Positions 1 to 64,000 of a stretch of DNA of 64,000 nucleotides are shown here, in pieces. The DNA comes from Minisyncoccota bacterium. GTDB taxonomy: Bacteria; Patescibacteriota; Minisyncoccia; Phycocordibacterales; UBA9973. A model generated the notes under the pieces. It was not told the origin of the DNA, did not search any database, and was given only the letters and a program-made list of their open reading frames with translations. The DNA lies in the NCBI GenBank assembly GCA_017991395.1, contig JAGOQQ010000006.1, forward strand, positions 66 through 64,065. The letters run 5' to 3'. Every line of letters begins with the position of its first letter. Position 1 is the first letter of the stretch. Position numbers and translations under genes: made by a program.

Positions 1-70
1 GAGCTATGCGCGCATATTATTTAAAACTAACAGAATAGACTTTACCATAGTATTTGAAAAAAATCCATAG

Positions 71-93
71 AAAAAACCCACTTTCGTGGGCCT
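71..93 (-). terminator. Rho-independent terminator (GC hairpin cccac/gtggg + T-run on minus strand) downstream of RRM gene
   Basis: Read on the minus strand as ggcccacgaaagtgggttttttt, immediately 3' of the minus-strand ORF ending ~106. Confidence 0.55.
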
Positions 94-105
94 TTTCTAA
101 TAGGA

Positions 106-366
106 CTATCGTCGTGGTTCTAGAGGTCGTGCAACGTTCACTGTAAGTGTTCGTCCACCGAAATCTTTACCATTGAATTGGTTGATAGCTTCATCAGCTT
201 TCGCTTCATCTGTCATTTCAACGAATCCAAAGCCTTTTGATCGGCCTGTCATCTTGTCCTTGATAATAGCTACTGAATCCACAGATCCAATAGTTTCGAA
301 GTGAGCTTTGAGGTCATCTTCTGTTGTTGTGTAAGGGAATCCCCCTACGTAGAGCTTTGTTGACAT
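106..366 (-). CDS. RNA-binding protein with RRM domain (glycine-free short RRM protein)
   Basis: Translation has RNP motifs (LYVGGFPY... KGFGFVEM). The likely start is the internal Met (MSTKLYVGG), so the first 22 codons of the ORF-track frame are probably not coding. Confidence 0.8.
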   Translation of the reverse strand: MSTKLYVGGFPYTTTEDDLKAHFETIGSVDSVAIIKDKMTGRSKGFGFVEMTDEAKADEAINQFNGKDFGGRTLTVNVARPLEPRR

Positions 367-500
367 ACTCGTGTGAATGCCGAAACGGCGTAACTTATAA
401 GTGTAATTCCACCGCACGGTATCCACATACACACGCGAGATACGAGAACGTTTGGTAACTACTCTAGCAGTATGGCACAGTTGTCAATAATACGCAAGAC

Positions 501-1472
501 TTACTCTTCGTCTACTTCATCACCCACTTCACCTGCCATTAGTTTCTCAATAATCTTGCCAATATTCCCGGCGAGAATTCCCGGCAAATTTGACCACGAT
601 TGGCGAATTCTGTGATCGGTGATTCGGTCTTGAGGAAAATTGTATGTGCGGATTTTCTCTGAACGGTCTGCGGTACCAATCTGCGCTTTTCTGTCGCCAG
701 AATATTTCTTTGCTTCCTCCTCTTCTTTGAGCTGTTCGAGTTTTGAAATCAAAATAGACAATGCTTTTTCACGATTTTTTAACTGTGTTCTTTCTGAAGT
801 TGATCGTACATCGATACCGGTTGGCTTGTGAATGAGTCTCACTGCTGTTTCAACCTTGTTGACGTTTTGTCCGCCTGCACCACCAGATCGAGAGTATTCC
901 ATTTCGAGATCAGCGGGATTGATTTGAAGTTTTGATTTCTTTCGAATCGGAAGTACCGCTACAGACGCGGTCGATGTGTGAATACGTCCATTCTTTTCGG
1001 TTGAGGGAACACGCTGAACACGATGTACACCTGTTTCAAAACGAAGCTCTTTGTACACATCCTTTCCTCGAATTTCAATTGCTGTTTCTTTGTATCCTCC
1101 AACTTCAGACAATGATTCGTGAATTATTGTATACACCCACCCTTTTTGATCAGAGTAAAGTTTGTACATTTCTGCGAGTTGCCATGCAAAGAGTGATGCT
1201 TCATCACCTCCAGCTCCTGCACGTACTTCGAGTACAACTTCATTTGGAAATTCTTCTTCCTCTTTTTCTGAATTCAAAATGTCAGTGATTTGTTTTTCAA
1301 TTGCGTCTTTTTGAACTCGAGTTGCTGAAAGTTCTTCTTCTGCGAGATCTTTCATTGCAGGATCAGCCTCAATCATACTTAGTGTCTCATTTTCTGATTC
1401 ACAAAGTCGCTCGTACATTTCTGCGAGATATGAAGTCTTGTGATTCTTTTTTAGTTCTTGAATATCAATCAT
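501..1472 (-). CDS. prfA: Peptide chain release factor 1
   Basis: GGQ motif ([11 protein letters not shown]) and a PST tripeptide (RVPSTE) of PxT type, diagnostic of RF1 rather than the SPF of RF2. It is adjacent to rpmE, as in Firmicutes-like gene orders. Confidence 0.85.
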
Positions 1473-1560
1473 TGAGTTCTATGTGAATAGTATACCAAAC
1501 AAAAATCACCCTGCACGTTCTGTTTTGATATCAAAACAGACATACAGAGTGACATGTGAG

Positions 1561-1782
1561 TTATTTCTTTGCTTTCTTTGTTGCAGATGATGAAAGTCGC
1601 TTGAATCGCTCTACTCGTCCTGCGTTGTCCAGAACTTTGTCATTTCCAGTATAAAATGGGTGACACATACTGCAGATTTCTACAGAAAGTGAGTCTTTTG
1701 TTGATCCCACAGCAAACTTTTGTCCACATGCGCATGTGGCGTCTGACTTAATATTGTATGTTGGGTGAATATCTTTTTTCAT
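1561..1782 (-). CDS. rpmE: 50S ribosomal protein L31
   Basis: MKKDIHPTY...C.C...C..FYTG signature and 73 aa length. Confidence 0.9.
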
Positions 1783-1884
1783 ATTTGTGAGGTTATAATA
1801 CTATATTTTCTCTCTGTATGCAAGCCTGGGATTTGAGCTCGCTTTCCCACTATTCCCTATAGGCTATCCCATATTCCCTAGCAT

Positions 1885-3264
1885 TTACAGCCCTTCAAGT
1901 GGATCAATTTGGTTTGTTTGGATTGAAGCTGCTTTGCCCATTACCGAGTTTCCGTACGTCATCGCTTGAGCAAGAGCAGTACACGGTTTACCTGAGTAGT
2001 ATCTACATGCGGCATTTCGTTCTGCTGAGTAAGTTTTTGCGTTTGCACCAAGGTCAGATAGATATGTAGCTGATGCCATAAATGCGTGTTCAGGATTCCA
2101 TGGATCCGGAGCGCTTGTCTCAAGAGACACTTTAAGTCGAGCATTGTACATCATCCACGTTGAAGGGATGAATTGTGCTGGTCCCATCGCTCCTCCCCAT
2201 CCAATAGATTGAGGACATGAGATGAGAGTCTTGTATGGATCACGTCCCACTGCTTTTGTAATTGAAAGAAATGGTGACACATCTCGGTCTGGCTTCATCA
2301 CTTTTAGAAGTGCTGCCCCCGATCGTACAGATGTTCCTGCTCCTGTCAGTGGATCCGACAAGTAACACGATCCGGTGTTTTGCCCGAGGTTAGATTCTTG
2401 AGTCAAAATAGCGAGCAAAAATGCTGGGCGCACTCCGGTTCGTCTTTCGGCCTCAATCGCATACTCAAGTGCTTTTCCAAACGGAATTGCGGCTGAGTCT
2501 CGCACAGAGAAAAGTGCTGCTCGAATCTGTGCTGCTTTTGCACGTCGTTCTTTGAGAATTTGTTCATATTCTTTCTCACGTCCTTTACTCACAGATACAA
2601 GCTTCTTTTTCTCAGCTTCACTCACCTCCACTTTCTTCTTTGCTGATTCAAGTTCTGCTTTTGCATCAAGTTCTTCATCTTGCTTCTTTTCAAGTCCTTT
2701 TTTCTCTTCAAGTGTTTCAGTTTTGACACTCTTTATCTGGTCGACAGAAGATTTCACTGATTGCTTGATAGATGCGAATGTATCAACATCACCATAAAAT
2801 TCTGAGATTTCTTCACTTGAAAGAATAAGATGGACCACGTTTGAATCGTCAATTTCATCTGTCTTACGGATAAGCTGAGCAAGTGACTCTTTTTGCCGAG
2901 TCATTTTTTCTTCCAATGTCTCAATCTTTTCATTTTTCTTTCCAATTTCAGAATTGATTTTTGTAATTGAAATAGTGCGGGCTTTTATTTTGAGCTTTGC
3001 CTGATCTATTTGATTTGTAAGAATACTTACATCTCTTTGAAGTGATCCAGTTTGCTTTTTTTGCTCCGCGAGAATTTTCTCTTTTTCAGCGATTTCTCTT
3101 TCGTACTGTGCGAGCTCTGCCTCAAGTCGTGAACGTCGTTGTTCCGGAGTTTCTTGTGCATGAAGCAACACACTTGGTGCAATAAGTGAGAACACAAAAA
3201 ACACTATAAAAAAATACTTAAGTCGGGTCATGATTGAAATGGCCATATATGTATATTGTATCAA
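1885..3264 (-). CDS. Secreted/membrane coiled-coil protein with C-terminal MltB-like lytic transglycosylase domain
   Basis: N-terminal hydrophobic segment, ~250 aa of E/K-rich heptad-like coiled coil, then LLAILTQESN...GWGGAMGPAQFIPSTW (MltB/SLT-type motifs). The true start may be an internal Met (MTRLKYFF...). Confidence 0.65.
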   Translation of the reverse strand: MIQYTYMAISIMTRLKYFFIVFFVFSLIAPSVLLHAQETPEQRRSRLEAELAQYEREIAEKEKILAEQKKQTGSLQRDVSILTNQIDQAKLKIKARTISITKINSEIGKKNEKIETLEEKMTRQKESLAQLIRKTDEIDDSNVVHLILSSEEISEFYGDVDTFASIKQSVKSSVDQIKSVKTETLEEKKGLEKKQDEELDAKAELESAKKKVEVSEAEKKKLVSVSKGREKEYEQILKERRAKAAQIRAALFSVRDSAAIPFGKALEYAIEAERRTGVRPAFLLAILTQESNLGQNTGSCYLSDPLTGAGTSVRSGAALLKVMKPDRDVSPFLSITKAVGRDPYKTLISCPQSIGWGGAMGPAQFIPSTWMMYNARLKVSLETSAPDPWNPEHAFMASATYLSDLGANAKTYSAERNAACRYYSGKPCTALAQAMTYGNSVMGKAASIQTNQIDPLEGL

Positions 3265-3333
3265 ATATAACGCAAATACAAAGTGTCTGTGACAATATTT
3301 TAGATTGAGATAAAAGAAAAACAGAGTAGATTT

Positions 3334-3975
3334 CTACTCTGTTGTTTCTGCTGTTTCTTCTTCTTGTTTTCCTTTCTTTTCAACTTCGATTGCTGAGAGA
3401 TCTGCAACTGGTGCTTCTTCTTCTTTTTCTTCTTTGATACCAGTGACTGATGCAACCACTTCATCCGCTTCACTTACGAGTGCAACTCCCTTTGGAAGTT
3501 TGATGTCTTTGAGTGTGATTTGATCATCAACATTTTCAAGTGGTGACAAATCTACTTCGAGTGTATGAGGAAGATCTTTTGGAAGCGCTTTTACTTGTAC
3601 TTCATGAAGTGCTTTTACCAATACGCCACGTCCACCTTTCTCAGCTGGTGATTCACCTGTAAACTCAATAGTTACAGAAACTTCAATTTCTTTGTTCATA
3701 TCCACCACAATAAAGTCTGCGTGCATAGGAGTCCCTGTAATCGGGTTTTTGTGGATATCATGAATCAATACATCAAAGTTTCCATCTGGAGTCTTGAGTG
3801 TGATTGTTGAAGATTCTCCTGCTTCTTTGAGCACTTTGATAAAGTCTTTTGTCGATACTGAAATAGATGTCGTTGGTTTGTTGTTACCATAAAAAACCGC
3901 CGGAATCTTCCCTGTCTGACGAATATTATCGAGAGAATCTTTTTTCTCTCTTTTTTCTGCAATAAGTGTAAACAT
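3334..3975 (-). CDS. rplY: 50S ribosomal protein L25 / general stress protein Ctc (long form)
   Basis: L25 N-domain (GKIPAVFYG...) plus Ctc-type C-terminal extension with an acidic tail. Start set at the internal Met (MFTLIAEK); the ORF track extends to 4062. Confidence 0.8.
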   Translation of the reverse strand: MFTLIAEKREKKDSLDNIRQTGKIPAVFYGNNKPTTSISVSTKDFIKVLKEAGESSTITLKTPDGNFDVLIHDIHKNPITGTPMHADFIVVDMNKEIEVSVTIEFTGESPAEKGGRGVLVKALHEVQVKALPKDLPHTLEVDLSPLENVDDQITLKDIKLPKGVALVSEADEVVASVTGIKEEKEEEAPVADLSAIEVEKKGKQEEETAETTE

Positions 3976-4116
3976 AGAGACTATAATAATATATTTTGAT
4001 TCATAAGTAAAGGGACAGGAATTCTCCATCAAAAAAACACGTATACCCCCCTTTATTGCCAATTCTTATACCCTAACAACAAAATAAGCATTTCTTTCCA
4101 ATCCTCCTCATTTGGA

Positions 4117-4140
4117 GCTTTGCATAAGTGTTCCCTTAAC
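4117..4140 (+). repeat. Conserved 24-mer GCTTTGCATAAGTGTTCCCTTAAC (copy 1 of 3 near-identical, plus one degenerate copy)
   Basis: Near-identical copies at 40929-40952 and 56949-56970, and a degenerate copy at 43851-43868. All lie on the plus strand in intergenic DNA. Confidence 0.7.
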
Positions 4141-4276
4141 ACGGATATTTGCCTGCTGGCAAATTCCTATACTCAGACCGTCGTCTTCCGTAATGTTCCA
4201 AATAAAGGAGGATTCTGGTTTTGGAAACCAGATGAATTATACAAACCCATTCCTTCGGCGATTGTTCCAAGAATTT

Positions 4277-4315
4277 TCCGCGTCTTGTCCGCGTTAAGTC
4301 CGCATCTGTCCGCGT
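4277..4315. repeat. 11-bp-periodic TCCGCGT box array in the 3' UTR of the FAD-oxidase gene
   Basis: tccgcgtcttg tccgcgttaag tccgcatctg tccgcgtctaa; the same type of array recurs at four other gene 3' ends. Confidence 0.65.
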
Positions 4316-6061
4316 CTAACTCGAGTGAACCTGACTTGGATGATCCGGCTTTATAAGATACTTCTTGATATCCTCCTTGGTTCCTCCAACTTTCTTTTTT
4401 GGATTGAAGATATTTTTTGGATCAAACACTTGTTTTGTAGATTTGAACAAGTCTACGATGTGTTCACCAAACATCTGTGTCAGAAATGGTGTTCGAATAA
4501 TTCCGTCATTGTGCTCGGCGTCTATTGAACCTTCGTATTTGATAACAAGCTCGTACACTTTTTCAGATAGTGTGAGAATTGTCTCAGTTGTTTTCGGATT
4601 ATTGAAATCCATCAATGGAATGACATGAAAATTTCCATTTCCCGCATGTCCTGCGATCGTATACACAAGCTCTGGGTATTGCTCAAATAGTGTGTATAGT
4701 TTTGGTAAAAACTCTGGAAGAAATTCTGGGCGAACAATAATATCATCAATAAATGGTGCAGTGCGCTTCCCTTTCACGTGTTTGCGAAGAAGTGCAAAGC
4801 TATCACGTCGCATATCCCAATACTTTTTTGCCTCAGTTTCGTCTTCAGTCACACGCACTGTGTGTCCAAATTTGCTTACAAGTGGCACAAGCTCTCTTCC
4901 TCTTTTTTTCGCATTCGCTTCATTGTCTGCCCAGTATTCCACGAGAAGTATTAGTTTTGGTACACCGCCCGTAATCATCATGAAAAATTCTGGAATAAAC
5001 TGAGTTCCAAATTTAAGTGTTCCAAAAAATCCTTTTGCTTTTACAAAATCCTTGAAAAATTTCATCGCAAGCTTAAATGTCTTGTCGTCATATGACTCCA
5101 TACTTTCTGGATGAGTTTTTGAAATCTCATGTACAAGCTCGCCAAGATTGTCGAGTGATTTCATCATAATCACCACGAGTGATGATGCCTTGCGTGGTTC
5201 CACGAGTGCAATTTTCATTTCAGTCACAAGTCCGAGTGTACCCTGCGCGCCGATTATTAGTTGAGACATATCAAACACATCTTCATTTTCTTTGTCTTTT
5301 GAAATTGTGTTCCAAAGATTGTATCCTGATGAATTTTTTGAAACTCTTGGTTTTGCGGCGCGAATCAATTGTTCATTGTCTTTGATGAGATTGTAGATAG
5401 TCTTATAGAGTTCACCTTCAAAATCTATTTGAGCAATTTTTGAATACAATTCTCGTCGTGTGAGTGGCCGTACAATATATTCGTGTCCATCTTTCAATAT
5501 TACTTTAAGCTCTCTCACATAGTCCTCCATTTTTCCGTATCGAAGTGTGAGTTCTCCACCAGAATTGTTTCCCACCATTCCACCAAGTGCATTGATTGAT
5601 TTTGAGGCGGTATAGCAAGGCAAAAGTAACCCTGCTTCCTGGGCTTGTTTTTCAAAATCCCGATACATCACACCAGGCTGAACTATCGCCTCGCCTGTAC
5701 ACACCACCTCTTTTGCACCATAAAAATGCGGGAGAATTGTGAATGGTAAAGATTTCCGAATAGACACAATCTGATTCATAAACTTTGTCGTATCAACAAT
5801 AATTGAGTCGTTGATTGATCCACCAGACATACACGTACCCGCAGCCCGCATAGTGATTGAAAGCTCGGGATCTTCTTTTTTGTGATCATTTACCCATTTG
5901 ACTAGATTTGAAATATCTTCTGCATCTCTCGGAAAAACCACAACCTGTGGTCGAATTTCAAAAACACTTGCGTCGTGCGAGTACGCATCTTTTGTTGCCT
6001 CGGATACATCTACTTCACCTTTTATAAACGCAAGATCTTTTTTGAAATCAATCATGTGCAA
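4316..6061 (-). CDS. FAD-binding oxidoreductase (FAD-linked oxidase / GlcD-D-lactate dehydrogenase superfamily)
   Basis: N-terminal FAD-binding PCMH-type domain (FPRDAEDISNLVKW... RAAGTCMSGGS) and a long C-terminal oxidase domain; 581 aa. Confidence 0.7.
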   Translation of the reverse strand: MHMIDFKKDLAFIKGEVDVSEATKDAYSHDASVFEIRPQVVVFPRDAEDISNLVKWVNDHKKEDPELSITMRAAGTCMSGGSINDSIIVDTTKFMNQIVSIRKSLPFTILPHFYGAKEVVCTGEAIVQPGVMYRDFEKQAQEAGLLLPCYTASKSINALGGMVGNNSGGELTLRYGKMEDYVRELKVILKDGHEYIVRPLTRRELYSKIAQIDFEGELYKTIYNLIKDNEQLIRAAKPRVSKNSSGYNLWNTISKDKENEDVFDMSQLIIGAQGTLGLVTEMKIALVEPRKASSLVVIMMKSLDNLGELVHEISKTHPESMESYDDKTFKLAMKFFKDFVKAKGFFGTLKFGTQFIPEFFMMITGGVPKLILLVEYWADNEANAKKRGRELVPLVSKFGHTVRVTEDETEAKKYWDMRRDSFALLRKHVKGKRTAPFIDDIIVRPEFLPEFLPKLYTLFEQYPELVYTIAGHAGNGNFHVIPLMDFNNPKTTETILTLSEKVYELVIKYEGSIDAEHNDGIIRTPFLTQMFGEHIVDLFKSTKQVFDPKNIFNPKKKVGGTKEDIKKYLIKPDHPSQVHSS

Positions 6062-6076
6062 GTGGTTAAATTAATA

Positions 6077-6946
6077 TTATATATTTGCAAAAAGCTTCAT
6101 TCGCTCTTCGACTACTTTTTGTACTGCAAGCATTCCTGGTTTCAAGAATTTGTATGGTGCTACTTCATCAGGATTTTCGATAAGTGATTGCTTGATTCCA
6201 TCGCGGTATGCAACACGAATCTCAGTATTGATATGCACGATATCCACGCCATTTTTTATACACTCCAAAAAATCTTCGTTCATTGTTCCTGAGCCACCAT
6301 GAAGCACAAGTGGTACTCCACACGCATCACGAATAGCTTTGACTCTCTCTGGGTGAAGTCGCGGATTGCCGCCTTTGACCATTCCGTGAATATTTCCCAC
6401 AGACGGTGCGAGCATGTCTACACCTGTCGCTTCAACAAAAGCTTTTGCATCCTCGGGAGTTGTCATTGATTCATCACTTACACCTTCTGGAATTTCATCA
6501 AGAATTTTTGATGATTGTCCAATAAATCCAAGTTCTGCTTCAACAAGAATATCTCGTCCTGTCGCCTTTGTGACTTCTCGAGCATAGTCAACACATTTTT
6601 TGGTGAGTGCAATATTTTCATCAAGTGGAAGTTTTACTGCATCAATAATCACTGCATCAAATCCAGCGTCTATAGCTTTTTTGACGCGTTCAAAACTATA
6701 GTGATGATCTGCGTTTATAAAAATTGGAAAATTATATGTCTCTCTCATACTTCGCACAAGTGCGACAGCCTGTTCTGTGCCCACAAAGTCTTCTTCGCCT
6801 TCTGATACACCAATAATCACTGGTAGGTCCAGATTTCGCGCTGCATTAAAAATACCCCACAGCACATCGAGACTAGAAATGTTGAAGTGTCCGATCGCCT
6901 TACCGTCTTTATCAAAATCTGAAATATATTCTCGCAATGTTTTCAT
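6077..6946 (-). CDS. fba: Fructose-bisphosphate aldolase, class II
   Basis: HFNISSLD..., VIIGVSEGE, VLHGGSG motifs of class II ketose-bisphosphate aldolases; 289 aa. Confidence 0.85.
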   Translation of the reverse strand: MKTLREYISDFDKDGKAIGHFNISSLDVLWGIFNAARNLDLPVIIGVSEGEEDFVGTEQAVALVRSMRETYNFPIFINADHHYSFERVKKAIDAGFDAVIIDAVKLPLDENIALTKKCVDYAREVTKATGRDILVEAELGFIGQSSKILDEIPEGVSDESMTTPEDAKAFVEATGVDMLAPSVGNIHGMVKGGNPRLHPERVKAIRDACGVPLVLHGGSGTMNEDFLECIKNGVDIVHINTEIRVAYRDGIKQSLIENPDEVAPYKFLKPGMLAVQKVVEERMKLFANI

Positions 6947-7082
6947 CCCGTTAGAAATAGGAAATCAAGATTTCCGTTTAAGTAACTAATAATTTATAGC
7001 ACGCTTTCCATTACACAATTTCTACCAAATAATCCCTCCTCTATTTCACACGGGATTCATATAGTTTTAGTATATCAAACTA

Positions 7083-7091
7083 TGTTACAAT
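7083..7091 (+). promoter_or_regulatory. Candidate extended -10 element (TGnTACAAT) for the PfkB kinase gene in the divergent fba/pfkB intergenic region
   Basis: tgttacaat sits ~70 nt upstream of the ATG at 7161; there is no convincing -35. Confidence 0.3.
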
Positions 7092-7160
7092 CAATGTGAA
7101 AAACATGTGGGTTTTTCGTCTCGATACTTTTCGAGCAATTAGTCAAGCTAACTATATATC

Positions 7161-8177
7161 ATGAGTCTATTCAATTTATTTTCTTCGAACAAAAAGTATG
7201 ACGTAGTTGCTATCGGTGATATTGTCACAGATGCATTTATCAAACTCAAAGATGCAAATGTCCACTGCAAAATCAATCAGGAGGATTGTGAGCTTTGCGT
7301 ACGATTTGGTGACAAGGTACCATTTGAATCTGTCGAAATTGTCAAAGCTGTGGGAAACTGCGCAAACGCCGCAGTGAGTGCATCACGACTTGGACTTTCT
7401 TCTGCCCTCATGTCCACTGTCGGAAATGATCAAAATGGTACAGAGTGTCTCGAAGAGCTCACAAAAAACGGTGTTGCAATAGACTACATGTCTACCAACA
7501 ATGATTACCCAACAAACTACCACTATGTACTTTGGTATGACGTCGAACGAACAATTCTCGTAAATCACGCGCCATTTCCCTATTCACTTCCAAAAAACTT
7601 TGTCGCACCAAAATGGATATATCTCACTTCAATGGGAGAAAACTCAAAGGACTTTCACAAAGTGATTGCCGATTTCGTCAAAGCTCATCCCGAAACAAAA
7701 CTCGCATTTCAGCCTGGAACATTTCAAATGAAGCTTGGCGTAGATGCATTAAAACCAATATACGAATGCGCAGAAATATTTTTCTGCAATATTGAAGAAG
7801 CGAAGCGAATTCTCAAAGTTGAAACACGTGAACCACTCGAGCTCATGAAAGCACTCATGGCACTCGGACCAAAAAACATTGTCCTTACTGATGGAATCAA
7901 CGGCGCATACGCATACGACGGAACTCACGCATGGTTTATGCCAATTTATCCTCACACACCATTTGAGCGTACAGGTGCGGGAGATGCATATGCTTCTACT
8001 ATTGTGTCTGTGCTTGCACTTGGAAAATCACTTGATGAAGCTCTTCGCTGGGCACCAATCAACTCTATGTCTGTTGTGCAACAAGTCGGTGCACAAAAAG
8101 GACTTCTATCTCGTCAAAAACTTGAAGAGTATCTATCGAAAGCACCAGAGGATTATAAGATTAAGCAGATTGCATAA
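7161..8177 (+). CDS. Carbohydrate kinase, PfkB/ribokinase family
   Basis: PfkB signature GAGDAYASTIV near the C-terminus and a ribokinase-like fold pattern. It is divergently adjacent to fba, so a sugar-phosphate kinase role is plausible. Confidence 0.8.
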   Translation: MSLFNLFSSNKKYDVVAIGDIVTDAFIKLKDANVHCKINQEDCELCVRFGDKVPFESVEIVKAVGNCANAAVSASRLGLSSALMSTVGNDQNGTECLEELTKNGVAIDYMSTNNDYPTNYHYVLWYDVERTILVNHAPFPYSLPKNFVAPKWIYLTSMGENSKDFHKVIADFVKAHPETKLAFQPGTFQMKLGVDALKPIYECAEIFFCNIEEAKRILKVETREPLELMKALMALGPKNIVLTDGINGAYAYDGTHAWFMPIYPHTPFERTGAGDAYASTIVSVLALGKSLDEALRWAPINSMSVVQQVGAQKGLLSRQKLEEYLSKAPEDYKIKQIA

Positions 8178-8184
8178 TATATTT

Positions 8185-8655
8185 ATGAAAGAATCTTTTG
8201 AACATGACCCGAATAGAAATTTCGACTGGAAAGAAAACACACCTCTTGACGAAAAAGACAGGATCGTAAATCACATTGAGGGTGATGGATTTTACTCAAT
8301 CAAAGCTGATGAAAGTGTGGAAGATGCAAACACTGCAGACAAAGCACTTCGAAAGAGCAGGATGTCTCTAAATGAAGAAGAGACCAACGCAGTCAAGCAG
8401 CAACTTGAAGCACACAAGATGCATTTCAAAGATGAATACGATGAATTCGTGAAAAATGACGAAGAATTGACCGAGATTAAAAAGGAGTTACATCGAATGA
8501 ATTTAAATATTGAAAGTTTTGATAAAGATATAATATTTAATAACCCTGTTGCCAGAGATCAATTTGAAGAAATGGCACAGACATACAGACATCTCGCTCA
8601 AAGAAACATTGAAATAAAAGATAAAATTAAAACACTCATCAATACTCTAAATTAA
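8185..8655 (+). CDS. Hypothetical coiled-coil protein
   Basis: ATG at 8185 directly after the kinase stop. The ORF-track frame 7879-8655 overlaps the kinase; only the part from MKESFEHD is likely real. No recognisable domain. Confidence 0.45.
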   Translation: MKESFEHDPNRNFDWKENTPLDEKDRIVNHIEGDGFYSIKADESVEDANTADKALRKSRMSLNEEETNAVKQQLEAHKMHFKDEYDEFVKNDEELTEIKKELHRMNLNIESFDKDIIFNNPVARDQFEEMAQTYRHLAQRNIEIKDKIKTLINTLN

Positions 8656-8686
8656 ATAATACCGGACACACGTGTCCGGTATTATT
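8655..8686. terminator. Bidirectional terminator: perfect palindrome AATAATACCGGACACACGTGTCCGGTATTATT between convergent genes
   Basis: Perfect 32-nt palindrome flanked by A/T runs on both sides, between the ends of the 8185-8655 (+) and 8685-9722 (-) genes. Confidence 0.7.
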
Positions 8687-9722
8687 ATATTTTTGAATTC
8701 CCTTTTCTTCCTAACACTTTTTTTACCGCCTCTTTAATATCCTTTTCACCCATTCCATAGTGCTCAATGAGCTCAGCTGGTGTGCCTGATTGGCCAAACG
8801 TATCCTTTACCCCCACAAATTCAATCGGCACAGGATACACACTTGCGAGACATTCTGCCACAGCACTTCCGAGTCCACCTGCGACCTGATGTTCTTCCAC
8901 CACCACTATTGCTTTTGCTTCTCGAGCTAGTTTTTCTACTGCATCAACATCAAGAGGTTTGATTGTGTGAACATTGAGAATTTTTACTTTTATATGATTT
9001 GCAGGTTCTTTTGCAGCAATTAGCTGATATGCCACCATGAGTGCTTTGTGCACCAATGCACCAGTGGCGATAATTCCAACTTGTGCAATTCCTGCTTCTG
9101 GTTGCCACACAAGATTTGCTTTTCCGATTTCAAATGGTGTTTCTTCTGTTGTGATGATGGGAGTTTTTTCTCGTGCGAGACGAAGGTATGCGGGCTTTGC
9201 GATCTTTGCGAGCGCTAGTGTGGCTTTTTTGGCTTCAATAGCATCACACGGAGAAATCACTATCATATTTGGAAGTACACGCATAAGTGCAATGTCCTCG
9301 ACCGCTTGATGTGTTCCGCCGTCTGGTCCCACAGAAATTCCTGCATGACTTCCCACAACAATCACACCTCTATCGTTGTAGCAAATAGTGGTGCGAATTT
9401 GTTCCCAGTTTCGTCCAGGTGAAAACATTGCGTACGACGAACAAAATGGAATTTTTCCCATCGCAGACATTCCACTTGCGACAGTCACGAGATTTTGTTC
9501 AGCCACTCCAATCTCCACAAATCTTTCAGGAAATCGCTCCTTGAATAAGTGCATTTGGGTAGATTCGGTGAGATCAGCACACAGTGCCACCACATTCTTA
9601 TCTTGCTCACCTGCCACAACCAACCCTTGTCCGAAACCTTTTCGGATAGGTACTTGTTCAACATCCTTGCTGAAAACTTGAGTATTAAGTTTTTGGTCTG
9701 GATTGAGCATGAAATAATTCAC
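8685..9722 (-). CDS. tkt: Transketolase, C-terminal (pyrimidine-binding/C-terminal domain) subunit
   Basis: Homology pattern of the transketolase Pyr and C-terminal domains; it pairs with the separate N-terminal subunit at 9920-10813. Confidence 0.9.
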   Translation of the reverse strand: MNYFMLNPDQKLNTQVFSKDVEQVPIRKGFGQGLVVAGEQDKNVVALCADLTESTQMHLFKERFPERFVEIGVAEQNLVTVASGMSAMGKIPFCSSYAMFSPGRNWEQIRTTICYNDRGVIVVGSHAGISVGPDGGTHQAVEDIALMRVLPNMIVISPCDAIEAKKATLALAKIAKPAYLRLAREKTPIITTEETPFEIGKANLVWQPEAGIAQVGIIATGALVHKALMVAYQLIAAKEPANHIKVKILNVHTIKPLDVDAVEKLAREAKAIVVVEEHQVAGGLGSAVAECLASVYPVPIEFVGVKDTFGQSGTPAELIEHYGMGEKDIKEAVKKVLGRKGNSKI

Positions 9723-9916
9723 TAATTATCGCCCTTTAAACAATTTTGATAAAAATCATTTCGAGCTTGTTCGCTTTCAAATCGCATGAGTGCGAGTTTT
9801 TCGTTGCACGAAAATTGTACGTCGGGATCCACGACATCACTTTTTGCAGATTGTATAAAATAATACAATCCGATGACAATACCTATTACCAACAATGTGA
9901 CTAAAAAATTTTTCAT
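9722..9916 (-). CDS. Small membrane protein (64 aa) between the two transketolase subunit genes
   Basis: Single N-terminal TM helix (LVTLLVIGIVIGLYYFI) and two Cys; no homology recognised. Confidence 0.4.
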   Translation of the reverse strand: MKNFLVTLLVIGIVIGLYYFIQSAKSDVVDPDVQFSCNEKLALMRFESEQARNDFYQNCLKGDN

Positions 9917-9919
9917 TCG

Positions 9920-10813
9920 TTATTGATGTTCGCTTGTAATTTGCCCACCGAGTGTTCGAAGTTCTTTGAGTGCCATATCAGCTTCTTCTTTGTTTGGTGG
10001 CTTTCCGTGCCATGTATAATCCCTTTCAAATTCTCTTACACCTTTTCCTGGAATTGTGCGGGCAATAATGACTGAAGGTTTTTCAAAAATTGCTTTTGCT
10101 TGCATGATTGCAGTGTTTACCGCTTCAAAATTGTGTCCATCTACTTCTTGTACATGCCAGTTAAACGCTTCCCATTTTTCTTTGAGTGATTCAAGAGGCA
10201 TTATGTTTTCGGTGTATCCATCGATTTGAATATTGTTTCGGTCGACAATCGCGATGACATTTCTGAGTTTTTCTTTTGATGCAAGCATTATGGCTTCCCA
10301 ATTGTTTCCTTCATCAAGTTCTCCATCTCCGAGCATGCAATACACATATTTGTCAGACTGTAGTCCTTCGTCCATACGTAGGGCAAGCGCCATTCCTACC
10401 GCCTGTGAAAGTCCTGACCCCAGTGGTCCGGAACTTGTCTCAAGCCACGGCATAAATTCGCGGTGTGGATGACCCTGGAGTCGTGATCCAAATTTTCTTA
10501 GAGTCTTCAATTCTTCTATTGGCATATACCCAGCGTGTGCCATTGTCGCGTACATCACAGGGCAAATATGTCCATTCGATAGCACAAGTCTGTCGCGTTC
10601 TGCCCAAGAAGGATTTTTTGGATCATGTCGAAGAATATGAAAATAGAGGAGCGCAAAAATATCTGCCATTCCCAAAGGTCCTGCGGTGTGTCCACTCCCT
10701 GCTTCCACAAGCATAGAAATAATAGACTCACGAATATCGTTTGCCTTCTTTCGAAGTTCAATAATTTTTGAATCAGTAAGTGTCGACATATCTATACATC
10801 TATTATCGCACAC
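9920..10813 (-). CDS. tkt: Transketolase, N-terminal (thiamine-diphosphate-binding) subunit
   Basis: GSGHTAGPLGMADI..., GDGELDEGNNWEA TPP-binding motifs. The likely start is the internal Met (MSTLTDSK). Confidence 0.9.
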   Translation of the reverse strand: MCDNRCIDMSTLTDSKIIELRKKANDIRESIISMLVEAGSGHTAGPLGMADIFALLYFHILRHDPKNPSWAERDRLVLSNGHICPVMYATMAHAGYMPIEELKTLRKFGSRLQGHPHREFMPWLETSSGPLGSGLSQAVGMALALRMDEGLQSDKYVYCMLGDGELDEGNNWEAIMLASKEKLRNVIAIVDRNNIQIDGYTENIMPLESLKEKWEAFNWHVQEVDGHNFEAVNTAIMQAKAIFEKPSVIIARTIPGKGVREFERDYTWHGKPPNKEEADMALKELRTLGGQITSEHQ

Positions 10814-10824
10814 TTTAAAAATAT

Positions 10825-11505
10825 CTAAAGTGATTTAAAGAAATCGAGTTCACCAATTGGATTATCAGAATTGTATATCGCTGATCCAATAACGAGTCTA
10901 TCTGCACCTGCATCAAGAAGTCTTCCTGCTGTTTCTTGATTTACAGAACCATCTACAGAAATCATGAGTTCAGGATATTTTTCTCGAAGTACCGAAATGT
11001 GGTCAAACACACGCTCGTCAAATGGATTTCCTTGATATCCTATTTTTTCGATTCCCATACATTGTACAAACTTCACATGTCCTACATCTACGAGTGGAAA
11101 TACTGAACTAATGTCTGTCGTAGTATTGAGCGCGATTCCAAATTCGATTGTGTCTTTGTAATACTGATCAAGTGATTCAAAAAAAGATACTGGGTTTGCA
11201 AGTGATTCAATATGAAAAATAATTCTTGCGGGACCAATTTGAACAAGTCTCTTAAACTTTTCTTCAGGATCAGAAATCATAAGATCAAGCTCATAGTCCA
11301 CTTTGTCCCAAAATGGCATTCCTTCTTCTTCGTTTTCAATTGCATCAAAAGATACATCTTCGGCAATATATGGCCATGTTGTGCGTTTGGTAAAGACACC
11401 ATCCATAATATCTAGCTGGATAGTATCAACACGCCCCACCATAGGTGTGACTTTTTGTTCTATTTCGTATATTGATTGTGGCATTATTGCGGGAATTATT
11501 TCCAT
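10825..11505 (-). CDS. rpe: Ribulose-phosphate 3-epimerase-like TIM-barrel protein (divergent, with insertions)
   Basis: LDIMDGVF... and ...DGSVNQETAGRLLDAGADRLVIGSAI resemble the Rpe N- and C-terminal motifs. It sits in an operon with the tkt subunits and rpiB. Confidence 0.6.
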   Translation of the reverse strand: MEIIPAIMPQSIYEIEQKVTPMVGRVDTIQLDIMDGVFTKRTTWPYIAEDVSFDAIENEEEGMPFWDKVDYELDLMISDPEEKFKRLVQIGPARIIFHIESLANPVSFFESLDQYYKDTIEFGIALNTTTDISSVFPLVDVGHVKFVQCMGIEKIGYQGNPFDERVFDHISVLREKYPELMISVDGSVNQETAGRLLDAGADRLVIGSAIYNSDNPIGELDFFKSL

Positions 11506-11548
11506 TGGGGTAGTGAGTAGTAAGTAGGTAGTAATAAGTAGGGATTTT

Positions 11549-12214
11549 TTAAGCAAATACGTTGAAATGCTTTAGAGATTCAGATACGGTTAAAACCTTT
11601 ACATTCTTCTGGTGAATATACTCGCAGATTTTCTCAAACATTTCTGGAGTACACCCCCACTTTTGAGGATTGTTTTCAACTTGATGAAATGACAAAATTG
11701 TCCACGTATCATCTTTTTCACAAGTATCAACCCAATCTCTAATTTCTTCAATACTTGTGTCATTATACACATTTTTTGTACTTAATGCGTATGTAAAAAT
11801 ATTCGGCGAAGTAAATTTGCCATCATACACTCTTGCGCTTTTATATCCAGCTTTTCTTAAAAACAAATTTGTAAGAATACTTATGCCTTTCCGCCCGTAT
11901 GGATATGCAAATGTTTCCACTTTTATACCCAATTTTTCTAAATCTTTTTTTGATTCTACAATCTCTTTTTTAACCCTAAGTGGAAATGTCGAATTGAAAT
12001 TTGGATGCGTTTGTGAATGTGAACCGATTTCATGACCTTGGTTATACAAATTCACCCAGTCTTCTTTTGACATTCTTCCCTCTCCTTCTTCGAGCATAAA
12101 CTTTGGCATTTGGGTTATCACATAAAAAGTTGCCTTGAAATTGTACTTATCAAGTGTGGGAAGTGCACGTGTGTATTGATTTTTCCATCCATCATCAAAT
12201 GCAAATGAAATCAT
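11549..12214 (-). CDS. Polysaccharide deacetylase (NodB homology / CE4 family)
   Basis: FAFDDGW... N-terminal motif and His-containing motifs typical of the NodB domain. Confidence 0.7.
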   Translation of the reverse strand: MISFAFDDGWKNQYTRALPTLDKYNFKATFYVITQMPKFMLEEGEGRMSKEDWVNLYNQGHEIGSHSQTHPNFNSTFPLRVKKEIVESKKDLEKLGIKVETFAYPYGRKGISILTNLFLRKAGYKSARVYDGKFTSPNIFTYALSTKNVYNDTSIEEIRDWVDTCEKDDTWTILSFHQVENNPQKWGCTPEMFEKICEYIHQKNVKVLTVSESLKHFNVFA

Positions 12215-12231
12215 AGTTTAAATAAGGAAAA

Positions 12232-12672
12232 TTACAAATCGATCTTGCCAAGTCTACGGACATGTCGTTCCTCTTCAGAAAAAGGTGTCTCAAGCCACAT
12301 TTTGATCGCATACAATGCTTCATCTTCGGGCATCATTCGTGCACCGAGAGAGAGGATGTTTGCGTCGTTGTGTTCACGCGAAAGACGAATGATGTCGATA
12401 TTTCCACCGTAGTAGACTACAGCGCGCGCTTTGGGAGTTCTATTTGCAACAATTGCTTCGCCTTGCCCACTCGCCCCAAAAATAATTCCTTTTGATTCAA
12501 AATCACCTGCCACAGCCTCCGCAACCGGTCTGATAAAATCCGGATAGTCATCATCCATATCAAGTGTAGTCGCCCCAAGATCAACAACTTCATACCCATC
12601 AAGAATGAGTTGGTCTTTTACTTTCTCTTTGAGGTCAAAACCTGCATGATCTGTGCCTAAATATATTTTCAT
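12232..12672 (-). CDS. rpiB: Ribose-5-phosphate isomerase B
   Basis: MKIYLGTDHAGFDLK... RpiB/LacAB family N-terminus; 146 aa. Confidence 0.85.
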   Translation of the reverse strand: MKIYLGTDHAGFDLKEKVKDQLILDGYEVVDLGATTLDMDDDYPDFIRPVAEAVAGDFESKGIIFGASGQGEAIVANRTPKARAVVYYGGNIDIIRLSREHNDANILSLGARMMPEDEALYAIKMWLETPFSEEERHVRRLGKIDL

Positions 12673-12692
12673 AAAATATGTATAAAAAACTT

Positions 12693-12953
12693 TTAACTAG
12701 AGTGTTTAATGTCTTCGTAGCTTAGTGTCGCATTGACTCCATAAGAAAATGTACCGTTGTCTGCTTCTTCTTTTAACACCTTGATGTCATTTATCGAATT
12801 AATCTCCACAATTTTCCCTATGAATACTTTCCCATCCTGCACAAATTCAACAGTGTTTCCAACTTGAAGTTTTTCAAAATCTTGAATTTCAAAATCAGTA
12901 AATGGGTACCCATTTTTCTTTTCCAATACATCTATTTCAGGCATTTTTTCCAT
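12693..12953 (-). CDS. Hypothetical small protein (86 aa)
   Basis: ORF with plausible spacing; no recognisable domain. Confidence 0.4.
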   Translation of the reverse strand: MEKMPEIDVLEKKNGYPFTDFEIQDFEKLQVGNTVEFVQDGKVFIGKIVEINSINDIKVLKEEADNGTFSYGVNATLSYEDIKHSS

Positions 12954-12974
12954 GTCTATATTTTACCTCAAAAC

Positions 12975-13000
12975 AAAAAATACCCGAAATCGGGTATTTT
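12975..13000 (-). terminator. Rho-independent terminator downstream of gap
   Basis: atacccgaaatcgggtat hairpin with flanking A/T runs, just 3' of the minus-strand gap gene. Confidence 0.6.
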
Positions 13001-13004
13001 AATT

Positions 13005-14063
13005 CTAAATTGTCTTCCCTGTCTTAATCACATGATCCACGAGTGTATACGTATATCCCATTTCATTATCATACCAACCCATTACTTTGACCAAGTTACC
13101 ATCTACTACACGAGTCATTTCGAGATCTGCGATTGATGCATGAGATTCACCGAGAATATCAGATGACACGAGAGGTTCTTCGGTGATTGCAAATATCTTT
13201 GACCACTTCGGATCTTGCGCTGCTTTTTTGAGAATTGCATTCACCTCTTGTGCAGTTGTATTTTTCTTTGAAATAAATGTGATGTCCACAATTGATCCCG
13301 CAGGTACAGGCACGCGAATAGAAATACCATCAAATTTGTCTGTGAGTTCTGGAAATGCTTTGGTCACGGCAATCGCTGCACCTGTAGATGAAGGAACAAT
13401 GTTTTGTGCTGCTGCACGTCCTTCACGTAAATCTTTTTTACTTGGACCATCAACAAGAGCTTGCGATGCCGTATATCCGTGGACAGTGTTTAGAATTGCT
13501 TTTTCGATACCGAGAGCTTCGTGGAGAATTGCAATCAAAGGTGACGCCGCGTTTGTAGTACACGATGCGTTTGAAGTGATATCACAAGTACCAAATTTGT
13601 CTTCATTTACACCAAGTAAAATTGTCTCACCTTGGACACTTCCGTCACTACCCTTTGCAGGCGCAGAAATAACAACTTTCTTCGCACCTTGATCGAGATG
13701 GAATTTTGCTTTATCAAATGCAGTGAAAAGTCCTGTTGACTCCACCACTACATCCACACCAAGCTCTTTCCATGGAAGTTTTGTAGAATCTTTTTCAGAT
13801 ACGAAGCGTACTTTTTTGCCATCGATTACGAGATAGTGTTCTGCACTGTCGGGATTGCTCGGATCTGTCGATGTACCGTGGACTTCAACTTTGCGGTGCC
13901 AGTTTCGGTAGACAGTGTCATGACGCAAAAGATACGCCAGGCTTTCGATTGAACCAAGATCATTGATTGCGACAATTTCAATTTCAGGTCGCTCCCATGC
14001 GATCTTAAGAAACGCGCGCCCTATTCGACCAAAACCGTTGATTGCTACTTTGATTGTGTTCAT
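13005..14063 (-). CDS. gap: Glyceraldehyde-3-phosphate dehydrogenase, type I
   Basis: INGFGRIGR Rossmann motif and the SNASCTTN catalytic Cys motif. Start set at MNTIKVAINGFG. Confidence 0.9.
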   Translation of the reverse strand: MNTIKVAINGFGRIGRAFLKIAWERPEIEIVAINDLGSIESLAYLLRHDTVYRNWHRKVEVHGTSTDPSNPDSAEHYLVIDGKKVRFVSEKDSTKLPWKELGVDVVVESTGLFTAFDKAKFHLDQGAKKVVISAPAKGSDGSVQGETILLGVNEDKFGTCDITSNASCTTNAASPLIAILHEALGIEKAILNTVHGYTASQALVDGPSKKDLREGRAAAQNIVPSSTGAAIAVTKAFPELTDKFDGISIRVPVPAGSIVDITFISKKNTTAQEVNAILKKAAQDPKWSKIFAITEEPLVSSDILGESHASIADLEMTRVVDGNLVKVMGWYDNEMGYTYTLVDHVIKTGKTI

Positions 14064-14120
14064 ATTGATATATTGTAGCAAAAAAAATTCCACGCACTAA
14101 ATTTCCGTATAGAATGAATC

Positions 14121-14575
14121 TTTCCCCGCCTGCCAAGGAGGGGCGACGCAAGGCGACGGGGGTGGTTTATTGCCTTTCTTCAAGTACCCTTCTAATATTC
14201 TCCAAAACCGACTCAAGGTTTGTATTTATTTCAGCATTTGTAAAACGAACCACAGAGATACCTTGCGATTGAAAAAATTCACTTCTTACCCTGTCATGCT
14301 CCATTGCTTCTTTGTCAAAATGTTGGACGCCATCAATCTCAACGACTACTCTTTTTTCTGAACAATAAAAATCAGCAATATATCTTCCAATACTGTGCTG
14401 TCTTCTAAGCTTGTAGCCAATTTTTGAATTTTTAATTCTACTCCACATTATCAATTCTTGTGGAGTCATACTATTTCTGAGATTCTTTCTTTGTTCTTTT
14501 AATTTTGTAAGATTATTTATTCTCATACACCACCCCGTCACTTCGTGACACCCCTCCTTGGCAGGTGGGGAAAAA
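14121..14575. mobile_element. DUF559 nuclease gene bracketed by ~46-nt imperfect terminal inverted repeats (candidate miniature selfish element)
   Basis: The upstream arm 14121-14166 and the reverse complement of the downstream arm 14527-14575 are ~85% identical (TTTCCCCnCCTGCCAAGGAGGGG...GACGGGGTGGT). The arms share tcacttcgtg + CCTCC hairpin motifs with other repeats in the window. Confidence 0.35.
14167..14526 (-). CDS. DUF559 domain protein (Vsr/restriction-endonuclease-like fold)
   Basis: LRRQ..IGRYIADF...VVVEIDG.QH......D..R...L...G..V.RF.N.E pattern of DUF559. Start set at the internal Met so the gene does not overlap the inverted repeat. Confidence 0.7.
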   Translation of the reverse strand: MRINNLTKLKEQRKNLRNSMTPQELIMWSRIKNSKIGYKLRRQHSIGRYIADFYCSEKRVVVEIDGVQHFDKEAMEHDRVRSEFFQSQGISVVRFTNAEINTNLESVLENIRRVLEERQ

Positions 14576-14584
14576 ATCAAAAAC

Positions 14585-16072
14585 CTACCCTATCAATTCT
14601 TTCAAAATTTTCTGAGCCAGCTGAGGATTTGCACTTCCCTTTGTCTCTTTCATCACTTGTCCCACAAGCGACATCAGTGCATTTTCTTTTCCGCTCTTGT
14701 ACGTAGCCACAACTGCAGGATTCGCATCAATAATTCTCTGTGCGATTTCTTTGAGGGCGCCTTCGTCGTTTTTCTGAATAAGATCATTCTTTTTTGCATA
14801 CTCAAGTGGATCAACATCATCAGAATAACAACCATTTATAATCTCCTTCATTTGAGGGGCAGAACATTGTCCATCTTTTTTCAAGTTTTGAATGATTTGC
14901 AACTTTGATGGACTTAAAAATCCATACCAATAATTCTGATCTATACTATTATTCTTTTGCTCTGAGATTGGGATTAACACATTTACAACCATGTTTATTG
15001 CAGAAATTAAATCCTCATTAACATTTGAAATTCCATATAGTTCAATTAACTCATCAAGGTACTTACTTTTTTTAATATCAAATACAAAAATATCAATTAT
15101 TTTTTCGATTTCTGCTTTGTCCCATCCAGCTTCATCTTTGTTGTCAAAATAATGACTCCAAATTTTCTGATATCTTGTTCTTATTTGTGATGGCAATTCT
15201 GGCAAGCTTGCTTTAAGTGCATCCATATCAAACACTTCTTTCAAAACAAGCTTTGGCAAATCTGGATCTGGGAAATACCGATAGTCGTGACTATCTTCTT
15301 TTTTTCGCTGAGAAAATGTAGTTTGTTTTGATTCGTCCCATCCGCGAGTTTCCTGAACAATTTCACTTTGTCGTCCCGCCTCATACAAATCTTGCATTCG
15401 AGCAAGTTCGTATTTTATTGCGCGTTCTACGCTTCGAAATGAATTGAGGTTTTTTACTTCTACTTTTGTGCCAAATTTGTCAGGATTGTCAGACAAAGAA
15501 ATATTTGCCTCCACGCGCATTTCACCTTTTTCCATATTTGCTTCTGACACACCGAGATACTGAAGAAGAAGCTGAAGTTCTCGTCCAAAGTTTGCCGCCT
15601 GCTCTGCACTGTGAATCACAGGCTCAGTCACAAGCTCCATGAGTGGCACGCCTGCGCGATTGTAGTCTACAAGTGAATAGTCACCTCTATCGTGTTTTGA
15701 ATTTCCAGTATCTTCTTCGAGGTGTACACGTGTAATTTGCACGCCAGCAAGCTCACCACCACTTACGATGGGAAATTTGTACTGCGAAATCTGATACCCT
15801 TTTGGAATATCTGGGTAGAAATAATTTTTTCGATCAAATTCTGTAAAATCTGTGGCAATAGTTGCATTGACTGCAAGACCTACCTTGATTACATTTTCTA
15901 CCGCTTGTTTGTTGATCACAGGCAGAGTCCCTGGATGCGCCATACATACCGGACAAATATTCACGTTTGGTCGCTCTTCGTTGGGATCATTTTTGCATCC
16001 ACAAAACATCTTTGAGCGAGTACTCATCTCTGCGTGGATTTCAAGACCAATTGTTGGATAGTAGTTTTTCAT
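14585..16072 (-). CDS. gatB: Asp-tRNA(Asn)/Glu-tRNA(Gln) amidotransferase subunit B
   Basis: IGLEIHAEM..SKMFCGC... N-terminus and a YqeY-like C-terminal domain. At 495 aa it is somewhat longer than typical because of an internal insertion. Confidence 0.9.
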   Translation of the reverse strand: MKNYYPTIGLEIHAEMSTRSKMFCGCKNDPNEERPNVNICPVCMAHPGTLPVINKQAVENVIKVGLAVNATIATDFTEFDRKNYFYPDIPKGYQISQYKFPIVSGGELAGVQITRVHLEEDTGNSKHDRGDYSLVDYNRAGVPLMELVTEPVIHSAEQAANFGRELQLLLQYLGVSEANMEKGEMRVEANISLSDNPDKFGTKVEVKNLNSFRSVERAIKYELARMQDLYEAGRQSEIVQETRGWDESKQTTFSQRKKEDSHDYRYFPDPDLPKLVLKEVFDMDALKASLPELPSQIRTRYQKIWSHYFDNKDEAGWDKAEIEKIIDIFVFDIKKSKYLDELIELYGISNVNEDLISAINMVVNVLIPISEQKNNSIDQNYWYGFLSPSKLQIIQNLKKDGQCSAPQMKEIINGCYSDDVDPLEYAKKNDLIQKNDEGALKEIAQRIIDANPAVVATYKSGKENALMSLVGQVMKETKGSANPQLAQKILKELIG

Positions 16073-16122
16073 AATTAAAATTTTGTGTCTTTTGAATATA
16101 TTTCAATCTCTCTCGGTGTGTC

Positions 16123-16182
16123 GTGCTGAATTTATTTCAGCACCTCACAAATCAAGATCCTGAAACAAGTTCAGGATGACAC
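16123..16182 (+). repeat. Hairpin repeat pair: GTGCTGAATTTATTTCAGCAC + GATCCTGAAACAAGTTCAGGATGACAC (family D copy)
   Basis: The same GATCCTGAAAC..AGGATGACAC module occurs at 40766-40790 (and inverted at 40623-40647) and at 55609-55658. Confidence 0.65.
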
Positions 16183-16280
16183 AAAATACGAATATCAGTA
16201 TATCAAAAATAAGGCTTTTTTCTATACTTGACAATAAATTAATAATAGTATTTAATTCATTCAAATATAAAAAACAAAAA

Positions 16281-16580
16281 ATGATAGAAAATGAAATTAT
16301 TGCTTATGTTTGGGTAGGAACGACTTCTGCGAGTCCTACGACTCAATTCTATTTTGAATGCTCTGGTGCAGGAGGGATAATCTCTCCTGGTAAATTTTCA
16401 TTATCAGCAATTGCCACGATAGTCAACCAGATTAAAGAGAATCAGCCAGAAACTATTATTCGAATTAAAACTGTTCCGCAAGAAAGTATTATGTGGATTC
16501 CCTATGAAAAGCAAATTATTGCGTGCAGTGAATTAAGTGCTGACAAAGTTCAAGAATTACTTAAATTACTCAATAGGTAA
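16281..16580 (+). CDS. Hypothetical protein (100 aa)
   Basis: The ORF-track start at 16176 lies inside the AGGATGACAC repeat; ATG 16281 (MIENEII...) is more plausible. No homology recognised. Confidence 0.35.
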   Translation: MIENEIIAYVWVGTTSASPTTQFYFECSGAGGIISPGKFSLSAIATIVNQIKENQPETIIRIKTVPQESIMWIPYEKQIIACSELSADKVQELLKLLNR

Positions 16581-16606
16581 TTTTTGCAAGTTACCGCATT
16601 TTATTA

Positions 16607-16645
16607 AAAACCACCGAAGCTGTTTACTCAGCTTCGGTGTTTTCT
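16607..16645. terminator. Bidirectional terminator between convergent genes (hairpin caccgaagctg/cagcttcggtg)
   Basis: 11-bp stem, 6-nt loop, T-run on the plus strand; overlaps the obg stop. Confidence 0.65.
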
Positions 16646-17709
16646 TTTTCTTCATTTTCAATTTTTTCTGCTTTCTCTTTCTCTTCTTTTTCTCTCAAAA
16701 TTTTTATGAGTTCATCTTGCAATCCTTTGACAGATTCGTCATCAAAAAGAGAGACGCTGAATACTTGTTTGCCGAGTTTTTTAAATTCTTTTGTAGCAGA
16801 GTCTATTTTTGATTTGTCCGTAACATCAGTCTTTGTCAGTACAATCACTTCATCTTTTTCATCCAAGCCATTTCCATAATTTTCAAGTTCTTTGCGAATT
16901 TGCTCATATGTCTTCATCATCCCATTGCAAATTGCAGGATTCTTTGAATCCTGATTTTCAACGGGACTGGTTTCTTCACAGTTTTCAAAAGATATCAGGT
17001 GCGCGAGCATTTTTGTGCGTTTGATGTGTCGGAGAAATTTTGTACCAAGGCCCTTTCCTTCTGATGCGCCTTCGATGATTCCGGGTATGTCGGCAATCAC
17101 ATATCCATAAAACGCTCCAAGGTTTGGATCAAGTGTTGTAAAGGCATAGTCGCCCACTTTTGCTTTTGCGTTTGTAAGAGAATTCAGTAGTGATGATTTC
17201 CCTGCATTTGGTAGTCCTACAAGTCCGACATCCGCAAATAGTTCGAGCTCCACTCTAAATTCGCCTTTGTCGCCTTCACGTCCATCTTTTTGTTCTTGAG
17301 GTGAGACATTGATTGAAGATTTAAAATGTTCATTTCCGTATCCACCAGAACCTCCACGAAGGATTTGAATTTTTTCACCCTCACTATCTAGTCGTACCAC
17401 ATGACCTGTTTCTTTGTTTGTAATCACAGAACCGATTGGCAACTGAATCACCACATCTTCTCCATTTGCTCCATGCTCACTTGAACCACGTCCATCCTCA
17501 CCACGTTCTGCATGAAATTTGTTGTTTCCTTTGTATTTCGCAAGTATATAAATATCGCGGACTGCCTCCACAAACACATCTCCGCCACGACCGCCGTTTC
17601 CACCAGCTGGTCCACCTTTTGGGACAAATTTTTCCTGACGCCAACGAACAACGCCGTTTCCACCAGCGCCTGCTTCTGCATATATAGTTAGTTCGTCTAC
17701 GAAAGCCAT
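16624..17709 (-). CDS. obg: GTPase Obg/CgtA
   Basis: Obg-fold glycine-rich N-terminal domain (AGAGGNGVVRWRQEKF...GGNGGRGGDV), G1-G4 GTPase motifs and an E/K-rich C-terminal tail. Confidence 0.9.
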   Translation of the reverse strand: MAFVDELTIYAEAGAGGNGVVRWRQEKFVPKGGPAGGNGGRGGDVFVEAVRDIYILAKYKGNNKFHAERGEDGRGSSEHGANGEDVVIQLPIGSVITNKETGHVVRLDSEGEKIQILRGGSGGYGNEHFKSSINVSPQEQKDGREGDKGEFRVELELFADVGLVGLPNAGKSSLLNSLTNAKAKVGDYAFTTLDPNLGAFYGYVIADIPGIIEGASEGKGLGTKFLRHIKRTKMLAHLISFENCEETSPVENQDSKNPAICNGMMKTYEQIRKELENYGNGLDEKDEVIVLTKTDVTDKSKIDSATKEFKKLGKQVFSVSLFDDESVKGLQDELIKILREKEEKEKAEKIENEEKENTEAE

Positions 17710-17877
17710 ATAAAAAGTATAAGTATTAAGTATAAGTAGTAAGGTAAATCACGAAATCAAGGGCTTGTTGTTTCTCATGAATTCCTTTATCGCATCTACA
17801 CAGGCACTAACACTACCATATCCGTCGGTTTTTTAAAAATGCTTGACCATAATTTCGCACTGGCTAGCTGCTAGTCG

Positions 17878-18783
17878 CTAGTCGCGAGCAGCCAGCCTCG
17901 CCATCTCTATCGCCCCCTCCTTTGTTTTCGCAACACACAAGAAGCACGCTCTATGACAAAAAACGGCATCATGCACTCCAGAAACTTTTGCGAGTTCTTC
18001 ATCGCGAAGCCCAGACCATTCTTTTGGTAAGTTCTTTCGTATTTCAAATCCTACTTTATTTTTTAGAACGCCTTTAACATTCCAACTTCCATCACTTCGT
18101 GGATACACAACAAAAAGCGGCTCACTGTGAGATTGCATTACCTCTTGCCATGCATAACTTTCTGGTAAGACGATAATTTGTTTGTCTGTCGATTCTTGAT
18201 ATATCTTTTCAACTTTTGAAAGACTATCGACAAACTCTGTAGTCCGCTTAATTTCACGTGCGATAATTTTCTTTGCAAAAGAAACCATTTCCAAAAAGTT
18301 TACATCGTTGACTTCTTCGGATTCTGAAAAGCTCGACGTGAATACTCCTGTCATATCAGAGATCAAATATGGTCGCACACCAAATGAAGTAAGTTCAAAT
18401 GTTGAGACACCATTATCGCCTGCATCGATAGGTTGGACAAGTCTTTCGTCGATACGTTTCCAGACTTCAGCATTCTCGCCAATTAGTTTTTTTCCATATT
18501 CCATCCAGACGAGTCCAAATGATGCGTACGGTATTTTGTTTTCGCGAGTTCCTGCACCTTCTATCTGGTGATGATCAAATCGTCCTTTGCCAGAATCGTA
18601 CATGCCACCAACATCAATTACTATGTCAGATTTACTCAACAATTCTTCGTCACGAGTCCGAATAATTTTATAAGGAATTCCCTGAATATCAAAATATAGT
18701 GTGAGTGTCGCACATGCAAATACATCATCTGAGTGAAAATCACCATTGTGTACTGCTATGGTTTTCTTGTTGAATCCGAGCAT
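17878..18783 (-). CDS. UPF0160 / MYG1-family metal-dependent hydrolase
   Basis: IAVHNGDFHSDDVFACATL N-terminal motif characteristic of the MYG1 family. Confidence 0.65.
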   Translation of the reverse strand: MLGFNKKTIAVHNGDFHSDDVFACATLTLYFDIQGIPYKIIRTRDEELLSKSDIVIDVGGMYDSGKGRFDHHQIEGAGTRENKIPYASFGLVWMEYGKKLIGENAEVWKRIDERLVQPIDAGDNGVSTFELTSFGVRPYLISDMTGVFTSSFSESEEVNDVNFLEMVSFAKKIIAREIKRTTEFVDSLSKVEKIYQESTDKQIIVLPESYAWQEVMQSHSEPLFVVYPRSDGSWNVKGVLKNKVGFEIRKNLPKEWSGLRDEELAKVSGVHDAVFCHRACFLCVAKTKEGAIEMARLAARD

Positions 18784-19127
18784 TAGTCGTCTTTTTTAAG
18801 AATCTTTGATCCTAGCCAGTTTATAACAGATACCACAAGCGCTCCGAGAAACGCTGCTTTGAATCCACTTACATTGAATCCTGTAATCACACTCGCCACG
18901 AGCCAAAAGAATAGTCCGTTTAATATGAGCGAGAAAAGTCCAAGAGTGAGAACATTGAGAGGAAGTGTGAGAATGGTGAGAATTGGTTTGATGATTGTAT
19001 TTATAAAACCCAAAATCGCCGCCACGATAAGCGCGGTGACAAACGATGTAACACTAATCCCGTCTATCACATACGGAGTTGCGAGTACTGCACCTGTGAT
19101 AATGAGCCAATGTAAAATGATTTTCAT
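18783..19127 (-). CDS. Four-TM membrane protein of the YvlD/DUF360 (phage-holin-4 superfamily) type
   Basis: 114 aa with four predicted TM segments and GxxxG-rich helices. Confidence 0.5.
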   Translation of the reverse strand: MKIILHWLIITGAVLATPYVIDGISVTSFVTALIVAAILGFINTIIKPILTILTLPLNVLTLGLFSLILNGLFFWLVASVITGFNVSGFKAAFLGALVVSVINWLGSKILKKDD

Positions 19128-19154
19128 ACTCTTAAATATTAGTTACTAAAAATA

Positions 19155-19472
19155 CTAAATAGCTTTTCTAAATCGATTTGAATCTTCATCTTCGTTCTCT
19201 GGGTTCATCTCTATCACTTTGGCTTCTTGTGTTTTTGAATTAATTGAAGATTGAAATTGTTTGTACATTCTGATTTTTTGACCACTTTCAAGCAACACTT
19301 TACGCAATGCTTCTCGTTGTTCATCATTGAGAGTTGACTGTTCTGGATCGTCATTCTCACGCTCAAGAAGTCTCTTCTGAGCATACTCTAATTGTGCAGA
19401 GTTTATTTCAATCTTTGATTGAATATCGTTATCATTATCATTATTCCCTTCTGGTGAAAATTTTTCAAACAT
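19155..19472 (-). CDS. Hypothetical acidic protein (105 aa)
   Basis: Contiguous ORF with plausible operon spacing; no domain recognised. Confidence 0.4.
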   Translation of the reverse strand: MFEKFSPEGNNDNDNDIQSKIEINSAQLEYAQKRLLERENDDPEQSTLNDEQREALRKVLLESGQKIRMYKQFQSSINSKTQEAKVIEMNPENEDEDSNRFRKAI

Positions 19473-19475
19473 AGT

Positions 19476-19934
19476 TTATGAAAATAGTGAATCGACAACC
19501 TCTTTTACAAGAGTGCCGTCTGCTTTACCTTTTAATTCCTTCATGACATTTGACATAAGCATCCCTGCCTTTGACTTGTCGTCAATACCGAGTTCAGTCT
19601 TTTTGGCCTGTGCAATAGTCATTACTTCTTCACGAGACATCATTTGTGGAAGAAATTGCTGAAGAAACACAAGCTGTGACTCTTCTTCTGCTGCAAGATC
19701 GGGACGTCCACCCTTTGTGAATTGTTCAATAGAATCTTTTCGTTGTTTTGCAAGTCGTACAATCACTGCGAGAGCTTCATCATCTGTCAGTTCTTCTGTA
19801 GGCTTGCGGCCTTTTGCCACTAGTTCATTGGTGAATGCAGATTTGACACCACGAAGTGTATCGAGCCGTACTTGCTCTTTTGCCATCATTGCCTCTTTGA
19901 TTTGAGTTGAAATTTTTGTCTGTAGAGTTTCCAT
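19476..19934 (-). CDS. GatB/YqeY domain protein
   Basis: YqeY-like helical domain pattern; 152 aa. Confidence 0.75.
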   Translation of the reverse strand: METLQTKISTQIKEAMMAKEQVRLDTLRGVKSAFTNELVAKGRKPTEELTDDEALAVIVRLAKQRKDSIEQFTKGGRPDLAAEEESQLVFLQQFLPQMMSREEVMTIAQAKKTELGIDDKSKAGMLMSNVMKELKGKADGTLVKEVVDSLFS

Positions 19935-20008
19935 GACAAAATTATACCATTTATACTTTAAAAATTGAACAGTATACTATTTGCCGAAATACTATTATAC
20001 TAACTTGT

Positions 20009-20731
20009 ATGAGCAAACGATTTATTTTTATTGATACCGAAACTACCGGAAATGGTCCCGACGACGTGTTGTGTCAAATCGCATACAAATACGACGATGC
20101 TGTCTTTGAAGCACTCTACAATCCAATGCGAAAGATTCCACCTGAGGCAAGTGCAGTAACACACATCACAAACAAAATGGTCGCCGATAAACCTGTGTTT
20201 AAAGAGAGCGAAGAGTATATTTCTGTAAAAAAACTTCTGGAAGATGAAGATTCTATTTTTATTGCACACAATGCACGTTTTGATGTAGGAATGTTTGACA
20301 AAGAAGGTGTTCGTCCAAAGAATGTCATCTGTACTCTTCGACTCGCACGACATCTCGACAAAGAAGCAAAAATCCCTCGATACAACCTTCAGTTTCTACG
20401 TTACTATCTTGAAATTGAAATCGAAGCACAGGCACATGACGCACTTGGAGATGTACTCGTGCTTGAACAGCTCTTTCCTCGACTCAAAGATTCACTCAAA
20501 AAAGAACTCGCAACTGATGATGAGGAAATGATAATAAAAGAGATGCTTGCAATATCGGCTCGTCCTTCCATATTAAATGCCTTTAATTTTGGAAAACACA
20601 ATGGTAAAAAAGTATCCGAAGTCGCAAAAATTGATTCAGGATATCTCGACTGGCTTCTCAAACAAAAACTCCAAAACGAAGGAGATGATGAGGATTGGAT
20701 TTATACGTTGAAACATTATCTTGGAAAGTAA
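20009..20731 (+). CDS. DEDDh 3'-5' exonuclease (DnaQ/epsilon-like) with C-terminal extra domain
   Basis: Exo I FIDTETTG, Exo II AHNARFDVGM and Exo III HDALGDVLV motifs, followed by a ~70-aa C-terminal domain (FGKHNGKKVSEV...GYLDWL). Confidence 0.75.
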   Translation: MSKRFIFIDTETTGNGPDDVLCQIAYKYDDAVFEALYNPMRKIPPEASAVTHITNKMVADKPVFKESEEYISVKKLLEDEDSIFIAHNARFDVGMFDKEGVRPKNVICTLRLARHLDKEAKIPRYNLQFLRYYLEIEIEAQAHDALGDVLVLEQLFPRLKDSLKKELATDDEEMIIKEMLAISARPSILNAFNFGKHNGKKVSEVAKIDSGYLDWLLKQKLQNEGDDEDWIYTLKHYLGK

Positions 20732-20849
20732 GTAATAAGTAGATAGTAGTAAATAGGAAAATCAAGATTTCACAAATCAGAAGAGCGGCGCACGTGTGCG
20801 CCGCTCTTCTGATTTTTAAAAATTCTGCATTTCTTGCTACAATATCTCT

Positions 20850-21908
20850 ATGCAAACAGCACTCATAATACTCTCAATAGTAGTTCTCGGGCTGGGAATT
20901 GGACTTGTTATTGTTATTTCTCGCAAAAACAAGCCTGTGGCACAAGACGACCGCGGGATGCAACTTCTCTTGCAACAATTTGATACTCTCACCCGCACTG
21001 TTGATCAAAAGCTCGGTGAATCTCACAAACAAGTCAATGATTCAATTCGTTATCAATCGGGCGAATCACAAAAAATCATTCGTGATATCACTGAAAAGCT
21101 CGTACGCCTCGACGAAACCAACAAACAAGTTGTGTCCTTTGCAGATCAGCTCAAAAACCTCCAAGATATATTAAAAAATCCAAAACAGCGCGGAATCCTC
21201 GGTGAGTACTATCTGGAAACACTTTTGAAAAATGTTCTGCCTCCGGGACAATTTCAGATGCAGTATGCGTTTTCAAACAATGAGATTGTCGATGCAGTAG
21301 TATTTGTAAAAGATAAAATTATTCCAATTGACTCAAAGTTTTCTCTCGAAAATTACAATCGACTTTCTGAAACTGCCGACCCTACAGAAAAAGAACGTTT
21401 AGAAAAACTTTTCGTGAATGATTTGAAAAATAGAATTGTCGAAACGTCAAAGTATATTCGTCCATCTGAAAATACTATGGATTTTGCATTTATGTTTATT
21501 CCTCATGAAGCAATTTATTACGATCTGCTTATTGGAAAAGTCGGTGCAATCACTGAAGACACTGACAATCTCATTCAGCGTGCTGCGGGCAAGTACAAAG
21601 TGATTATTGTCTCACCCACATCATTCCTCGCATATTTACAAACTGTCCTCCAAGGATTGAAGGCAATGCAAATCGAGGAGTCTGCAAAAGAAATTGTGAA
21701 GCGTGTCGAAGAACTCGGAAAGCATGTCAAAGCATACGAAGAGTACAATACAAAACTCGGCAACGCACTTGGCACTACAGTAAATCAATACAACCTCGCA
21801 AACAAAGAACTTAAAAAAATAGACAAGGATGTGATGCGGATTACTGGAAGCACTCCAGGAATCGAAACGCTCATCTTAGAAAAGCCATCACAGGACGAAA
21901 ACGAATAA
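20850..21908 (+). CDS. rmuC: DNA recombination protein RmuC
   Basis: N-terminal TM helix, long coiled coil, and a C-terminal RmuC nuclease-like region (FAFMFIPHEAIYYDLL). Confidence 0.7.
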   Translation: MQTALIILSIVVLGLGIGLVIVISRKNKPVAQDDRGMQLLLQQFDTLTRTVDQKLGESHKQVNDSIRYQSGESQKIIRDITEKLVRLDETNKQVVSFADQLKNLQDILKNPKQRGILGEYYLETLLKNVLPPGQFQMQYAFSNNEIVDAVVFVKDKIIPIDSKFSLENYNRLSETADPTEKERLEKLFVNDLKNRIVETSKYIRPSENTMDFAFMFIPHEAIYYDLLIGKVGAITEDTDNLIQRAAGKYKVIIVSPTSFLAYLQTVLQGLKAMQIEESAKEIVKRVEELGKHVKAYEEYNTKLGNALGTTVNQYNLANKELKKIDKDVMRITGSTPGIETLILEKPSQDENE

Positions 21909-21942
21909 AAAAGCCGGACAAGATTAATTCTTGCCCGGCGTG
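21908..21942. terminator. Bidirectional terminator between rmuC (+) and the sigma-70 gene (-)
   Basis: gccggacaag/cttgcccggc stem (1 mismatch) flanked by A-run and T-run. Confidence 0.55.
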
Positions 21943-21948
21943 TGCGTT

Positions 21949-22821
21949 TTATGATACTGTCAATTTCAAAAGTTTTCTTCCATTGTCTCCTCTTCCGAGT
22001 CTTTTCAAGGATTTCTCCTTAATTTGCCTTACTCTTTCTCTTGTTAGTTCGAAGCGTTCTCCAATCTCTTCCAAATCTAATGGTTCATTGCCGTCCAATC
22101 CAAAGTATAAATTAAGCACCTCAGATTGTCGTGGAGTCAATACTTTCATTGCTTTTTGAATATTAATCTTCTTCGCTTCCTTCATCACAATGTGATCGGT
22201 CGCAGATTCCGGGTGCTGACACGCAAAAGTGTCGACAAAGGAACTACTTTCATCATTTGGCATTGGTGCATCCAATGACACATGGCGTGAACTCATATCT
22301 CGTAGAAACGGAATTTCGTTACTATTGAAATCAACATATTCATTTGCTATTTCTTCCGCCGTCGGCTCTCTCTCAAATTTTTGCTCGAGAACAGAGCTTG
22401 CTTTTTGCATCTTAAGTGCTGTGCTGATCTGATTAAGGGGCAGTCTCACCATTCTTGATTGCTCAGCGAGCGCTTGAAGAATGCTTTGTCTAATCCACCA
22501 CACACCATACGAAATAAATTTGAATCCCCGGGTTTCATCAAATTTTCTTGCAGCTTTGATGAGTCCAAGATTTCCTTCATTGATTAAATCAGAAAGCGGA
22601 AGTCCTTGATTTTGGTATTGTTTTGCAACAGACACCACAAACCTAAGATTTGCTTTTACTAATTTTTCCAAGGCTTGTTCATCGCCTTCTCGTATACGCT
22701 TAGCGAGCTCAATTTCTTCTTTGGGAGTGATCAATTCCACCCTACCTATTTCCTGAAGATACTTGTCGAGAGAACTTACATCTCTGTTTGTTACTTGTTT
22801 TGTGATCTTTAGTTGACGCAT
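21949..22821 (-). CDS. RNA polymerase sigma-70 factor (short RpoD/SigA-like, regions 1.2-4), paralog A
   Basis: MRQLKITK...YLQEIG...[13 protein letters not shown] (region 2), region 3 and a region 4 HTH (LTPRQSEVL...[17 protein letters not shown]). It is ~65% identical to the second copy at 34221-35090. Confidence 0.85.
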   Translation of the reverse strand: MRQLKITKQVTNRDVSSLDKYLQEIGRVELITPKEEIELAKRIREGDEQALEKLVKANLRFVVSVAKQYQNQGLPLSDLINEGNLGLIKAARKFDETRGFKFISYGVWWIRQSILQALAEQSRMVRLPLNQISTALKMQKASSVLEQKFEREPTAEEIANEYVDFNSNEIPFLRDMSSRHVSLDAPMPNDESSSFVDTFACQHPESATDHIVMKEAKKINIQKAMKVLTPRQSEVLNLYFGLDGNEPLDLEEIGERFELTRERVRQIKEKSLKRLGRGDNGRKLLKLTVS

Positions 22822-22880
22822 ATTTATCTTTGTTTAGAACGTTTCCTATATAATAACACATTTTGAATATGAGTCAACTA

Positions 22881-22911
22881 AAAAAGCCGGCTATTTCAAA
22901 TAGCCGGCTTT
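22881..22911 (-). terminator. Rho-independent terminator downstream of the 22925-23551 gene
   Basis: aaaaagccggctatt tcaa atagccggctttt hairpin. Confidence 0.6.
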
Positions 22912-22924
22912 TGGGGGCAGTTTA

Positions 22925-23551
22925 CTAGGTACTTTGTGATACCAAGGTCTTGTCATCCAATTTTGGAGTCGAAACAAGGCCATCAACAGTCGCAAGTAAG
23001 AATGCTTCTTTAATTGAGTCATTAATAGAATTGTGGACTGTAAGGCTCGGACAATTCAAATCTAAATTATTTCGGTAATATCTTTCTTCAGGTGCTCCAT
23101 CTTGGATACAGATTACTACATTCGAATTTTTTAATTTGTAGTTTGTTGAAATCTGTCCAAGTTCAAATGAAGTATGCTTTGCATATCCACGAAGATTATC
23201 GAGTACTTTTCCATGTGATTTTGGAATAATCAGGAGAGTAACTCTTCCTGGGTCTGGTACGCTGTGATATTCGATTTGCCTATTTACCCATTGATCATAT
23301 TCTTTTTCATCCTGTCCTTGCTTGTAGTGCGGATTGAATGTAATTACAAGCTGATCAAGAGATACATGATGTGGAATTCCTTTCATTCTTTCTGCAATTC
23401 CCCTGAGCATATATTCAACATAAGTGTGCAATTCCACGCCTGTGTTCAAAACTGGCCCAAGCAGAAGGATCGATCTGCGTAAAATATCTTCCCTGTTTAA
23501 TTTTTCAGGAAAGTGCACAACTCTGAAGGGTGACTTTTTTTCGTTTTCCAT
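22925..23551 (-). CDS. Hypothetical protein (208 aa), no TM, likely enzymatic
   Basis: Compact, well-spaced ORF with its own terminator; no domain confidently recognised. Confidence 0.45.
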   Translation of the reverse strand: MENEKKSPFRVVHFPEKLNREDILRRSILLLGPVLNTGVELHTYVEYMLRGIAERMKGIPHHVSLDQLVITFNPHYKQGQDEKEYDQWVNRQIEYHSVPDPGRVTLLIIPKSHGKVLDNLRGYAKHTSFELGQISTNYKLKNSNVVICIQDGAPEERYYRNNLDLNCPSLTVHNSINDSIKEAFLLATVDGLVSTPKLDDKTLVSQST

Positions 23552-23597
23552 TGTATTTAGGTGTTTGAGGTTCGTTTGATTTAACCCTACCCTAAAT

Positions 23598-23624
23598 ATA
23601 AATAGAGGTCAAATGACCTCTATT
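23598..23624 (-). terminator. Rho-independent terminator overlapping the stop of the ATP-cone/Mrr gene
   Basis: aaatagaggtc aaat gacctctattt hairpin. Confidence 0.55.
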
Positions 23625-24453
23625 TCATAAGCATTGCTACATCTCGAGCAATCTTCTGTGCACGGTATTCATCTATCATCAAAAGTTTTGAAAGTGCGTG
23701 CGGAGTATATGGGAGCAAGTCTTGTGCGAGAATTATATTTTTTTTCGCCAGCTCCTCAAGCATTGCACCAGAAATTGAAGGCAGTACAGTCACCGGATAG
23801 AGCTTCTTGTATTCAATCATGTTTTCAAGACTATTCCCTGCAGGATAATCCCAACCTGTCAAAATTACGTCTTTGCAATTTGCATATTTGATTGAAGTGT
23901 CGGTAAACTTTGTGTTCGTAATGAGCCACATTTTGTGTTCGTGTGTATCCTTTTCTTTCTTTGCAAGACCATCTGAAATATCAAGCAGACGCGCATATGC
24001 ATACATCACAGTATTGATGTGTGTGCGTATTCCTACTTGATTATGATACTTCATTTCTAGAAAATAATGCACTCCGTCTTTCATTGCCATCACATCGACT
24101 TCGTGCGTCACACACTGACCTTTCATCATGACGTTTCTCTTTGTGGTGAATCCGTATGCTTGCAAAATTGTCTCAACGTATTGTTCAAATACAAACCCTG
24201 CTGGCCCAAGAGCAGCGACACCACGACGAATACTATAACGTGCTGCAAGCTCACGATTTTCTTTTACCAAATATCTCAACGCTTCTCGATAAATTTTACT
24301 TGTAGACGCACCGGGGTTGATATGATCTTCCACTCGCTTACAAATAGTGTCTGCGAGTTTTTTTGGTGCACCTGCATGTTCGAGCGACGCACACAATTTT
24401 TTCTTACTAAATGATTGTTCCTCTCCTGTAGATTTAATAATGGGTATAGACAT
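23620..24453 (-). CDS. ATP-cone domain protein fused to an Mrr-like restriction-endonuclease catalytic domain
   Basis: N-terminal ATP-cone pattern (IIKSTGEEQSFSKKKL...ICKRVEDHI...SKIYREALRYL), then GFVFEQYVETILQAYGF...VDVMAMKDG..YFLEMKYH resembling Mrr_cat. Confidence 0.6.
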   Translation of the reverse strand: MSIPIIKSTGEEQSFSKKKLCASLEHAGAPKKLADTICKRVEDHINPGASTSKIYREALRYLVKENRELAARYSIRRGVAALGPAGFVFEQYVETILQAYGFTTKRNVMMKGQCVTHEVDVMAMKDGVHYFLEMKYHNQVGIRTHINTVMYAYARLLDISDGLAKKEKDTHEHKMWLITNTKFTDTSIKYANCKDVILTGWDYPAGNSLENMIEYKKLYPVTVLPSISGAMLEELAKKNIILAQDLLPYTPHALSKLLMIDEYRAQKIARDVAMLMK

Positions 24454-24589
24454 AGTAGGATTGTAGCATTAAATATAGGGGATGATAAAGTTGCCTTCGG
24501 GTGAAGAGGAATTTCCAATTAATTAGAATTGGAGAATAAACAGTGCTTGAATTTATTGTATAATTAAAGTATTCTACTAGTAGCAAAAA

Positions 24590-24661
24590 GGCCCTATCGT
24601 CTAACGGTTAGGACATCGCCTTCTCAAGGCGGTAATCAGGGTTCGATTCCCTGTAGGGTCA
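24590..24661 (+). tRNA. tRNA-Glu (anticodon CTC)
   Basis: Cloverleaf: acceptor GGCCCTA/TAGGGTC, D arm GTCT..GGAC, anticodon arm TCGCC-TTCTCAA-GGCGG, T arm CAGGG-TTCGATT-CCCTG, discriminator A. CCA is not encoded. Confidence 0.85.
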
Positions 24662-24748
24662 CAACGCTTTTAACCTTATTTATTAAGGTATATTTTTGTA
24701 CCCTTTTAAGAGTTCAGAACTTTTGATAATTTCTGGTATAATCTGAAA

Positions 24749-25273
24749 ATGAATAAAACTTTTATTTGTCTTATCACTGGACCATCTGGTTCTGGTAAAT
24801 CGTCAACATCAAAAGCGTTAGCTAATAAATTTGAACGAAGTGCTGTAATAGAAGTAGATACTCTTCGCCATATGATAAAAGGCGGTTATGTGAGACCTTG
24901 GCCTTATAACGAAGAAGTGGAATTGCAACTTTCACTTAGCGTAAAAAATGCCTGTGATATGGCTAATAATTTTCTAGAAAAAGGTTTTAATGTTTTTATT
25001 GATGATGTTGTAGGTAAAAAAATATTAGAACAATATTCAAATTTCTTTAATGATAAAAATTTCAAAGTATTTATATTAATACCTTCCGTAGATGCTCTCT
25101 TAAAGCGCTTTGATGATAGAGGTGAGGATAAAGAACTTCGTGAGAGAACCATAGAACTTCATAAAATGTTTTTAGAGAAACAAGACCAGCTAAACGGACA
25201 AATAATAAATTCTAGCGACCAGACACTAGAGGAAACTGTAGATGAGGTTTATAAATCAATAGTTTCATTATAA
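24749..25273 (+). CDS. P-loop NTPase / predicted small-molecule kinase (AAA_33 / zeta-toxin / chloramphenicol-phosphotransferase-like fold)
   Basis: Walker A ITGPSGSGKSST at the N-terminus and a Walker B-like hhhhDD motif; 174 aa. Codon usage is more A/T-biased than its neighbours, and it lies directly 3' of tRNA-Glu. Confidence 0.55.
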   Translation: MNKTFICLITGPSGSGKSSTSKALANKFERSAVIEVDTLRHMIKGGYVRPWPYNEEVELQLSLSVKNACDMANNFLEKGFNVFIDDVVGKKILEQYSNFFNDKNFKVFILIPSVDALLKRFDDRGEDKELRERTIELHKMFLEKQDQLNGQIINSSDQTLEETVDEVYKSIVSL

Positions 25274-25366
25274 GAAATCTCAACAATAGCTTTTCAAACT
25301 TCATCCCACATTCTAAACACATTGTGAACTTCGTGAACCTTATCCGAGTATCAAACCCAATTCTTT

Positions 25367-25434
25367 AATCCCTAATTCTATCCATTCTCTATCTCTACTT
25401 AGTTCTGAAAGCCACGCTATGGGTTCACAAAATA
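25367..25434 (+). repeat. Direct repeat DR1 (~65 nt); pairs with DR2 at 26067-26130
   Basis: DR1 ..ATCCCTAATTCTATCCATTCTCTATCTCTACTTAGTTCTGAAAGCCACGCTATGGGTTCACAAAA vs DR2 ATCCCTAATCCATTCCCTATCCTTAGTTAATTCTGAAAGCCACGGGAGTGGGTCGCAAACAAAA, about 80% identity. Confidence 0.6.
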
Positions 25435-25473
25435 AAAAGCCTGTCGCAAGACAGGCTTTTTATTTTGTGAACC
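25422..25473. terminator. Perfect 24/24-bp palindrome (GGTTCACAAAATAAAAAGCCTGTC gcaa GACAGGCTTTTTATTTTGTGAACC); likely bidirectional terminator
   Basis: Perfect inverted arms with an AAAAA/TTTTT-flanked GC core. Confidence 0.5.
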
Positions 25474-25686
25474 TAAGCAAGCAAACTGCTTTGCTTGCGT
25501 CAGGGAATCGAAAAGCTTTTCCATGTTTTGAGGATTTACTAATCCGACAAAACAGGAAAAGGTGTACTGAAACTGTAAGTTTCGATAAGGCTTGCCGGTC
25601 CCTGTAATGAAGTACACCCAATTTGACAAATATGGTTTACATAGTAATATAAATAAAAACTGAACTAACAAAAAAACTAAATAAAC

Positions 25687-25986
25687 ATGAAAAAAAAGAA
25701 GATCAAACAATACGAAAAATCAATAATGTATCGAACTGTTATTGGTTCAATTTGCGATGGAAAAATTGCCGAAGCATTCTCTTTTCTAGCCATCCCCACA
25801 ACAAAAAAAGAGAGTACTACTGTTTCGCTTATTGAAATACTAAAACAAGCTTTTGAGCAGGGGGCGGTATCAGATGAGTTTACAGAAACATTACAAGGAG
25901 TAGTTCGTATGTATTTCCAAGAACTGTGCGATGAAGGATTAATCAATCAATTTAAATTTGGGAATATTACTGAGATTAAACCATAA
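25687..25986 (+). CDS. Hypothetical protein (99 aa) inside the DR1-DR2 segment
   Basis: ORF followed by its own hairpin terminator (aaagcaatca tttt gattgcttt at ~25999-26025). No homology recognised. Confidence 0.3.
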   Translation: MKKKKIKQYEKSIMYRTVIGSICDGKIAEAFSFLAIPTTKKESTTVSLIEILKQAFEQGAVSDEFTETLQGVVRMYFQELCDEGLINQFKFGNITEIKP

Positions 25987-26066
25987 ACTTCTAAAATTAA
26001 GAGAAAGCAATCATTTTGATTGCTTTTTTATTTAACCTTAACAACCAATCCTAACTCTTCAATTCC

Positions 26067-26130
26067 ATCCCTAATCCATTCCCTATCCTTAGTTAATTCT
26101 GAAAGCCACGGGAGTGGGTCGCAAACAAAA
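26067..26130 (+). repeat. Direct repeat DR2 (partner of DR1)
   Basis: See DR1; followed by an AACAAAACAAC/GTTGTTTTTGTT hairpin. Confidence 0.6.
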
Positions 26131-26191
26131 CAACTCCGTTTGGCGTTGTTTTTGTTTGTGATGCCGGAGCGCGCCGGGATCGCGAAATTTT

Positions 26192-26233
26192 TCCGCGTCA
26201 TCATCCGCGTAAGTTCCGCGTTTATCCGCGTCC
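26192..26233. repeat. 11-bp-periodic TCCGCGT box array in the 3' UTR of ftsI
   Basis: tccgcgtcatca tccgcgtaagt tccgcgtttat ccgcgtcctg immediately after the stop of the minus-strand PBP gene. Confidence 0.65.
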
Positions 26234-26235
26234 TG

Positions 26236-27948
26236 TTAGCGATCAGGCGCAACATCATAATAACTCAGCAAGTACTTAGAGAGGTCAAAAAATGGTTCGG
26301 CGAGTGTGGCAGTGGCGTATTGAACACCACGAGGATTTTTTACATACATCAAGACGAGAAATTGTGGGTTGTATGCAGGATAGTATCCAAACAGTGAGTG
26401 GAGGTATTGGTCGGCATGATACCCACGTCCATTTTCAAGTGCAATCTGTGCCGTACCAGTTTTGGCAGCGACACTATAATGCTCGTTTTTGTATTGCCCT
26501 GCACCCAGACCTTTGTCTACCACAGTTACGAGCATTTTTGTGATATCCTCGGAAGCTTTGGCTGATATTACTTGCGTACCACCTCCAAATTCCAGTGGAG
26601 TGATTTCGCCATCTTTTGTTTTTACTGCTTTTGCCACATGTGGGGTGACCGTCATACCACCATTTGCAAGTGCTGAAAACGCACGTATTACTTCCACGGG
26701 CGTCATTGCTATTCCCTGTCCGAATGCCGCGTTTGCATACTCAATTTCTCGATTACTTTTTAGGTTTGAAGTAATTCCCGAAACTTCACCCGGCAAGTCT
26801 ATTCCTGTTTTTTCTCCAATCCCATATGCAAGCATATAATTTTTGAAGTTTTCCTTTCCCATTTGTTGCATTACAAATACCATTCCGGTATTGAGTGATT
26901 GAGTAAGTACGTCTTGCATCGTTGCTTTACCACGAGCTTTTTTGTCGAAGTTGTGGATTTTTTCGGTGTTTATCGTGAGTTCACCTTTGTCGATATATGT
27001 CGTATCTGGACGAACCGCATTTGTATCAAGACCAGCCGCCATCACAAGTGGCTTCACAATAGACCCAAACTCGTACACACTTTCTACAAGTGGATTGTTG
27101 TAGGTAGAAACAGAATCAACATCGGAAAAATTGTTCAGATCAAATGTGGGCAAATATGTCATTGCATATATTTCACCATTTCTTGGATTCATGATTATAG
27201 CCCCTGCTCCTTCTGCACTATACTTGTCTAATGTTTTTGATAAAAGCTTTTCAACGTATTGAGTCACCGATGGTTCAAGTGAAGTGATGACATCTCCATT
27301 TGTACTATTTTCATTGAACACTGAATCATGCAACGTTGAAAATACTTCTGTGAAGAAGTTGCTGTACAGAGGATTTTTGTTCAATGTCAAAGTATCATTA
27401 TAAAAACGTTCAAGTCCATATCTTCCCACAATTTCATTGCCTTTAAACGCCACAAAACCAATTGTGCGTGCTGACATCTGTCCGCCTGGATAAAACCTCC
27501 AATGATCCTTTTTGAATGCTAAACCACTGTTTTTGAGTGCATTGATAGCTTCATATTCGGATTGTGTGACATGCATCACTGCATCTACGTGTGTACCGCC
27601 TTTTTGTACTCTGTTGTTATAAAAATCTACATCCATGTCAGGAATAATTTCTTTGAGCTTTTGAAGTAACTCTGCTGTGTCACCAGCCTTATCCTTGTTT
27701 ATAGTGAGCATGTACCCAGATACACTTGTACCGGCACTCACAAGAGTCCCGTCCTTTTTTTGAGAAAATATTGTTCCACGTTCAAATTTTTGAAATTCGG
27801 AACTTGTCAGCTTACTACTCACCTGCTGGCTAAATTCATCTCCACGGAGCACTTGCAGATAAAAAAGTCTTGCAATAAGCACTCCTGTAACAATGCACAA
27901 GATTAGTGAAATTCCTGTAATTCGTGTAAAAGATTTGTTAGAGCTCAT
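26236..27948 (-). CDS. ftsI: Peptidoglycan D,D-transpeptidase, class B PBP (FtsI-type, in dcw cluster)
   Basis: N-terminal TM, PBP dimerisation region and transpeptidase domain (SxxK, SxN, KTG motifs); downstream of mraZ-rsmH-ftsL. Confidence 0.85.
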   Translation of the reverse strand: MSSNKSFTRITGISLILCIVTGVLIARLFYLQVLRGDEFSQQVSSKLTSSEFQKFERGTIFSQKKDGTLVSAGTSVSGYMLTINKDKAGDTAELLQKLKEIIPDMDVDFYNNRVQKGGTHVDAVMHVTQSEYEAINALKNSGLAFKKDHWRFYPGGQMSARTIGFVAFKGNEIVGRYGLERFYNDTLTLNKNPLYSNFFTEVFSTLHDSVFNENSTNGDVITSLEPSVTQYVEKLLSKTLDKYSAEGAGAIIMNPRNGEIYAMTYLPTFDLNNFSDVDSVSTYNNPLVESVYEFGSIVKPLVMAAGLDTNAVRPDTTYIDKGELTINTEKIHNFDKKARGKATMQDVLTQSLNTGMVFVMQQMGKENFKNYMLAYGIGEKTGIDLPGEVSGITSNLKSNREIEYANAAFGQGIAMTPVEVIRAFSALANGGMTVTPHVAKAVKTKDGEITPLEFGGGTQVISAKASEDITKMLVTVVDKGLGAGQYKNEHYSVAAKTGTAQIALENGRGYHADQYLHSLFGYYPAYNPQFLVLMYVKNPRGVQYATATLAEPFFDLSKYLLSYYDVAPDR

Positions 27949-28282
27949 TGTTCAATAGCATTGCCTGTGTGACACTTGCATCTTTGTTCACATAGAAGAC
28001 TTCTGATGCATTGTCAAAACCAGACGCACGTGCAACATCCATTGTAACATTACCAGAGAGTGCGAGATATTCTACTTCGATTTCTCCGATTCTTGAAAGT
28101 AAATGATTCTTTTCTTGAGTATATGTTTTTCGAGCAACAACATTGAAAGTAATGTTGCCAATAATATACACATACAGTGCACACAACATAACAAATGCAA
28201 TAACAACAACTTTAAACACTTTTTTGTTGAGTGTTGAGTCTTGCATTGTATTTTTTGATTGTGAAAAGTATGTTGCGTACAT
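27938..28282 (-). CDS. ftsL: Cell division protein FtsL-like (small bitopic membrane protein)
   Basis: Single TM and a short coiled-coil periplasmic part; positioned between rsmH and ftsI. Confidence 0.55.
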   Translation of the reverse strand: MYATYFSQSKNTMQDSTLNKKVFKVVVIAFVMLCALYVYIIGNITFNVVARKTYTQEKNHLLSRIGEIEVEYLALSGNVTMDVARASGFDNASEVFYVNKDASVTQAMLLNNEL

Positions 28283-28293
28283 AATATTTATTG

Positions 28294-29184
28294 TTAAAGT
28301 TTTTGAATTACTCTTAATTTTGAACTTCGAGAGCGAGGATTTGATTTGATTTCCTCTTCGGTTGGTATAAGTGGTTTTTTGTTCACAAGAACGGCATTTG
28401 ATTCTTTGACGAGCTTTTGGAAATAGTGCTTTGCGATTCTATCTTCGAGACTATGAAATGTGATGACCGCTATTCTTCCATGTGGTGACAAAATTTTCCA
28501 CGCACCTTCTAGCCCTTCCTTGATTGCGTCGAGTTCACCGTTGACTGCAATGCGGATTGCTTGAAAAGTTCGTGTCGCTGGGTGAATCTTTCCGTGTACG
28601 TATGACATTGGAACTGATTTCTTGATCACATCCACAAGTTCAAATGTCGTCTTGATCGGCTGTACTTCGCGTGATGCGACAATTCCTTTTGCAATTCGAT
28701 ACGCATACTTTTCTTCTCCAAAGCCGCGGATTATGTCTGTGAGACTCTGTAGTGACCATGTGTTGACCACATCGTATGCAGTAACATCATCGTCAGTCAG
28801 ATTTTTCTTCATTGTCATCAGAAGAGGTTCGTCCCTTTGAAATGAAAATCCTCGTTCAGAATCATCGATCTGAAATGAACTCACTCCAAAATCAAACAGG
28901 ACTCTGTCAGCTTGAGCAAATGGAAGTCGCGCAAATAATGTATCAATCTCTCGGAAGTTTCCATGGACAAGGTGCGGTTCGCATCCTGCAGACTCGAGGC
29001 GAAGAAGTGATCGAGTGAGTGCGTCTTCATCTCTATCGATACCAATCAATGTGATTGTTCTACCGAATCGAGAACAGAGCGCTTCACTATGTCCACCTCC
29101 ACCAAGAGTTCCATCAATCACAACATCACCCTGCTTTACATCGAGCAATTCAAGCGTTTCTTTAAGTAGTACGGGAATATGCAT
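28294..29184 (-). CDS. rsmH: 16S rRNA (cytosine1402-N4)-methyltransferase RsmH (MraW)
   Basis: MHIPVLLKE...DGTLGGGGHS SAM-binding N-terminus. Confidence 0.9.
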   Translation of the reverse strand: MHIPVLLKETLELLDVKQGDVVIDGTLGGGGHSEALCSRFGRTITLIGIDRDEDALTRSLLRLESAGCEPHLVHGNFREIDTLFARLPFAQADRVLFDFGVSSFQIDDSERGFSFQRDEPLLMTMKKNLTDDDVTAYDVVNTWSLQSLTDIIRGFGEEKYAYRIAKGIVASREVQPIKTTFELVDVIKKSVPMSYVHGKIHPATRTFQAIRIAVNGELDAIKEGLEGAWKILSPHGRIAVITFHSLEDRIAKHYFQKLVKESNAVLVNKKPLIPTEEEIKSNPRSRSSKLRVIQKL

Positions 29185-29189
29185 ACAAA

Positions 29190-29624
29190 TTACATCAATC
29201 CGATATGACCAAGCTTTTCAGCGAGACTATCAGCTTCTTTGTCGACAGATTTCTTGTAATTTGCCCATACTTTGTCATTCCATACTTCAAGGTGATCTTG
29301 AACTCCGATAACAACTGTTTTGACCGCAAGCTTTGCTCTTTCTTTGAGAAAATCTGGAATCAAAATTCTTCCGAGCGAATCGACTTCTACCTCTGTAGCT
29401 TGTCCGTACATAAATCGCTGGAAACTACGATTGTCAGCTTTGAATGTTGAAAATTCTGAAAGCTTTGTTGATACACGTTGCCATTCTTTTTCTGTGAAGA
29501 TCGATATACATCCATCAAGCCCTGGAGCCACCACAACTGTCTTCCCCATTTCTTTTCGAAATTTGGCCGGGAGTGACAAACGATTTTTGTCGTCCAATGT
29601 ATGTGTGTACTCTCCGATAAGCAT
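29190..29624 (-). CDS. mraZ: Transcriptional regulator MraZ
   Basis: Duplicated DxxxR motifs (TLDDKNRLSLP...). Confidence 0.9.
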   Translation of the reverse strand: MLIGEYTHTLDDKNRLSLPAKFRKEMGKTVVVAPGLDGCISIFTEKEWQRVSTKLSEFSTFKADNRSFQRFMYGQATEVEVDSLGRILIPDFLKERAKLAVKTVVIGVQDHLEVWNDKVWANYKKSVDKEADSLAEKLGHIGLM

Positions 29625-29788
29625 GGTGTGTTCCGTGATCTGATAAATGTTTTTTGTGAGATTTTATAATTTACCACTTCATCCCACTTGAATAAAGTAT
29701 ACCCCACTTTATCCCACTATCAAAACAAAAATCCCACTTTAACTGTGGAAATCTTTTTTGGCTTTACATATTATTTTTTTGATGTATT

Positions 29789-30025
29789 ATGAAGAAAAAC
29801 AAGCACATGAAAGAATCGACAGAATCAGGCAAAAAGCCTTTGAAACCAAGAAATATTGATATCCCAAAAGAACCAGGGAGACCACTTGACCACCCTGCGT
29901 GGGACACATCAGTAATCAAGCCGGGCATTACACAGTATTCAGAAAATGAAGACACGCTTCAAGTGTCTACATTGTTACTAGGCGAAATGGCGTTAGTAAA
30001 AAATTTGAATAGTACAATTAAATAA
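29789..30025 (+). CDS. Hypothetical small basic protein (78 aa)
   Basis: ORF between mraZ and lysS with a terminator immediately after it; no homology. Confidence 0.3.
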   Translation: MKKNKHMKESTESGKKPLKPRNIDIPKEPGRPLDHPAWDTSVIKPGITQYSENEDTLQVSTLLLGEMALVKNLNSTIK

Positions 30026-30051
30026 TGATTGCACTTAAAATGTTCACGAAC

Positions 30052-30084
30052 AAAAATCCCGTCGCTTTAAAGCGACGGGATTTC
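30052..30084. terminator. Bidirectional terminator (aaatcccgtcgc tttaaa gcgacgggattt)
   Basis: 12-bp stem between convergent genes; overlaps the lysS stop. Confidence 0.65.
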
Positions 30085-31563
30085 TTATTCAACTATATGT
30101 TCATCATGCTTTGGTCTCATGAGTGGAAACAATTGTGTTTCGCGAACTGGCTTATCTACAAGAAAAGCAAACAATCTTTCTCCGAATCCAAATCCACACG
30201 TTGGAGGCATTCCATGTTCGAGCATTTCGACAAATTCCCATTCAGGCATCATTGCTTCTTCGTCGCCACGCTCAATGAGCTTTTGTTGGAGTTCAAATCG
30301 CGCACGCTGGTCAATAGGATCGTTCAATTCCGAAAATCCATTCCCTACTTCACTTCCTGCAATGAGTGGCTGAAAACGTTCTGTCTTTCGTGGATCAGAT
30401 TTCAATACCTTAGAAAGTGGTGACACGAGCAATGGATGGTGTACGAGAAATACTGGACCACTGATTTGCTTTCGACAATGTTTCCAGAGTGTGTCAGTAA
30501 GTCGTTCACGATTTGCACCCACATATTCTACGCCGAGTTCTTCGAGCTTCTTTTTCATTTCGTCTTCAGTCGCTTCGAGCACATCGACACCAGTGACCCG
30601 CTTTACTTCATCAACATAATCAACTCGTGGCCATGGTCTCTTTGAAAAATCAAATGTATGCCCGCGAGTAGTAAACTCAGTTTTTCCAAATACTTCTTTC
30701 GCAATTTTTTCATAAAGTTCTTCAACAAGCGTCATTCCGTCTTCGTAGTTTGCAAATGACCAATAAAATTCCATATTGGTAAATTCTTGCAAATGATCAG
30801 GACTTGTACCCTCATTTCGATACACACGTCCAATTTCAAATGTCTTATCAAATCCAGCTGACATCAATCTTTTTTGCCATAGCTCGCCCACTGAAATACG
30901 TAGGAATACATCAATATCAAAATCCTTGTGATGAGTCTTAAATGGATTTGCTTCTGCGCCACCAGTAGTGACTTCAAGTGTAGGAGTCTCCACGTCAGTA
31001 AACCCTTTTTCTTTCATAAATGTTCGTGTGACATCCCAAAACTTTGCCTTCAGTTCAAACATTGCGCGAAGTTCGGGATTCATCAAGATATCAAGATAGC
31101 GTTTTCGAAATCGCTCATCTGGGTCAGTGATGCCGTGCCATTTTTCTGGAAGCGGTGACAAAGATTTTGTGGCGAGAACCCATTCTTTTGCCAAAAGACT
31201 TTTTTCTCCTCTTTGTGTTTCAAACACTTTTCCAGTGACCGAAATAAAATCCCCAATATCGATTCCGTCAACAAAAAGTCCAAATAGAGTTTCGTCCATA
31301 TCATCTTTTTTGAACACGATTTGAAAAGTATCAGTACCGTCATACAGCGGGACAAAAAGTATTGCACCTTGTCCTCGGACCGACATAACTCTTCCCGCAA
31401 CAGAAATATTCTCTTCTTTTTTTACAAGTACATCAAAATCCTCACGCGCGTTTTTTAGTGAGTGAGTTTTTGGAACTTTTGATGGAAATGCTTCCATTCC
31501 TGCATCACGCAGGATGTTCATTTTTTTGAGACGTGAATCTCGTAATTCTTCAAGTGATGCCAT
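30085..31563 (-). CDS. lysS: Lysine--tRNA ligase, class II
   Basis: N-terminal OB anticodon-binding domain and class II motifs (FRNEGTSPDHLQEFTNMEFYWSFANYEDGM). Confidence 0.9.
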   Translation of the reverse strand: MASLEELRDSRLKKMNILRDAGMEAFPSKVPKTHSLKNAREDFDVLVKKEENISVAGRVMSVRGQGAILFVPLYDGTDTFQIVFKKDDMDETLFGLFVDGIDIGDFISVTGKVFETQRGEKSLLAKEWVLATKSLSPLPEKWHGITDPDERFRKRYLDILMNPELRAMFELKAKFWDVTRTFMKEKGFTDVETPTLEVTTGGAEANPFKTHHKDFDIDVFLRISVGELWQKRLMSAGFDKTFEIGRVYRNEGTSPDHLQEFTNMEFYWSFANYEDGMTLVEELYEKIAKEVFGKTEFTTRGHTFDFSKRPWPRVDYVDEVKRVTGVDVLEATEDEMKKKLEELGVEYVGANRERLTDTLWKHCRKQISGPVFLVHHPLLVSPLSKVLKSDPRKTERFQPLIAGSEVGNGFSELNDPIDQRARFELQQKLIERGDEEAMMPEWEFVEMLEHGMPPTCGFGFGERLFAFLVDKPVRETQLFPLMRPKHDEHIVE

Positions 31564-31641
31564 AAAAGAAGTATAAATTAAAAAGGTTAAAGTTGAAAGT
31601 TAAAAGGCCCACACCGTAGGCGCAGACCTTTCACCGAGATA

Positions 31642-32109
31642 CTATTCAATATCTACAATTGTGTAGCTGAATGTTGCTTTTGGTGTTGTAAATGAGACAG
31701 TGTCTCCTTTTTTGTGACCAAAAAGTGCTTCTCCGAGCGGAGATTTGTGTGAAATTTTTCCAGTTGCCATATCGGCTTCTTCTTGTCCAACGATTTGATA
31801 TGTCTGTGTCTCTTTTGCGCCTTCTTTTTTTACTTTGACAGTAGATCCAACTTCAACATTTGTACTGTGGTGCTTTTTCATTACAACAGAGTCCTTCAAA
31901 ATTTGTTCAATTTTCAAAATTCTTTCTTCAAGCTTTCCCTGTTCTTCGCGTGCCTGGTGATACTCTGCATTTTCAGAAAGATCTCCAAGTGATTTCGCGT
32001 ATTCAAGTGCGTCAAGAATTTCTTTTCGCTTAACTGACTTGAGTTCAAGAAGCTCTTGCTCGAGTGCAATTTTCTTCTCTTGTGTTATATATGTTGCTTC
32101 TTTATCCAT
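31642..32109 (-). CDS. greA: Transcription elongation factor GreA
   Basis: Coiled-coil N-domain with GDLSENAEYHQAREEQ and an FKBP-like C-domain. Start set at an internal Met (MDKEATY). Confidence 0.85.
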   Translation of the reverse strand: MDKEATYITQEKKIALEQELLELKSVKRKEILDALEYAKSLGDLSENAEYHQAREEQGKLEERILKIEQILKDSVVMKKHHSTNVEVGSTVKVKKEGAKETQTYQIVGQEEADMATGKISHKSPLGEALFGHKKGDTVSFTTPKATFSYTIVDIE

Positions 32110-32150
32110 GACGCCCATTATACTTGATTTTAAGGCTAGGGTCAACGAAG

Positions 32151-33854
32151 CTATTCGAAGTACTCTGGCGCATACAATGCCATCCAGCGGGCTAATTCCC
32201 CCATTGCCTGTGCGGCTCCAATCTTGTTTGAAGATGGTGAATTCTCCATTAAGACGGTAAATGCATACCGTGGCTTATCATACGGAAAAAATCCGATGAC
32301 CCAGGAATTTATTGCTTTCTTTGACAATCCAACTTGAGCAGTACCAGTTTTTGCAGCAATCTCAACATTTGAAATATTTAGTGCCCCACCTGTACCACTT
32401 GTTACCACCATACGCATTCCTTCATGTATTATTGAATAATTTGAATCTTTAATTTGAAGTGATTCGTTTGATAATTTTGATGGATCAATATCTTTGTATA
32501 CATGTGGTGTAACCAACCTACCCCTAGAAGCAACTGCACCAACTGCTCTGACCATCTGTACAGGTGTAACCTGAAAACCATACTGACCAATAGCTGTATG
32601 ATACGTATCTCCGAGTCGCCATGGATCACCAGGAAATTTTTTTGATTTCCATTCCACGCTAGGAATATTTCCAATCTTCTCACCTTCTATATCTATTCCT
32701 GTTTTTGATGCAATACCAAACATTCTTGTGTACTTTTCTATGTTAGCAATACCTATTCCTTTTTGATCCTGATATCCTCCACTAATAATATAAAAGTACG
32801 TGTTCACTGATTCAGATAGTGCTTTCTTCATATCGGTGTATCCATGTCCTTCTTCTTTCCAATCTTTAAAAACAGACTTTAACTCTGGGTGATATGGGTT
32901 TGGAATAATCAGCGCACCTGAGCTGTAAAAATTTCTATATGGATCAACAACACTTTCCTGTAACGCACCAATTGCAACAAAAGGTTTAACAATAGATCCT
33001 GGAGTATAAACTCCAGATATAGCACGATTAATAAAAGGTTTTTTGAAAGTATCAAGCAAATATGATTGTATTGCCTCTTTATCTTCTCCTGTTGCCAAAA
33101 TATTTGGATCATACTCAGGATAGCTAGTCATTGCAATCAATTCTCCATTTTGAATATCCATAATTAACCCTGCTCCTCCTCGATATCCAGCACGTTCAGC
33201 TAATCCTACAATCGCTTCATATAATTTCGACTGAATTCTTGAATCAACAGTGAGGGTTAGGTTTGCTCCATGAACAGGTGGGTTAAGTGCACTTCCTGCT
33301 TTTGTGTTACCCAGAGCATCTGTTTCAAATAACCTCGCTCCATTTTTTCCGGCAATAATTTCATCATACTCATCCTCAACTCCGTCTTTTCCAATGTATT
33401 CAGTTTGCCAATAATGTCCGTCGCTATCTTTTTCTGGATAACTTACATAACCAAGTAAATGCGCAAATCCTGGACTATTGATATACCTACGGAGTAGGTA
33501 TGGTTCACCTTTATCATGTACAACATTCCAAGCGAGCTCTATACCGTTTCTATCATAAATAACACCTCTGTCTGCAAAAAGCGGCTCTGATTTTAAACTG
33601 TTCTTTTCACTTATTTCAAAATAGGCACTACCTTTATTTAACTGCAACACTGCAAGTCTTGAAATAAATACTATGCCGGCAAAAAGAAAAACCACTCCTA
33701 AAAAAACCACACTCCCTTTACCGATTGGCTTTTCGAGTCTGCCTTCAAACTGCTGTGTATCAAACTCAGGAATATTCTGAGCATCCATAAATATTTCATC
33801 CGGTTCAATCTCAGCGTTAAATCTATTTTTCTTGAATCTTCTACGAATGATCAT
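32151..33854 (-). CDS. mrdA: Peptidoglycan D,D-transpeptidase, class B PBP (PBP2/MrdA-type, elongasome)
   Basis: N-terminal TM, PBP dimer domain and a transpeptidase domain with GSIVKP (SxxK). It is preceded by a small polytopic membrane gene, as in mreD-mrdA arrangements. Confidence 0.8.
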   Translation of the reverse strand: MIIRRRFKKNRFNAEIEPDEIFMDAQNIPEFDTQQFEGRLEKPIGKGSVVFLGVVFLFAGIVFISRLAVLQLNKGSAYFEISEKNSLKSEPLFADRGVIYDRNGIELAWNVVHDKGEPYLLRRYINSPGFAHLLGYVSYPEKDSDGHYWQTEYIGKDGVEDEYDEIIAGKNGARLFETDALGNTKAGSALNPPVHGANLTLTVDSRIQSKLYEAIVGLAERAGYRGGAGLIMDIQNGELIAMTSYPEYDPNILATGEDKEAIQSYLLDTFKKPFINRAISGVYTPGSIVKPFVAIGALQESVVDPYRNFYSSGALIIPNPYHPELKSVFKDWKEEGHGYTDMKKALSESVNTYFYIISGGYQDQKGIGIANIEKYTRMFGIASKTGIDIEGEKIGNIPSVEWKSKKFPGDPWRLGDTYHTAIGQYGFQVTPVQMVRAVGAVASRGRLVTPHVYKDIDPSKLSNESLQIKDSNYSIIHEGMRMVVTSGTGGALNISNVEIAAKTGTAQVGLSKKAINSWVIGFFPYDKPRYAFTVLMENSPSSNKIGAAQAMGELARWMALYAPEYFE

Positions 33855-34218
33855 ATATAAATCTTAATTTGTCTCGAAGCACCAAACTTACCATAAAAAA
33901 ACATCCCGTAATCAGTGTTGTCGAATAGCTTAAGTGCATGAATCCACCACTTTTATATCCAAACAACATATCAGAAATTACAGCAAGAATAACTCCTTCA
34001 GTGTACTTTTTAAAAACAAACATAGACAGCACTATCAAACCAACATAGTAATACCAAGGCAAAAAAATCACACATAAAAAAATAAAAAATGTTGTGAGAT
34101 TTCTTTTGGCTTGGTTCGACATAATCTCATTATAAAGGAAAAGTTCTACTTTTGTAAGTGTTTGACCTTTTTGTATAAAAGTGGTATTATTTTTTAAATC
34201 GAACATAAACAACTTCAT
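33841..34218 (-). CDS. Small polytopic membrane protein, possibly MreD-like
   Basis: Three hydrophobic segments and a position directly upstream of the PBP2 gene; no sequence motif confirmed. Confidence 0.35.
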
Positions 34219-34220
34219 AT

Positions 34221-35090
34221 ATGAGACAGCTCAAGATAGTCAAATCAATTACAAACCGCGAATCAGCGAGTTTTGAAAAATATCTCCAAGAGATTGGAAA
34301 GGAAGAACTAATAACCGCACAACAAGAAATTGATCTTGCACGAAGAATTAGAGCCAACGATCAACAAGCACTAGAAAAGCTGACCAGAGCAAATCTTCGA
34401 TTTGTTGTATCTGTAGCAAAGCAGTATCAAAATCAAGGACTCGCACTTCCTGATTTAATCAATGAAGGAAACATTGGTCTGATAAAAGCCGCAAAACGCT
34501 TTGATGAAACGCGTGGGTTCAAATTTATTTCATACGCCGTGTGGTGGATTCGCCAATCAATCTTGCAAGCAATTGCAGAACAAGCACGCATTGTGCGATT
34601 GCCATTAAATCAACTCGGCTTTAAAAACAAGGTAAAAAAAGCACTTCTCGATCTTGAGCAAAAACTTGAGAGAGAACCTTCTGGTGACGAAATTGCAGAA
34701 GTGCTCGACACGACACGTGATGCGATTAGTGATACTCTACGTGTATCAATTAAGCATACATCGCTTGATGCACCGTTGTCTGACCATGAAGAATCAACTC
34801 TTTATGACTTAATCCAAGACACGGAATCACCATCCCCAATGGATCTGCTTGATATTGAATCATTACAAAAGGAAGTGGAGCGTTGCCTTTCAATTCTAGA
34901 AAACAGAGAAAAGGATGTAATCAAGATGTCATTTGGATTAACAGAAGATGGATATTCAATGACACTGGAAGAGATTGGAGAACGTTTTGATCTTACAAGA
35001 GAAAGAGTGAGGCAAATAAGAGAGAAAGCGCTGAGAAGACTTCGACACAGTCACGGAAGTCGACTTCTCAAAAAATTTCTCCTGCAGTAA
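34221..35090 (+). CDS. RNA polymerase sigma-70 factor (short RpoD/SigA-like), paralog B
   Basis: Same architecture as 21949-22821: MRQLKIVK...YLQEIG...[13 protein letters not shown], region 4 [18 protein letters not shown]. Confidence 0.85.
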
Positions 35091-35094
35091 TGCA

Positions 35095-35124
35095 CAATGG
35101 TGCCCCGTCAGGGGCACCATTTTT
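35095..35124. terminator. Bidirectional terminator (atggtgcccc gtca ggggcaccat + T7)
   Basis: Perfect 10-bp GC-rich stem with a T-run, between convergent genes. Confidence 0.75.
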
Positions 35125-36009
35125 TTAATTTCTCACACTTCTATAAATTGTACGCAGTATCAAAAATACAATCAGAATTCCAAGACCGTAAAACACAAAC
35201 ATATTTCCTAGAATAAATGCGAGGAGTGAGTAGAAAAAAATTGAAATATAATGTAATGGCTTTTTCAATATATTTTCACCACTTGAATCAACATATGTTT
35301 GTTTTACATAATTGTCGACATCAGCTTCTTCTTTTGCGCGAAGTCTGTTTTCATAATACTCATTGAGTGCGTCGAGCAACACCTTTTCGTCTTCTTTCTT
35401 TTCTTCAAAATGTTCTTCCCACGTTTCTCTAAAATTTTCAATTCCTACTGTAGTACTTGAAATCTTTTCTTCGATATTGTCAGGCGTTTTATCTTTGAGA
35501 AAATCAGTAGCTTTTGAAACTTCGGCGCCCAAAGAATCCTTATTTACTGAAACATCAGAGACAAGAATGGTGTTATCCTCACTTGATTCATCTGCTTTCA
35601 CTACAGCTTTTTTTACATACACATTGTCTTTTTTTGTCTCCGGACTCGTAGGAACTACGCTTATCTTTTTGCCACCAGCTTCGACTTGCGACACCTGTGA
35701 AAATCGTGCTGAAAACTGATGCTCACCTTCGGTAACTTTCCAATCTAGTGATACGACTTTTGCGTCGTTTTTTTCTATAGTGACCTTTTTTTCTCCCAGC
35801 ACTACATCTCTGTCCAAAAATTGCACTACTCCGGATAGTGTCACATTTTCGCTGTTTAAGACAAGAGTTGAAATTGTGACAACTTCACCAGCAACGAATT
35901 CATTTTTTGAATACCACATTTCCTTTTCTGGAAATCCAATCTGCTCTGCACCGACAATGTGCGGAGCAGAGAAAATAAACAACATCACAAAAAATACAAT
36001 ACACTTTTT
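35125..36009 (-). CDS. Hypothetical exported protein with N-terminal signal peptide and C-terminal TM anchor
   Basis: MKKCIVFFVMLFIFSAPHIVGA signal-like N-terminus and a C-terminal hydrophobic stretch (LLAFILGNMFVFYGLGILIVFLIL). Confidence 0.5.
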   Translation of the reverse strand, partial: KKCIVFFVMLFIFSAPHIVGAEQIGFPEKEMWYSKNEFVAGEVVTISTLVLNSENVTLSGVVQFLDRDVVLGEKKVTIEKNDAKVVSLDWKVTEGEHQFSARFSQVSQVEAGGKKISVVPTSPETKKDNVYVKKAVVKADESSEDNTILVSDVSVNKDSLGAEVSKATDFLKDKTPDNIEEKISSTTVGIENFRETWEEHFEEKKEDEKVLLDALNEYYENRLRAKEEADVDNYVKQTYVDSSGENILKKPLHYISIFFYSLLAFILGNMFVFYGLGILIVFLILRTIYRSVRN

Positions 36010-36070
36010 CATATACTTAAAGAATAGCACACCACCGCACAGTTTCCTGTGCGGTGGTGTGAATTTTGAA

Positions 36071-36805
36071 CTATTTTACAGAAAATGTGGCTTTGACTGT
36101 CACCATAATTTCCTTTTGAATTTTTGAGGTGTCGTATGAACCATAATCAGAAACTTCTGTTGAGTTTGGAGTGAGTACCTGCACTACACCAGAAGATGCT
36201 GATTTGAGTGTTCCAACCTTTCCACCGGTAGATTCTGCAAGCTTAGCTGCACGATTCTTTGCATCAACCAAGGCATCTGAAAGCAATTCGACGCGCATTT
36301 CAGGAAGTTTTGAATAATAATATTCTGGAGAATTACTCTGGAATATTATTCCTTTGTTGATAACAGTTTGAATGTTTTTTGATACATCAGTAATCTTGAC
36401 CACGTCGTCAGACTGAATCTCAAACGTTTGAGTAAGGTTGTACTCTTTTGTTTCGGCTGTAGCGTATTGCTGCCAATTTTCATTCATGAAAACCGGTGAT
36501 GTAATAATTGCCTCAGCTGGAATACCTTTCTCTTTGAAAAATGCTTGAACTTCCTCCAGATCTCGAGAAAGCTGTGCGTACCCTCCTTTGAGTGCAGAAA
36601 TCTTTACAGTACGAGTAATGCTTGATGTCCATTTCACTCTGTCTGATGTGACTTCTCGCTTTGCTGATCCAGTCACCGAGAGATCATTGTCGTAAGACTT
36701 AATTTTGTACAAAATACCCGCTCCAATCAATGCGCTCGTTATCATACTTGCGCCTAGAATGATTCCAAATATAGTCAATGCTCTTGTTCGTGTATCTGTT
36801 TCCAT
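36071..36805 (-). CDS. SIMPL/DUF541-family periplasmic protein
   Basis: N-terminal TM and a C-terminal ...KIQKEIMVTVKATFSVK pattern typical of SIMPL domain proteins. Confidence 0.55.
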   Translation of the reverse strand: METDTRTRALTIFGIILGASMITSALIGAGILYKIKSYDNDLSVTGSAKREVTSDRVKWTSSITRTVKISALKGGYAQLSRDLEEVQAFFKEKGIPAEAIITSPVFMNENWQQYATAETKEYNLTQTFEIQSDDVVKITDVSKNIQTVINKGIIFQSNSPEYYYSKLPEMRVELLSDALVDAKNRAAKLAESTGGKVGTLKSASSGVVQVLTPNSTEVSDYGSYDTSKIQKEIMVTVKATFSVK

Positions 36806-36860
36806 AAAAAATAGGTTGATGAGTAATACTCAAAGTATACCACAAATTACTGTCTAATTT

Positions 36861-37352
36861 TTATCCAAAAAGATACGTTGCAAAAATTCCTATAAACACA
36901 AATGCGAGTGCAAAATTTACCATAATTCCAACCACCACGCCGAGCACTGCACCTGTTGCGGCACGAATCGCTTTGTGATGGTCTTTGTAGGTAAGAATCT
37001 CAGAGAGCACTACTCCTGCAAAAAGCCCAAGGAGTGAGCCAAACGGTGGCATAATCAAAGTTCCAAGAAGCATACCAACAAATCCGTAGATGAGTGATTT
37101 CTTCCCTGCACCTCCATATTTTGCTCCAATAATTCCTGCAAGAAAATCAACAAAAATTGAAACTATCATTATGACCGCAAACACCAACAAATTCTCTACA
37201 GAAAGTGTTGTGAATTTTGTCACCACTGCATAGCCAAATACTGTGAGAAACATAAACGGAATTGCAGGCAACGCCGGTATGAGCGTCATAAACATACTTC
37301 CAACTAGAAGTAAAAATGTCACAAATAGTAATGCAAATTCTCCCATTCCCAT
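36861..37352 (-). CDS. DUF456-like small polytopic membrane protein
   Basis: Four TM segments with GxxGAxxGG-type glycine motifs. Confidence 0.5.
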   Translation of the reverse strand: MGMGEFALLFVTFLLLVGSMFMTLIPALPAIPFMFLTVFGYAVVTKFTTLSVENLLVFAVIMIVSIFVDFLAGIIGAKYGGAGKKSLIYGFVGMLLGTLIMPPFGSLLGLFAGVVLSEILTYKDHHKAIRAATGAVLGVVVGIMVNFALAFVFIGIFATYLFG

Positions 37353-37364
37353 AATAATTTTAGA

Positions 37365-38024
37365 TTAGCGTAATAAATTTGGTACAACAAAAAATCCATA
37401 GAGTACCGCCGTAAAATTGAAGATTGCGTGAGCAATCGAAATCAAAATCAAATTTGGGTATCTTAAGTACATCATAGCAAACGCAAGCCCACCCAAAAAC
37501 GCGAGTGGCAAACTGATTAATGCATCAGGATAAATTATGTGCATGAATGCAAACAAGAGTGCAGTAATAAATACAATTCGCACAGGAGACTTGTACACCC
37601 TGTGTAGTACTGGAATCAAGAAACCTTGGTATGCAAATTGTTGAAATGCTGAAACTGGTATAAACAAGAGGAACAAATGGAGCGCGTTGTCTGTTGAAAT
37701 TTTTGGCGACATTCCATTGAGTCCCGCAGAGCCTATAATAAAAAATATTCCAATGAGTGCAAATATAATATACGGCTTGAGTTCTTTTTCTGTATGAAAT
37801 TCTCGAATACCAAGCATTTCCATATTCCATTTTTCTTTTCGCACAATTCCATAAATCATCAGTGCACAGAAAGCGAGTACAAAAAATCTCGCTTCAATCG
37901 GTATAATATTGAAATAGAGTAATGTAACAGGAGCAACAAAAAGCATAAATACCTGATACAACCCAAAAGGCAAATTTTTTAGGGATGATGATTTAAATGA
38001 AAGATCGAAGTGTGTTTTATTCAT
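37365..38024 (-). CDS. CPBP-family intramembrane metalloprotease (CAAX protease / Abi)
   Basis: FAFMH and IAHAIFN motifs (CPBP motifs 2 and 3) in a polytopic membrane protein. Confidence 0.7.
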   Translation of the reverse strand: MNKTHFDLSFKSSSLKNLPFGLYQVFMLFVAPVTLLYFNIIPIEARFFVLAFCALMIYGIVRKEKWNMEMLGIREFHTEKELKPYIIFALIGIFFIIGSAGLNGMSPKISTDNALHLFLLFIPVSAFQQFAYQGFLIPVLHRVYKSPVRIVFITALLFAFMHIIYPDALISLPLAFLGGLAFAMMYLRYPNLILISIAHAIFNFTAVLYGFFVVPNLLR

Positions 38025-38027
38025 AGA

Positions 38028-38687
38028 TTATTTTTCCTCATCTGACACACCGAGAGTGCGGTCGATTACCTCTTGTACAATTTGGGTGCTTGTATGAGAT
38101 AGATTAAAAATAATTGCAAACGTATAGAACGCGAGTGAAATTTTGACACTGTAAAAGCTCACAAGTATCGCAACAAGTGCTGAAAAAAGCGGCAAAAGCG
38201 TGCGCAATGTACCATTTCGAAGCTCCTTCTTGGTGACACGCGGATTTTTGATTTCTGGTGAGTGTATAACATAACTTCGCATCCACAACACACAAAGACT
38301 AATCAGTATCATATGCACACCAAAAATCACTACAGCTGCCTGAGTCTCACTGTATTGCCCCAAAAGCTGACTTGAAAACGGGACCAGCCCTATCAACAAA
38401 AAGAATAGTGCATTGATATTTGTCAGTTTTGAATCTATATTCTTTGCGTACACAGACACAATATAATGATGCGCGCGCCAATACGTAAAAAGAAGTGCGA
38501 ACGAAAGTAGATAACTTAGAAAATTTGGAATTACTTCAAACAGCGCCACAATCAAATCAACGTTCTCTGGAATTCCACTAAGCTGTGGCACTCTGATCTC
38601 CAACACCAAAAGTGTCATTACGATTGCAAAAATACCATCAGACAATTCGTCAAGACGTGATTGCTTAATTGTATTTGAAGTTGCCAT
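38028..38687 (-). CDS. DUF1211 / TMEM175-family putative potassium channel
   Basis: RLDELSDGIFAIVMTLLVLEI signature in TM1 and six predicted TMs. Confidence 0.7.
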   Translation of the reverse strand: MATSNTIKQSRLDELSDGIFAIVMTLLVLEIRVPQLSGIPENVDLIVALFEVIPNFLSYLLSFALLFTYWRAHHYIVSVYAKNIDSKLTNINALFFLLIGLVPFSSQLLGQYSETQAAVVIFGVHMILISLCVLWMRSYVIHSPEIKNPRVTKKELRNGTLRTLLPLFSALVAILVSFYSVKISLAFYTFAIIFNLSHTSTQIVQEVIDRTLGVSDEEK

Positions 38688-38771
38688 ACTTATTTCAGTA
38701 TATAAGAAATTTTAAAATTGTACTGTGCAAAAAAATTGTTACGAGATTTATTTCAAAATCATCACGATGTA

Positions 38772-39785
38772 TTACAGCTTGAAATGTTCTTTGTAGATTG
38801 TAAGTAGAGTGTATAGAAGTGACACGAGGAGTGGCCCGATAAGGACACCAACAGCACCCATCAAAGAAATTCCTCCGAGAACAGAGAATAGTATGATCAG
38901 CGGATGCAGATCAATCTTTTTCCCAACCACCACTGGATTAAGAATGTTGTCGATAGTTCCGACAAGTACAAGTGCCCAAAGTGACAAACCAACCATACCA
39001 AATGTGTCACCGACTAGCGCAAGATACCCGATCGCAGGCAACGCAACGAGTGCGGTACCAACAGAGGGCACCATTGATGCAATACCTGCAAAAATTCCCC
39101 ACAGTGCTGGATTTGGTACACCAAAAATCCACAGCCCGACTCCCATCAACAACCCCTGGACGAGCGCAATGAGCAAATACCCTTTCATCACACCGTTTAC
39201 TGCACGTGAAAGCTTGGTGAGGATTTTCTCATCATACTCGTCTGAAAGTGGTGAGATTTCCATTAATGTTCCTCTCCAGTGATGTCCGTCTTTTAAAAAG
39301 TAAAAAAGTGAAAGAAGCACAAGAAGGAATCCTAGAAGCGTGCTAATTGTTGAAGTGAAAATTGTTGCGACGTTTTTTGAAAGTGAGGTGACTGCGTTTG
39401 CCAACTTTTCTTCAAGCCCAGATACCATTTCGATTGGAACAACTTTTGAAAGAGTGGTAGACAATTGAGCAATGTACGGTTGTGAGCCTCCGTGAGAAGT
39501 AAATGTCGCGTACAATTCTTGAGCTTGGTCAAACACCATTCCACCAATAAAAAATGCGGGCACTCCGAGTACTATTACAAAACATACAATAGTAAGAAGT
39601 GACGAGAGCCACGGAGTGTTATTTGTAACTTTGTTATTGAAAAAAGTATATATAGGATAGAGAACCACAGACAGAGAGATACTCACTATAAGAGTAGTGA
39701 GAAATGGCCAAAAAACCACACTGCACAAAATTCCCACCAAAATGAGTAGTGAATAAAAAAAGTTTTTCTCCATTACGCGTGCTTT
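38772..39785 (-). CDS. AI-2E family transporter (UPF0118/PerM)
   Basis: Eight TMs with a conserved C-terminal half (GIFAGIASMVPSVGTALVALP). The likely start is an internal Met (MKARVMEKNFF). Confidence 0.7.
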   Translation of the reverse strand, partial: KARVMEKNFFYSLLILVGILCSVVFWPFLTTLIVSISLSVVLYPIYTFFNNKVTNNTPWLSSLLTIVCFVIVLGVPAFFIGGMVFDQAQELYATFTSHGGSQPYIAQLSTTLSKVVPIEMVSGLEEKLANAVTSLSKNVATIFTSTISTLLGFLLVLLSLFYFLKDGHHWRGTLMEISPLSDEYDEKILTKLSRAVNGVMKGYLLIALVQGLLMGVGLWIFGVPNPALWGIFAGIASMVPSVGTALVALPAIGYLALVGDTFGMVGLSLWALVLVGTIDNILNPVVVGKKIDLHPLIILFSVLGGISLMGAVGVLIGPLLVSLLYTLLTIYKEHFKL

Positions 39786-39865
39786 CATAAAATATATTAT
39801 ACCACAATTTAGTCGACAAAATGTGTAAAATAAAAACACGCACATAGTTGTGCGTGTTTTTATTT

Positions 39866-40120
39866 TTATGAAAGATGCTTAGAAACGAGCTTTGTCATTT
39901 CAAACATTGACACTGTTCCCTTTCCTCCGAAAACTTTGTTAAGAGCTTCGTCTGGAACGATATTTCGCTTGTTTTTTGGATCTTGAAGATCGTGCTTTTT
40001 GATGTACACCCAGAGAGCTTTGACCACTTCACTTCGTGGCATAGGTCCCTTTCCTACTACGGCTTCGAGTTCTGCACTCAATGTCATAGGCTTCATAAAT
40101 GCTGAGTTTGCTGTTGGCAT
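39866..40120 (-). CDS. SWIB/MDM2 domain protein (84 aa)
   Basis: LSAELEAVVGKGPMPRSEVVKALWVYIKKHDLQDPKNKRNIVPDEAL matches the SWIB domain pattern. Confidence 0.8.
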   Translation of the reverse strand: MPTANSAFMKPMTLSAELEAVVGKGPMPRSEVVKALWVYIKKHDLQDPKNKRNIVPDEALNKVFGGKGTVSMFEMTKLVSKHLS

Positions 40121-40266
40121 AATTTAATTATTACTATAGTAATGCCTTATATGGTAGCACATAATCCAATAAATTCCCAGCAAGTCTATACGACAAACGG
40201 GGAAAACGAAAAAACGGCACCCGAAGGTGCCATTTATATATCTAGTCAACATATGACATATTTCTG

Positions 40267-40515
40267 CTATTTTATACTCTTTATTAGCTCCAATTTTTCT
40301 GACCGTGACATTGATTTTATCCTTGCTTCTGCTTTTGACGAAGTTGATCGATTTTTGAATTTTTTAGAATATACCAACGCGACTGGACGACGAACTCGAG
40401 TATACTTTGCTCCCTTTGAAGAAGAATTGTGCTCGTTTACTCGACGATTAATATCGGTGGTGATTCCGGTATAGAGTGTGCCGTCTTTGCACTTGAGGAT
40501 GTAGAGGAAATACAT
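40267..40515 (-). CDS. GIY-YIG nuclease-domain protein (UPF0213/YhbQ-like), copy 1
   Basis: YFLYILKCKDGTLYTGITTDINRRVNEHN GIY-YIG motifs; 82 aa. Confidence 0.75.
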   Translation of the reverse strand: MYFLYILKCKDGTLYTGITTDINRRVNEHNSSSKGAKYTRVRRPVALVYSKKFKNRSTSSKAEARIKSMSRSEKLELIKSIK

Positions 40516-40622
40516 AAATTAACTATAACAGAAGAAGGTAGTACGTGGATCGTAGAACGCGGAACGTTAAACGCAAAAGTACTAAACACAGGAACACTAA
40601 AACACGACATCATAGCATTCGC

Positions 40623-40790
40623 GTCATCCTGAACTCGTTTCAGGATCTCAAGAATTTTTTCCCCTCCTTGTTGAGGAGGGGTGCCTGAAAGGCGGGGTGG
40701 TGTGCCTCCCCTTGAGGGGAGGTGTCCGAAGGACGGAGGGGTAAGAATGAATTGAATGAATTTTAGATCCTGAAACGAGTTCAGGATGAC
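40623..40790. mobile_element. MITE-like 168-bp element with perfect 25-bp terminal inverted repeats (GTCATCCTGAACTCGTTTCAGGATC ... GATCCTGAAACGAGTTCAGGATGAC)
   Basis: The TIRs are exact reverse complements. The interior carries two GC-rich hairpins (CCCCTCCTtgttgAGGAGGGG; CCTCCCCttgaGGGGAGG) in an otherwise AT-rich context, with no ORF. TIR-like half-sites recur at 16156-16182 and 55609-55658. Confidence 0.45.
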
Positions 40791-40846
40791 ACGGGATTCT
40801 GCATTTCACTATCGCCTATAAACTATTCGCCATCACCTTTATTCTT

Positions 40847-40907
40847 TTACCCCTCCTCACATTCACTTCGTGTAATGTCGTCCTCCCCTCTAGGAGAGGC
40901 TTGAATT
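40847..40907 (+). repeat. 60-nt repeat (family C) copy 1: TTACCCCTCCTCACATTCACTTCGTGTAATGTCGTCCTCCCCTCTAGGAGAGGCTTGAAT
   Basis: 58/60 identical to 57921-57980. It shares the TCACTTCGTG + CCTCC hairpin architecture with 14541-14575 and 40976-41020. Confidence 0.7.
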
Positions 40908-40928
40908 CTGAATTCCCTACCCGCTATA

Positions 40929-40952
40929 GCTTTTCATAAGTGTTCCCTTAAC
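40929..40952 (+). repeat. Conserved 24-mer GCTTTTCATAAGTGTTCCCTTAAC (copy 2)
   Basis: See 4117-4140. Confidence 0.7.
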
Positions 40953-41020
40953 CTATCACCTATTTCAACCTCACCAGTCACTTCGTGTCCTCCTCTCCTG
41001 TCTGGGAGAGGAGGGATTCT

Positions 41021-41062
41021 TTCGGCGTTTGTCCGCGTTAAGTCTGCGCACAGTCAGCGTCT
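41021..41062. repeat. TCCGCGT-type box array in the 3' UTR of the ABC-F gene
   Basis: ttcggcgtttg tccgcgttaag tctgcgcacag tcagcgtct directly after the ABC-F stop. Confidence 0.55.
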
Positions 41063-42574
41063 CTACCCTTTCATTTCCTCCAACAATTCCCCAAGCTCCT
41101 TGTGTCTCGGAAGCACTGTCTGATTGTGAACCACCCAAAACATAGTTGGTGCAAATGCTTCGATAAATTCGTAATCATGACTCACAAGTAGAATTGTACT
41201 TTTTGATGTCTTACACGCTTCAAGTAGGATTTCCCAAGTAACTTCATCAATATGGTTTGTAGGCTCGTCGAGAATTATCAAATCTGGTCGCTGTCCAAAC
41301 ACAATCGCAAATCGAAGTCGCATTCTCTCCCCTCCTGAAAGATTTTTAATCGGTGAAATCATTCTTGGTGTATCAAATTTCATCATACCTAGAACTGAGC
41401 GCGCTTCTTGATCAATCATATTGAGCTTCTGACACACAATATCCACCGCGCGAAGTTCTGGATCAAATTGTGCATGCTGATCAAAGTAGGCATAGCTGAT
41501 TCCATTTCCAAATGTCGCCTCTCCTTTTGTAAATGGAAGTTCTCCTGTGAGACATTTTAGGAATGTTGATTTACCTGAACCATTTCGTCCAAGAAGTACC
41601 ACCTTGTCACCTGTACGAATTTCCAAATCCACATTATCAAAAATCCTTTTCTTCGGCTCTGGAAATTCAAACATTCCCTTCACTACTTTCAATACGAGCT
41701 TTCCTCCGTGCAAGCCTTGTTCTGTACTTGCGATTTTGATTTTGTTTTGAGCTTCATCTGGTCTACCGTTTTCTTTTGCTTCTTTCTTAAGTTGTGCGAG
41801 TTCTTCCTTTGCACGTTTGTAAGCCGATACTTCTTTTCCACGAAATGCTTTCTGTTGCAAAATTACAATCGCCGAAGAAAGCTGTTTGATTCTTTTTGAA
41901 CGCACATCATGATCACGCTGTAGTCCAGCAATTCTCTCTACTTTCGTTTGAATATAATCATCGTAGTCACCTTCAGAAATAAATATTTTTCCTTGCACTA
42001 TTTCGCCAATTTTTGTCGCAACACCATCGATAAGCAATCTATCGTGAGAAATAAAAATAATAGCCCCACGAAATTCTTCTAGAAGTCGCACGAGTTCCAC
42101 ACGACTCACAATGTCGAGATGGTTTTCTGGTTCATCGAGAAGTAGGAAGTCCGGCGCGAGTGCAAACGCACACGAAAGCGCAAGAATCTTTTGTTGTCCT
42201 CCTGAGAGTCTCCCACACTTTGTATCTTTGTGCTTTTCAACATGAAATCCGAGCATCTTGGCAAACATATGTACTTTTTTTGAAAGTGTTTCTCCTGCTT
42301 TTTCTTTGATGAATTCTTCAATCAAAAGATCCTGATGTGAGTGGTCAAACTCCTGAGGAACAAACACAAATCGTATATGTCCTTGCTTTTCTACTCTTCC
42401 TGAATCTGGCTCAAGTTCACCACAGATAATTTTCAACAGCGTTGATTTCCCTGCTCCGTTTTCTCCGAAGATACAAATTCGCTCATCTTCCGCACAACGA
42501 AAAGAAACGCCCTGTAAAATGGGCTTTTCATTGACTGCGTATTCAACATTTTTGACTGATATAGTCTTTTGCAT
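41063..42574 (-). CDS. ABC-F family ATPase (two ABC domains, no TMD; translation-associated EttA/Uup-like)
   Basis: Two Walker A (GENGAGKST; GRNGSGKST) and two LSGG signature motifs with an inter-domain linker; 503 aa. Confidence 0.85.
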   Translation of the reverse strand: MQKTISVKNVEYAVNEKPILQGVSFRCAEDERICIFGENGAGKSTLLKIICGELEPDSGRVEKQGHIRFVFVPQEFDHSHQDLLIEEFIKEKAGETLSKKVHMFAKMLGFHVEKHKDTKCGRLSGGQQKILALSCAFALAPDFLLLDEPENHLDIVSRVELVRLLEEFRGAIIFISHDRLLIDGVATKIGEIVQGKIFISEGDYDDYIQTKVERIAGLQRDHDVRSKRIKQLSSAIVILQQKAFRGKEVSAYKRAKEELAQLKKEAKENGRPDEAQNKIKIASTEQGLHGGKLVLKVVKGMFEFPEPKKRIFDNVDLEIRTGDKVVLLGRNGSGKSTFLKCLTGELPFTKGEATFGNGISYAYFDQHAQFDPELRAVDIVCQKLNMIDQEARSVLGMMKFDTPRMISPIKNLSGGERMRLRFAIVFGQRPDLIILDEPTNHIDEVTWEILLEACKTSKSTILLVSHDYEFIEAFAPTMFWVVHNQTVLPRHKELGELLEEMKG

Positions 42575-42652
42575 TTAGAAACACACTTTAACACGGAATA
42601 GCGGTTTTGGCGAAAAATGGCACTGCGCTGGATTGAATTAAAAATTTCTCTT

Positions 42653-43282
42653 TTACCCAGAAATTACCGGTAGCTTACCAACGTATTGTTTGTTATCAAT
42701 CAAATCAACTAAAACTTTTGCAACCTTCTTTCTACTTGTGTGCAACTCTGCCGGACCTCCGTCAGAAAGTCTATAGTCGCTCACTTCGCCGACACTATTA
42801 CTTAATTTAAGCACCCTTACCACTGTCCAATCTAAGTTTGAATTTTTGAGTACATTCACGTGTTCTATTCCATCGTTAATCCGATCCGGATCAATGAGCT
42901 TTACAAAAAAATTCAACACACTGTCTATCACCGAAGGATGATCATTTTTTTCACGTGCTCCAGTCCCGGTCATACTAAGTACTCTTTTGACATTCAATTC
43001 ATTCATCGCCTTGGTGATATTAATCATTCCTTTTGTTTGCATAAGTGGATCAGAACCTTTGATGTGGCCGAGTGCACTAATCACTGCATCCGATCCCCTA
43101 ATAGCATCTATTACAGATGTATAGTCAATAACATTTCCGACCTTGATTTCTACACCGCTTGGAAAGTATTTATTCGAATTGGGACTAAAGACAGATGCCA
43201 CGACATCAAGACCACGCATTTTTGCATAGCGCACAATTTCAACACCAGTTCTTCCATCGGCACCAAAGATAGTTACTTTCAT
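42653..43282 (-). CDS. NAD(P)H-binding protein, NmrA/atypical-SDR-like
   Basis: MKVTIFGADGRTG Rossmann N-terminus; 209 aa. Confidence 0.65.
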   Translation of the reverse strand: MKVTIFGADGRTGVEIVRYAKMRGLDVVASVFSPNSNKYFPSGVEIKVGNVIDYTSVIDAIRGSDAVISALGHIKGSDPLMQTKGMINITKAMNELNVKRVLSMTGTGAREKNDHPSVIDSVLNFFVKLIDPDRINDGIEHVNVLKNSNLDWTVVRVLKLSNSVGEVSDYRLSDGGPAELHTSRKKVAKVLVDLIDNKQYVGKLPVISG

Positions 43283-43314
43283 ACTTATTTATACATTTTC
43301 ATATTACTTATAAA

Positions 43315-43719
43315 TTACATATTGAGATACGTTATTCGGAGCTGTAGCACAGTCGCAAATGTGACCCACAACAAATACGGAATGTTTATATATACAATCC
43401 AATGCAAGCTGGGTGAAGTTTTCCATAAAAGTACTAGTGCCCAAATGAGAGTTCCGAGAACAAGGACAATATCAATAGATGCAAGCAAATTATTTTTGAG
43501 TCCAAATTGAAGTGGTGTAAACAAAAAATTAAACACTAGATTAAGAACAAAAGGCAATGCAACAATTGAAGGAATTTGCTTGTTGAAGGCTTTATAAAAT
43601 ACGATTGTAAAAGTAACCGCGATTATCGCATACAGAAATGTCCATACTGGACCAAAAATCCAACTTGGTGGTGCCCATGTGGGTTTGATTATTTGAGAGT
43701 ACCAATTGTATGTGTTCAT
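43315..43719 (-). CDS. TspO/MBR-family (tryptophan-rich sensory protein)-like membrane protein
   Basis: W-rich TM helices (KPTWAPPSWIFGPVWTFLY); shorter than canonical TspO (134 aa). Confidence 0.55.
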   Translation of the reverse strand: MNTYNWYSQIIKPTWAPPSWIFGPVWTFLYAIIAVTFTIVFYKAFNKQIPSIVALPFVLNLVFNFLFTPLQFGLKNNLLASIDIVLVLGTLIWALVLLWKTSPSLHWIVYINIPYLLWVTFATVLQLRITYLNM

Positions 43720-43850
43720 ATAAAAAGTATAGCATTGCTACGTATCATTTATGTTCTTTGTATTTCATAAAAAGATCTTTTGTTAATATTACTCTGTGTT
43801 TACAGCGTCAATAATAAAATATATAGTGAATGAAATGCTCCCCAAAAACC

Positions 43851-43868
43851 CATAAGTGTCCCCTCACC
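43851..43868 (+). repeat. Degenerate copy of the CATAAGTGTTCCCTTA motif (CATAAGTGTCCCCTCACC) 20 nt upstream of the ECF sigma start
   Basis: 13/16 match to the core of the 24-mer family, directly upstream of ATG 43888. Confidence 0.4.
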
Positions 43869-43887
43869 AAATCAAATCATTGTCAAA

Positions 43888-44526
43888 ATGAAAAACAAAC
43901 AATTAGTTTCCCGAAAAGAAACCCAAACTGAGTCTAAGTACATTTTGGCATTTGAGAATTTGATTAAAAAAGATTACTGCAAGTTCAAACATTTTCTAAA
44001 TCAAAAGACGCACTGCGATCAGCTCTCAGATGACATATTGCAAGAAGCAAGTATAAAAGCACTCAAGGCACTGAGAGAGCCTGGAAAGTATGATGAAACC
44101 GGAAATATGAAAAGTTGGTTTTTAAGAATAGTTAATAATGCATTTATTGATTATTTAAGATTTAGCAAAAATATTCCCACACACAATGCGATCAACATTT
44201 CACCAACAGACAAGAGCGCAGAAGATGGGTGGACTACAGCAGTTGCTGACACAAGTGAAATCTTTATGGATTTCCCTGATGATACATCTGACAAATTAGA
44301 TGAAATTATGCAGGATGAACTTTCCAACAAAGTATTGACTGCGATTTCAAAACTACCGAAAGCTCAGCGAGAAGTCATATTCTATCGACACGTGAGACAG
44401 CTTAGTTTCAAAGAAATTGCCGAAATAACGGGAGTTTCAATTAACACATGTTTAGGCAGAATGCGATATGCGCTGATAAACATCAGAAAGACACTTGGGC
44501 TTGATAGGATACTTATAAAAGAATAG
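43888..44526 (+). CDS. ECF-type RNA polymerase sigma factor (sigma-70 regions 2 and 4)
   Basis: Region 2 (...FLRIVNNAFIDYLR) and a region 4 HTH (LPKAQREVIFYRHVRQLSFKEIAEITGVSINTCLGRMRYAL). Confidence 0.75.
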   Translation: MKNKQLVSRKETQTESKYILAFENLIKKDYCKFKHFLNQKTHCDQLSDDILQEASIKALKALREPGKYDETGNMKSWFLRIVNNAFIDYLRFSKNIPTHNAINISPTDKSAEDGWTTAVADTSEIFMDFPDDTSDKLDEIMQDELSNKVLTAISKLPKAQREVIFYRHVRQLSFKEIAEITGVSINTCLGRMRYALINIRKTLGLDRILIKE

Positions 44527-44538
44527 AAATTTAAAGCA

Positions 44539-44567
44539 AAAAGACTGCGGTGTACGCAGTCTTTTTT
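44539..44567 (+). terminator. Rho-independent terminator after the ECF sigma gene
   Basis: aagactgcg gtgta cgcagtctt + T7. Confidence 0.75.
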
Positions 44568-44595
44568 TGTTACTTGCAAAACACTATTATAAAAC

Positions 44596-44656
44596 TTCCG
44601 CGTGATGTCCGCGTCTGTCTGCGACTATTGCTGGGGTCTTTGAGCTAGAACCGTGG
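44596..44656. repeat. TCCGCGT boxes followed by the block TTGCTGGGGT-CTTTGAGCTAG-AACCGTGG shared with the tRNA-Gln 3' flank
   Basis: TTGCTGGGGT (10 nt) and CTTTGAGCTAG (11 nt) also occur within 30 nt of each other at 53389-53417, where TTGCTGGGGT is the 3' end of tRNA-Gln. Confidence 0.55.
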
Positions 44657-44776
44657 ACAACCAAGCCCTGTAAGATTAATTACCAAGGTTCGTATATTAA
44701 ATTATGAGAAGCGGGATTTATTGCTCTGTTTGAAGAGTAAAATTTTATTGAAGAATAAAATTATATTATTGACGAA

Positions 44777-45358
44777 TTAGTACTGATCAAATTGTGAAAG
44801 ATCAACATCACTTGCACTCGCAGTACCGCCAGTCACTTCATTCAATGTTACTTCCCATCCTGCTGACTGCGTAGCTGTCGTCTCAAACTCAAATGTCTCA
44901 TCGAATGCAGAGGCGTGAGCATTTCGATTGAATTTCTGCGTAGATGCATTCCAATCTGTACCTTGTGCAAATGCAAGCCAATATGTACCGTCATCTATAT
45001 TTTCCATCGTGTAAGTACTGTTAGCTTTGATATATACAGTAAGTACTGAGGCGCCGTCACGAATCAATTTTGCCACCGCGTCATAGCTAGTTCCATTACT
45101 AATTTGCAATTGTCCCTCACCTTGCAAGTACGCACTTTGTTTCTTCAAGACAGTACCAGTCGGAAGCGAATTTCCTGGCGTAAGATCTGGAACCTGTACT
45201 GTCTCTTGTTGTGATTGTGTTACTGTCGAAGGAGTTGGCAAAGGTGATGATATGTCGGTGTCTTCCATGGCACCCCAAATAATCAAACCAACAACAATTA
45301 GCCAGAACCACCAGCGAGCCACAAACCGTAGAACGTCTTTTATTGATAAGTTTTGCAT
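44777..45358 (-). CDS. Hypothetical exported/membrane-anchored protein (193 aa)
   Basis: N-terminal TM (WWFWLIVVGLIIWGA), then a S/T/Q-rich linker and a beta-rich domain; no homology. Confidence 0.45.
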   Translation of the reverse strand: MQNLSIKDVLRFVARWWFWLIVVGLIIWGAMEDTDISSPLPTPSTVTQSQQETVQVPDLTPGNSLPTGTVLKKQSAYLQGEGQLQISNGTSYDAVAKLIRDGASVLTVYIKANSTYTMENIDDGTYWLAFAQGTDWNASTQKFNRNAHASAFDETFEFETTATQSAGWEVTLNEVTGGTASASDVDLSQFDQY

Positions 45359-45364
45359 AAAATA

Positions 45365-45685
45365 TTAATCATTATTCTTATAATGTTTTGGCGACCTAAA
45401 AAACAGAACAGCCGCTACGATATCTACAACGGACCAAAGGAAATAACCAAAATATAGTGGATTGATTGGATTAAAAACAATAGCAATACCGATCATAATC
45501 AACATCCATCTCTTATTCTTTTCTTTATGATAAAGATACACAGAGAATACAGCCGATCCAAAAACCACAAGCTTCAACGCTTGGTAAAAGAAATAAGGCC
45601 AGATTGGAATTACAGCAACAAGCAAAACAATAGCCGCAATTTTTGAGAATAATATTCGATATTCGCTTTGCTCCTTAGTTACCAT
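45365..45685 (-). CDS. Small three-TM membrane protein (106 aa)
   Basis: Three hydrophobic helices; no homology. Confidence 0.4.
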   Translation of the reverse strand: MVTKEQSEYRILFSKIAAIVLLVAVIPIWPYFFYQALKLVVFGSAVFSVYLYHKEKNKRWMLIMIGIAIVFNPINPLYFGYFLWSVVDIVAAVLFFRSPKHYKNND

Positions 45686-45690
45686 ATAAT

Positions 45691-46770
45691 TTACGATCGT
45701 TCTAAATCACCAAATTGACTATAGTAGGCAATTTCCTCGATTGAAATCGAAGGAGTAAACTTTTTGATTGCATTAATCAACATTTTTTCATTGACCATTT
45801 GCTCATCCTCTAATACTGCCGCACGAGCCGCTTCGGTTACGATAAGCTCAATATCTGACCCTACGTAGTTATCAGACATCTTAGCGAGCTTTTCAAAATC
45901 AATTTTTTTATCATACGGTCGACCTGAAAGACAGATTTTAAACAAGTCTCTCCTTGCTTCTAGATCTGGTGGTCCAACAAATATACGCTTGTCCATTCGT
46001 CCAGATCGTAAGATTGCCGTGTCGATCATGTGAGGACGGTTTGTAGCTCCCACAACTAAGATTTTACTACTACCAGCATTGTTAAGCTGAAGGAGAAACT
46101 CGTTGATTTCTTCTTTCTTAATATCTGCGGATGAACTGAGTTCTTCTCGCTTTGGGATAAGACCCTCGATCTCATCAATAAAGACAATGGATGGTGCCTG
46201 CAGTCTTGCCATCTCAAAGACTTTGCCAATATTTCCAACGGCACCGTGCACATATGATGTGGCGACCGAAGATGGGTTCATTTCTATAAAACTGTACCCA
46301 AGTTGTTCAGCCAACTTTTTAACAATAAAGGTCTTTCCACATCCAGGAGGTCCGAACAACAAGATACCGTTAGGGATACCTAGCTTAAATTTCTTATACT
46401 TCTCTGGATTCATGAGTGGTTCAATTACATCATTCATAAGCATTGCTTTGAGGGGTCTCATTCCAGCAACACAATCAAAACCCCGCAAGACAGTAAGGTC
46501 ATCGATGATTGCGGTAATCTTGTCGTGAGAATGTTCGTCAGTTATAACACCAAGGTATTTTTTACCGCTTATTTCGAGATGTACGAGATCGTACTTTTGA
46601 CTACGATCAATAATCTCATCCTGTTGGATGTTGGTAAATAAATAGAGGAACTTATCATTTGAAAGCGAATACACCTCAGTGAAAAAAATCTTTTCTACAC
46701 GAGCAACCACACTCAATTTATCTTTGAGTTTGTAACCTGGGTGTAAAAGTGGTTTTGTTGTATTTGTCAT
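45691..46770 (-). CDS. Classic-clade AAA ATPase (single AAA domain, Cdc48/FtsH-ATPase-like) with ~150-aa N-terminal domain
   Basis: Walker A LLFGPPGCGKTF, Walker B IVFIDEIE, SRH ILVVGATNRPHMIDTAILRSGRMDKRIF. Start set at MTNTT so that the 46781-47650 gene is not overlapped. Confidence 0.8.
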   Translation of the reverse strand: MTNTTKPLLHPGYKLKDKLSVVARVEKIFFTEVYSLSNDKFLYLFTNIQQDEIIDRSQKYDLVHLEISGKKYLGVITDEHSHDKITAIIDDLTVLRGFDCVAGMRPLKAMLMNDVIEPLMNPEKYKKFKLGIPNGILLFGPPGCGKTFIVKKLAEQLGYSFIEMNPSSVATSYVHGAVGNIGKVFEMARLQAPSIVFIDEIEGLIPKREELSSSADIKKEEINEFLLQLNNAGSSKILVVGATNRPHMIDTAILRSGRMDKRIFVGPPDLEARRDLFKICLSGRPYDKKIDFEKLAKMSDNYVGSDIELIVTEAARAAVLEDEQMVNEKMLINAIKKFTPSISIEEIAYYSQFGDLERS

Positions 46771-46780
46771 ATATTTATAT

Positions 46781-47650
46781 TTAATAAGGTTCTGTACATA
46801 TGTATTTACCGCCCTCGACGTAACCGGCATATCTACTATTTCGACCCACATCCTTTTCGCATATTGCATTTATTGATGCTGTACTAACACACGAGTTTCC
46901 CTCAATGTCCCAGTCATATCCATATCCACAATCGCACACTCGTTTTCCATCTTCCGTAGTCGAATAAGCACCAGTTCCGTAACTATTCACACACGACTGA
47001 TTGAACGAGCTAAGGGAATAACATGCAGTTCGCCCGTTATCCCAATAAGAACCAACTTCACAATCACATATGTTTTTTCCTTCAGTAAGATCTACTTTAA
47101 GGAAACTTGTCCCTGGCCACTGTGAAGCACAGCTTTCATCACGTGCAACTGTAAATTTTACGCACTGTTGCGAGGTAGCACCTAAAGAATATCCAGCTGC
47201 ACAACCGCAAGAGTTCGTGGCACTATCATATGTTGCGTTGTATCCATTACGCTCCTGGCAAATTTCTAGAGGAGTTTGAACCGCGGGAGTTGTTTGTGTC
47301 TTTTCGGCTACTGGAACGTAGGAATTTGTATTTGTATCTGTCTCTACTTCGACATCTGTTTCTGAAGTATCAAAAATATCATTCAATGATTCGCTATTTG
47401 AGGGTGGAGGCAAAGTATTAGTCGTTGCTGTGCTATTACTATCTCCACTACTGGCGCTTACAGCAATAATAATTATTAAAACTCCAAGAGCAATCGCTCC
47501 TTGTGTCCATTTAACACCATCTGACATTGTTGACTCATCAACCGTCGATTTATGTGACGGTTGATGAGACCACTTCTTTTCTGATTTTTTAGGAGCACCT
47601 TCCCCAAGGAAGTCCAAATCAAGTTTTAGTTTTTTATCTTTATGCTCCAT
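46781..47650 (-). CDS. Single-pass membrane protein with extracytoplasmic Cys-rich repeats (C-x-C-x2-GY-x-W motif x3)
   Basis: N-terminal cytoplasmic K..L.LDFLGEG motif, TM (AIALGVLIIIIAV), S/T-rich linker, then repeats CGCAAGYSL.., CDCEVGSYWDNGRTAC, CDCGYGYDWDIEGNSC. Confidence 0.5.
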   Translation of the reverse strand: MEHKDKKLKLDLDFLGEGAPKKSEKKWSHQPSHKSTVDESTMSDGVKWTQGAIALGVLIIIIAVSASSGDSNSTATTNTLPPPSNSESLNDIFDTSETDVEVETDTNTNSYVPVAEKTQTTPAVQTPLEICQERNGYNATYDSATNSCGCAAGYSLGATSQQCVKFTVARDESCASQWPGTSFLKVDLTEGKNICDCEVGSYWDNGRTACYSLSSFNQSCVNSYGTGAYSTTEDGKRVCDCGYGYDWDIEGNSCVSTASINAICEKDVGRNSRYAGYVEGGKYICTEPY

Positions 47651-47655
47651 AGTTT

Positions 47656-48369
47656 TTATTCAAATAATCCACTGGCAATGACCAATACGTAGAAAATTGC
47701 AGGCGCAACAACGAACCAGAATATACCCCGACCATTCTGCACATGCATGACTTTTTTCACACCCTGATAACTAATATAAATTGAGTAGATGATTGCCAAG
47801 AGAGAAAGAATTCCAAAGATAACATCCACACTGGATGCTTCTGAATAATAGAAATAAAAATAATCACTGCCGTAAGCAATGTGATTAAGGAGTAGAGAAC
47901 CAATAGCTGTCACTGAAATTGGGAGAGAAGAAAAAGTATAGATATTTCGGGCTGTGTCGATAGTGCCAGATCCTTTTGACCATCCAACTCGAACATGATA
48001 GAACCAACCACCGATGTAATAAGCAATTGCTCCAGATAAGATACCTCCAAATAGAGCAATCGCCCAAACTTCACCCCAACTAGAGGATTCAGAGCTAGTA
48101 AATCGATCCGCTGCACTTCCAATACCGAGAATCCAAATCGCCAAAAGTAGGTATTTTGGATTAGACGTAACCAGATGTTTCTGTGCGAATTCGCTAAAGT
48201 TTGTAAAGCAGTCTTTAAAATACTCAAAGAATTTAACTCTATCTGAACGAGGAACAGGCATATGCTTTGGGGTTACGATTGGAATACTAGTTTGCTCCCC
48301 AGCTTTTTGTGGACTTTTGTCTAAGAAATCAAAATTTAAAGATTTTTTCTCGTTCATATATTTATCCAA
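47656..48369 (-). CDS. Polytopic membrane protein (5 predicted TMs) with N-terminal SLNFDFLDKS motif
   Basis: Hydrophobicity pattern; the N-terminal motif resembles that of the neighbouring 46781-47650 protein. Confidence 0.45.
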   Translation of the reverse strand: MDKYMNEKKSLNFDFLDKSPQKAGEQTSIPIVTPKHMPVPRSDRVKFFEYFKDCFTNFSEFAQKHLVTSNPKYLLLAIWILGIGSAADRFTSSESSSWGEVWAIALFGGILSGAIAYYIGGWFYHVRVGWSKGSGTIDTARNIYTFSSLPISVTAIGSLLLNHIAYGSDYFYFYYSEASSVDVIFGILSLLAIIYSIYISYQGVKKVMHVQNGRGIFWFVVAPAIFYVLVIASGLFE

Positions 48370-49957
48370 AGATTGCTCCTAAAACAATTATAATAATGAT
48401 CCGTACAACCCAGCCGATTACACTCGACCTTGTGTTCTCTGCTTTTTTATTTTTGATCACTTCACCAAGCCCTACGTAATAGTAGGAATTGAGAAGGATC
48501 TTAATTGCCATCTGCTCCCAGCGTTCATCGAATGCCTCATCGATTTTCTTCAACATCTTATTTTGAACCTCATCCACTTCACTTGCATTATCCGCAGTAA
48601 GAACCTTAACGTTGTTTTTAATCAAATCTAGCCAGGAGTCGATTACGCTCTTGTCTACATCATAAATTTCAATGTGTTCATACACAATCGATGCTGATTT
48701 TTGAAGTCCAGGTCGAGCCTCGTCGTATTTATCAGCTTCAAATAGCTTCTTCGCCTCAACGAACTCGACCACAGCATACATCGTAACAGCTTCCTTTTTC
48801 TTGCTATCCATCGCATTTTTAAATTCTGAATCTTTGCTCTCAGCCTTCTTTTGGTCTATCAGTGCTATCGCTTCTTGGAACTTCTTCTCATTCATGAGTT
48901 CCATGATTGGAGCTGTTGCACTCAAAAACTTTTTATTTTCTTCAAATTGGTCGAGATCCTGCTTAAGCTTGTTTTCCATCCCAGATGTACCAACAAACTG
49001 CATGGCAATCTTTAGAAGTTGCTCAGCTTTGGGCATATCGTCCAAATTATTGTGGATATCAAGAACAACAGAACGTATCGCACCCGCCGCTCGGTCACGT
49101 ATCGTTTTTGATTGACTGTCATCATATAGACCCAGATCGATCAGCTTGTTGCAACAATCTTGGATTTTTCCGATATGTTCTTTGATATCTGAAGCTTCTT
49201 GTGCATCAAGGTCACCATCCTCTGAAACCTTCATTGCCTCGAGCTTCTCGACTGCTTCTGTAATCTCCTGAAATATAGGAGCCATTACAACTTTCTCAGT
49301 CTTTTCTCCACGAAGATCAAATACTTTAGTAAATTCAGCTATGTAACTTCCATCCTCTCGAGAATGGCTAATCTCTGTATAAAGATCAGATAGAAATGAG
49401 GGCACCTGTTTATGAAAATCAGAGATGACTTCTTGATCGGTATCAAGCTCATCGTTATGTTTATATACTTTTGTGAAAGCTGTCCAGAATTTTGATGAGT
49501 TAGTAAGCTCATGCCAGATTTTTAAAGACTCTTTTAGATATCGCTTATTGTCTTCTTTGAAAAGTAGGATGCAATACAAAAGCGCTAGATTCTTTTTATA
49601 AAACATCGCCTTTGTAGTATCACTTTCGGAATTATGTTCCCAAACCCTTATAGCTCCTTCTGGATCTTTCTTACGAAGAATACCAACCGCCTGTTCGTCT
49701 ATGTCATCAGAAATATGAAACCAGAAGAAATAATCCTTAATCTGCTTCTTTGGTGAAGAGAGTTTTTGAACAGCGTCCTTTATCGCACCTTCCGTTCGAA
49801 AGTTATCGAACACGCACATATCTAGGTCGTATTCTGGAGTATCATCAATTTGGAGAAACTTTACAATTTCCTTTGCCCGTTTCTGCGTATCTCGTTGTGA
49901 GGCCGACGTGTCGAGACCGAGAATGTGATATGCATTATTTTTTAGTAGGTTTGACAT
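48362..49957 (-). CDS. Tail-anchored protein with degenerate J-like N-terminus (no HPD) and a large helical domain
   Basis: NAYHILGLDTSASQRDTQKRAKEI resembles J-domain helices I-II, but the HPD tripeptide is absent. C-terminal TM VVRIIIIIVLGAIFG; 531 aa. Confidence 0.45.
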   Translation of the reverse strand: MSNLLKNNAYHILGLDTSASQRDTQKRAKEIVKFLQIDDTPEYDLDMCVFDNFRTEGAIKDAVQKLSSPKKQIKDYFFWFHISDDIDEQAVGILRKKDPEGAIRVWEHNSESDTTKAMFYKKNLALLYCILLFKEDNKRYLKESLKIWHELTNSSKFWTAFTKVYKHNDELDTDQEVISDFHKQVPSFLSDLYTEISHSREDGSYIAEFTKVFDLRGEKTEKVVMAPIFQEITEAVEKLEAMKVSEDGDLDAQEASDIKEHIGKIQDCCNKLIDLGLYDDSQSKTIRDRAAGAIRSVVLDIHNNLDDMPKAEQLLKIAMQFVGTSGMENKLKQDLDQFEENKKFLSATAPIMELMNEKKFQEAIALIDQKKAESKDSEFKNAMDSKKKEAVTMYAVVEFVEAKKLFEADKYDEARPGLQKSASIVYEHIEIYDVDKSVIDSWLDLIKNNVKVLTADNASEVDEVQNKMLKKIDEAFDERWEQMAIKILLNSYYYVGLGEVIKNKKAENTRSSVIGWVVRIIIIIVLGAIFG

Positions 49958-49960
49958 AAA

Positions 49961-52474
49961 TTATTTAGTAATACCAGACATGTTACCTTGTATCATTTTC
50001 TGCTCGCTCGGTGGAAGAAGGAGCATCAGGTTGTGTACCGACCTTTTAAGTTCTTCAACATCGCCAAGCTCAAGGGCACGCTGTCCTTTATTCATGTAGT
50101 ATTCAGCCTCTTTCGGACTTGTCCAAGTATGACTTGTTTCCTTTATCTTATTGAACATATAGACCCATGATGCAGGATTTGAGAAAAGTGCCTTGTGATT
50201 GAGTTCTTGAAGCTGTTCCAATGAACGGCTGAGCATTACCTTATCCTCTTTACCAATAGCTAGATCAGCTTCATCCTTGATCACACGTAACTGGTCTTCG
50301 TACATTGTTTTTTCTGTCTGTTCACTCCATTCACTAATAATTCCTTCTACACTTTTTACCTTCTCTTCGTATTCTGATTTAAGCTGTGGAAACTCTTTCA
50401 TCTTTTCGAGACCATCAAGCCGGATTTTAAGATCTTTAAGTTGCTTATCAGCCTTTCGTTTTTCATCCTCATCCACTTTTGCAGTTGATAGACTTCCTTC
50501 AAGAGATTGCACTAGATTCTGAATTTTACCTTTCTCTTCTGGAGTACATGATTGCTCGACTTTTTTCGCGCGCTCGCTCTGCTCCTTGAGCTGTGTCTCC
50601 ATTTCTTCGACACTCAAATTTTCTGCATGGATTGTCGCACGTGCACTAAATGTGAGATCAATCGACGGAATAAACGCCTCTGCCCTAACTTCACGAGATT
50701 CGTTCACCTCGATTGTAAGTGCAATTTCTGTACCTTCTGGTAGATCATATGGGAGTTTTTCTCCTGTCACTTTGAGGTCACAAATGAATTGATTCTGATC
50801 TGGCACAGCTGATTCACCTTCACGGATTTTGATTGGGAGCGCGTTCTCCTTTTCACCCTTGGCAAGCGGTTTAAGTGTCTTATATGTATGTGTAGCTTTG
50901 AGGGGAAGAATACTATTTTTCTCAAAAATCACTTCAAACTCCTCGGTCATAGCAAAGCTAGCACCACTGAATCCACGCTTTACAACTCCCACTCCTATGG
51001 AGTGTGGTATCGGTGCACCAGATACTGAAAGACCGTGCGTTATAGAGAACGCCTCTGGTTCGGTTTTGATCGGGTTCCCTTCTGCGTCAAACATATAAAT
51101 CCAAAAGAGAGTAGTTTTGTTTTTATCGAGATTTACAGTTTCAATAAATTTACCGTTCTTGAGTTTAATTTTCTTTCCGCTAAAGAGTCCTCCTTCGCTC
51201 TGTATTTGAATAAAGTATTCTTCTTCTGTATCCTTAAGCTCTTCTACGACTCCGGTTATAGTCTCTTCGGTTTCAGAAGTTAGTGATTCATAGTTGAGAC
51301 GCAAGGTTTTAATTGAGGAATCAGTTAACTTTTTTGACTCAAGAAATTCCTTTGGAATCTTCTGACTCACGGCATAGATACATGCACCACGCGCAACAAC
51401 TGTTAATGGATCAGACGAAGTGTCTACTTCTATCTTCAAGTCTTTTTCCAAACGATCTTTTACGTACGGAATCATAGTAGGTCCGCCAACAAGTACAATC
51501 CTTGAGATGGATGATTGCTTCACTCCAGCCTCCTTAATGGTCTCCTTACTCAATTCAACAGTTTTATCGACAAACGGTTTAATCAGCTTTTCGAAATCTT
51601 TACGGGTAAAAGGTATAGTAAGATATATTTCCTTGCCATTGTCATCATCACCAATCTTTTCAACCTCGATAATTATTTCATCAGTTTGAGAAAGTGAAAT
51701 CTTTGCCGTCTCTGCATAGTATTTTAGCTTTGCAAACACACTACGATATTTTTTACTACTACGAGTAAAGTCTTCGATTTCATACTTTTCTAGAATAGCT
51801 GGTACGATGACCTTATCCACAACAGTCCAATCGAAATCTTTACCACCAAGAAAGTTGTCTCCATTATGTCCTAGTACAGAAAGTGCACCGTCTTTTGACG
51901 AAATGAGGGCCACATCAAACGTACCACCTCCTAAGTCATACACGAGCCAGTTTTCATTCTGAGAATTCATAAAACCGTAAGCTATCGCCGCCGCTATCGG
52001 TTCTTGTATCAAAACCACATGCTTGAAACCTGCGACATTACCCGCACGCTTAGTGGCTTCCGCCTGAAGGGTTGAGAAATATGCAGGTATTGTAATAACG
52101 ACACCAGTAGTTGGTGTGCCAGGATATTTCCGCAAAACATCCTCCTTGAGACTCTTTAAAATCTCCCCGGAGATTTCTTCTGGGGACATATCTTCGCCAA
52201 GGCGATCGAAATGAACAGTGTCCGAAGTTCCCATCAAGCGCTTTACCTCTGCCTTGTTATTTGAAAATTCTTCTTCCGATGCGTCCTTATAGAGACGCTC
52301 ATAAGATCGTTTACCAACGATCTTGTTTTTTGCTTTGTCTACGCCAAAAACCGATGGTGTGTACTCGTCATTAAAAATATTTTTAACAACCTCCACATGG
52401 TCTTTATTGTTTGCTGCAACTTCGGAATTTGTTGTTCCTAAGTCGATGCCAATCTGTATGTTTTGGTTGTTCAT
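49961..52474 (-). CDS. Atypical Hsp70-family ATPase (837 aa): canonical NBD, ~100-aa insertion, SBD-beta-like domain, extended helical/coiled-coil C-terminus
   Basis: Phosphate-1 IGIDLGTTNSEVA, phosphate-2 VYDLGGGTFDVALIS and adenosine IVLVGGPTMIPYV motifs. The SBD-beta-like segment (IPHSIGVGVV...ILPLKATHTYKT...EIALTIEVNESREVRAEAF) follows an insertion after ARGACIYAVSQ. There is no EEVD tail. Confidence 0.8.
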   Translation of the reverse strand: MNNQNIQIGIDLGTTNSEVAANNKDHVEVVKNIFNDEYTPSVFGVDKAKNKIVGKRSYERLYKDASEEEFSNNKAEVKRLMGTSDTVHFDRLGEDMSPEEISGEILKSLKEDVLRKYPGTPTTGVVITIPAYFSTLQAEATKRAGNVAGFKHVVLIQEPIAAAIAYGFMNSQNENWLVYDLGGGTFDVALISSKDGALSVLGHNGDNFLGGKDFDWTVVDKVIVPAILEKYEIEDFTRSSKKYRSVFAKLKYYAETAKISLSQTDEIIIEVEKIGDDDNGKEIYLTIPFTRKDFEKLIKPFVDKTVELSKETIKEAGVKQSSISRIVLVGGPTMIPYVKDRLEKDLKIEVDTSSDPLTVVARGACIYAVSQKIPKEFLESKKLTDSSIKTLRLNYESLTSETEETITGVVEELKDTEEEYFIQIQSEGGLFSGKKIKLKNGKFIETVNLDKNKTTLFWIYMFDAEGNPIKTEPEAFSITHGLSVSGAPIPHSIGVGVVKRGFSGASFAMTEEFEVIFEKNSILPLKATHTYKTLKPLAKGEKENALPIKIREGESAVPDQNQFICDLKVTGEKLPYDLPEGTEIALTIEVNESREVRAEAFIPSIDLTFSARATIHAENLSVEEMETQLKEQSERAKKVEQSCTPEEKGKIQNLVQSLEGSLSTAKVDEDEKRKADKQLKDLKIRLDGLEKMKEFPQLKSEYEEKVKSVEGIISEWSEQTEKTMYEDQLRVIKDEADLAIGKEDKVMLSRSLEQLQELNHKALFSNPASWVYMFNKIKETSHTWTSPKEAEYYMNKGQRALELGDVEELKRSVHNLMLLLPPSEQKMIQGNMSGITK

Positions 52475-52486
52475 AAAATATATTTC

Positions 52487-53008
52487 TTAGTTACTTAATA
52501 ATATAATCTTGGCCTTTTTTACGACCTGACCTTTAACCAAAATCGTTGGCTCAACAGTTTCCTTTACCATAGGCATTGTCACAGCAGTGTCTTTCTCCAC
52601 CGAGAGAACATCAAGATTCAATCCGTCATTGAATTTCTGATTGGTATAATCAACAATCTCAATGTCATAATTAGAGATATACCGTCTAAACTTGAGAACG
52701 GAATTCTCTAGACCTTTTCGTTGGTTTTCTTGAAGACTGTCGGCAATTTTTAATAATCGTTGTTCAACGCGCCATACTTCTGTTGCGAGTTCAACAAGCT
52801 CAGTAACACTTGTTGAAAGATTTATAGACTTGGGAGCTACTGCATATTTAATTTCATCGCTAATCTTTTTGTAAAGTTCATCAAATTTATCTGAACCTTC
52901 TGTACTCTTACCTGATTTACGGCTAAGTACATAGAGAAATGCAAAAAGAAAAAAGATCGCAATTACGAGGACGAGTATAAATATTGGATTTAAAAATATG
53001 GTATTCAT
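52487..53008 (-). CDS. Membrane-anchored GrpE-like protein
   Basis: N-terminal TM (ILVLVIAIFFLFAFLYVL), helical segment ELATEVWRVEQRLLKIADSLQEN (cf. GrpE ...LLPVIDSLERAL) and a C-terminal beta-domain-like DIEIVDYTNQKFNDGLNLDVLSVE...VKGQVVKKAKIIL. Weaker than a canonical GrpE match. Confidence 0.45.
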   Translation of the reverse strand: MNTIFLNPIFILVLVIAIFFLFAFLYVLSRKSGKSTEGSDKFDELYKKISDEIKYAVAPKSINLSTSVTELVELATEVWRVEQRLLKIADSLQENQRKGLENSVLKFRRYISNYDIEIVDYTNQKFNDGLNLDVLSVEKDTAVTMPMVKETVEPTILVKGQVVKKAKIILLSN

Positions 53009-53009
53009 T

Positions 53010-53282
53010 TTATTTCATCAACTCGTCAGTAGGAACATCTACCACTTTAGCTAATTTAGCAATGGTTGCGAGAGTGGTATTTGTCTTACCATTCTCAATA
53101 TTACTTATGAAGCTTCGACTAACCTCAAGTTCCCGAGCAATATCACCCTGAGAGATATTCTTTGCTATTCGGATATGCTTAAGGTTATTACCTAATTTTT
53201 CTGAATCACTTTTCATGATCTCACTATACGCTCTGTTATAGTTTAACACAACAGTATCGTATAGTGTACTACTGTCTATCAA
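53010..53282 (-). CDS. XRE-family helix-turn-helix transcriptional regulator
   Basis: HTH_XRE pattern LKHIRIAKNISQGDIARELEVSRSFISNIENGK; first gene of the co-directional block. Confidence 0.8.
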   Translation of the reverse strand: MIDSSTLYDTVVLNYNRAYSEIMKSDSEKLGNNLKHIRIAKNISQGDIARELEVSRSFISNIENGKTNTTLATIAKLAKVVDVPTDELMK

Positions 53283-53299
53283 TCAATATAGACACGAAC

Positions 53300-53328
53300 A
53301 AAAACGCACCCAATCGGGTGCGTTTTTG
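53300..53328 (-). terminator. Hairpin terminator between tRNA-Gln and the XRE gene (aaaacgcaccc aatc gggtgcgtttt)
   Basis: 10-bp stem with T/A runs on both sides; it could end the tRNA-Gln transcript. Confidence 0.55.
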
Positions 53329-53388
53329 TTCTGGATACTGCTCTCAGCAGGTATGCAATTTCAGTATGGATTTTCCTGATTAGTTCTA

Positions 53389-53417
53389 TCTTTGAGCTAG
53401 CTCAACTTTGCTGGGGT
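53389..53417. repeat. Block TCTTTGAGCTAG..TTTGCTGGGGT at the tRNA-Gln 3' end (partner of 44628-44656)
   Basis: See 44596-44656; TTGCTGGGGT forms the acceptor 3' strand plus flank of tRNA-Gln. Confidence 0.55.
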
Positions 53418-53481
53418 ACATGGATTCGAACCACGATTAAAGGCTTCAAAGGCCTCTGTCCTACCATTAGACGATACCCCA
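53411..53481 (-). tRNA. tRNA-Gln (anticodon TTG)
   Basis: The reverse complement gives TGGGGTATCGTCTAATGGTAGGACAGAGGCCTTTGAAGCCTTTAATCGTGGTTCGAATCCATGTACCCCAG. U1-A72 acceptor pair, anticodon loop CTTTGAA. Closely resembles E. coli tRNA-Gln. CCA is not encoded. Confidence 0.85.
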
Positions 53482-53532
53482 ATAAACACGAGAAAACTAT
53501 AGCAAATATTTAGGAATTTTTCCAGTCATAAA

Positions 53533-53557
53533 CAAAAGCCTGAGGATACGGGCTTTT
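53533..53557. repeat. Hairpin ACAAAAGCCTGAGGATACGGGCTTTT, directly repeated (25/26 nt) at 54086-54110; the two copies flank the transglutaminase-like gene
   Basis: Both copies are terminator-like hairpins (AAAGCC..GGCTTT). One lies 25 nt upstream of the start and one immediately after the stop of the 53583-54086 gene. Confidence 0.6.
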
Positions 53558-53582
53558 GTTTTCTTTTGTTATAATTACAATT

Positions 53583-54086
53583 ATGGAAAAAACACCTTTA
53601 GAAAATGATTCTATCGTAACACTCAACGACGCAATCAGGTCACTTCAAAATAAAAACCTTGAGATGTATGATGCGGTCAACGAAACACGAAATCTTATTT
53701 ATTCTCACCGTCAATCACTCGGGCACACTGTTCAACCAAAATCGATCATGGAATCACGCTTCATGCCAGCCAAAGAAGCATTTGAAAAAGGAATGGCAAG
53801 CTGTGGTGTAACTGCAAATATCTCAGCAACGATTCTTCGAGAACTCGGGTTTCAAGTAAAATTGATTCATGGTGAATCAGAGGATTCTGTTGATCACGCA
53901 TGGATTGCTGTACTCAACAAAGACACAAACGAGTGGGACCAATTTGATCTGACACGAGAAGACCTCAGTATTCCAGAAACTCACAAAGTAAAAGAAATGG
54001 TTTACTCATTCGAAGATATCAGAGAACAAATTGAAAACGACCACAAAACTCTTCGTCAAAGAAGAAAAGAAAGAGGTTTTGAATAA
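53583..54086 (+). CDS. Transglutaminase-like (papain-fold Cys-His-Asp) protein
   Basis: GMASCGVTANISATILRELGF (Cys), DHAWIAV (His) and WDQFDLT (Asp) in the order and spacing of transglutaminase-like domains. Start set at ATG 53583; the track uses an upstream alternative start. Confidence 0.5.
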   Translation: MEKTPLENDSIVTLNDAIRSLQNKNLEMYDAVNETRNLIYSHRQSLGHTVQPKSIMESRFMPAKEAFEKGMASCGVTANISATILRELGFQVKLIHGESEDSVDHAWIAVLNKDTNEWDQFDLTREDLSIPETHKVKEMVYSFEDIREQIENDHKTLRQRRKERGFE

Positions 54087-54110
54087 CAAAAGCCCGAGGA
54101 TACGGGCTTT
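54086..54110. terminator. Bidirectional hairpin terminator (second copy of the 53533 hairpin) between the transglutaminase-like gene and dnaX
   Basis: aaagcccg aggata cgggcttt. Confidence 0.6.
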
Positions 54111-54111
54111 A

Positions 54112-55149
54112 CTATTCTTCCCTGCTCGAAATCTTGAGTGCGAGGATTTCGAGTGGGAGCGTGGGGATGAATGCATCAGAAAATTCTTCATACACACGAA
54201 GCATTGTGACGAGAGTTTTTGAGGCGAGAATTCCCTCTTTCTCTTTTGCGATTCCTTCGAGAAAGATTTTGTCACTTTCAGACAGCACACTTTCGATTTC
54301 CTTTTTCATTGTTGGTGCAAATCGTACGAGAAGACCTTGGCGAAATGTATGCATTACGAGTTTCAAAAAAAGCTTCATATCTACTTGTGCATCGTGTGCT
54401 TTGTGAACTACTTTCAAACATTTTTCTGCATCACGAAGTACCAATCCTTGGATATATTCATTGACCAACGTAGATTTAGGCGCTCCTGTTACTTTTTCGA
54501 TTTCATCCGCAGAAATTTTCTTGTCCGTCGAATAATTGAGTACTTTTTGCAAAATTCCAAGCGTATCGCGAAATGATCCATCGCCAGCGATAGCAATTAT
54601 TTCCGCACCCATTGGCTCAAGCACTATTCCCTCCTTCTTTGCAATATCAATCACCACATCTTTTAAAATATGTTCTGATGGTTTTTTGAATGTAAACACC
54701 TGACAGCGTGAGACGATAGTTTCTGGAAGTTTTTCTGGGTCGGTGGTCGCGAGTATAAAAATCACATGCTTTGGTGGTTCTTCGAGAGTTTTGAGAAATG
54801 CATTTGCGGCAGATTTTGAAAGCATGTGCACTTCGTCGAGAATATATACTTTGAATTTTGAAGAGAAAGGAAGTGAGTGTACACCTTCGGTGAGTTCGCG
54901 AATATCGTCAACGCCATTGTTTGACGCGGCGTCGAGTTCATAAATATCTTCTGGTGCACATCCGAGATTGCGTGAAAAAATTCTCGCCACAGAAGTCTTA
55001 CCAGTACCACGTGTACCTACAAAAAGGTACGCGTGTCCTACTGCACCTTTTTTCAGTGCCCCTTCAAGTACGGAAACAACATGGTCTTGCCCGACCACTT
55101 CTTTGAAATCCTTTGGTCTGTATTTTCGATAAAGTGAAAGCTCTGACAT
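54112..55149 (-). CDS. dnaX: DNA polymerase III subunit gamma/tau (short form)
   Basis: YRPKDFKEVVGQ..., Walker A GTRGTGKTS, ...ILDEVHML; start set at MSELSLYRKYRP. Confidence 0.8.
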   Translation of the reverse strand: MSELSLYRKYRPKDFKEVVGQDHVVSVLEGALKKGAVGHAYLFVGTRGTGKTSVARIFSRNLGCAPEDIYELDAASNNGVDDIRELTEGVHSLPFSSKFKVYILDEVHMLSKSAANAFLKTLEEPPKHVIFILATTDPEKLPETIVSRCQVFTFKKPSEHILKDVVIDIAKKEGIVLEPMGAEIIAIAGDGSFRDTLGILQKVLNYSTDKKISADEIEKVTGAPKSTLVNEYIQGLVLRDAEKCLKVVHKAHDAQVDMKLFLKLVMHTFRQGLLVRFAPTMKKEIESVLSESDKIFLEGIAKEKEGILASKTLVTMLRVYEEFSDAFIPTLPLEILALKISSREE

Positions 55150-55292
55150 AAAATAGTATGAGTATAAGAAGTTAGTATAAGTGGGGGAAAAGTATAAGTT
55201 GTTAGTATAAGCACAATACAAGAATCAATACGAAAAAAATACTAACTTTAGTTAGTATATCACAGTGAACTTATAGGAAAATGAGGAATTCA

Positions 55293-55323
55293 AAAGGGCG
55301 ACGGCATAGCCGTCGCCCTTTTG
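55293..55323 (-). terminator. Rho-independent terminator (aaaagggcgacgg cata gccgtcgcccttttg)
   Basis: Perfect 13-bp stem; downstream of the small acidic ORF on the minus strand. Confidence 0.7.
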
Positions 55324-55332
55324 AATTGTAGC

Positions 55333-55482
55333 TTATTCAGCTGAAGATTCTTCAGTCGCTTCTTCAGTAGCCATTTCAGCTTCTTCAGCAGCAACTTCTT
55401 CTGCCTTTACTGTCGCTTCTTCTGTAGCTTGTACTTCTACAGTTGCATCATCAGTCTTGATGATTGTGTCGTCGTTGTTCAT
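55333..55482 (-). CDS. Small highly acidic peptide (~49 aa; MNNDDTIIKTDDATVEVQATEEA...)
   Basis: Hand-translated ORF below the 60-aa cutoff of the ORF track. It has its own strong terminator, but its low complexity makes it uncertain. Confidence 0.3.
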   Translation of the reverse strand: MNNDDTIIKTDDATVEVQATEEATVKAEEVAAEEAEMATEEATEESSAE

Positions 55483-55608
55483 AGTATTTTTTGTTTAAGA
55501 TTTAAAAATGCGACCAGGAGTTCAACCATAACACACTTTTTATAAAATACCTACTACGCGGAACTATGCAGACTAGACGCTGACAAATTTCGCGGAAAGA
55601 ATGCAAGA

Positions 55609-55658
55609 GATCCTGAAACAATACTGAAATAAATTCAGCACAAGGCACAGGATGACAC
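55609..55658 (+). repeat. Family D repeat copy (GATCCTGAAACA..CTGAAATAAATTCAGCAC..AGGATGACAC)
   Basis: Same modules as 16123-16182 but arranged with the small hairpin nested inside. Confidence 0.6.
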
Positions 55659-55696
55659 AACACAAAACCGGGACAACACGGAATTCTGTATTTTAC

Positions 55697-55724
55697 GTTC
55701 TGCGTTCTACGCTCTACGTTTTCT
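55697..55724. repeat. GTTCTAC-type heptad tandem repeat (x4) straddling the dus stop codon, followed by 11-nt-periodic GTTCGCGTA boxes inside the dus 3' end
   Basis: gttctgc gttctac gctctac gttttct; the same heptad family occurs at 57985-58041. Confidence 0.55.
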
Positions 55725-56832
55725 TTGTTTGCGTCTGTTCGCGTAAAGTTCGCATATGTTCGCGTATGGCTTTTTCTACTTTTTGCGCATTATCCCCTTC
55801 CTCCATCAATCTCACTCGAAGTTCCTTTGATCCGCGAAATCCGTGCACATACGCCTTGAAATGTTTTTTCATTATCGCAAAGTGCTTTACATCACCAAGA
55901 AGTTTTTCAAAAAGTTCTGAGTGTTCAACAAGCACATTCAATCTGTCTTGTATTGGTACATCCATTTGAGTATATCGCTTGTCACCGACAATTCGCTTTG
56001 CCAAATCTTTCGGCAAAAGCCATGTGAGAAATCGATGCCACGAAGAAGGTTTGGACACTACATTTCGATGTGTATCAAAAAGCCACGGATTCCCAAAAAG
56101 CGCTCGCCCTATCATCACTCCATCACATCCAGATTCTTTTGCCTTGCTCAACCCATCAGAAATATCGGTGACATCACCATTTCCAATAATCACAGTATCA
56201 ACTCCAAGTGTGTTGCGAATACCTACCACCTCCTTTATATGCTCCCATCGTGCAGGAACTTTTGACATTTCTTTGCGAGTTCGTGCGTGAATCGTAAGTG
56301 CAGAAATATTTTGCTTCAACAAAAGCGGAATCCACGCATCAATTTCATTTGTGTTGTATCCAATACGAGTTTTCACTGATACAGGAATATCCTTTCCTGC
56401 GAGTGCGATACCATCTTTCACTGCTTGGATTATTTCCACTGCTTTATCTGGTGTCTTGATCATCGCTGAGCCACATCCTTGCTTTTCGATTGCCCTGTCC
56501 GGACAACCCATATTGATATCAATCCCATCAAATCCCATCTCTGCACACATTCGTGATGCTTCTTTCATATTATCTCTATTCGAAGAAAAAAGTTGCGCCA
56601 CAATTGGTCTCTCATTTTCTGAAAACATCAAATCCTTCATTAGTGCCTCACGCCCACGTGACACCAGTCCATCAGCCGACACAAACTCTGTCCACACTAC
56701 ATCTGGGCCACCACCAACTTGTCCATGACGAGAATATTTACAAATGATTTGACGAAAAGCAGCGTCGGTGACATCTGCCATTGGAGCTATTGCAAAAAAA
56801 GGTTTTGGTAATTGTTTCCAAAAATTAGACAT
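55714..56832 (-). CDS. dus: tRNA-dihydrouridine synthase (Dus family) with C-terminal extension
   Basis: FMN-binding TIM barrel motifs (FAIAPMADVTD..., DINMGCP, catalytic Cys region); 372 aa. Confidence 0.85.
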   Translation of the reverse strand: MSNFWKQLPKPFFAIAPMADVTDAAFRQIICKYSRHGQVGGGPDVVWTEFVSADGLVSRGREALMKDLMFSENERPIVAQLFSSNRDNMKEASRMCAEMGFDGIDINMGCPDRAIEKQGCGSAMIKTPDKAVEIIQAVKDGIALAGKDIPVSVKTRIGYNTNEIDAWIPLLLKQNISALTIHARTRKEMSKVPARWEHIKEVVGIRNTLGVDTVIIGNGDVTDISDGLSKAKESGCDGVMIGRALFGNPWLFDTHRNVVSKPSSWHRFLTWLLPKDLAKRIVGDKRYTQMDVPIQDRLNVLVEHSELFEKLLGDVKHFAIMKKHFKAYVHGFRGSKELRVRLMEEGDNAQKVEKAIREHMRTLREQTQTKKT

Positions 56833-56937
56833 AAATAAATAGTGAGTAGGTAGTAGTAAGTAAATAGTAGGAAAGTAAAGTTGAAAGTTAAAAGCTTAAA
56901 GCTAAAAGAAGAAAAGGTGCAGTCTTTAAATTACACA

Positions 56938-57000
56938 TCCGCGTCTAAGCTTTGCATAAGTGTTCCCTTATCCGCGACTGTCCGCGTTTATTCCGCGTTC
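56938..57000. repeat. Composite: TCCGCGT box + 24-mer GCTTTGCATAAGTGTTCCCTTA (copy 3, 56949-56970) + three further TCCGCGT boxes at 10-11-nt spacing
   Basis: catccgcgtctaa GCTTTGCATAAGTGTTCCCTTA tccgcgactg tccgcgtttat tccgcgttc; lies between the ftsQ-like 3' end and the dus 5' end. Confidence 0.65.
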
Positions 57001-57884
57001 TCTGACTCTTTAAACTTAAAAAATACTTTGTTATCAAATCGTGCATCAAGATACAAAAGTGATGAATATTTTTCCTTGAAGTCAGTTTTGAGTGGTTCAT
57101 TTTCAAGTGCTGAAATCAGATTGCTTGCGATTTCAGAAAAATCACTCTTCTTTGAAAAGAATATTTTTGGCCTATCAGAGCTTTCATTGCTCGGACGTGA
57201 GAGCCAAAATTCATAATCACCGTCTTCTTTCAAATAGAGAATGGTTGCGTGCATATCGTTTTCATAAAGTATCGCTCTTAGATTTACCACGTTCTTAAAA
57301 TCTTCTTCAGAAAGAATTTTGCTCCCAATAATTTCCTCAATACTCGACACTCGCGTACCATATATTTTCAAATATACATTGTCAGAGAAGTATGGTGCTT
57401 TGTCAAAAATGTATCCTCTTCCATCGGTAAAATAACACTGCTCATCTACATCTTTATCAGTCGGCACATCTCCACACCAAAGGAATCTCCCTCCGCGTTC
57501 TTTCATTTCAATCACAAGTTTCTGCCCTTCGAGTTTTGGATTTATATATTCAGCTCGCGGAAATGTTGTCTCAAGAATACCAAGCAACTCACGACTTGGA
57601 TAAATAAGAAAATTGTCTTTCGGAAATACAAAAAAATATTTTCCAGAGAGTGTCTGTGTGACTGTATCTTTGACATCATTTGAATCAATCACCTTGTTTC
57701 CCTCTACTTCAATTGATGAAATTTTTAAAGATGGAATTCTTGATACATATACCACACCTCCAACCACTAAAAGAAGAGTAAGAAAAACAAAAAATGCCAT
57801 ACGCTTTGCTTTCTTGCGTTTCCTTTCAACAATATGTGTTGGACGAAAGTCGTCCCGCATAAGTCTTCTTCCTTGTGGAGGCAT
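56988..57884 (-). CDS. ftsQ: Cell division protein FtsQ/DivIB-like (bitopic, POTRA-containing)
   Basis: Basic cytoplasmic N-terminus, single TM (FFVFLTLLLVVGGVVYV), then a POTRA-like SSIEVEGNKVIDSNDV segment. Located apart from the dcw cluster. Confidence 0.55.
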   Translation of the reverse strand: MPPQGRRLMRDDFRPTHIVERKRKKAKRMAFFVFLTLLLVVGGVVYVSRIPSLKISSIEVEGNKVIDSNDVKDTVTQTLSGKYFFVFPKDNFLIYPSRELLGILETTFPRAEYINPKLEGQKLVIEMKERGGRFLWCGDVPTDKDVDEQCYFTDGRGYIFDKAPYFSDNVYLKIYGTRVSSIEEIIGSKILSEEDFKNVVNLRAILYENDMHATILYLKEDGDYEFWLSRPSNESSDRPKIFFSKKSDFSEIASNLISALENEPLKTDFKEKYSSLLYLDARFDNKVFFKFKESENAE

Positions 57885-57920
57885 ATAAATGAGCTGAAAG
57901 TATAAACTTATAATTAAAAC

Positions 57921-57980
57921 TTACCCCTCCTCGCATTCACTTCGTGTAATGTCGTCCTCCCCTCTAGGGGAGGCTTGAAT
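57921..57980 (+). repeat. 60-nt repeat (family C) copy 2
   Basis: 58/60 identical to 40847-40907. Confidence 0.7.
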
Positions 57981-57984
57981 CAAT

Positions 57985-58041
57985 GTTCTAGTGTTCTACG
58001 TTCTACGCTTTACGATCTACGTTCTACGTTATACGTCTTAC
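57985..58041. repeat. GTTCTAC heptad tandem repeat (x8, degenerate) running into the serS stop codon
   Basis: gttctag t gttctac gttctac gctttac gatctac gttctac gttatac gtcttac. Confidence 0.65.
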
Positions 58042-59303
58042 CGTATTACTTCTTTCCCTCCCATATACGGACGGAGGACTTCAGGAATTTTGATTGTGCC
58101 GTCTTCTTGCTGGAAATTTTCTACAAGTGATACGAGAATACGCGGAGTCGGAATCGCAGTTGCATTTAGTGAGTGTGCATAATGTATCTTGCCTTGTTCG
58201 TCACGATAACGAATATTAAAACGACGAGTCTGGAAATCATGATAATATGACGTTGATCCAATTTCACGATATTTACCTTCTTTAGGAACCCACAACTCTG
58301 TATCATAGGATTTAACATGAGCATTTTTCAAATCACCCCCACAGATTGATAGTTGTCGATATGGAAGACCAAATGATTCAATAAACTCCTCAATATTTCG
58401 ATTGAGCTCCTCGTGATACTTTACAGATTCTTCATGACTAGCTCGACAGAGAATAAGCTGTTCCCATTTATAGAATTCATGAACTCGAATTAAACCTTTC
58501 ATATCTTTACCATGAGAACCAGCCTCACGACGATAACATGGCGAAAATGCCAAGTAACGTTTTGGTAACTCTTCAGCAGACAATATTTCGTTTGAATGGT
58601 ATGCCATCATTGGAACTTCAGCGGTTCCTGCTAAGTATTGGTCATCTTGTGTTTGAAAAATATCTTCAGCATCTCCGGGTAAATGCCCTGTTCCTATAAA
58701 ATACTCTTTGTTGACAATTGAAGGAGCAACGAAAGGATTAAAATTTTTGTCTGAAAAAAAATTTAGCGCATAATTCCAAATTGCCATTGAGAGACGAGCC
58801 CCATCCCCCATTAAAAAATATCCTCGAAATCCATGTACTTTTGTTCCTCTCTCGAAATCTGCCATTTTAAGATTTGTCATGAGTTCAATATGGTCTTTTG
58901 GCTCAAAAGAAAATTCTGGTTTTTCTCCCCACGTTTTTACCTCCTGATTGTCGTTTTCACTCTCACCCTCTGGCACAGAAATATCTGGAACATTTGGAAC
59001 TTGAAGCATTAGAGCTTGCCATTCGTGCATGACTTCTTTCAAATCTTCTTCAAGTTTTTTTAAGTCTTCTTTGAGTTCCCCCATGTCAGCAAGAATTTGT
59101 GCGCGCTTTTCTGGGGCGAGTGTGCCACCAAGATCAACAGATGCTTTATTTTGTTCAAAACGAAGATTTTCAACAGTTTTCAAAAGCCCCATTCTTTTGT
59201 CGTCTACTTCGATAAGTTTTGACACATCAAAAGTCATGTGCTTTTTAAGAACACCGGCTTCAATAATTTCTTTATTTTCTCGGATGAATTTTATGTCCAA
59301 CAT
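58038..59303 (-). CDS. serS: Serine--tRNA ligase
   Basis: N-terminal coiled-coil tRNA-binding arm (MLDIKFIREN...) and class II core motifs; 421 aa. Confidence 0.9.
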   Translation of the reverse strand: MLDIKFIRENKEIIEAGVLKKHMTFDVSKLIEVDDKRMGLLKTVENLRFEQNKASVDLGGTLAPEKRAQILADMGELKEDLKKLEEDLKEVMHEWQALMLQVPNVPDISVPEGESENDNQEVKTWGEKPEFSFEPKDHIELMTNLKMADFERGTKVHGFRGYFLMGDGARLSMAIWNYALNFFSDKNFNPFVAPSIVNKEYFIGTGHLPGDAEDIFQTQDDQYLAGTAEVPMMAYHSNEILSAEELPKRYLAFSPCYRREAGSHGKDMKGLIRVHEFYKWEQLILCRASHEESVKYHEELNRNIEEFIESFGLPYRQLSICGGDLKNAHVKSYDTELWVPKEGKYREIGSTSYYHDFQTRRFNIRYRDEQGKIHYAHSLNATAIPTPRILVSLVENFQQEDGTIKIPEVLRPYMGGKEVIR

Positions 59304-59436
59304 ATAAATATAACGCTAGGAGTTAGTAGCTAGCAATAAAACAATATTACCAAATTTGAGTTTGTTTTCAAAATTACATAAAACTCAAATATACTTTCCC
59401 CTTTTAGCTTTAGACTTTCAGCTTTAGACTTAGCAT

Positions 59437-60300
59437 ATGCGTATTCTTCATCAAGACGAATTCCCTCCACAGCTTCTTGAAATCCCTCAAGTCCCTGATC
59501 ATCTTTACATCAAGGGTGAACTACCTTCACCAGATGACTATATATATGTATCAGTAGTCGGATCACGAAAGCACACAAGCTACGGCAAGGACGCGTGTGA
59601 AAAAATAATTCGTGGACTCAAGGGCTATCCGTTTGTGATTGTATCTGGACTGGCACTTGGTATCGACAGTATTGCACACAAGACTGCGCTCGAAGTCGGC
59701 CTTCCTACTATCGCTATTCCGGGATCAGGACTGGATGACAAAGTACTTTATCCTTCGGCAAATCGCGGACTCGCTGATCTGATCTTGAGAAAAGGCGGGT
59801 GTATACTTTCTGAATTTGAACCAGACTTCCGTGCAACACTGTGGAGCTTCCCAAAGCGCAACAGGATTGTTGCAGGAATTTCTCGCGCAGTGATTGTGAT
59901 TGAAGCACCCGAGAAATCTGGTGCACTCATTACGGTACGAATGGCGGTGGATTACAATCGTGATGTCTTTGCAGTTCCCGGATCAATATTTTCAGATACA
60001 TCAAAAGGTACGAATAAATTTATAAAACTTGGCGCCACGCCTTTGACCTGTGCAGAAGATATTTTGAATGCATTTGGATTGATTGATCCACTCATACCCA
60101 CTCAGCAAACATTTGCCGAACTTGAAGATATAAGTGAGGACGAGAAAAAACTCCTCGAACTTCTTGATGAGCCACTTTCTCGCGATGAACTCATTGGACT
60201 CTCACAAATGTCTTCGTCAAATGCGAATGCAATTATTTCCCTTCTTGAAATAAAAGGACTCATCTCCGAATCACTCGGAAAAATACGAAAGATTATGTAA
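59437..60300 (+). CDS. dprA: DNA-processing protein DprA (Smf)
   Basis: Rossmann-like DprA core (VVGSRKHTSYG...VSGLALGIDSIAH...AVPGSIFS) and a C-terminal winged-helix-like tail. Confidence 0.85.
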   Translation: MRILHQDEFPPQLLEIPQVPDHLYIKGELPSPDDYIYVSVVGSRKHTSYGKDACEKIIRGLKGYPFVIVSGLALGIDSIAHKTALEVGLPTIAIPGSGLDDKVLYPSANRGLADLILRKGGCILSEFEPDFRATLWSFPKRNRIVAGISRAVIVIEAPEKSGALITVRMAVDYNRDVFAVPGSIFSDTSKGTNKFIKLGATPLTCAEDILNAFGLIDPLIPTQQTFAELEDISEDEKKLLELLDEPLSRDELIGLSQMSSSNANAIISLLEIKGLISESLGKIRKIM

Positions 60301-60407
60301 TCTTTTATCTTCTAAGTTTGCAAAAAATTTCTAACTATAGTATTACTTAGCAAGTAATTGCGAACTCACAGATATATTTCGTACGAGCTCGTGTATACTA
60401 TTTGTGT

Positions 60408-60692
60408 ATGAATCCCGTTAGAGACAACAAGTATTACTATGTCTATGTGTTAAGAAGTATTACTCTTAAGTTGTTTTATACTGGCTATACAAGTGATTTA
60501 CGGAAGCGCTTGAAAGAGCATAACGACAAAAAGTCTACATGGACAAAAAGTCGTGGTCCGTTTGCCTTAATTTATTATGAAGCGTGCATTAATGAAAAAG
60601 ACGCAAGGTCTAGAGAATTATATTTAAAAACAGGAATGGGCAAACGGTATATAAAAAATCGTTTAAAGCGCTTCCTGTCTCTAACGGGATGA
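60408..60692 (+). CDS. GIY-YIG nuclease-domain protein (UPF0213/YhbQ-like), copy 2
   Basis: YYVYVLRS...LFYTGYTSDLRKRLKEHN motifs; start set at ATG 60408. Confidence 0.7.
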   Translation: MNPVRDNKYYYVYVLRSITLKLFYTGYTSDLRKRLKEHNDKKSTWTKSRGPFALIYYEACINEKDARSRELYLKTGMGKRYIKNRLKRFLSLTG

Positions 60693-62944
60693 AACTTTTA
60701 ATTGTAGAATCACCATCAAAAGCAAAAACAATCGAGAAATATCTCGATGGAAAATATACTGTCCGCGCATCTGTCGGGCATGTTCGTGATTTGCCAAAGT
60801 CCAACAAAAAAGCCATTGATATCCCTGCGGGATTTGTTCCTCACTATGAAATTTCAAAAGGTAAAGAAAAAGTTGTAGATGAGCTTCGAGCACTTGGACA
60901 CAAGGCGACTGAAATCCTTCTTGCAACTGACCCCGACCGCGAAGGAGAAGCTATCTCGTGGCACCTCGAGCAAATCCTTGAAGAGGATAAAAAAATCAAA
61001 GCGCCAATCAAGCGTGTGACTTTTCATGAAATCACAAAGGAAGCGGTGGAAGAAGCATTGAAGTCACCCCGAGATATTGATAACAAGCTCGTCAAAGCCC
61101 AAGAAGCGAGACGTGTTCTCGACAGACTTGTGGGATACGATCTCTCAGGACTTATCTGGAAAAAAGTTCGCTATGGACTTTCTGCGGGACGAGTACAATC
61201 TCCTGCACTACGAATCATCATGGAACGTGAGCGAGAAATCCGAGCGTTTGTTCCTGAAAAATATTGGGTGCTTGAAGGAATGTTTCAAACTCCAAAAAAA
61301 GTAGACATAAAACTCACCGCAAACGAAGAACCTCGCGACAAAGATTTTGTCGATGAAGTAATTTCATTTGGAAAGAAAAATCCTTGGGAAGTGGTTGAAG
61401 TAAAAACTGGTGAACAAAAGCGATCGCCTCGCGCACCGTTTACCACCTCAACACTCCAACAAGTCGCAAGTACACGACTCGGTTTTTCACCGTCTCGCAC
61501 AATGCAAGTCGCACAAAAACTCTACGAATCTGGACATATCACCTATATGCGTACGGACTCTACAAATCTCTCAGCAGTTTCTGTGACTCAAATTTTGGCA
61601 CTCATACAAAAAAAGTATGGTAAGGAATACGCAGAAGCTCACACCTATAAAACAAAATCAAAAAATGCTCAAGAAGCACACGAAGCTATTCGTCCGACAC
61701 ATTTCGAGGTACTTTCAGTTGGTTCTACAGACGAACAGAAAAAATTGTACAAACTGATTTGGGAGCGAGCTGTATCATCACAAATGACTGATGCAAAATT
61801 GATGAAGACCAAAATCTCTGCTCTTCCTACCAAAACTTCCCTTTCAAACTGGAAGCACAAAAATGAATATCCTGCATTTTCTACAAATGGTTCACGGATG
61901 CTTTTCCCTGGATGGCTCCTTGTGGACAGTGATGCACGCGGTGAAGACGTAGAACTTCCAGAAATAAGTGAAGGTGATGTACTCAAAGTCCTTGAGCTTG
62001 GGAGTCTTGAAAAAGAAACTCAGCCACCATTTCGATATTCTGAAGCGGGACTCGTCAAAGAACTTGAAGCACGAGGAATTGGACGTCCGTCTACATATGC
62101 GTCTATTATGCGAACAATCGAAGAACGTGGCTATGTGACAAAAGAAGGTCGCACACTCTTCCCCACAGACACAGGTGATGTAGTGTCTACATTTCTTGAA
62201 AACAATTTCATGGAATATATTTCTGATACATTTACTGCGGAAATGGAAGATGAGCTCGATGATATTGCAGATGGAAAACGTGAATACGTAAAAACACTTA
62301 AAGATTTTTATGGACCGTTTTCAAAAGATGTAAAAGCAAAAGACAAAATCGACAAGATCACAAATCTCGGTGATGCACCTGCCGAATTCAAATGTCCAAC
62401 ATGTGGCAAAGATATGATTGTGAAGCTTGGAAAAAATGGGAAATTTCTCTCATGTAGTACATATCCAGAATGTACTGGTGGACGAACAATCGATGGCAAA
62501 GTCATGGAAGGTCCAAAAGAAATCGGCGAAATGTGCCCACTGTGCGGAGTCGACAAAGACGGAAACCCAAAAGAATTGACCAAAAGTGGTGGCGGAAAAC
62601 TCGTACTGCGTGAAGGAAAATTTGGAGTATTTATTTCTTGTTCGCGATATCCAAAATGTAAATTCATAAAGGAAGACGAAGAAGAGAAGAAAAAGAAAAT
62701 GACTGGTGTGAAATGTCCAATGTGCAACAATGGCGAAATGATGGAACGACGTGGACGATTTGGAATATTCTATTCGTGTTCAAATTATCCGGATTGTAAA
62801 AATGCAATCAAGGCAAAGCCAACTGGAAATATTTGTAAAATGTGCGGAAGTCTAATGATGGAAGGCACCAAGACGATACCTGAACGATGTAGTAACACAA
62901 AGTGTCCCAACCATCGCCCAGATAAATTGAATAAGATGCAATAA
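60689..62944 (+). CDS. topA: DNA topoisomerase I
   Basis: TOPRIM N-terminus (LLIVESPSKAKTIEKYLDGKYTVRASVGHVRDLP), catalytic Tyr region and C-terminal C4 zinc-ribbon repeats; 751 aa. Confidence 0.9.
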   Translation: MKLLIVESPSKAKTIEKYLDGKYTVRASVGHVRDLPKSNKKAIDIPAGFVPHYEISKGKEKVVDELRALGHKATEILLATDPDREGEAISWHLEQILEEDKKIKAPIKRVTFHEITKEAVEEALKSPRDIDNKLVKAQEARRVLDRLVGYDLSGLIWKKVRYGLSAGRVQSPALRIIMEREREIRAFVPEKYWVLEGMFQTPKKVDIKLTANEEPRDKDFVDEVISFGKKNPWEVVEVKTGEQKRSPRAPFTTSTLQQVASTRLGFSPSRTMQVAQKLYESGHITYMRTDSTNLSAVSVTQILALIQKKYGKEYAEAHTYKTKSKNAQEAHEAIRPTHFEVLSVGSTDEQKKLYKLIWERAVSSQMTDAKLMKTKISALPTKTSLSNWKHKNEYPAFSTNGSRMLFPGWLLVDSDARGEDVELPEISEGDVLKVLELGSLEKETQPPFRYSEAGLVKELEARGIGRPSTYASIMRTIEERGYVTKEGRTLFPTDTGDVVSTFLENNFMEYISDTFTAEMEDELDDIADGKREYVKTLKDFYGPFSKDVKAKDKIDKITNLGDAPAEFKCPTCGKDMIVKLGKNGKFLSCSTYPECTGGRTIDGKVMEGPKEIGEMCPLCGVDKDGNPKELTKSGGGKLVLREGKFGVFISCSRYPKCKFIKEDEEEKKKKMTGVKCPMCNNGEMMERRGRFGIFYSCSNYPDCKNAIKAKPTGNICKMCGSLMMEGTKTIPERCSNTKCPNHRPDKLNKMQ

Positions 62945-62945
62945 A

Positions 62946-62980
62946 AAAGCACTGCTAAACTTGCAGTGCTTTGTGCTATT
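62946..62980. terminator. Bidirectional terminator (aagcactgc taaactt gcagtgctt)
   Basis: 9-bp stem with A-run/T-run flanks, between topA and the convergent 62987-63355 gene. Confidence 0.65.
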
Positions 62981-62986
62981 TTGAAC

Positions 62987-63355
62987 CTATCCCGCGTTGT
63001 TTCGTACAACATGTCGCTCAATATTCAAACCTTTTCCTTGTGCTAAATATTCTCCTTCATTTAAAAAATCTTCATCTGGAGAGACTAATAGTATTCTCAC
63101 TTTGGGCACAGCGAGTCTTGAAAGAACAGGAAGGATATTGTAAGGAATATAATATGTTCTTTCTACTTCCCTCATATCCACACTTTCACCGATAATAATT
63201 ATTTGCTGGAATGCTTTTTTTCGTAGCCACGTTTCAGCTGCCTCAACTGACTCGGCAAAATCACACTCCAATAAATCAAAGTCAAAGTCAGGTGCAAAAT
63301 TCTTTAGACAATCCAGAGTTCTTTTGGTCCCATCGTGAATAATTAAGATTTTCAT
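62987..63355 (-). CDS. Receiver-domain-like (CheY-fold?) protein, divergent
   Basis: MKILIIHDG... start and an alternating beta/alpha pattern, but the canonical acidic pocket and Lys are not clearly present. Confidence 0.35.
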   Translation of the reverse strand: MKILIIHDGTKRTLDCLKNFAPDFDFDLLECDFAESVEAAETWLRKKAFQQIIIIGESVDMREVERTYYIPYNILPVLSRLAVPKVRILLVSPDEDFLNEGEYLAQGKGLNIERHVVRNNAG

Positions 63356-63399
63356 ATGAATATTTTTTTAAGTTTCCCCCAGTCTACTTTTCTGTGAGG

Positions 63400-64000
63400 T
63401 TTTGTCAAATGACACTCAATTTCCTTGAGCTTTCAGCTTTGGGCGTTTGGCTTTATACTGTGTATATGAATATCGATGAAATCTATACCCTTATGAACGG
63501 CACACCTAAAACGGAATCCGACAAAGCCCTTATACAAAAGGCTTATCTTTTCGCGCAAAAAGCTCATGAAGGTCAAAAACGCGCGTCAGGCGATCCATAT
63601 TTCCTTCATGTGTTTGAGACTGCAAAGAATCTCGCACGCTTTGGCATGGACGCAACCACAATCTCTGCGGGACTCCTTCACGACACCATAGAAGACACTG
63701 AGGTGACCGAAGAAGACATTGAGCGTGAATTTGGTAAAGATATTCTATTTCTTGTGAATGGCGTAACCAAACTCGGAAAACTAAAGTACCAGGGACGAGA
63801 ACGACATGTGGAATCTCTCCGAAAATTTTTCCTTGCAGTCGCAGAAGACTTCAGGGTGTTTATCATCAAACTCGCTGACAGACTTCACAATCTTCGCACA
63901 CTCGAGTACGTTAAACCAGAAAAACAAAAGCGAATTGCAATTGAAGCGATTGAAGTCTACGCACCACTTGCAAACAGACTTGGTATTGGAAAAGTGAAAG
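63400..64000 (+). CDS. (p)ppGpp synthetase/hydrolase RelA/SpoT family, N-terminal HD domain (partial; continues beyond the window)
   Basis: Hand translation gives ...LIQKAYLFAQKAHEGQKRASGDPYFLHVFETAKNL...LLHDTIEDT...FIIKLADRLHNLRTL, the HD hydrolase motif set. The open frame runs off the 3' end of the window. Confidence 0.8.

Follow-up and report, generated by a model that had tools for sequence, protein, structure and literature searches.

A monophyletic subfamily of ~830-aa Hsp70-like proteins with an inserted FN3/Ig-like domain, encoded beside GrpE-like, J-like, membrane-protein and AAA+ genes

Hsp70 chaperones share a standard grammar, made of a nucleotide-binding domain (NBD), a VLLLD linker, a substrate-binding domain (SBD) and partner J-domains whose HPD motif is read by R167. 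E. coli HscC is a specialised, non-essential Hsp70 whose dedicated class C partners, DjlB and DjlC, are membrane-anchored. In PAM-type motors the Hsp70 is held at a membrane by anchored J or J-like proteins together with a GrpE-type factor; the mitochondrial PAM contains mtHsp70, Pam18, Pam16 and Mge1, and BiP/Sec63 is found in the ER. Pam16 provides the precedent for a J-like subunit that lacks HPD. Hsp110 and Grp170, which are long relatives of Hsp70, carry insertions and have an extended lid and an altered linker (PMC13580251). Bacteria also possess numerous Hsp70 paralogs that contain an NBD and further domains whose function is unknown, the 'DnaK derivates', among them the 925-aa MXAN_5323 (FEBS J 2026 review, PMC13580251; M. 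xanthus survey, PMC8265645). The predicted GAP1-N2 GTPase conflict systems include a non-housekeeping HSP70 and GrpE, as well as FNIII-repeat proteins to which DnaJ or TPR is fused (Kaur et al. 2020, PMC7159879).

The locus analysed here lies in a 64-kb window (the whole stretch of DNA studied) from a Minisyncoccota bacterium. It encodes an Hsp70-like protein of a subfamily that keeps the ATPase and the substrate domain, rewrites the coupling elements and carries an Ig-like domain at the allosteric hinge. The subfamily brings its own predicted exchange factor, adaptor and AAA+ partner, and is annotated merely as 'DnaK' plus hypothetical proteins. We found no account of this subfamily or of its cassette in the literature.

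Architecture and phylogenetic position of the Hsp70-like protein

The original prediction, made from the sequence alone, placed an 837-aa Hsp70 at 49961-52474. The ORF proved exact, the peptides quoted are all present, and Pfam HSP70 (PF00012) matches aa 8-368 with E = 1e-81 (275.4 bits vs a cut-off of 20.6). The plus-strand translation of this interval is full of stops, and the coding strand is the minus strand. The coding strand, a shorter helical region, a very large family and a mobile cassette of several genes, conserved and with co-chaperones of its own, are additions to that prediction. The protein is divided as follows.

49961..52474, minus strand: Hsp70-like protein, 837 aa (837-codon ATG ORF, stop codon at 49961-49963)
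51371..52474, minus strand: NBD, aa 1-368, catalytic residues intact (Pfam HSP70, HMMER and residue mapping)
51311..51370, minus strand: flexible connector, aa 369-388 (KIPKEFLESKK...), pLDDT 62-71, below 50 at residues 380-384
51038..51310, minus strand: inserted FN3/Ig-like six-stranded beta-sandwich, aa ~389-479
51011..51037, minus strand: conserved connector HGLSVSGAP, aa 480-488, in place of the DnaK VLLLD interdomain linker
50639..51010, minus strand: SBD-beta, aa ~489-612 (HMMER, hhalign, Foldseek)
49988..50638, minus strand: nine-helix region, aa ~613-829, comprising the lid and an extra helical bundle (DSSP of the model, pLDDT 81-93)
49964..49987, minus strand: disordered C-terminal tail, end of the motif LLPxxEQ...[SA]GI[TR][KR]-COOH (pLDDT below 50 at 830-837)

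The description of the NBD as canonical holds for its catalytic residues and fails for its J-domain interface and allosteric residues. The phosphate-1, phosphate-2 and adenosine motifs of the actin-like fold are present, D8, K70, E171, D194, T199 and D201 are all conserved, and K70, E171, T199 and D201 are kept in 78/78 full-length representatives. The equivalents of DnaK R167, N170 and R151, the DnaJ-contact and allosteric residues, are V154, Q157 and A138, and these positions are substituted across the subfamily, the first never being Arg in the 78 representatives and the second being Gln in 72 of them. Canonical DnaK allostery was rejected as a description of the protein on these changes (R to V, N to Q and R to A, respectively) and on its connector, which is HGLSVSGAP and not VLLLD. 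The alignments indicate that the subfamily retains every residue of ATP hydrolysis, yet has replaced those that canonical Hsp70s use to read the J-domain HPD.

The segment of ~100 residues that follows ...ARGACIYAVSQ, predicted to be non-homologous, has no similarity detected by hhalign to DnaK, HscA, HscC or the protein's own SBD-beta, and alignment confirms that E. coli HscA and HscC lack such an insert. It is conserved like the NBD (column identity 0.65-0.76), is gap-free in 118 homologs and occupies an identical position in 75/78 full-length representatives. In the AF2 model of the full protein (pLDDT 85.8) it forms a confident six-stranded beta-sandwich with pLDDT ~80-87, and 83.6 when modelled alone; its Greek-key sandwich can be superposed on FN3 domains, as expected of an FN3/Ig-like fold. 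The structure prediction that had been proposed as a check thus yields a separate folded domain, and the possibility that the extra length is a low-complexity linker within a known Hsp70 subfamily is ruled out, as the insert is conserved and folded and the equivalog scores given below are far under their cut-offs.

After the insert, H480, G481, L482, S483, G486, A487 and P488 of the connector are invariant or almost so, with pLDDT below 50 at 481-483 in the AF2 model, and the PHSIGV that comes just after them aligns with DnaK PLSLGI and HscC PYSLGV. The SBD-beta expected at this point is recovered consistently by three methods: HMMER aligns aa 513-638 to G. kaustophilus DnaK 377-494; hhalign, in which the insert stays unmatched, aligns aa 489-602 to DnaK 404-488, HscA 400-487 and HscC 360-423 (P ~4e-4 to 1e-3); and Foldseek aligns 640-790 columns of the whole model to full-length DnaK and BiP structures, with a target TM-score up to 0.81. 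The SBD-beta and helical lid of the Hsp70 superfamily are thereby recognised through weak sequence matches together with full-length structural alignment to DnaK and BiP. The equivalents of the DnaK pocket residues V436, I438, F426 and P419 (L546, I548, Y/F531 and P524, respectively) are invariant or conservatively replaced family-wide.

The helical C-terminal region is present and extended, as foreseen, but spans ~220 aa (aa 613-830) and not ~330; Foldseek alignments to full-length DnaK reach 740-790 columns, and the sequence match to the DnaK lid is only faint. EEVD is indeed absent from the C-terminus, where another conserved tail motif (LLP...SGIT) stands instead, with L816, L819, P821, G834 and I835 invariant and the tail kept in distant representatives.

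More than 120 full-length homologs share 58-96% identity with the protein, and the C-terminal module as sole query matched 1,080 clusters (defined at 50% identity), 684 of them at E <= 1e-10, the full-length ones being nearly all of 810-850 aa. Identity of the NBD is 34.5% to E. coli DnaK, 35.4% to HscA and 34.7% to HscC. In the NBD phylogeny, the subfamily forms a monophyletic clade apart from these three proteins (100/100 bootstraps), and the NJ tree places HscC closest among the E. coli paralogs. The protein is thus a member of an abundant, uncharacterised, monophyletic Hsp70 subfamily of ~830 aa with four defining features: the FN3/Ig-like insert, the non-VLLLD connector, the extended helical lid and the LLP...GIT tail.

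Known identities were tried and rejected. Scores against the DnaK equivalogs were 266.6 vs a cut-off of 648 (NCBIfam NF001413) and 263.3 vs 822.55 (TIGR02350), and against the HscA equivalogs 233 vs 620 (NF003520) and 221.5 vs 708.55 (TIGR01991), with no isc genes nearby. HscC was set aside for the 100-aa insert, the ~200 extra C-terminal residues and the separate clade. A long relative in the manner of Hsp110/Grp170, assisting the organism's canonical DnaK mainly by nucleotide exchange or as a holdase, would fit the extra length, the extended helical region and the loss of the J-domain-reading residues, and the non-hydrophobic connector FSITHGLS recalls the HspA4 linker EFSITD (PMC13580251). 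We nevertheless give it very little credence: the insertion precedes the SBD-beta, and does not fall inside it, a difference from Hsp110 that had been anticipated; DnaK and BiP head the structural matches, with no Hsp110 chain among the 50 listed; the ATPase residues are fully conserved; and the family is prokaryotic, monophyletic apart from DnaK, and equipped with a dedicated GrpE-like factor and J-like partner.

The cassette and its tagged membrane proteins

The gene belongs to a tight operon, with gaps or overlaps of <=12 nt.

53253-53282: promoter-like site
53010..53282, minus strand: XRE-family HTH regulator, first operon gene (Pfam HTH_3 E = 9.2e-16; in 11/52 loci)
52487..53008, minus strand: GrpE-like nucleotide-exchange factor of 173 aa, anchored by an N-terminal TM, directly upstream of the Hsp70-like gene in 45/52 loci
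48362..49957, minus strand: putative J-like adaptor, 531 aa, with a J-like domain lacking HPD at the N-terminus, then a helical domain, and a tail anchor at the C-terminus
47656..48369, minus strand: Yip1-domain membrane protein, 237 aa (Pfam Yip1 E = 1.2e-12), with the N-terminal tag SLNFDFLD at 48322-48339
46781..47650, minus strand: single-pass membrane protein, 289 aa, with a Ser-rich, Cys-rich ectodomain and the N-terminal tag LKLDLDFLG at 47603-47629
45691..46770, minus strand: Cdc48/VAT-like single-domain AAA+ ATPase, 359 aa from the likely start (the longest ORF reaches 46869)
45365..45685, minus strand: DUF6804 membrane protein, 106 aa (Pfam DUF6804 E = 1.9e-19; in 20/52 loci)
44777..45358, minus strand: last operon gene, 193 aa, with an N-terminal TM (6/52 loci, close relatives only)
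44538..44566, no strand assigned: bidirectional terminator-like hairpin with a 12-bp stem, after the operon

The true start of the XRE regulator is probably the Met at ~53216, because its homologs are of ~69 aa. Around 45 of the 52 loci share the cassette of GrpE-like (usually membrane-anchored), Hsp70-like and J-like proteins, one or more tagged membrane proteins (one or two in the branch of the window) and the Cdc48-like AAA+ ATPase. The more distant branches keep the trio of J-like, GrpE-like and Hsp70-like genes (E = 2e-20 to 1.5e-6 for the J-like and 3e-28 to 6e-12 for the GrpE-like proteins); a distant branch has no AAA+ gene, with Ser/Thr kinases and FHA proteins near instead, and the AAA+ partnership is therefore branch-specific.

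The partners differ in how clearly they are recognised. GrpE (Pfam PF01025) matches 31/33 members of the GrpE-like family (best E = 2.8e-9), so that membership is established at the level of the family and not by the window protein singly, which gives E = 0.037 for aa 89-169 against profile positions 83-162 (14.2 bits, below the gathering threshold of 25.8). A PDB profile search with the GrpE-like protein returned no GrpE match, and an N-terminal TM is present in 37/43 of these proteins. The J-like gene is directly downstream of the Hsp70-like gene in 46/52 loci, is fused to it in P0209/L058 and is annotated only as hypothetical. Its J-domain signals are weak: DnaJ is the Pfam family matching most members, at 4/28 (best E = 0.027), the top PDB match is the DNAJC5 J-domain (E = 0.37), and the match to helices I-II of E. 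coli DnaJ has an hhalign P of 0.009. HPD, expected of PF00226, is found in 1/45 of the J-like proteins, and the loop reads [IV]D[DE]xP[ED]Y[DE]xD. These matches, weak but consistent (best E = 0.027 to 0.37), suggest a putative J-type domain at the N-terminus. The AAA+ gene, present in 45/52 loci, belongs to the classical AAA+ clade (Pfam AAA, PF00004, E = 2e-33; AAA_lid_3, E = 5e-10) and matches Cdc48/p97/VAT in the PDB at ~1e-40 per domain, for Cdc48 D1 and D2 each; searches with its conserved ~95-aa N-domain gave no match.

The cytoplasmic N-termini of the cassette membrane proteins bear an acidic tag with the consensus [L/I]x[I/F/L]D[L/F]xFLD (LDxDLxFLD). The strict motif occurs 35 times among the 3,041 ORFs of the 52 loci, and all 35 occurrences fall in the N-terminal 45 residues encoded by genes located between the J-like and AAA+ genes, with none elsewhere; in the window it is present only at the two operon genes listed above. 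The tag may not be a client of the SBD of the Hsp70-like protein, because it is acidic whereas DnaK prefers basic flanks. Tag-bearing genes are missing from the archaeal loci, where the GrpE-like protein also lacks a TM, and from some Saccharibacteria loci, so the core function does not require them. In L031, L035 and L043 the J-like protein is fused instead to a TM and a Ser-rich ectodomain.

With the partners in hand, one can ask whether the protein is simply the DnaK that a fast-evolving Patescibacteria genome uses for housekeeping, or such a genome's variant of HscC or HscA, its extra length being a lineage-specific decoration without separate function. Its homologs are labelled 'molecular chaperone DnaK' or 'Hsp70 family protein' in the source annotation, no other dnaK, dnaJ or grpE is found within the 64-kb window, and HscC is its nearest E. 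coli paralog. Such an identity is nonetheless highly improbable, given DnaK and HscA equivalog scores of less than half of the cut-offs, the loss of R167, N170 and the VLLLD linker, a J-like partner without HPD, a strongly conserved and folded insert, and the same, mobile architecture in Proteobacteria and archaea. The contig of L050 moreover carries, 2 kb from the cassette, a second Hsp70 of 680 aa with 39% identity to DnaK.

Mobility and possible function

The 52 loci come from Patescibacteria, Omnitrophota, Proteobacteria, Bacteroidota and archaeal MAGs. A copy with 94.7% identity sits between unrelated flanks, so that the cassette is mobile. The subfamily spreads between bacteria and archaea.

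The most likely reading, to which we give roughly even chances, is that the Hsp70-like ORF encodes the ATPase at the centre of a non-canonical Hsp70 system that is self-contained, horizontally mobile and dedicated to Hsp70/AAA+ remodelling at the inner face of the membrane. The GrpE-like protein, by its N-terminal TM, and the J-like protein, by its C-terminal tail anchor, would hold the ATPase at the cytoplasmic face, the J-like protein serving as an adaptor for targeting, by an interface that has co-evolved and does not depend on HPD, and the GrpE-like protein resetting the nucleotide state. The Hsp70-like protein could clamp the exposed N-terminal tag, which would bind in the cleft of the SBD-beta or add as a beta-strand to the Ig-like insert, and the engaged polypeptide would then be threaded or unfolded by the AAA+ ring, leading to ATP-driven remodelling, extraction or controlled activation of the tagged membrane proteins. 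Such a mechanism would parallel the DnaK-DnaJ-GrpE/ClpB bichaperone and the membrane-tethered Hsp70 motors. Its purpose may be membrane proteostasis and stress tolerance on a mobile island, or a function in conflict or defence.

The latter purpose is the core of a rival explanation, which overlaps with this reading at the molecular level and differs in purpose: the cassette would be an anti-phage or other conflict system on mobile islands, in which the Hsp70-like/J-like/AAA+ module acts on a protein of the invader or the host, by sensing or remodelling it, and the tagged membrane proteins are effectors, for instance by membrane disruption (abortive infection). The patchy distribution across phyla and domains, the near-identical cassette between unrelated flanks, the XRE regulator in 11/52 loci and the variable modules (the C-terminal domains of the J-like proteins are swapped and the membrane proteins differ between loci) all point in this direction. 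Among the genes that flank 18 loci are serine recombinases (4), tyrosine integrases (3) and TraG (2), as well as methylases of the C5 and N6 types, the nucleases BpuJI and MvaI, and a HEPN protein; as raw counts, these recombinase and RM genes fit conflict at least as well as proteostasis. The L006 cassette is flanked by genes for an N6/N4 methyltransferase, reverse transcriptase, S49 peptidase and Mrr-type nuclease, and distant relatives adjoin AbiEii, Mrr, STAND/kinase and FHA genes. HSP70, GrpE and DnaJ-fused FNIII proteins have, moreover, been predicted in conflict systems (Kaur et al. 2020, PMC7159879). Against this, PADLOC-DB 2.0 profiles gave no match to the Hsp70-like, GrpE-like, J-like or membrane proteins, the cassette has no nuclease or classical toxin domain, its archaeal versions lack the membrane effector, the cassette of the window stands among housekeeping genes and is uniform in GC, and among 2.9 million viral contigs only 1 has the cassette. 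The AAA+ protein resembles the IetA/IteA anti-phage ATPase by generic AAA similarity only (114.2 bits vs 510 for NCBIfam NF042959, Cdc48 matches being much stronger), and the operon has no subtilisin-like gene for an IetS-type partner. On balance, we regard a conflict system as possible but unlikely.

Returning to the remodelling system, one might speculate, though we think it rather improbable in so specific a form, that it represents a class of Hsp70 machine not recognised before. This would be a mobile Hsp70/AAA+ engine, tethered to the membrane, which reads the LDxDLxFLD tag, perhaps by donor-strand-like addition to an incomplete Ig-like insert, which has an HPD-independent J-like partner co-evolved with the loss of R167/N170, and which serves as a new type of stress or anti-invader system common to CPR bacteria, DPANN, other archaea and Proteobacteria. 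If it were truly a defence or stress island, a chaperone-based mechanism would be added to that repertoire. The subfamily is in any case a natural experiment on rebuilding Hsp70 allostery, and its short peptide tag and five-component operon, which could be reconstituted in vitro, make the question of the 'DnaK derivates' (PMC13580251) directly testable.

Comparison with described systems

The cassette resembles the DnaK-DnaJ-GrpE system with ClpB in its composition: an Hsp70 ATPase with NBD, SBD-beta and helical lid and with catalytic residues identical to those of DnaK, a GrpE-type factor, a J-type partner and an AAA+ unfoldase. It differs in each component. The Hsp70-like protein has an FN3/Ig-like domain between NBD and SBD-beta, no VLLLD and replacements of R167, N170 and R151; the J-like partner lacks the HPD, G/F and Zn-finger regions of DnaJ; the GrpE-like protein is minimal and in most cases anchored in the membrane; the AAA+ protein is single-ring and Cdc48-like, whereas ClpB is two-ring; and all components lie in a single mobile operon with tagged membrane proteins. 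HscC, the nearest E. coli paralog, has a comparable SBD start (PYSLGV vs PHSIGV), but is of 556 aa, without an insert and with a short lid; DjlB and DjlC carry HPD J-domains, to which the J-like protein is not significantly similar (hhalign P = 0.33 and 0.68), and no GrpE-like or AAA+ gene is found at hscC.

With respect to PAM and BiP/Sec63, the cassette is prokaryotic and predicted to act at the cytoplasmic face, no translocon component was identified, and the homology seen here covers the generic domains. Hsp110 and Grp170 are eukaryotic, with insertions within the SBD-beta and lid, whereas the insert described here precedes the SBD-beta. The GAP1-N2 systems are GTPase-centred (PMC7159879), whereas the cassette has no GTPase and its FN3-like domain is inside the Hsp70 itself. 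As for the 'DnaK derivates', the architecture, co-chaperones, AAA+ link and tag of the present subfamily are not defined in their published descriptions (PMC13580251, PMC8265645).

Domain anatomy of the Hsp70-like protein

The original prediction placed the Hsp70 gene at 49961-52474; the coordinates hold, but the gene lies on the minus strand, where an ATG-initiated ORF of 837 codons is found, the plus reading being full of stops. The Pfam HSP70 family covers aa 8-368 of the product (E = 1e-81), and its best matches among PDB sequences (phmmer) are DnaK nucleotide-binding domains (NBDs; E = 4.7e-58), with a second stretch, aa 513-638, that aligns weakly with SBD-beta in G. kaustophilus DnaK. 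The NCBIfam equivalogs for DnaK (266.6 against a cut-off of 648) and HscA (233 against 620) were matched through the NBD only. An AlphaFold2 model computed from 60 homologs was confident (pLDDT 85.8, pTM 0.73).

Domain layout of the Hsp70-like protein, with order and strands as in the AlphaFold2 model
aa 1-368: NBD
aa 369-388: connector, poorly ordered
aa ~389-479: inserted beta-module, six strands
aa 480-488: short connector, conserved
aa ~489-612: second beta-domain, SBD-beta
aa 622-830: nine helices
aa 830-837: disordered tail

Foldseek aligned this model with full-length structures of DnaK, BiP and Ssb (640-790 columns; target TM-scores of 0.69-0.81), the best scores being obtained with domain-docked Hsp70 states such as 6eoc; the arrangement of NBD, SBD-beta and lid is thus that of an Hsp70. 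In hhalign, aa 489-602 of the family's C-terminal part were paired with DnaK 404-488, HscA 400-487 and HscC 360-423, PHSIGV of the family standing against PYSLGV of HscC, and the equivalents of the DnaK pocket residues V436, I438, F426 and P419 are invariant or conservatively replaced. The SBD-beta segment proposed to follow the insert is therefore genuine. The helical region behind it, at first put at ~330 aa, shrinks to about 220 aa in the model. EEVD is indeed absent from the C-terminus, yet the family carries a conserved tail motif of its own, LLPxxEQ...[SA]GI[TR][KR]-COOH, invariant in close homologs and recognisable in distant ones.

The FN3/Ig-like insert might have been a duplicated SBD half, but at the sequence level hhalign matched it neither to the family's own SBD-beta nor to DnaK, HscA or HscC (P = 0.09-0.47). 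That it is a low-complexity linker within a known subfamily is ruled out by its conservation and its confident fold, and the overall interpretation first given to this protein is supported.

A search with the C-terminal 469 aa alone retrieved 1,080 clusters from a 50%-identity library, 684 of them at E <= 1e-10. Nearly all full-length family matches measure 810-850 aa, with the module beginning at residue 365-390, and the insert profile was found at the same position in 75 of 78 full-length representatives. In a neighbour-joining tree of NBDs, with DnaK, HscA and HscC of E. coli and one further Hsp70 as comparators, the family, distant representatives included, stood apart from all four in 100 of 100 bootstraps; each of the three E. 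coli proteins shares about 35% identity with the window NBD. The ATP-hydrolysis residues (DnaK K70, E171, T199, D201) are conserved in all 78 representatives (78/78). The position of DnaK R167 is never Arg, that of N170 is Gln in 72/78, and that of R151 is Cys, Ser or Ala, while HGLSVSGAP stands at the position of the interdomain linker. In DnaK, R167 forms a pair with Asp35 in the HPD motif of DnaJ, and the J and substrate signal is relayed by R151 together with the VLLLD linker. These proteins form an Hsp70 subfamily of their own: the ATPase site and the SBD are intact, the coupling elements are rewritten, and an Ig-like domain sits where NBD and SBD join.

Two unusual members of the wider family were also seen. 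One (P0181, 1,544 aa) consists of two insert-bearing Hsp70-like units in tandem, with inserts at aa 378-468 and 1098-1188; in the other (P0209, at 1379-4417 of locus L058), a J-like domain is fused to the Hsp70-like N-terminus.

Operon partners and tagged membrane proteins

The gene belongs to a tightly packed operon on the minus strand (gaps or overlaps <=12 nt).

Gene order of the operon in the window (minus strand)
XRE regulator
173-aa protein with N-terminal transmembrane segment (TM)
Hsp70-like protein
531-aa protein with C-terminal tail anchor (J-like)
Yip1-domain protein
single-pass membrane protein
AAA+ ATPase
DUF6804 protein
193-aa protein

A scan with the C-terminal alignment, taking one genome per species, gave 52 loci, with many Patescibacteria lineages among the sources and with Alphaproteobacteria, Omnitrophota, Bacteroidota, Methanoregulaceae, Woesearchaeota and Thaumarchaeota as other labels of long contigs. 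The Hsp70-like gene is accompanied by the 173-aa gene in 45/52 loci, by the 531-aa gene in 46/52 and by the AAA+ gene in 45/52, and the order is kept.

The upstream 173-aa gene encodes a divergent GrpE. This link derives from Pfam scans of individual members, 31 of 33 of which match Pfam GrpE (best E = 2.8e-9), the window protein aligning to profile positions 83-162; a PDB profile search with the family alignment gave chance matches only (E about 0.4, AlkD-like proteins). In 37/43 an N-terminal TM comes first, with basic residues after it, an orientation that puts the GrpE domain on the cytoplasmic side. The N-terminal segment of the 531-aa protein (NNAYHILGLDTSASQKDILKRSKEI...) gave weak but consistent J-domain matches; its loop reads [IV]D[DE]xP[ED]Y[DE]xD, with HPD in 1/45 only. 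This J-like protein has no Pfam domain and is hypothetical in all sources, and hhalign found no significant match between its family and DjlB, DjlC or HscB. In the C-terminal third of the J-like alignment (A4), at least three interchangeable modules occur. That of the window is helical and carries a tail anchor; another is soluble and rich in beta structure (...FKNNF.EY..KKIFYKD...NAV.LP.L..AC); a third, seen in archaeal-labelled loci, has zinc-ribbon repeats inserted (CxxC...CxxC).

This Hsp70 subfamily has its own GrpE-like factor and J-like partner, to which the window branch adds a Cdc48-like AAA+ and tagged membrane proteins. The partnership persists in distant relatives. In three such loci (L060, L061, L062), the genes run J-like, GrpE-like, Hsp70-like; the profile matches are significant, and the AAA+ gene is missing. 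In a fourth (L057), a J-like-looking gene is found downstream instead, its profile match only marginal (E = 0.053), and a GrpE-like gene was not detected. The AAA+ ATPase has a single AAA module, which matches each Cdc48 domain at about 1e-40 and marks the protein as Cdc48/VAT-like by homology; its conserved N-domain, about 95 aa, is matchless in Pfam and PDB. About 1.7 kb upstream of the cassette in a Thaumarchaeota-labelled locus (L050), we observed a second Hsp70 (2545-4587; 680 aa, 39% identical to E. coli DnaK over aa 1-506), so that at least one genome has both the cassette and another Hsp70.

The gene content between J-like and AAA+ is variable and comprises single-pass proteins with Ser-rich ectodomains, Yip1-like proteins, and 4-TM proteins that bear a PWxRYWARYLD segment. 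Although unrelated, these proteins (in loci L001-L048) begin alike, with a cytoplasmic N-terminal motif, typically KDHLDIDLEFLDK (consensus about [KE][DE]HL[DN][IF]DL[EDG]FLD[KE]), then a low-complexity linker, then the first TM.

Tag sites in the window
47603-47629, minus strand: tag
48322-48339, minus strand: tag
Tag peptide, sequence form: KDHLDIDLEFLDKK

Among the 3,041 ORFs of the 52 loci, the strict tag pattern occurs 35 times, always (35/35) within the first 45 residues of genes lying between J-like and AAA+, and nowhere else. In a six-frame reading of the window, the loose six-residue core is found in coding frames only where the two membrane-protein genes of the operon begin, and the upstream nine-residue pattern in the single-pass protein only; one extra loose match is antisense within the Hsp70 gene.

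The loci without tagged genes form two groups. In the first (L031, L035, L043), the J-like protein is itself fused to a TM and Ser-rich ectodomain; the second is archaeal-labelled and has no membrane partner, and its GrpE-like protein lacks the TM wherever the ORF was recovered in full (L033, L039, L050), a hydrophobic N-terminus being kept in L040 and L042 being left aside. Membrane tethering and tagged proteins therefore co-vary as a module, one that surrounds a soluble four-protein core.

Mobility and genomic setting

Another Patescibacteria MAG carries a contig (L006, JBBTRC010000008.1) of which 6099-14600 matches window 53272-44765 with 94.7% nucleotide identity; this is exactly the 8.5-kb operon, and nothing in the rest of its 17 kb matches the window. 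Genes in the flanks there are for an N6/N4 methyltransferase, a reverse transcriptase (RVT_1), an Mrr-type nuclease and an S49 peptidase, the last lying 4 nt past the final cassette gene. Serine recombinases, tyrosine integrases, TraG, RM enzymes and a HEPN protein were found in the flanks of 18 diverse loci.

Features at the cassette ends in the window
53410-53481, minus strand: tRNA-Gln(UUG), its 3' end adjoining the operon
44628-44652 and 53408-53432: degenerate copy of the tRNA 3' end at opposite cassette ends, 18/25 bases
44637-44648 and 53389-53400: exact 12-mer at both cassette ends
53296-53331: perfect 16-bp inverted repeat, GAACAAAAACGCACCC / GGGTGCGTTTTTGTTC, with 4-nt loop, between tRNA-Gln and the XRE gene
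53253-53282: promoter-like site

The repeats at the cassette ends look as the att sites of a tRNA-targeting island would, though they may be a chance match. No integrase lies inside the cassette in the window, GC content is uniform, and att-type repeats of tRNA 3' ends were not found in six other tRNA-adjacent loci, so that the case for an island at a tRNA comes from the window alone. The inverted repeat may serve as an operator or as a terminator for the tRNA. The start codon of XRE is probably an internal Met near 53216, which leaves the promoter-like site upstream of it.

A viral origin of the cassette is unlikely: the only match in the 2.9 million contigs of IMG/VR was one of 62 kb (L059, IMGVR_UViG_3300037483_001825), which is probably of Patescibacteria origin and labelled viral, not a phage. 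It matches most of the cassette (45386-46777 and 47610-53015) with 74-77% nucleotide identity, and the C-terminal part of its Hsp70 is 92% identical in amino acids to that of the window.

On the opposite strand, the operon is neighboured by genes for a transglutaminase-core protein and an ECF-type sigma-70 factor (53556-54086 and 43888-44526, plus strand), which are not conserved beside the cassette in other loci; housekeeping genes (dnaX, dusB-like, serS, dprA, topA) lie beyond. In the distant branch (L057, L058, L060, L062), AAA+ is absent and the family members adjoin Ser/Thr kinases, FHA proteins, a STAND/WD40 kinase giant, AbiEii and Mrr, which points to another context, linked to signalling or conflict, for the Hsp70/GrpE-like/J-like trio.

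Proposed mechanism and relation to known systems

The anatomy and associations of the Hsp70 cassette are well supported, and we infer from them a tethered Hsp70/AAA+ machine. The anchored GrpE-like and J-like proteins would keep the Hsp70-like ATPase at the inner membrane face, the J-like protein targeting it through an HPD-independent interface. The tag would be a handle on the membrane proteins for the Hsp70-like protein, the AAA+ N-domain, or both; the AAA+ would then thread the tagged proteins, the outcome being their ATP-driven remodelling, extraction or activation. One might speculate that the tag, with its alternating hydrophobic pattern, is bound by beta-strand addition to the six-stranded Ig-like insert, as one possible mode. 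As to role, the cassette may be read as a mobile proteostasis or stress module; the genomic neighbourhoods somewhat favour a conflict system instead, although PADLOC had no match for the core proteins.

Our literature searches (Patescibacteria Hsp70/GrpE, DUF6804, anti-phage Hsp70, Hsp70-GrpE-AAA) found neither the architecture nor the cassette described. A recent review calls bacterial 'DnaK derivates' unexplored (PMC13580251), and a survey in M. xanthus lists a 925-aa outlier, MXAN_5323, whose architecture is not defined there (PMC8265645). The Hsp70-like CnuD proteins of CoCoNuT systems (PMC11090510) were considered and set aside: there is no McrBC here, and CnuD have degenerate Walker motifs. 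The HSP70/GrpE modules predicted by Kaur et al. (PMC7159879) belong to GTPase-centred conflict systems, a setting that differs from the context of the cassette. The gene is a novel variation on the Hsp70 system and should clearly interest specialists in chaperones and in mobile elements. Its cassette proteins fall outside DnaK, HscA, HscC, Hsp110 and IetA; among working systems, the nearest analogues are the DnaK-DnaJ-GrpE/ClpB bichaperone and the membrane-tethered Hsp70 motors with an HPD-less J-like subunit.
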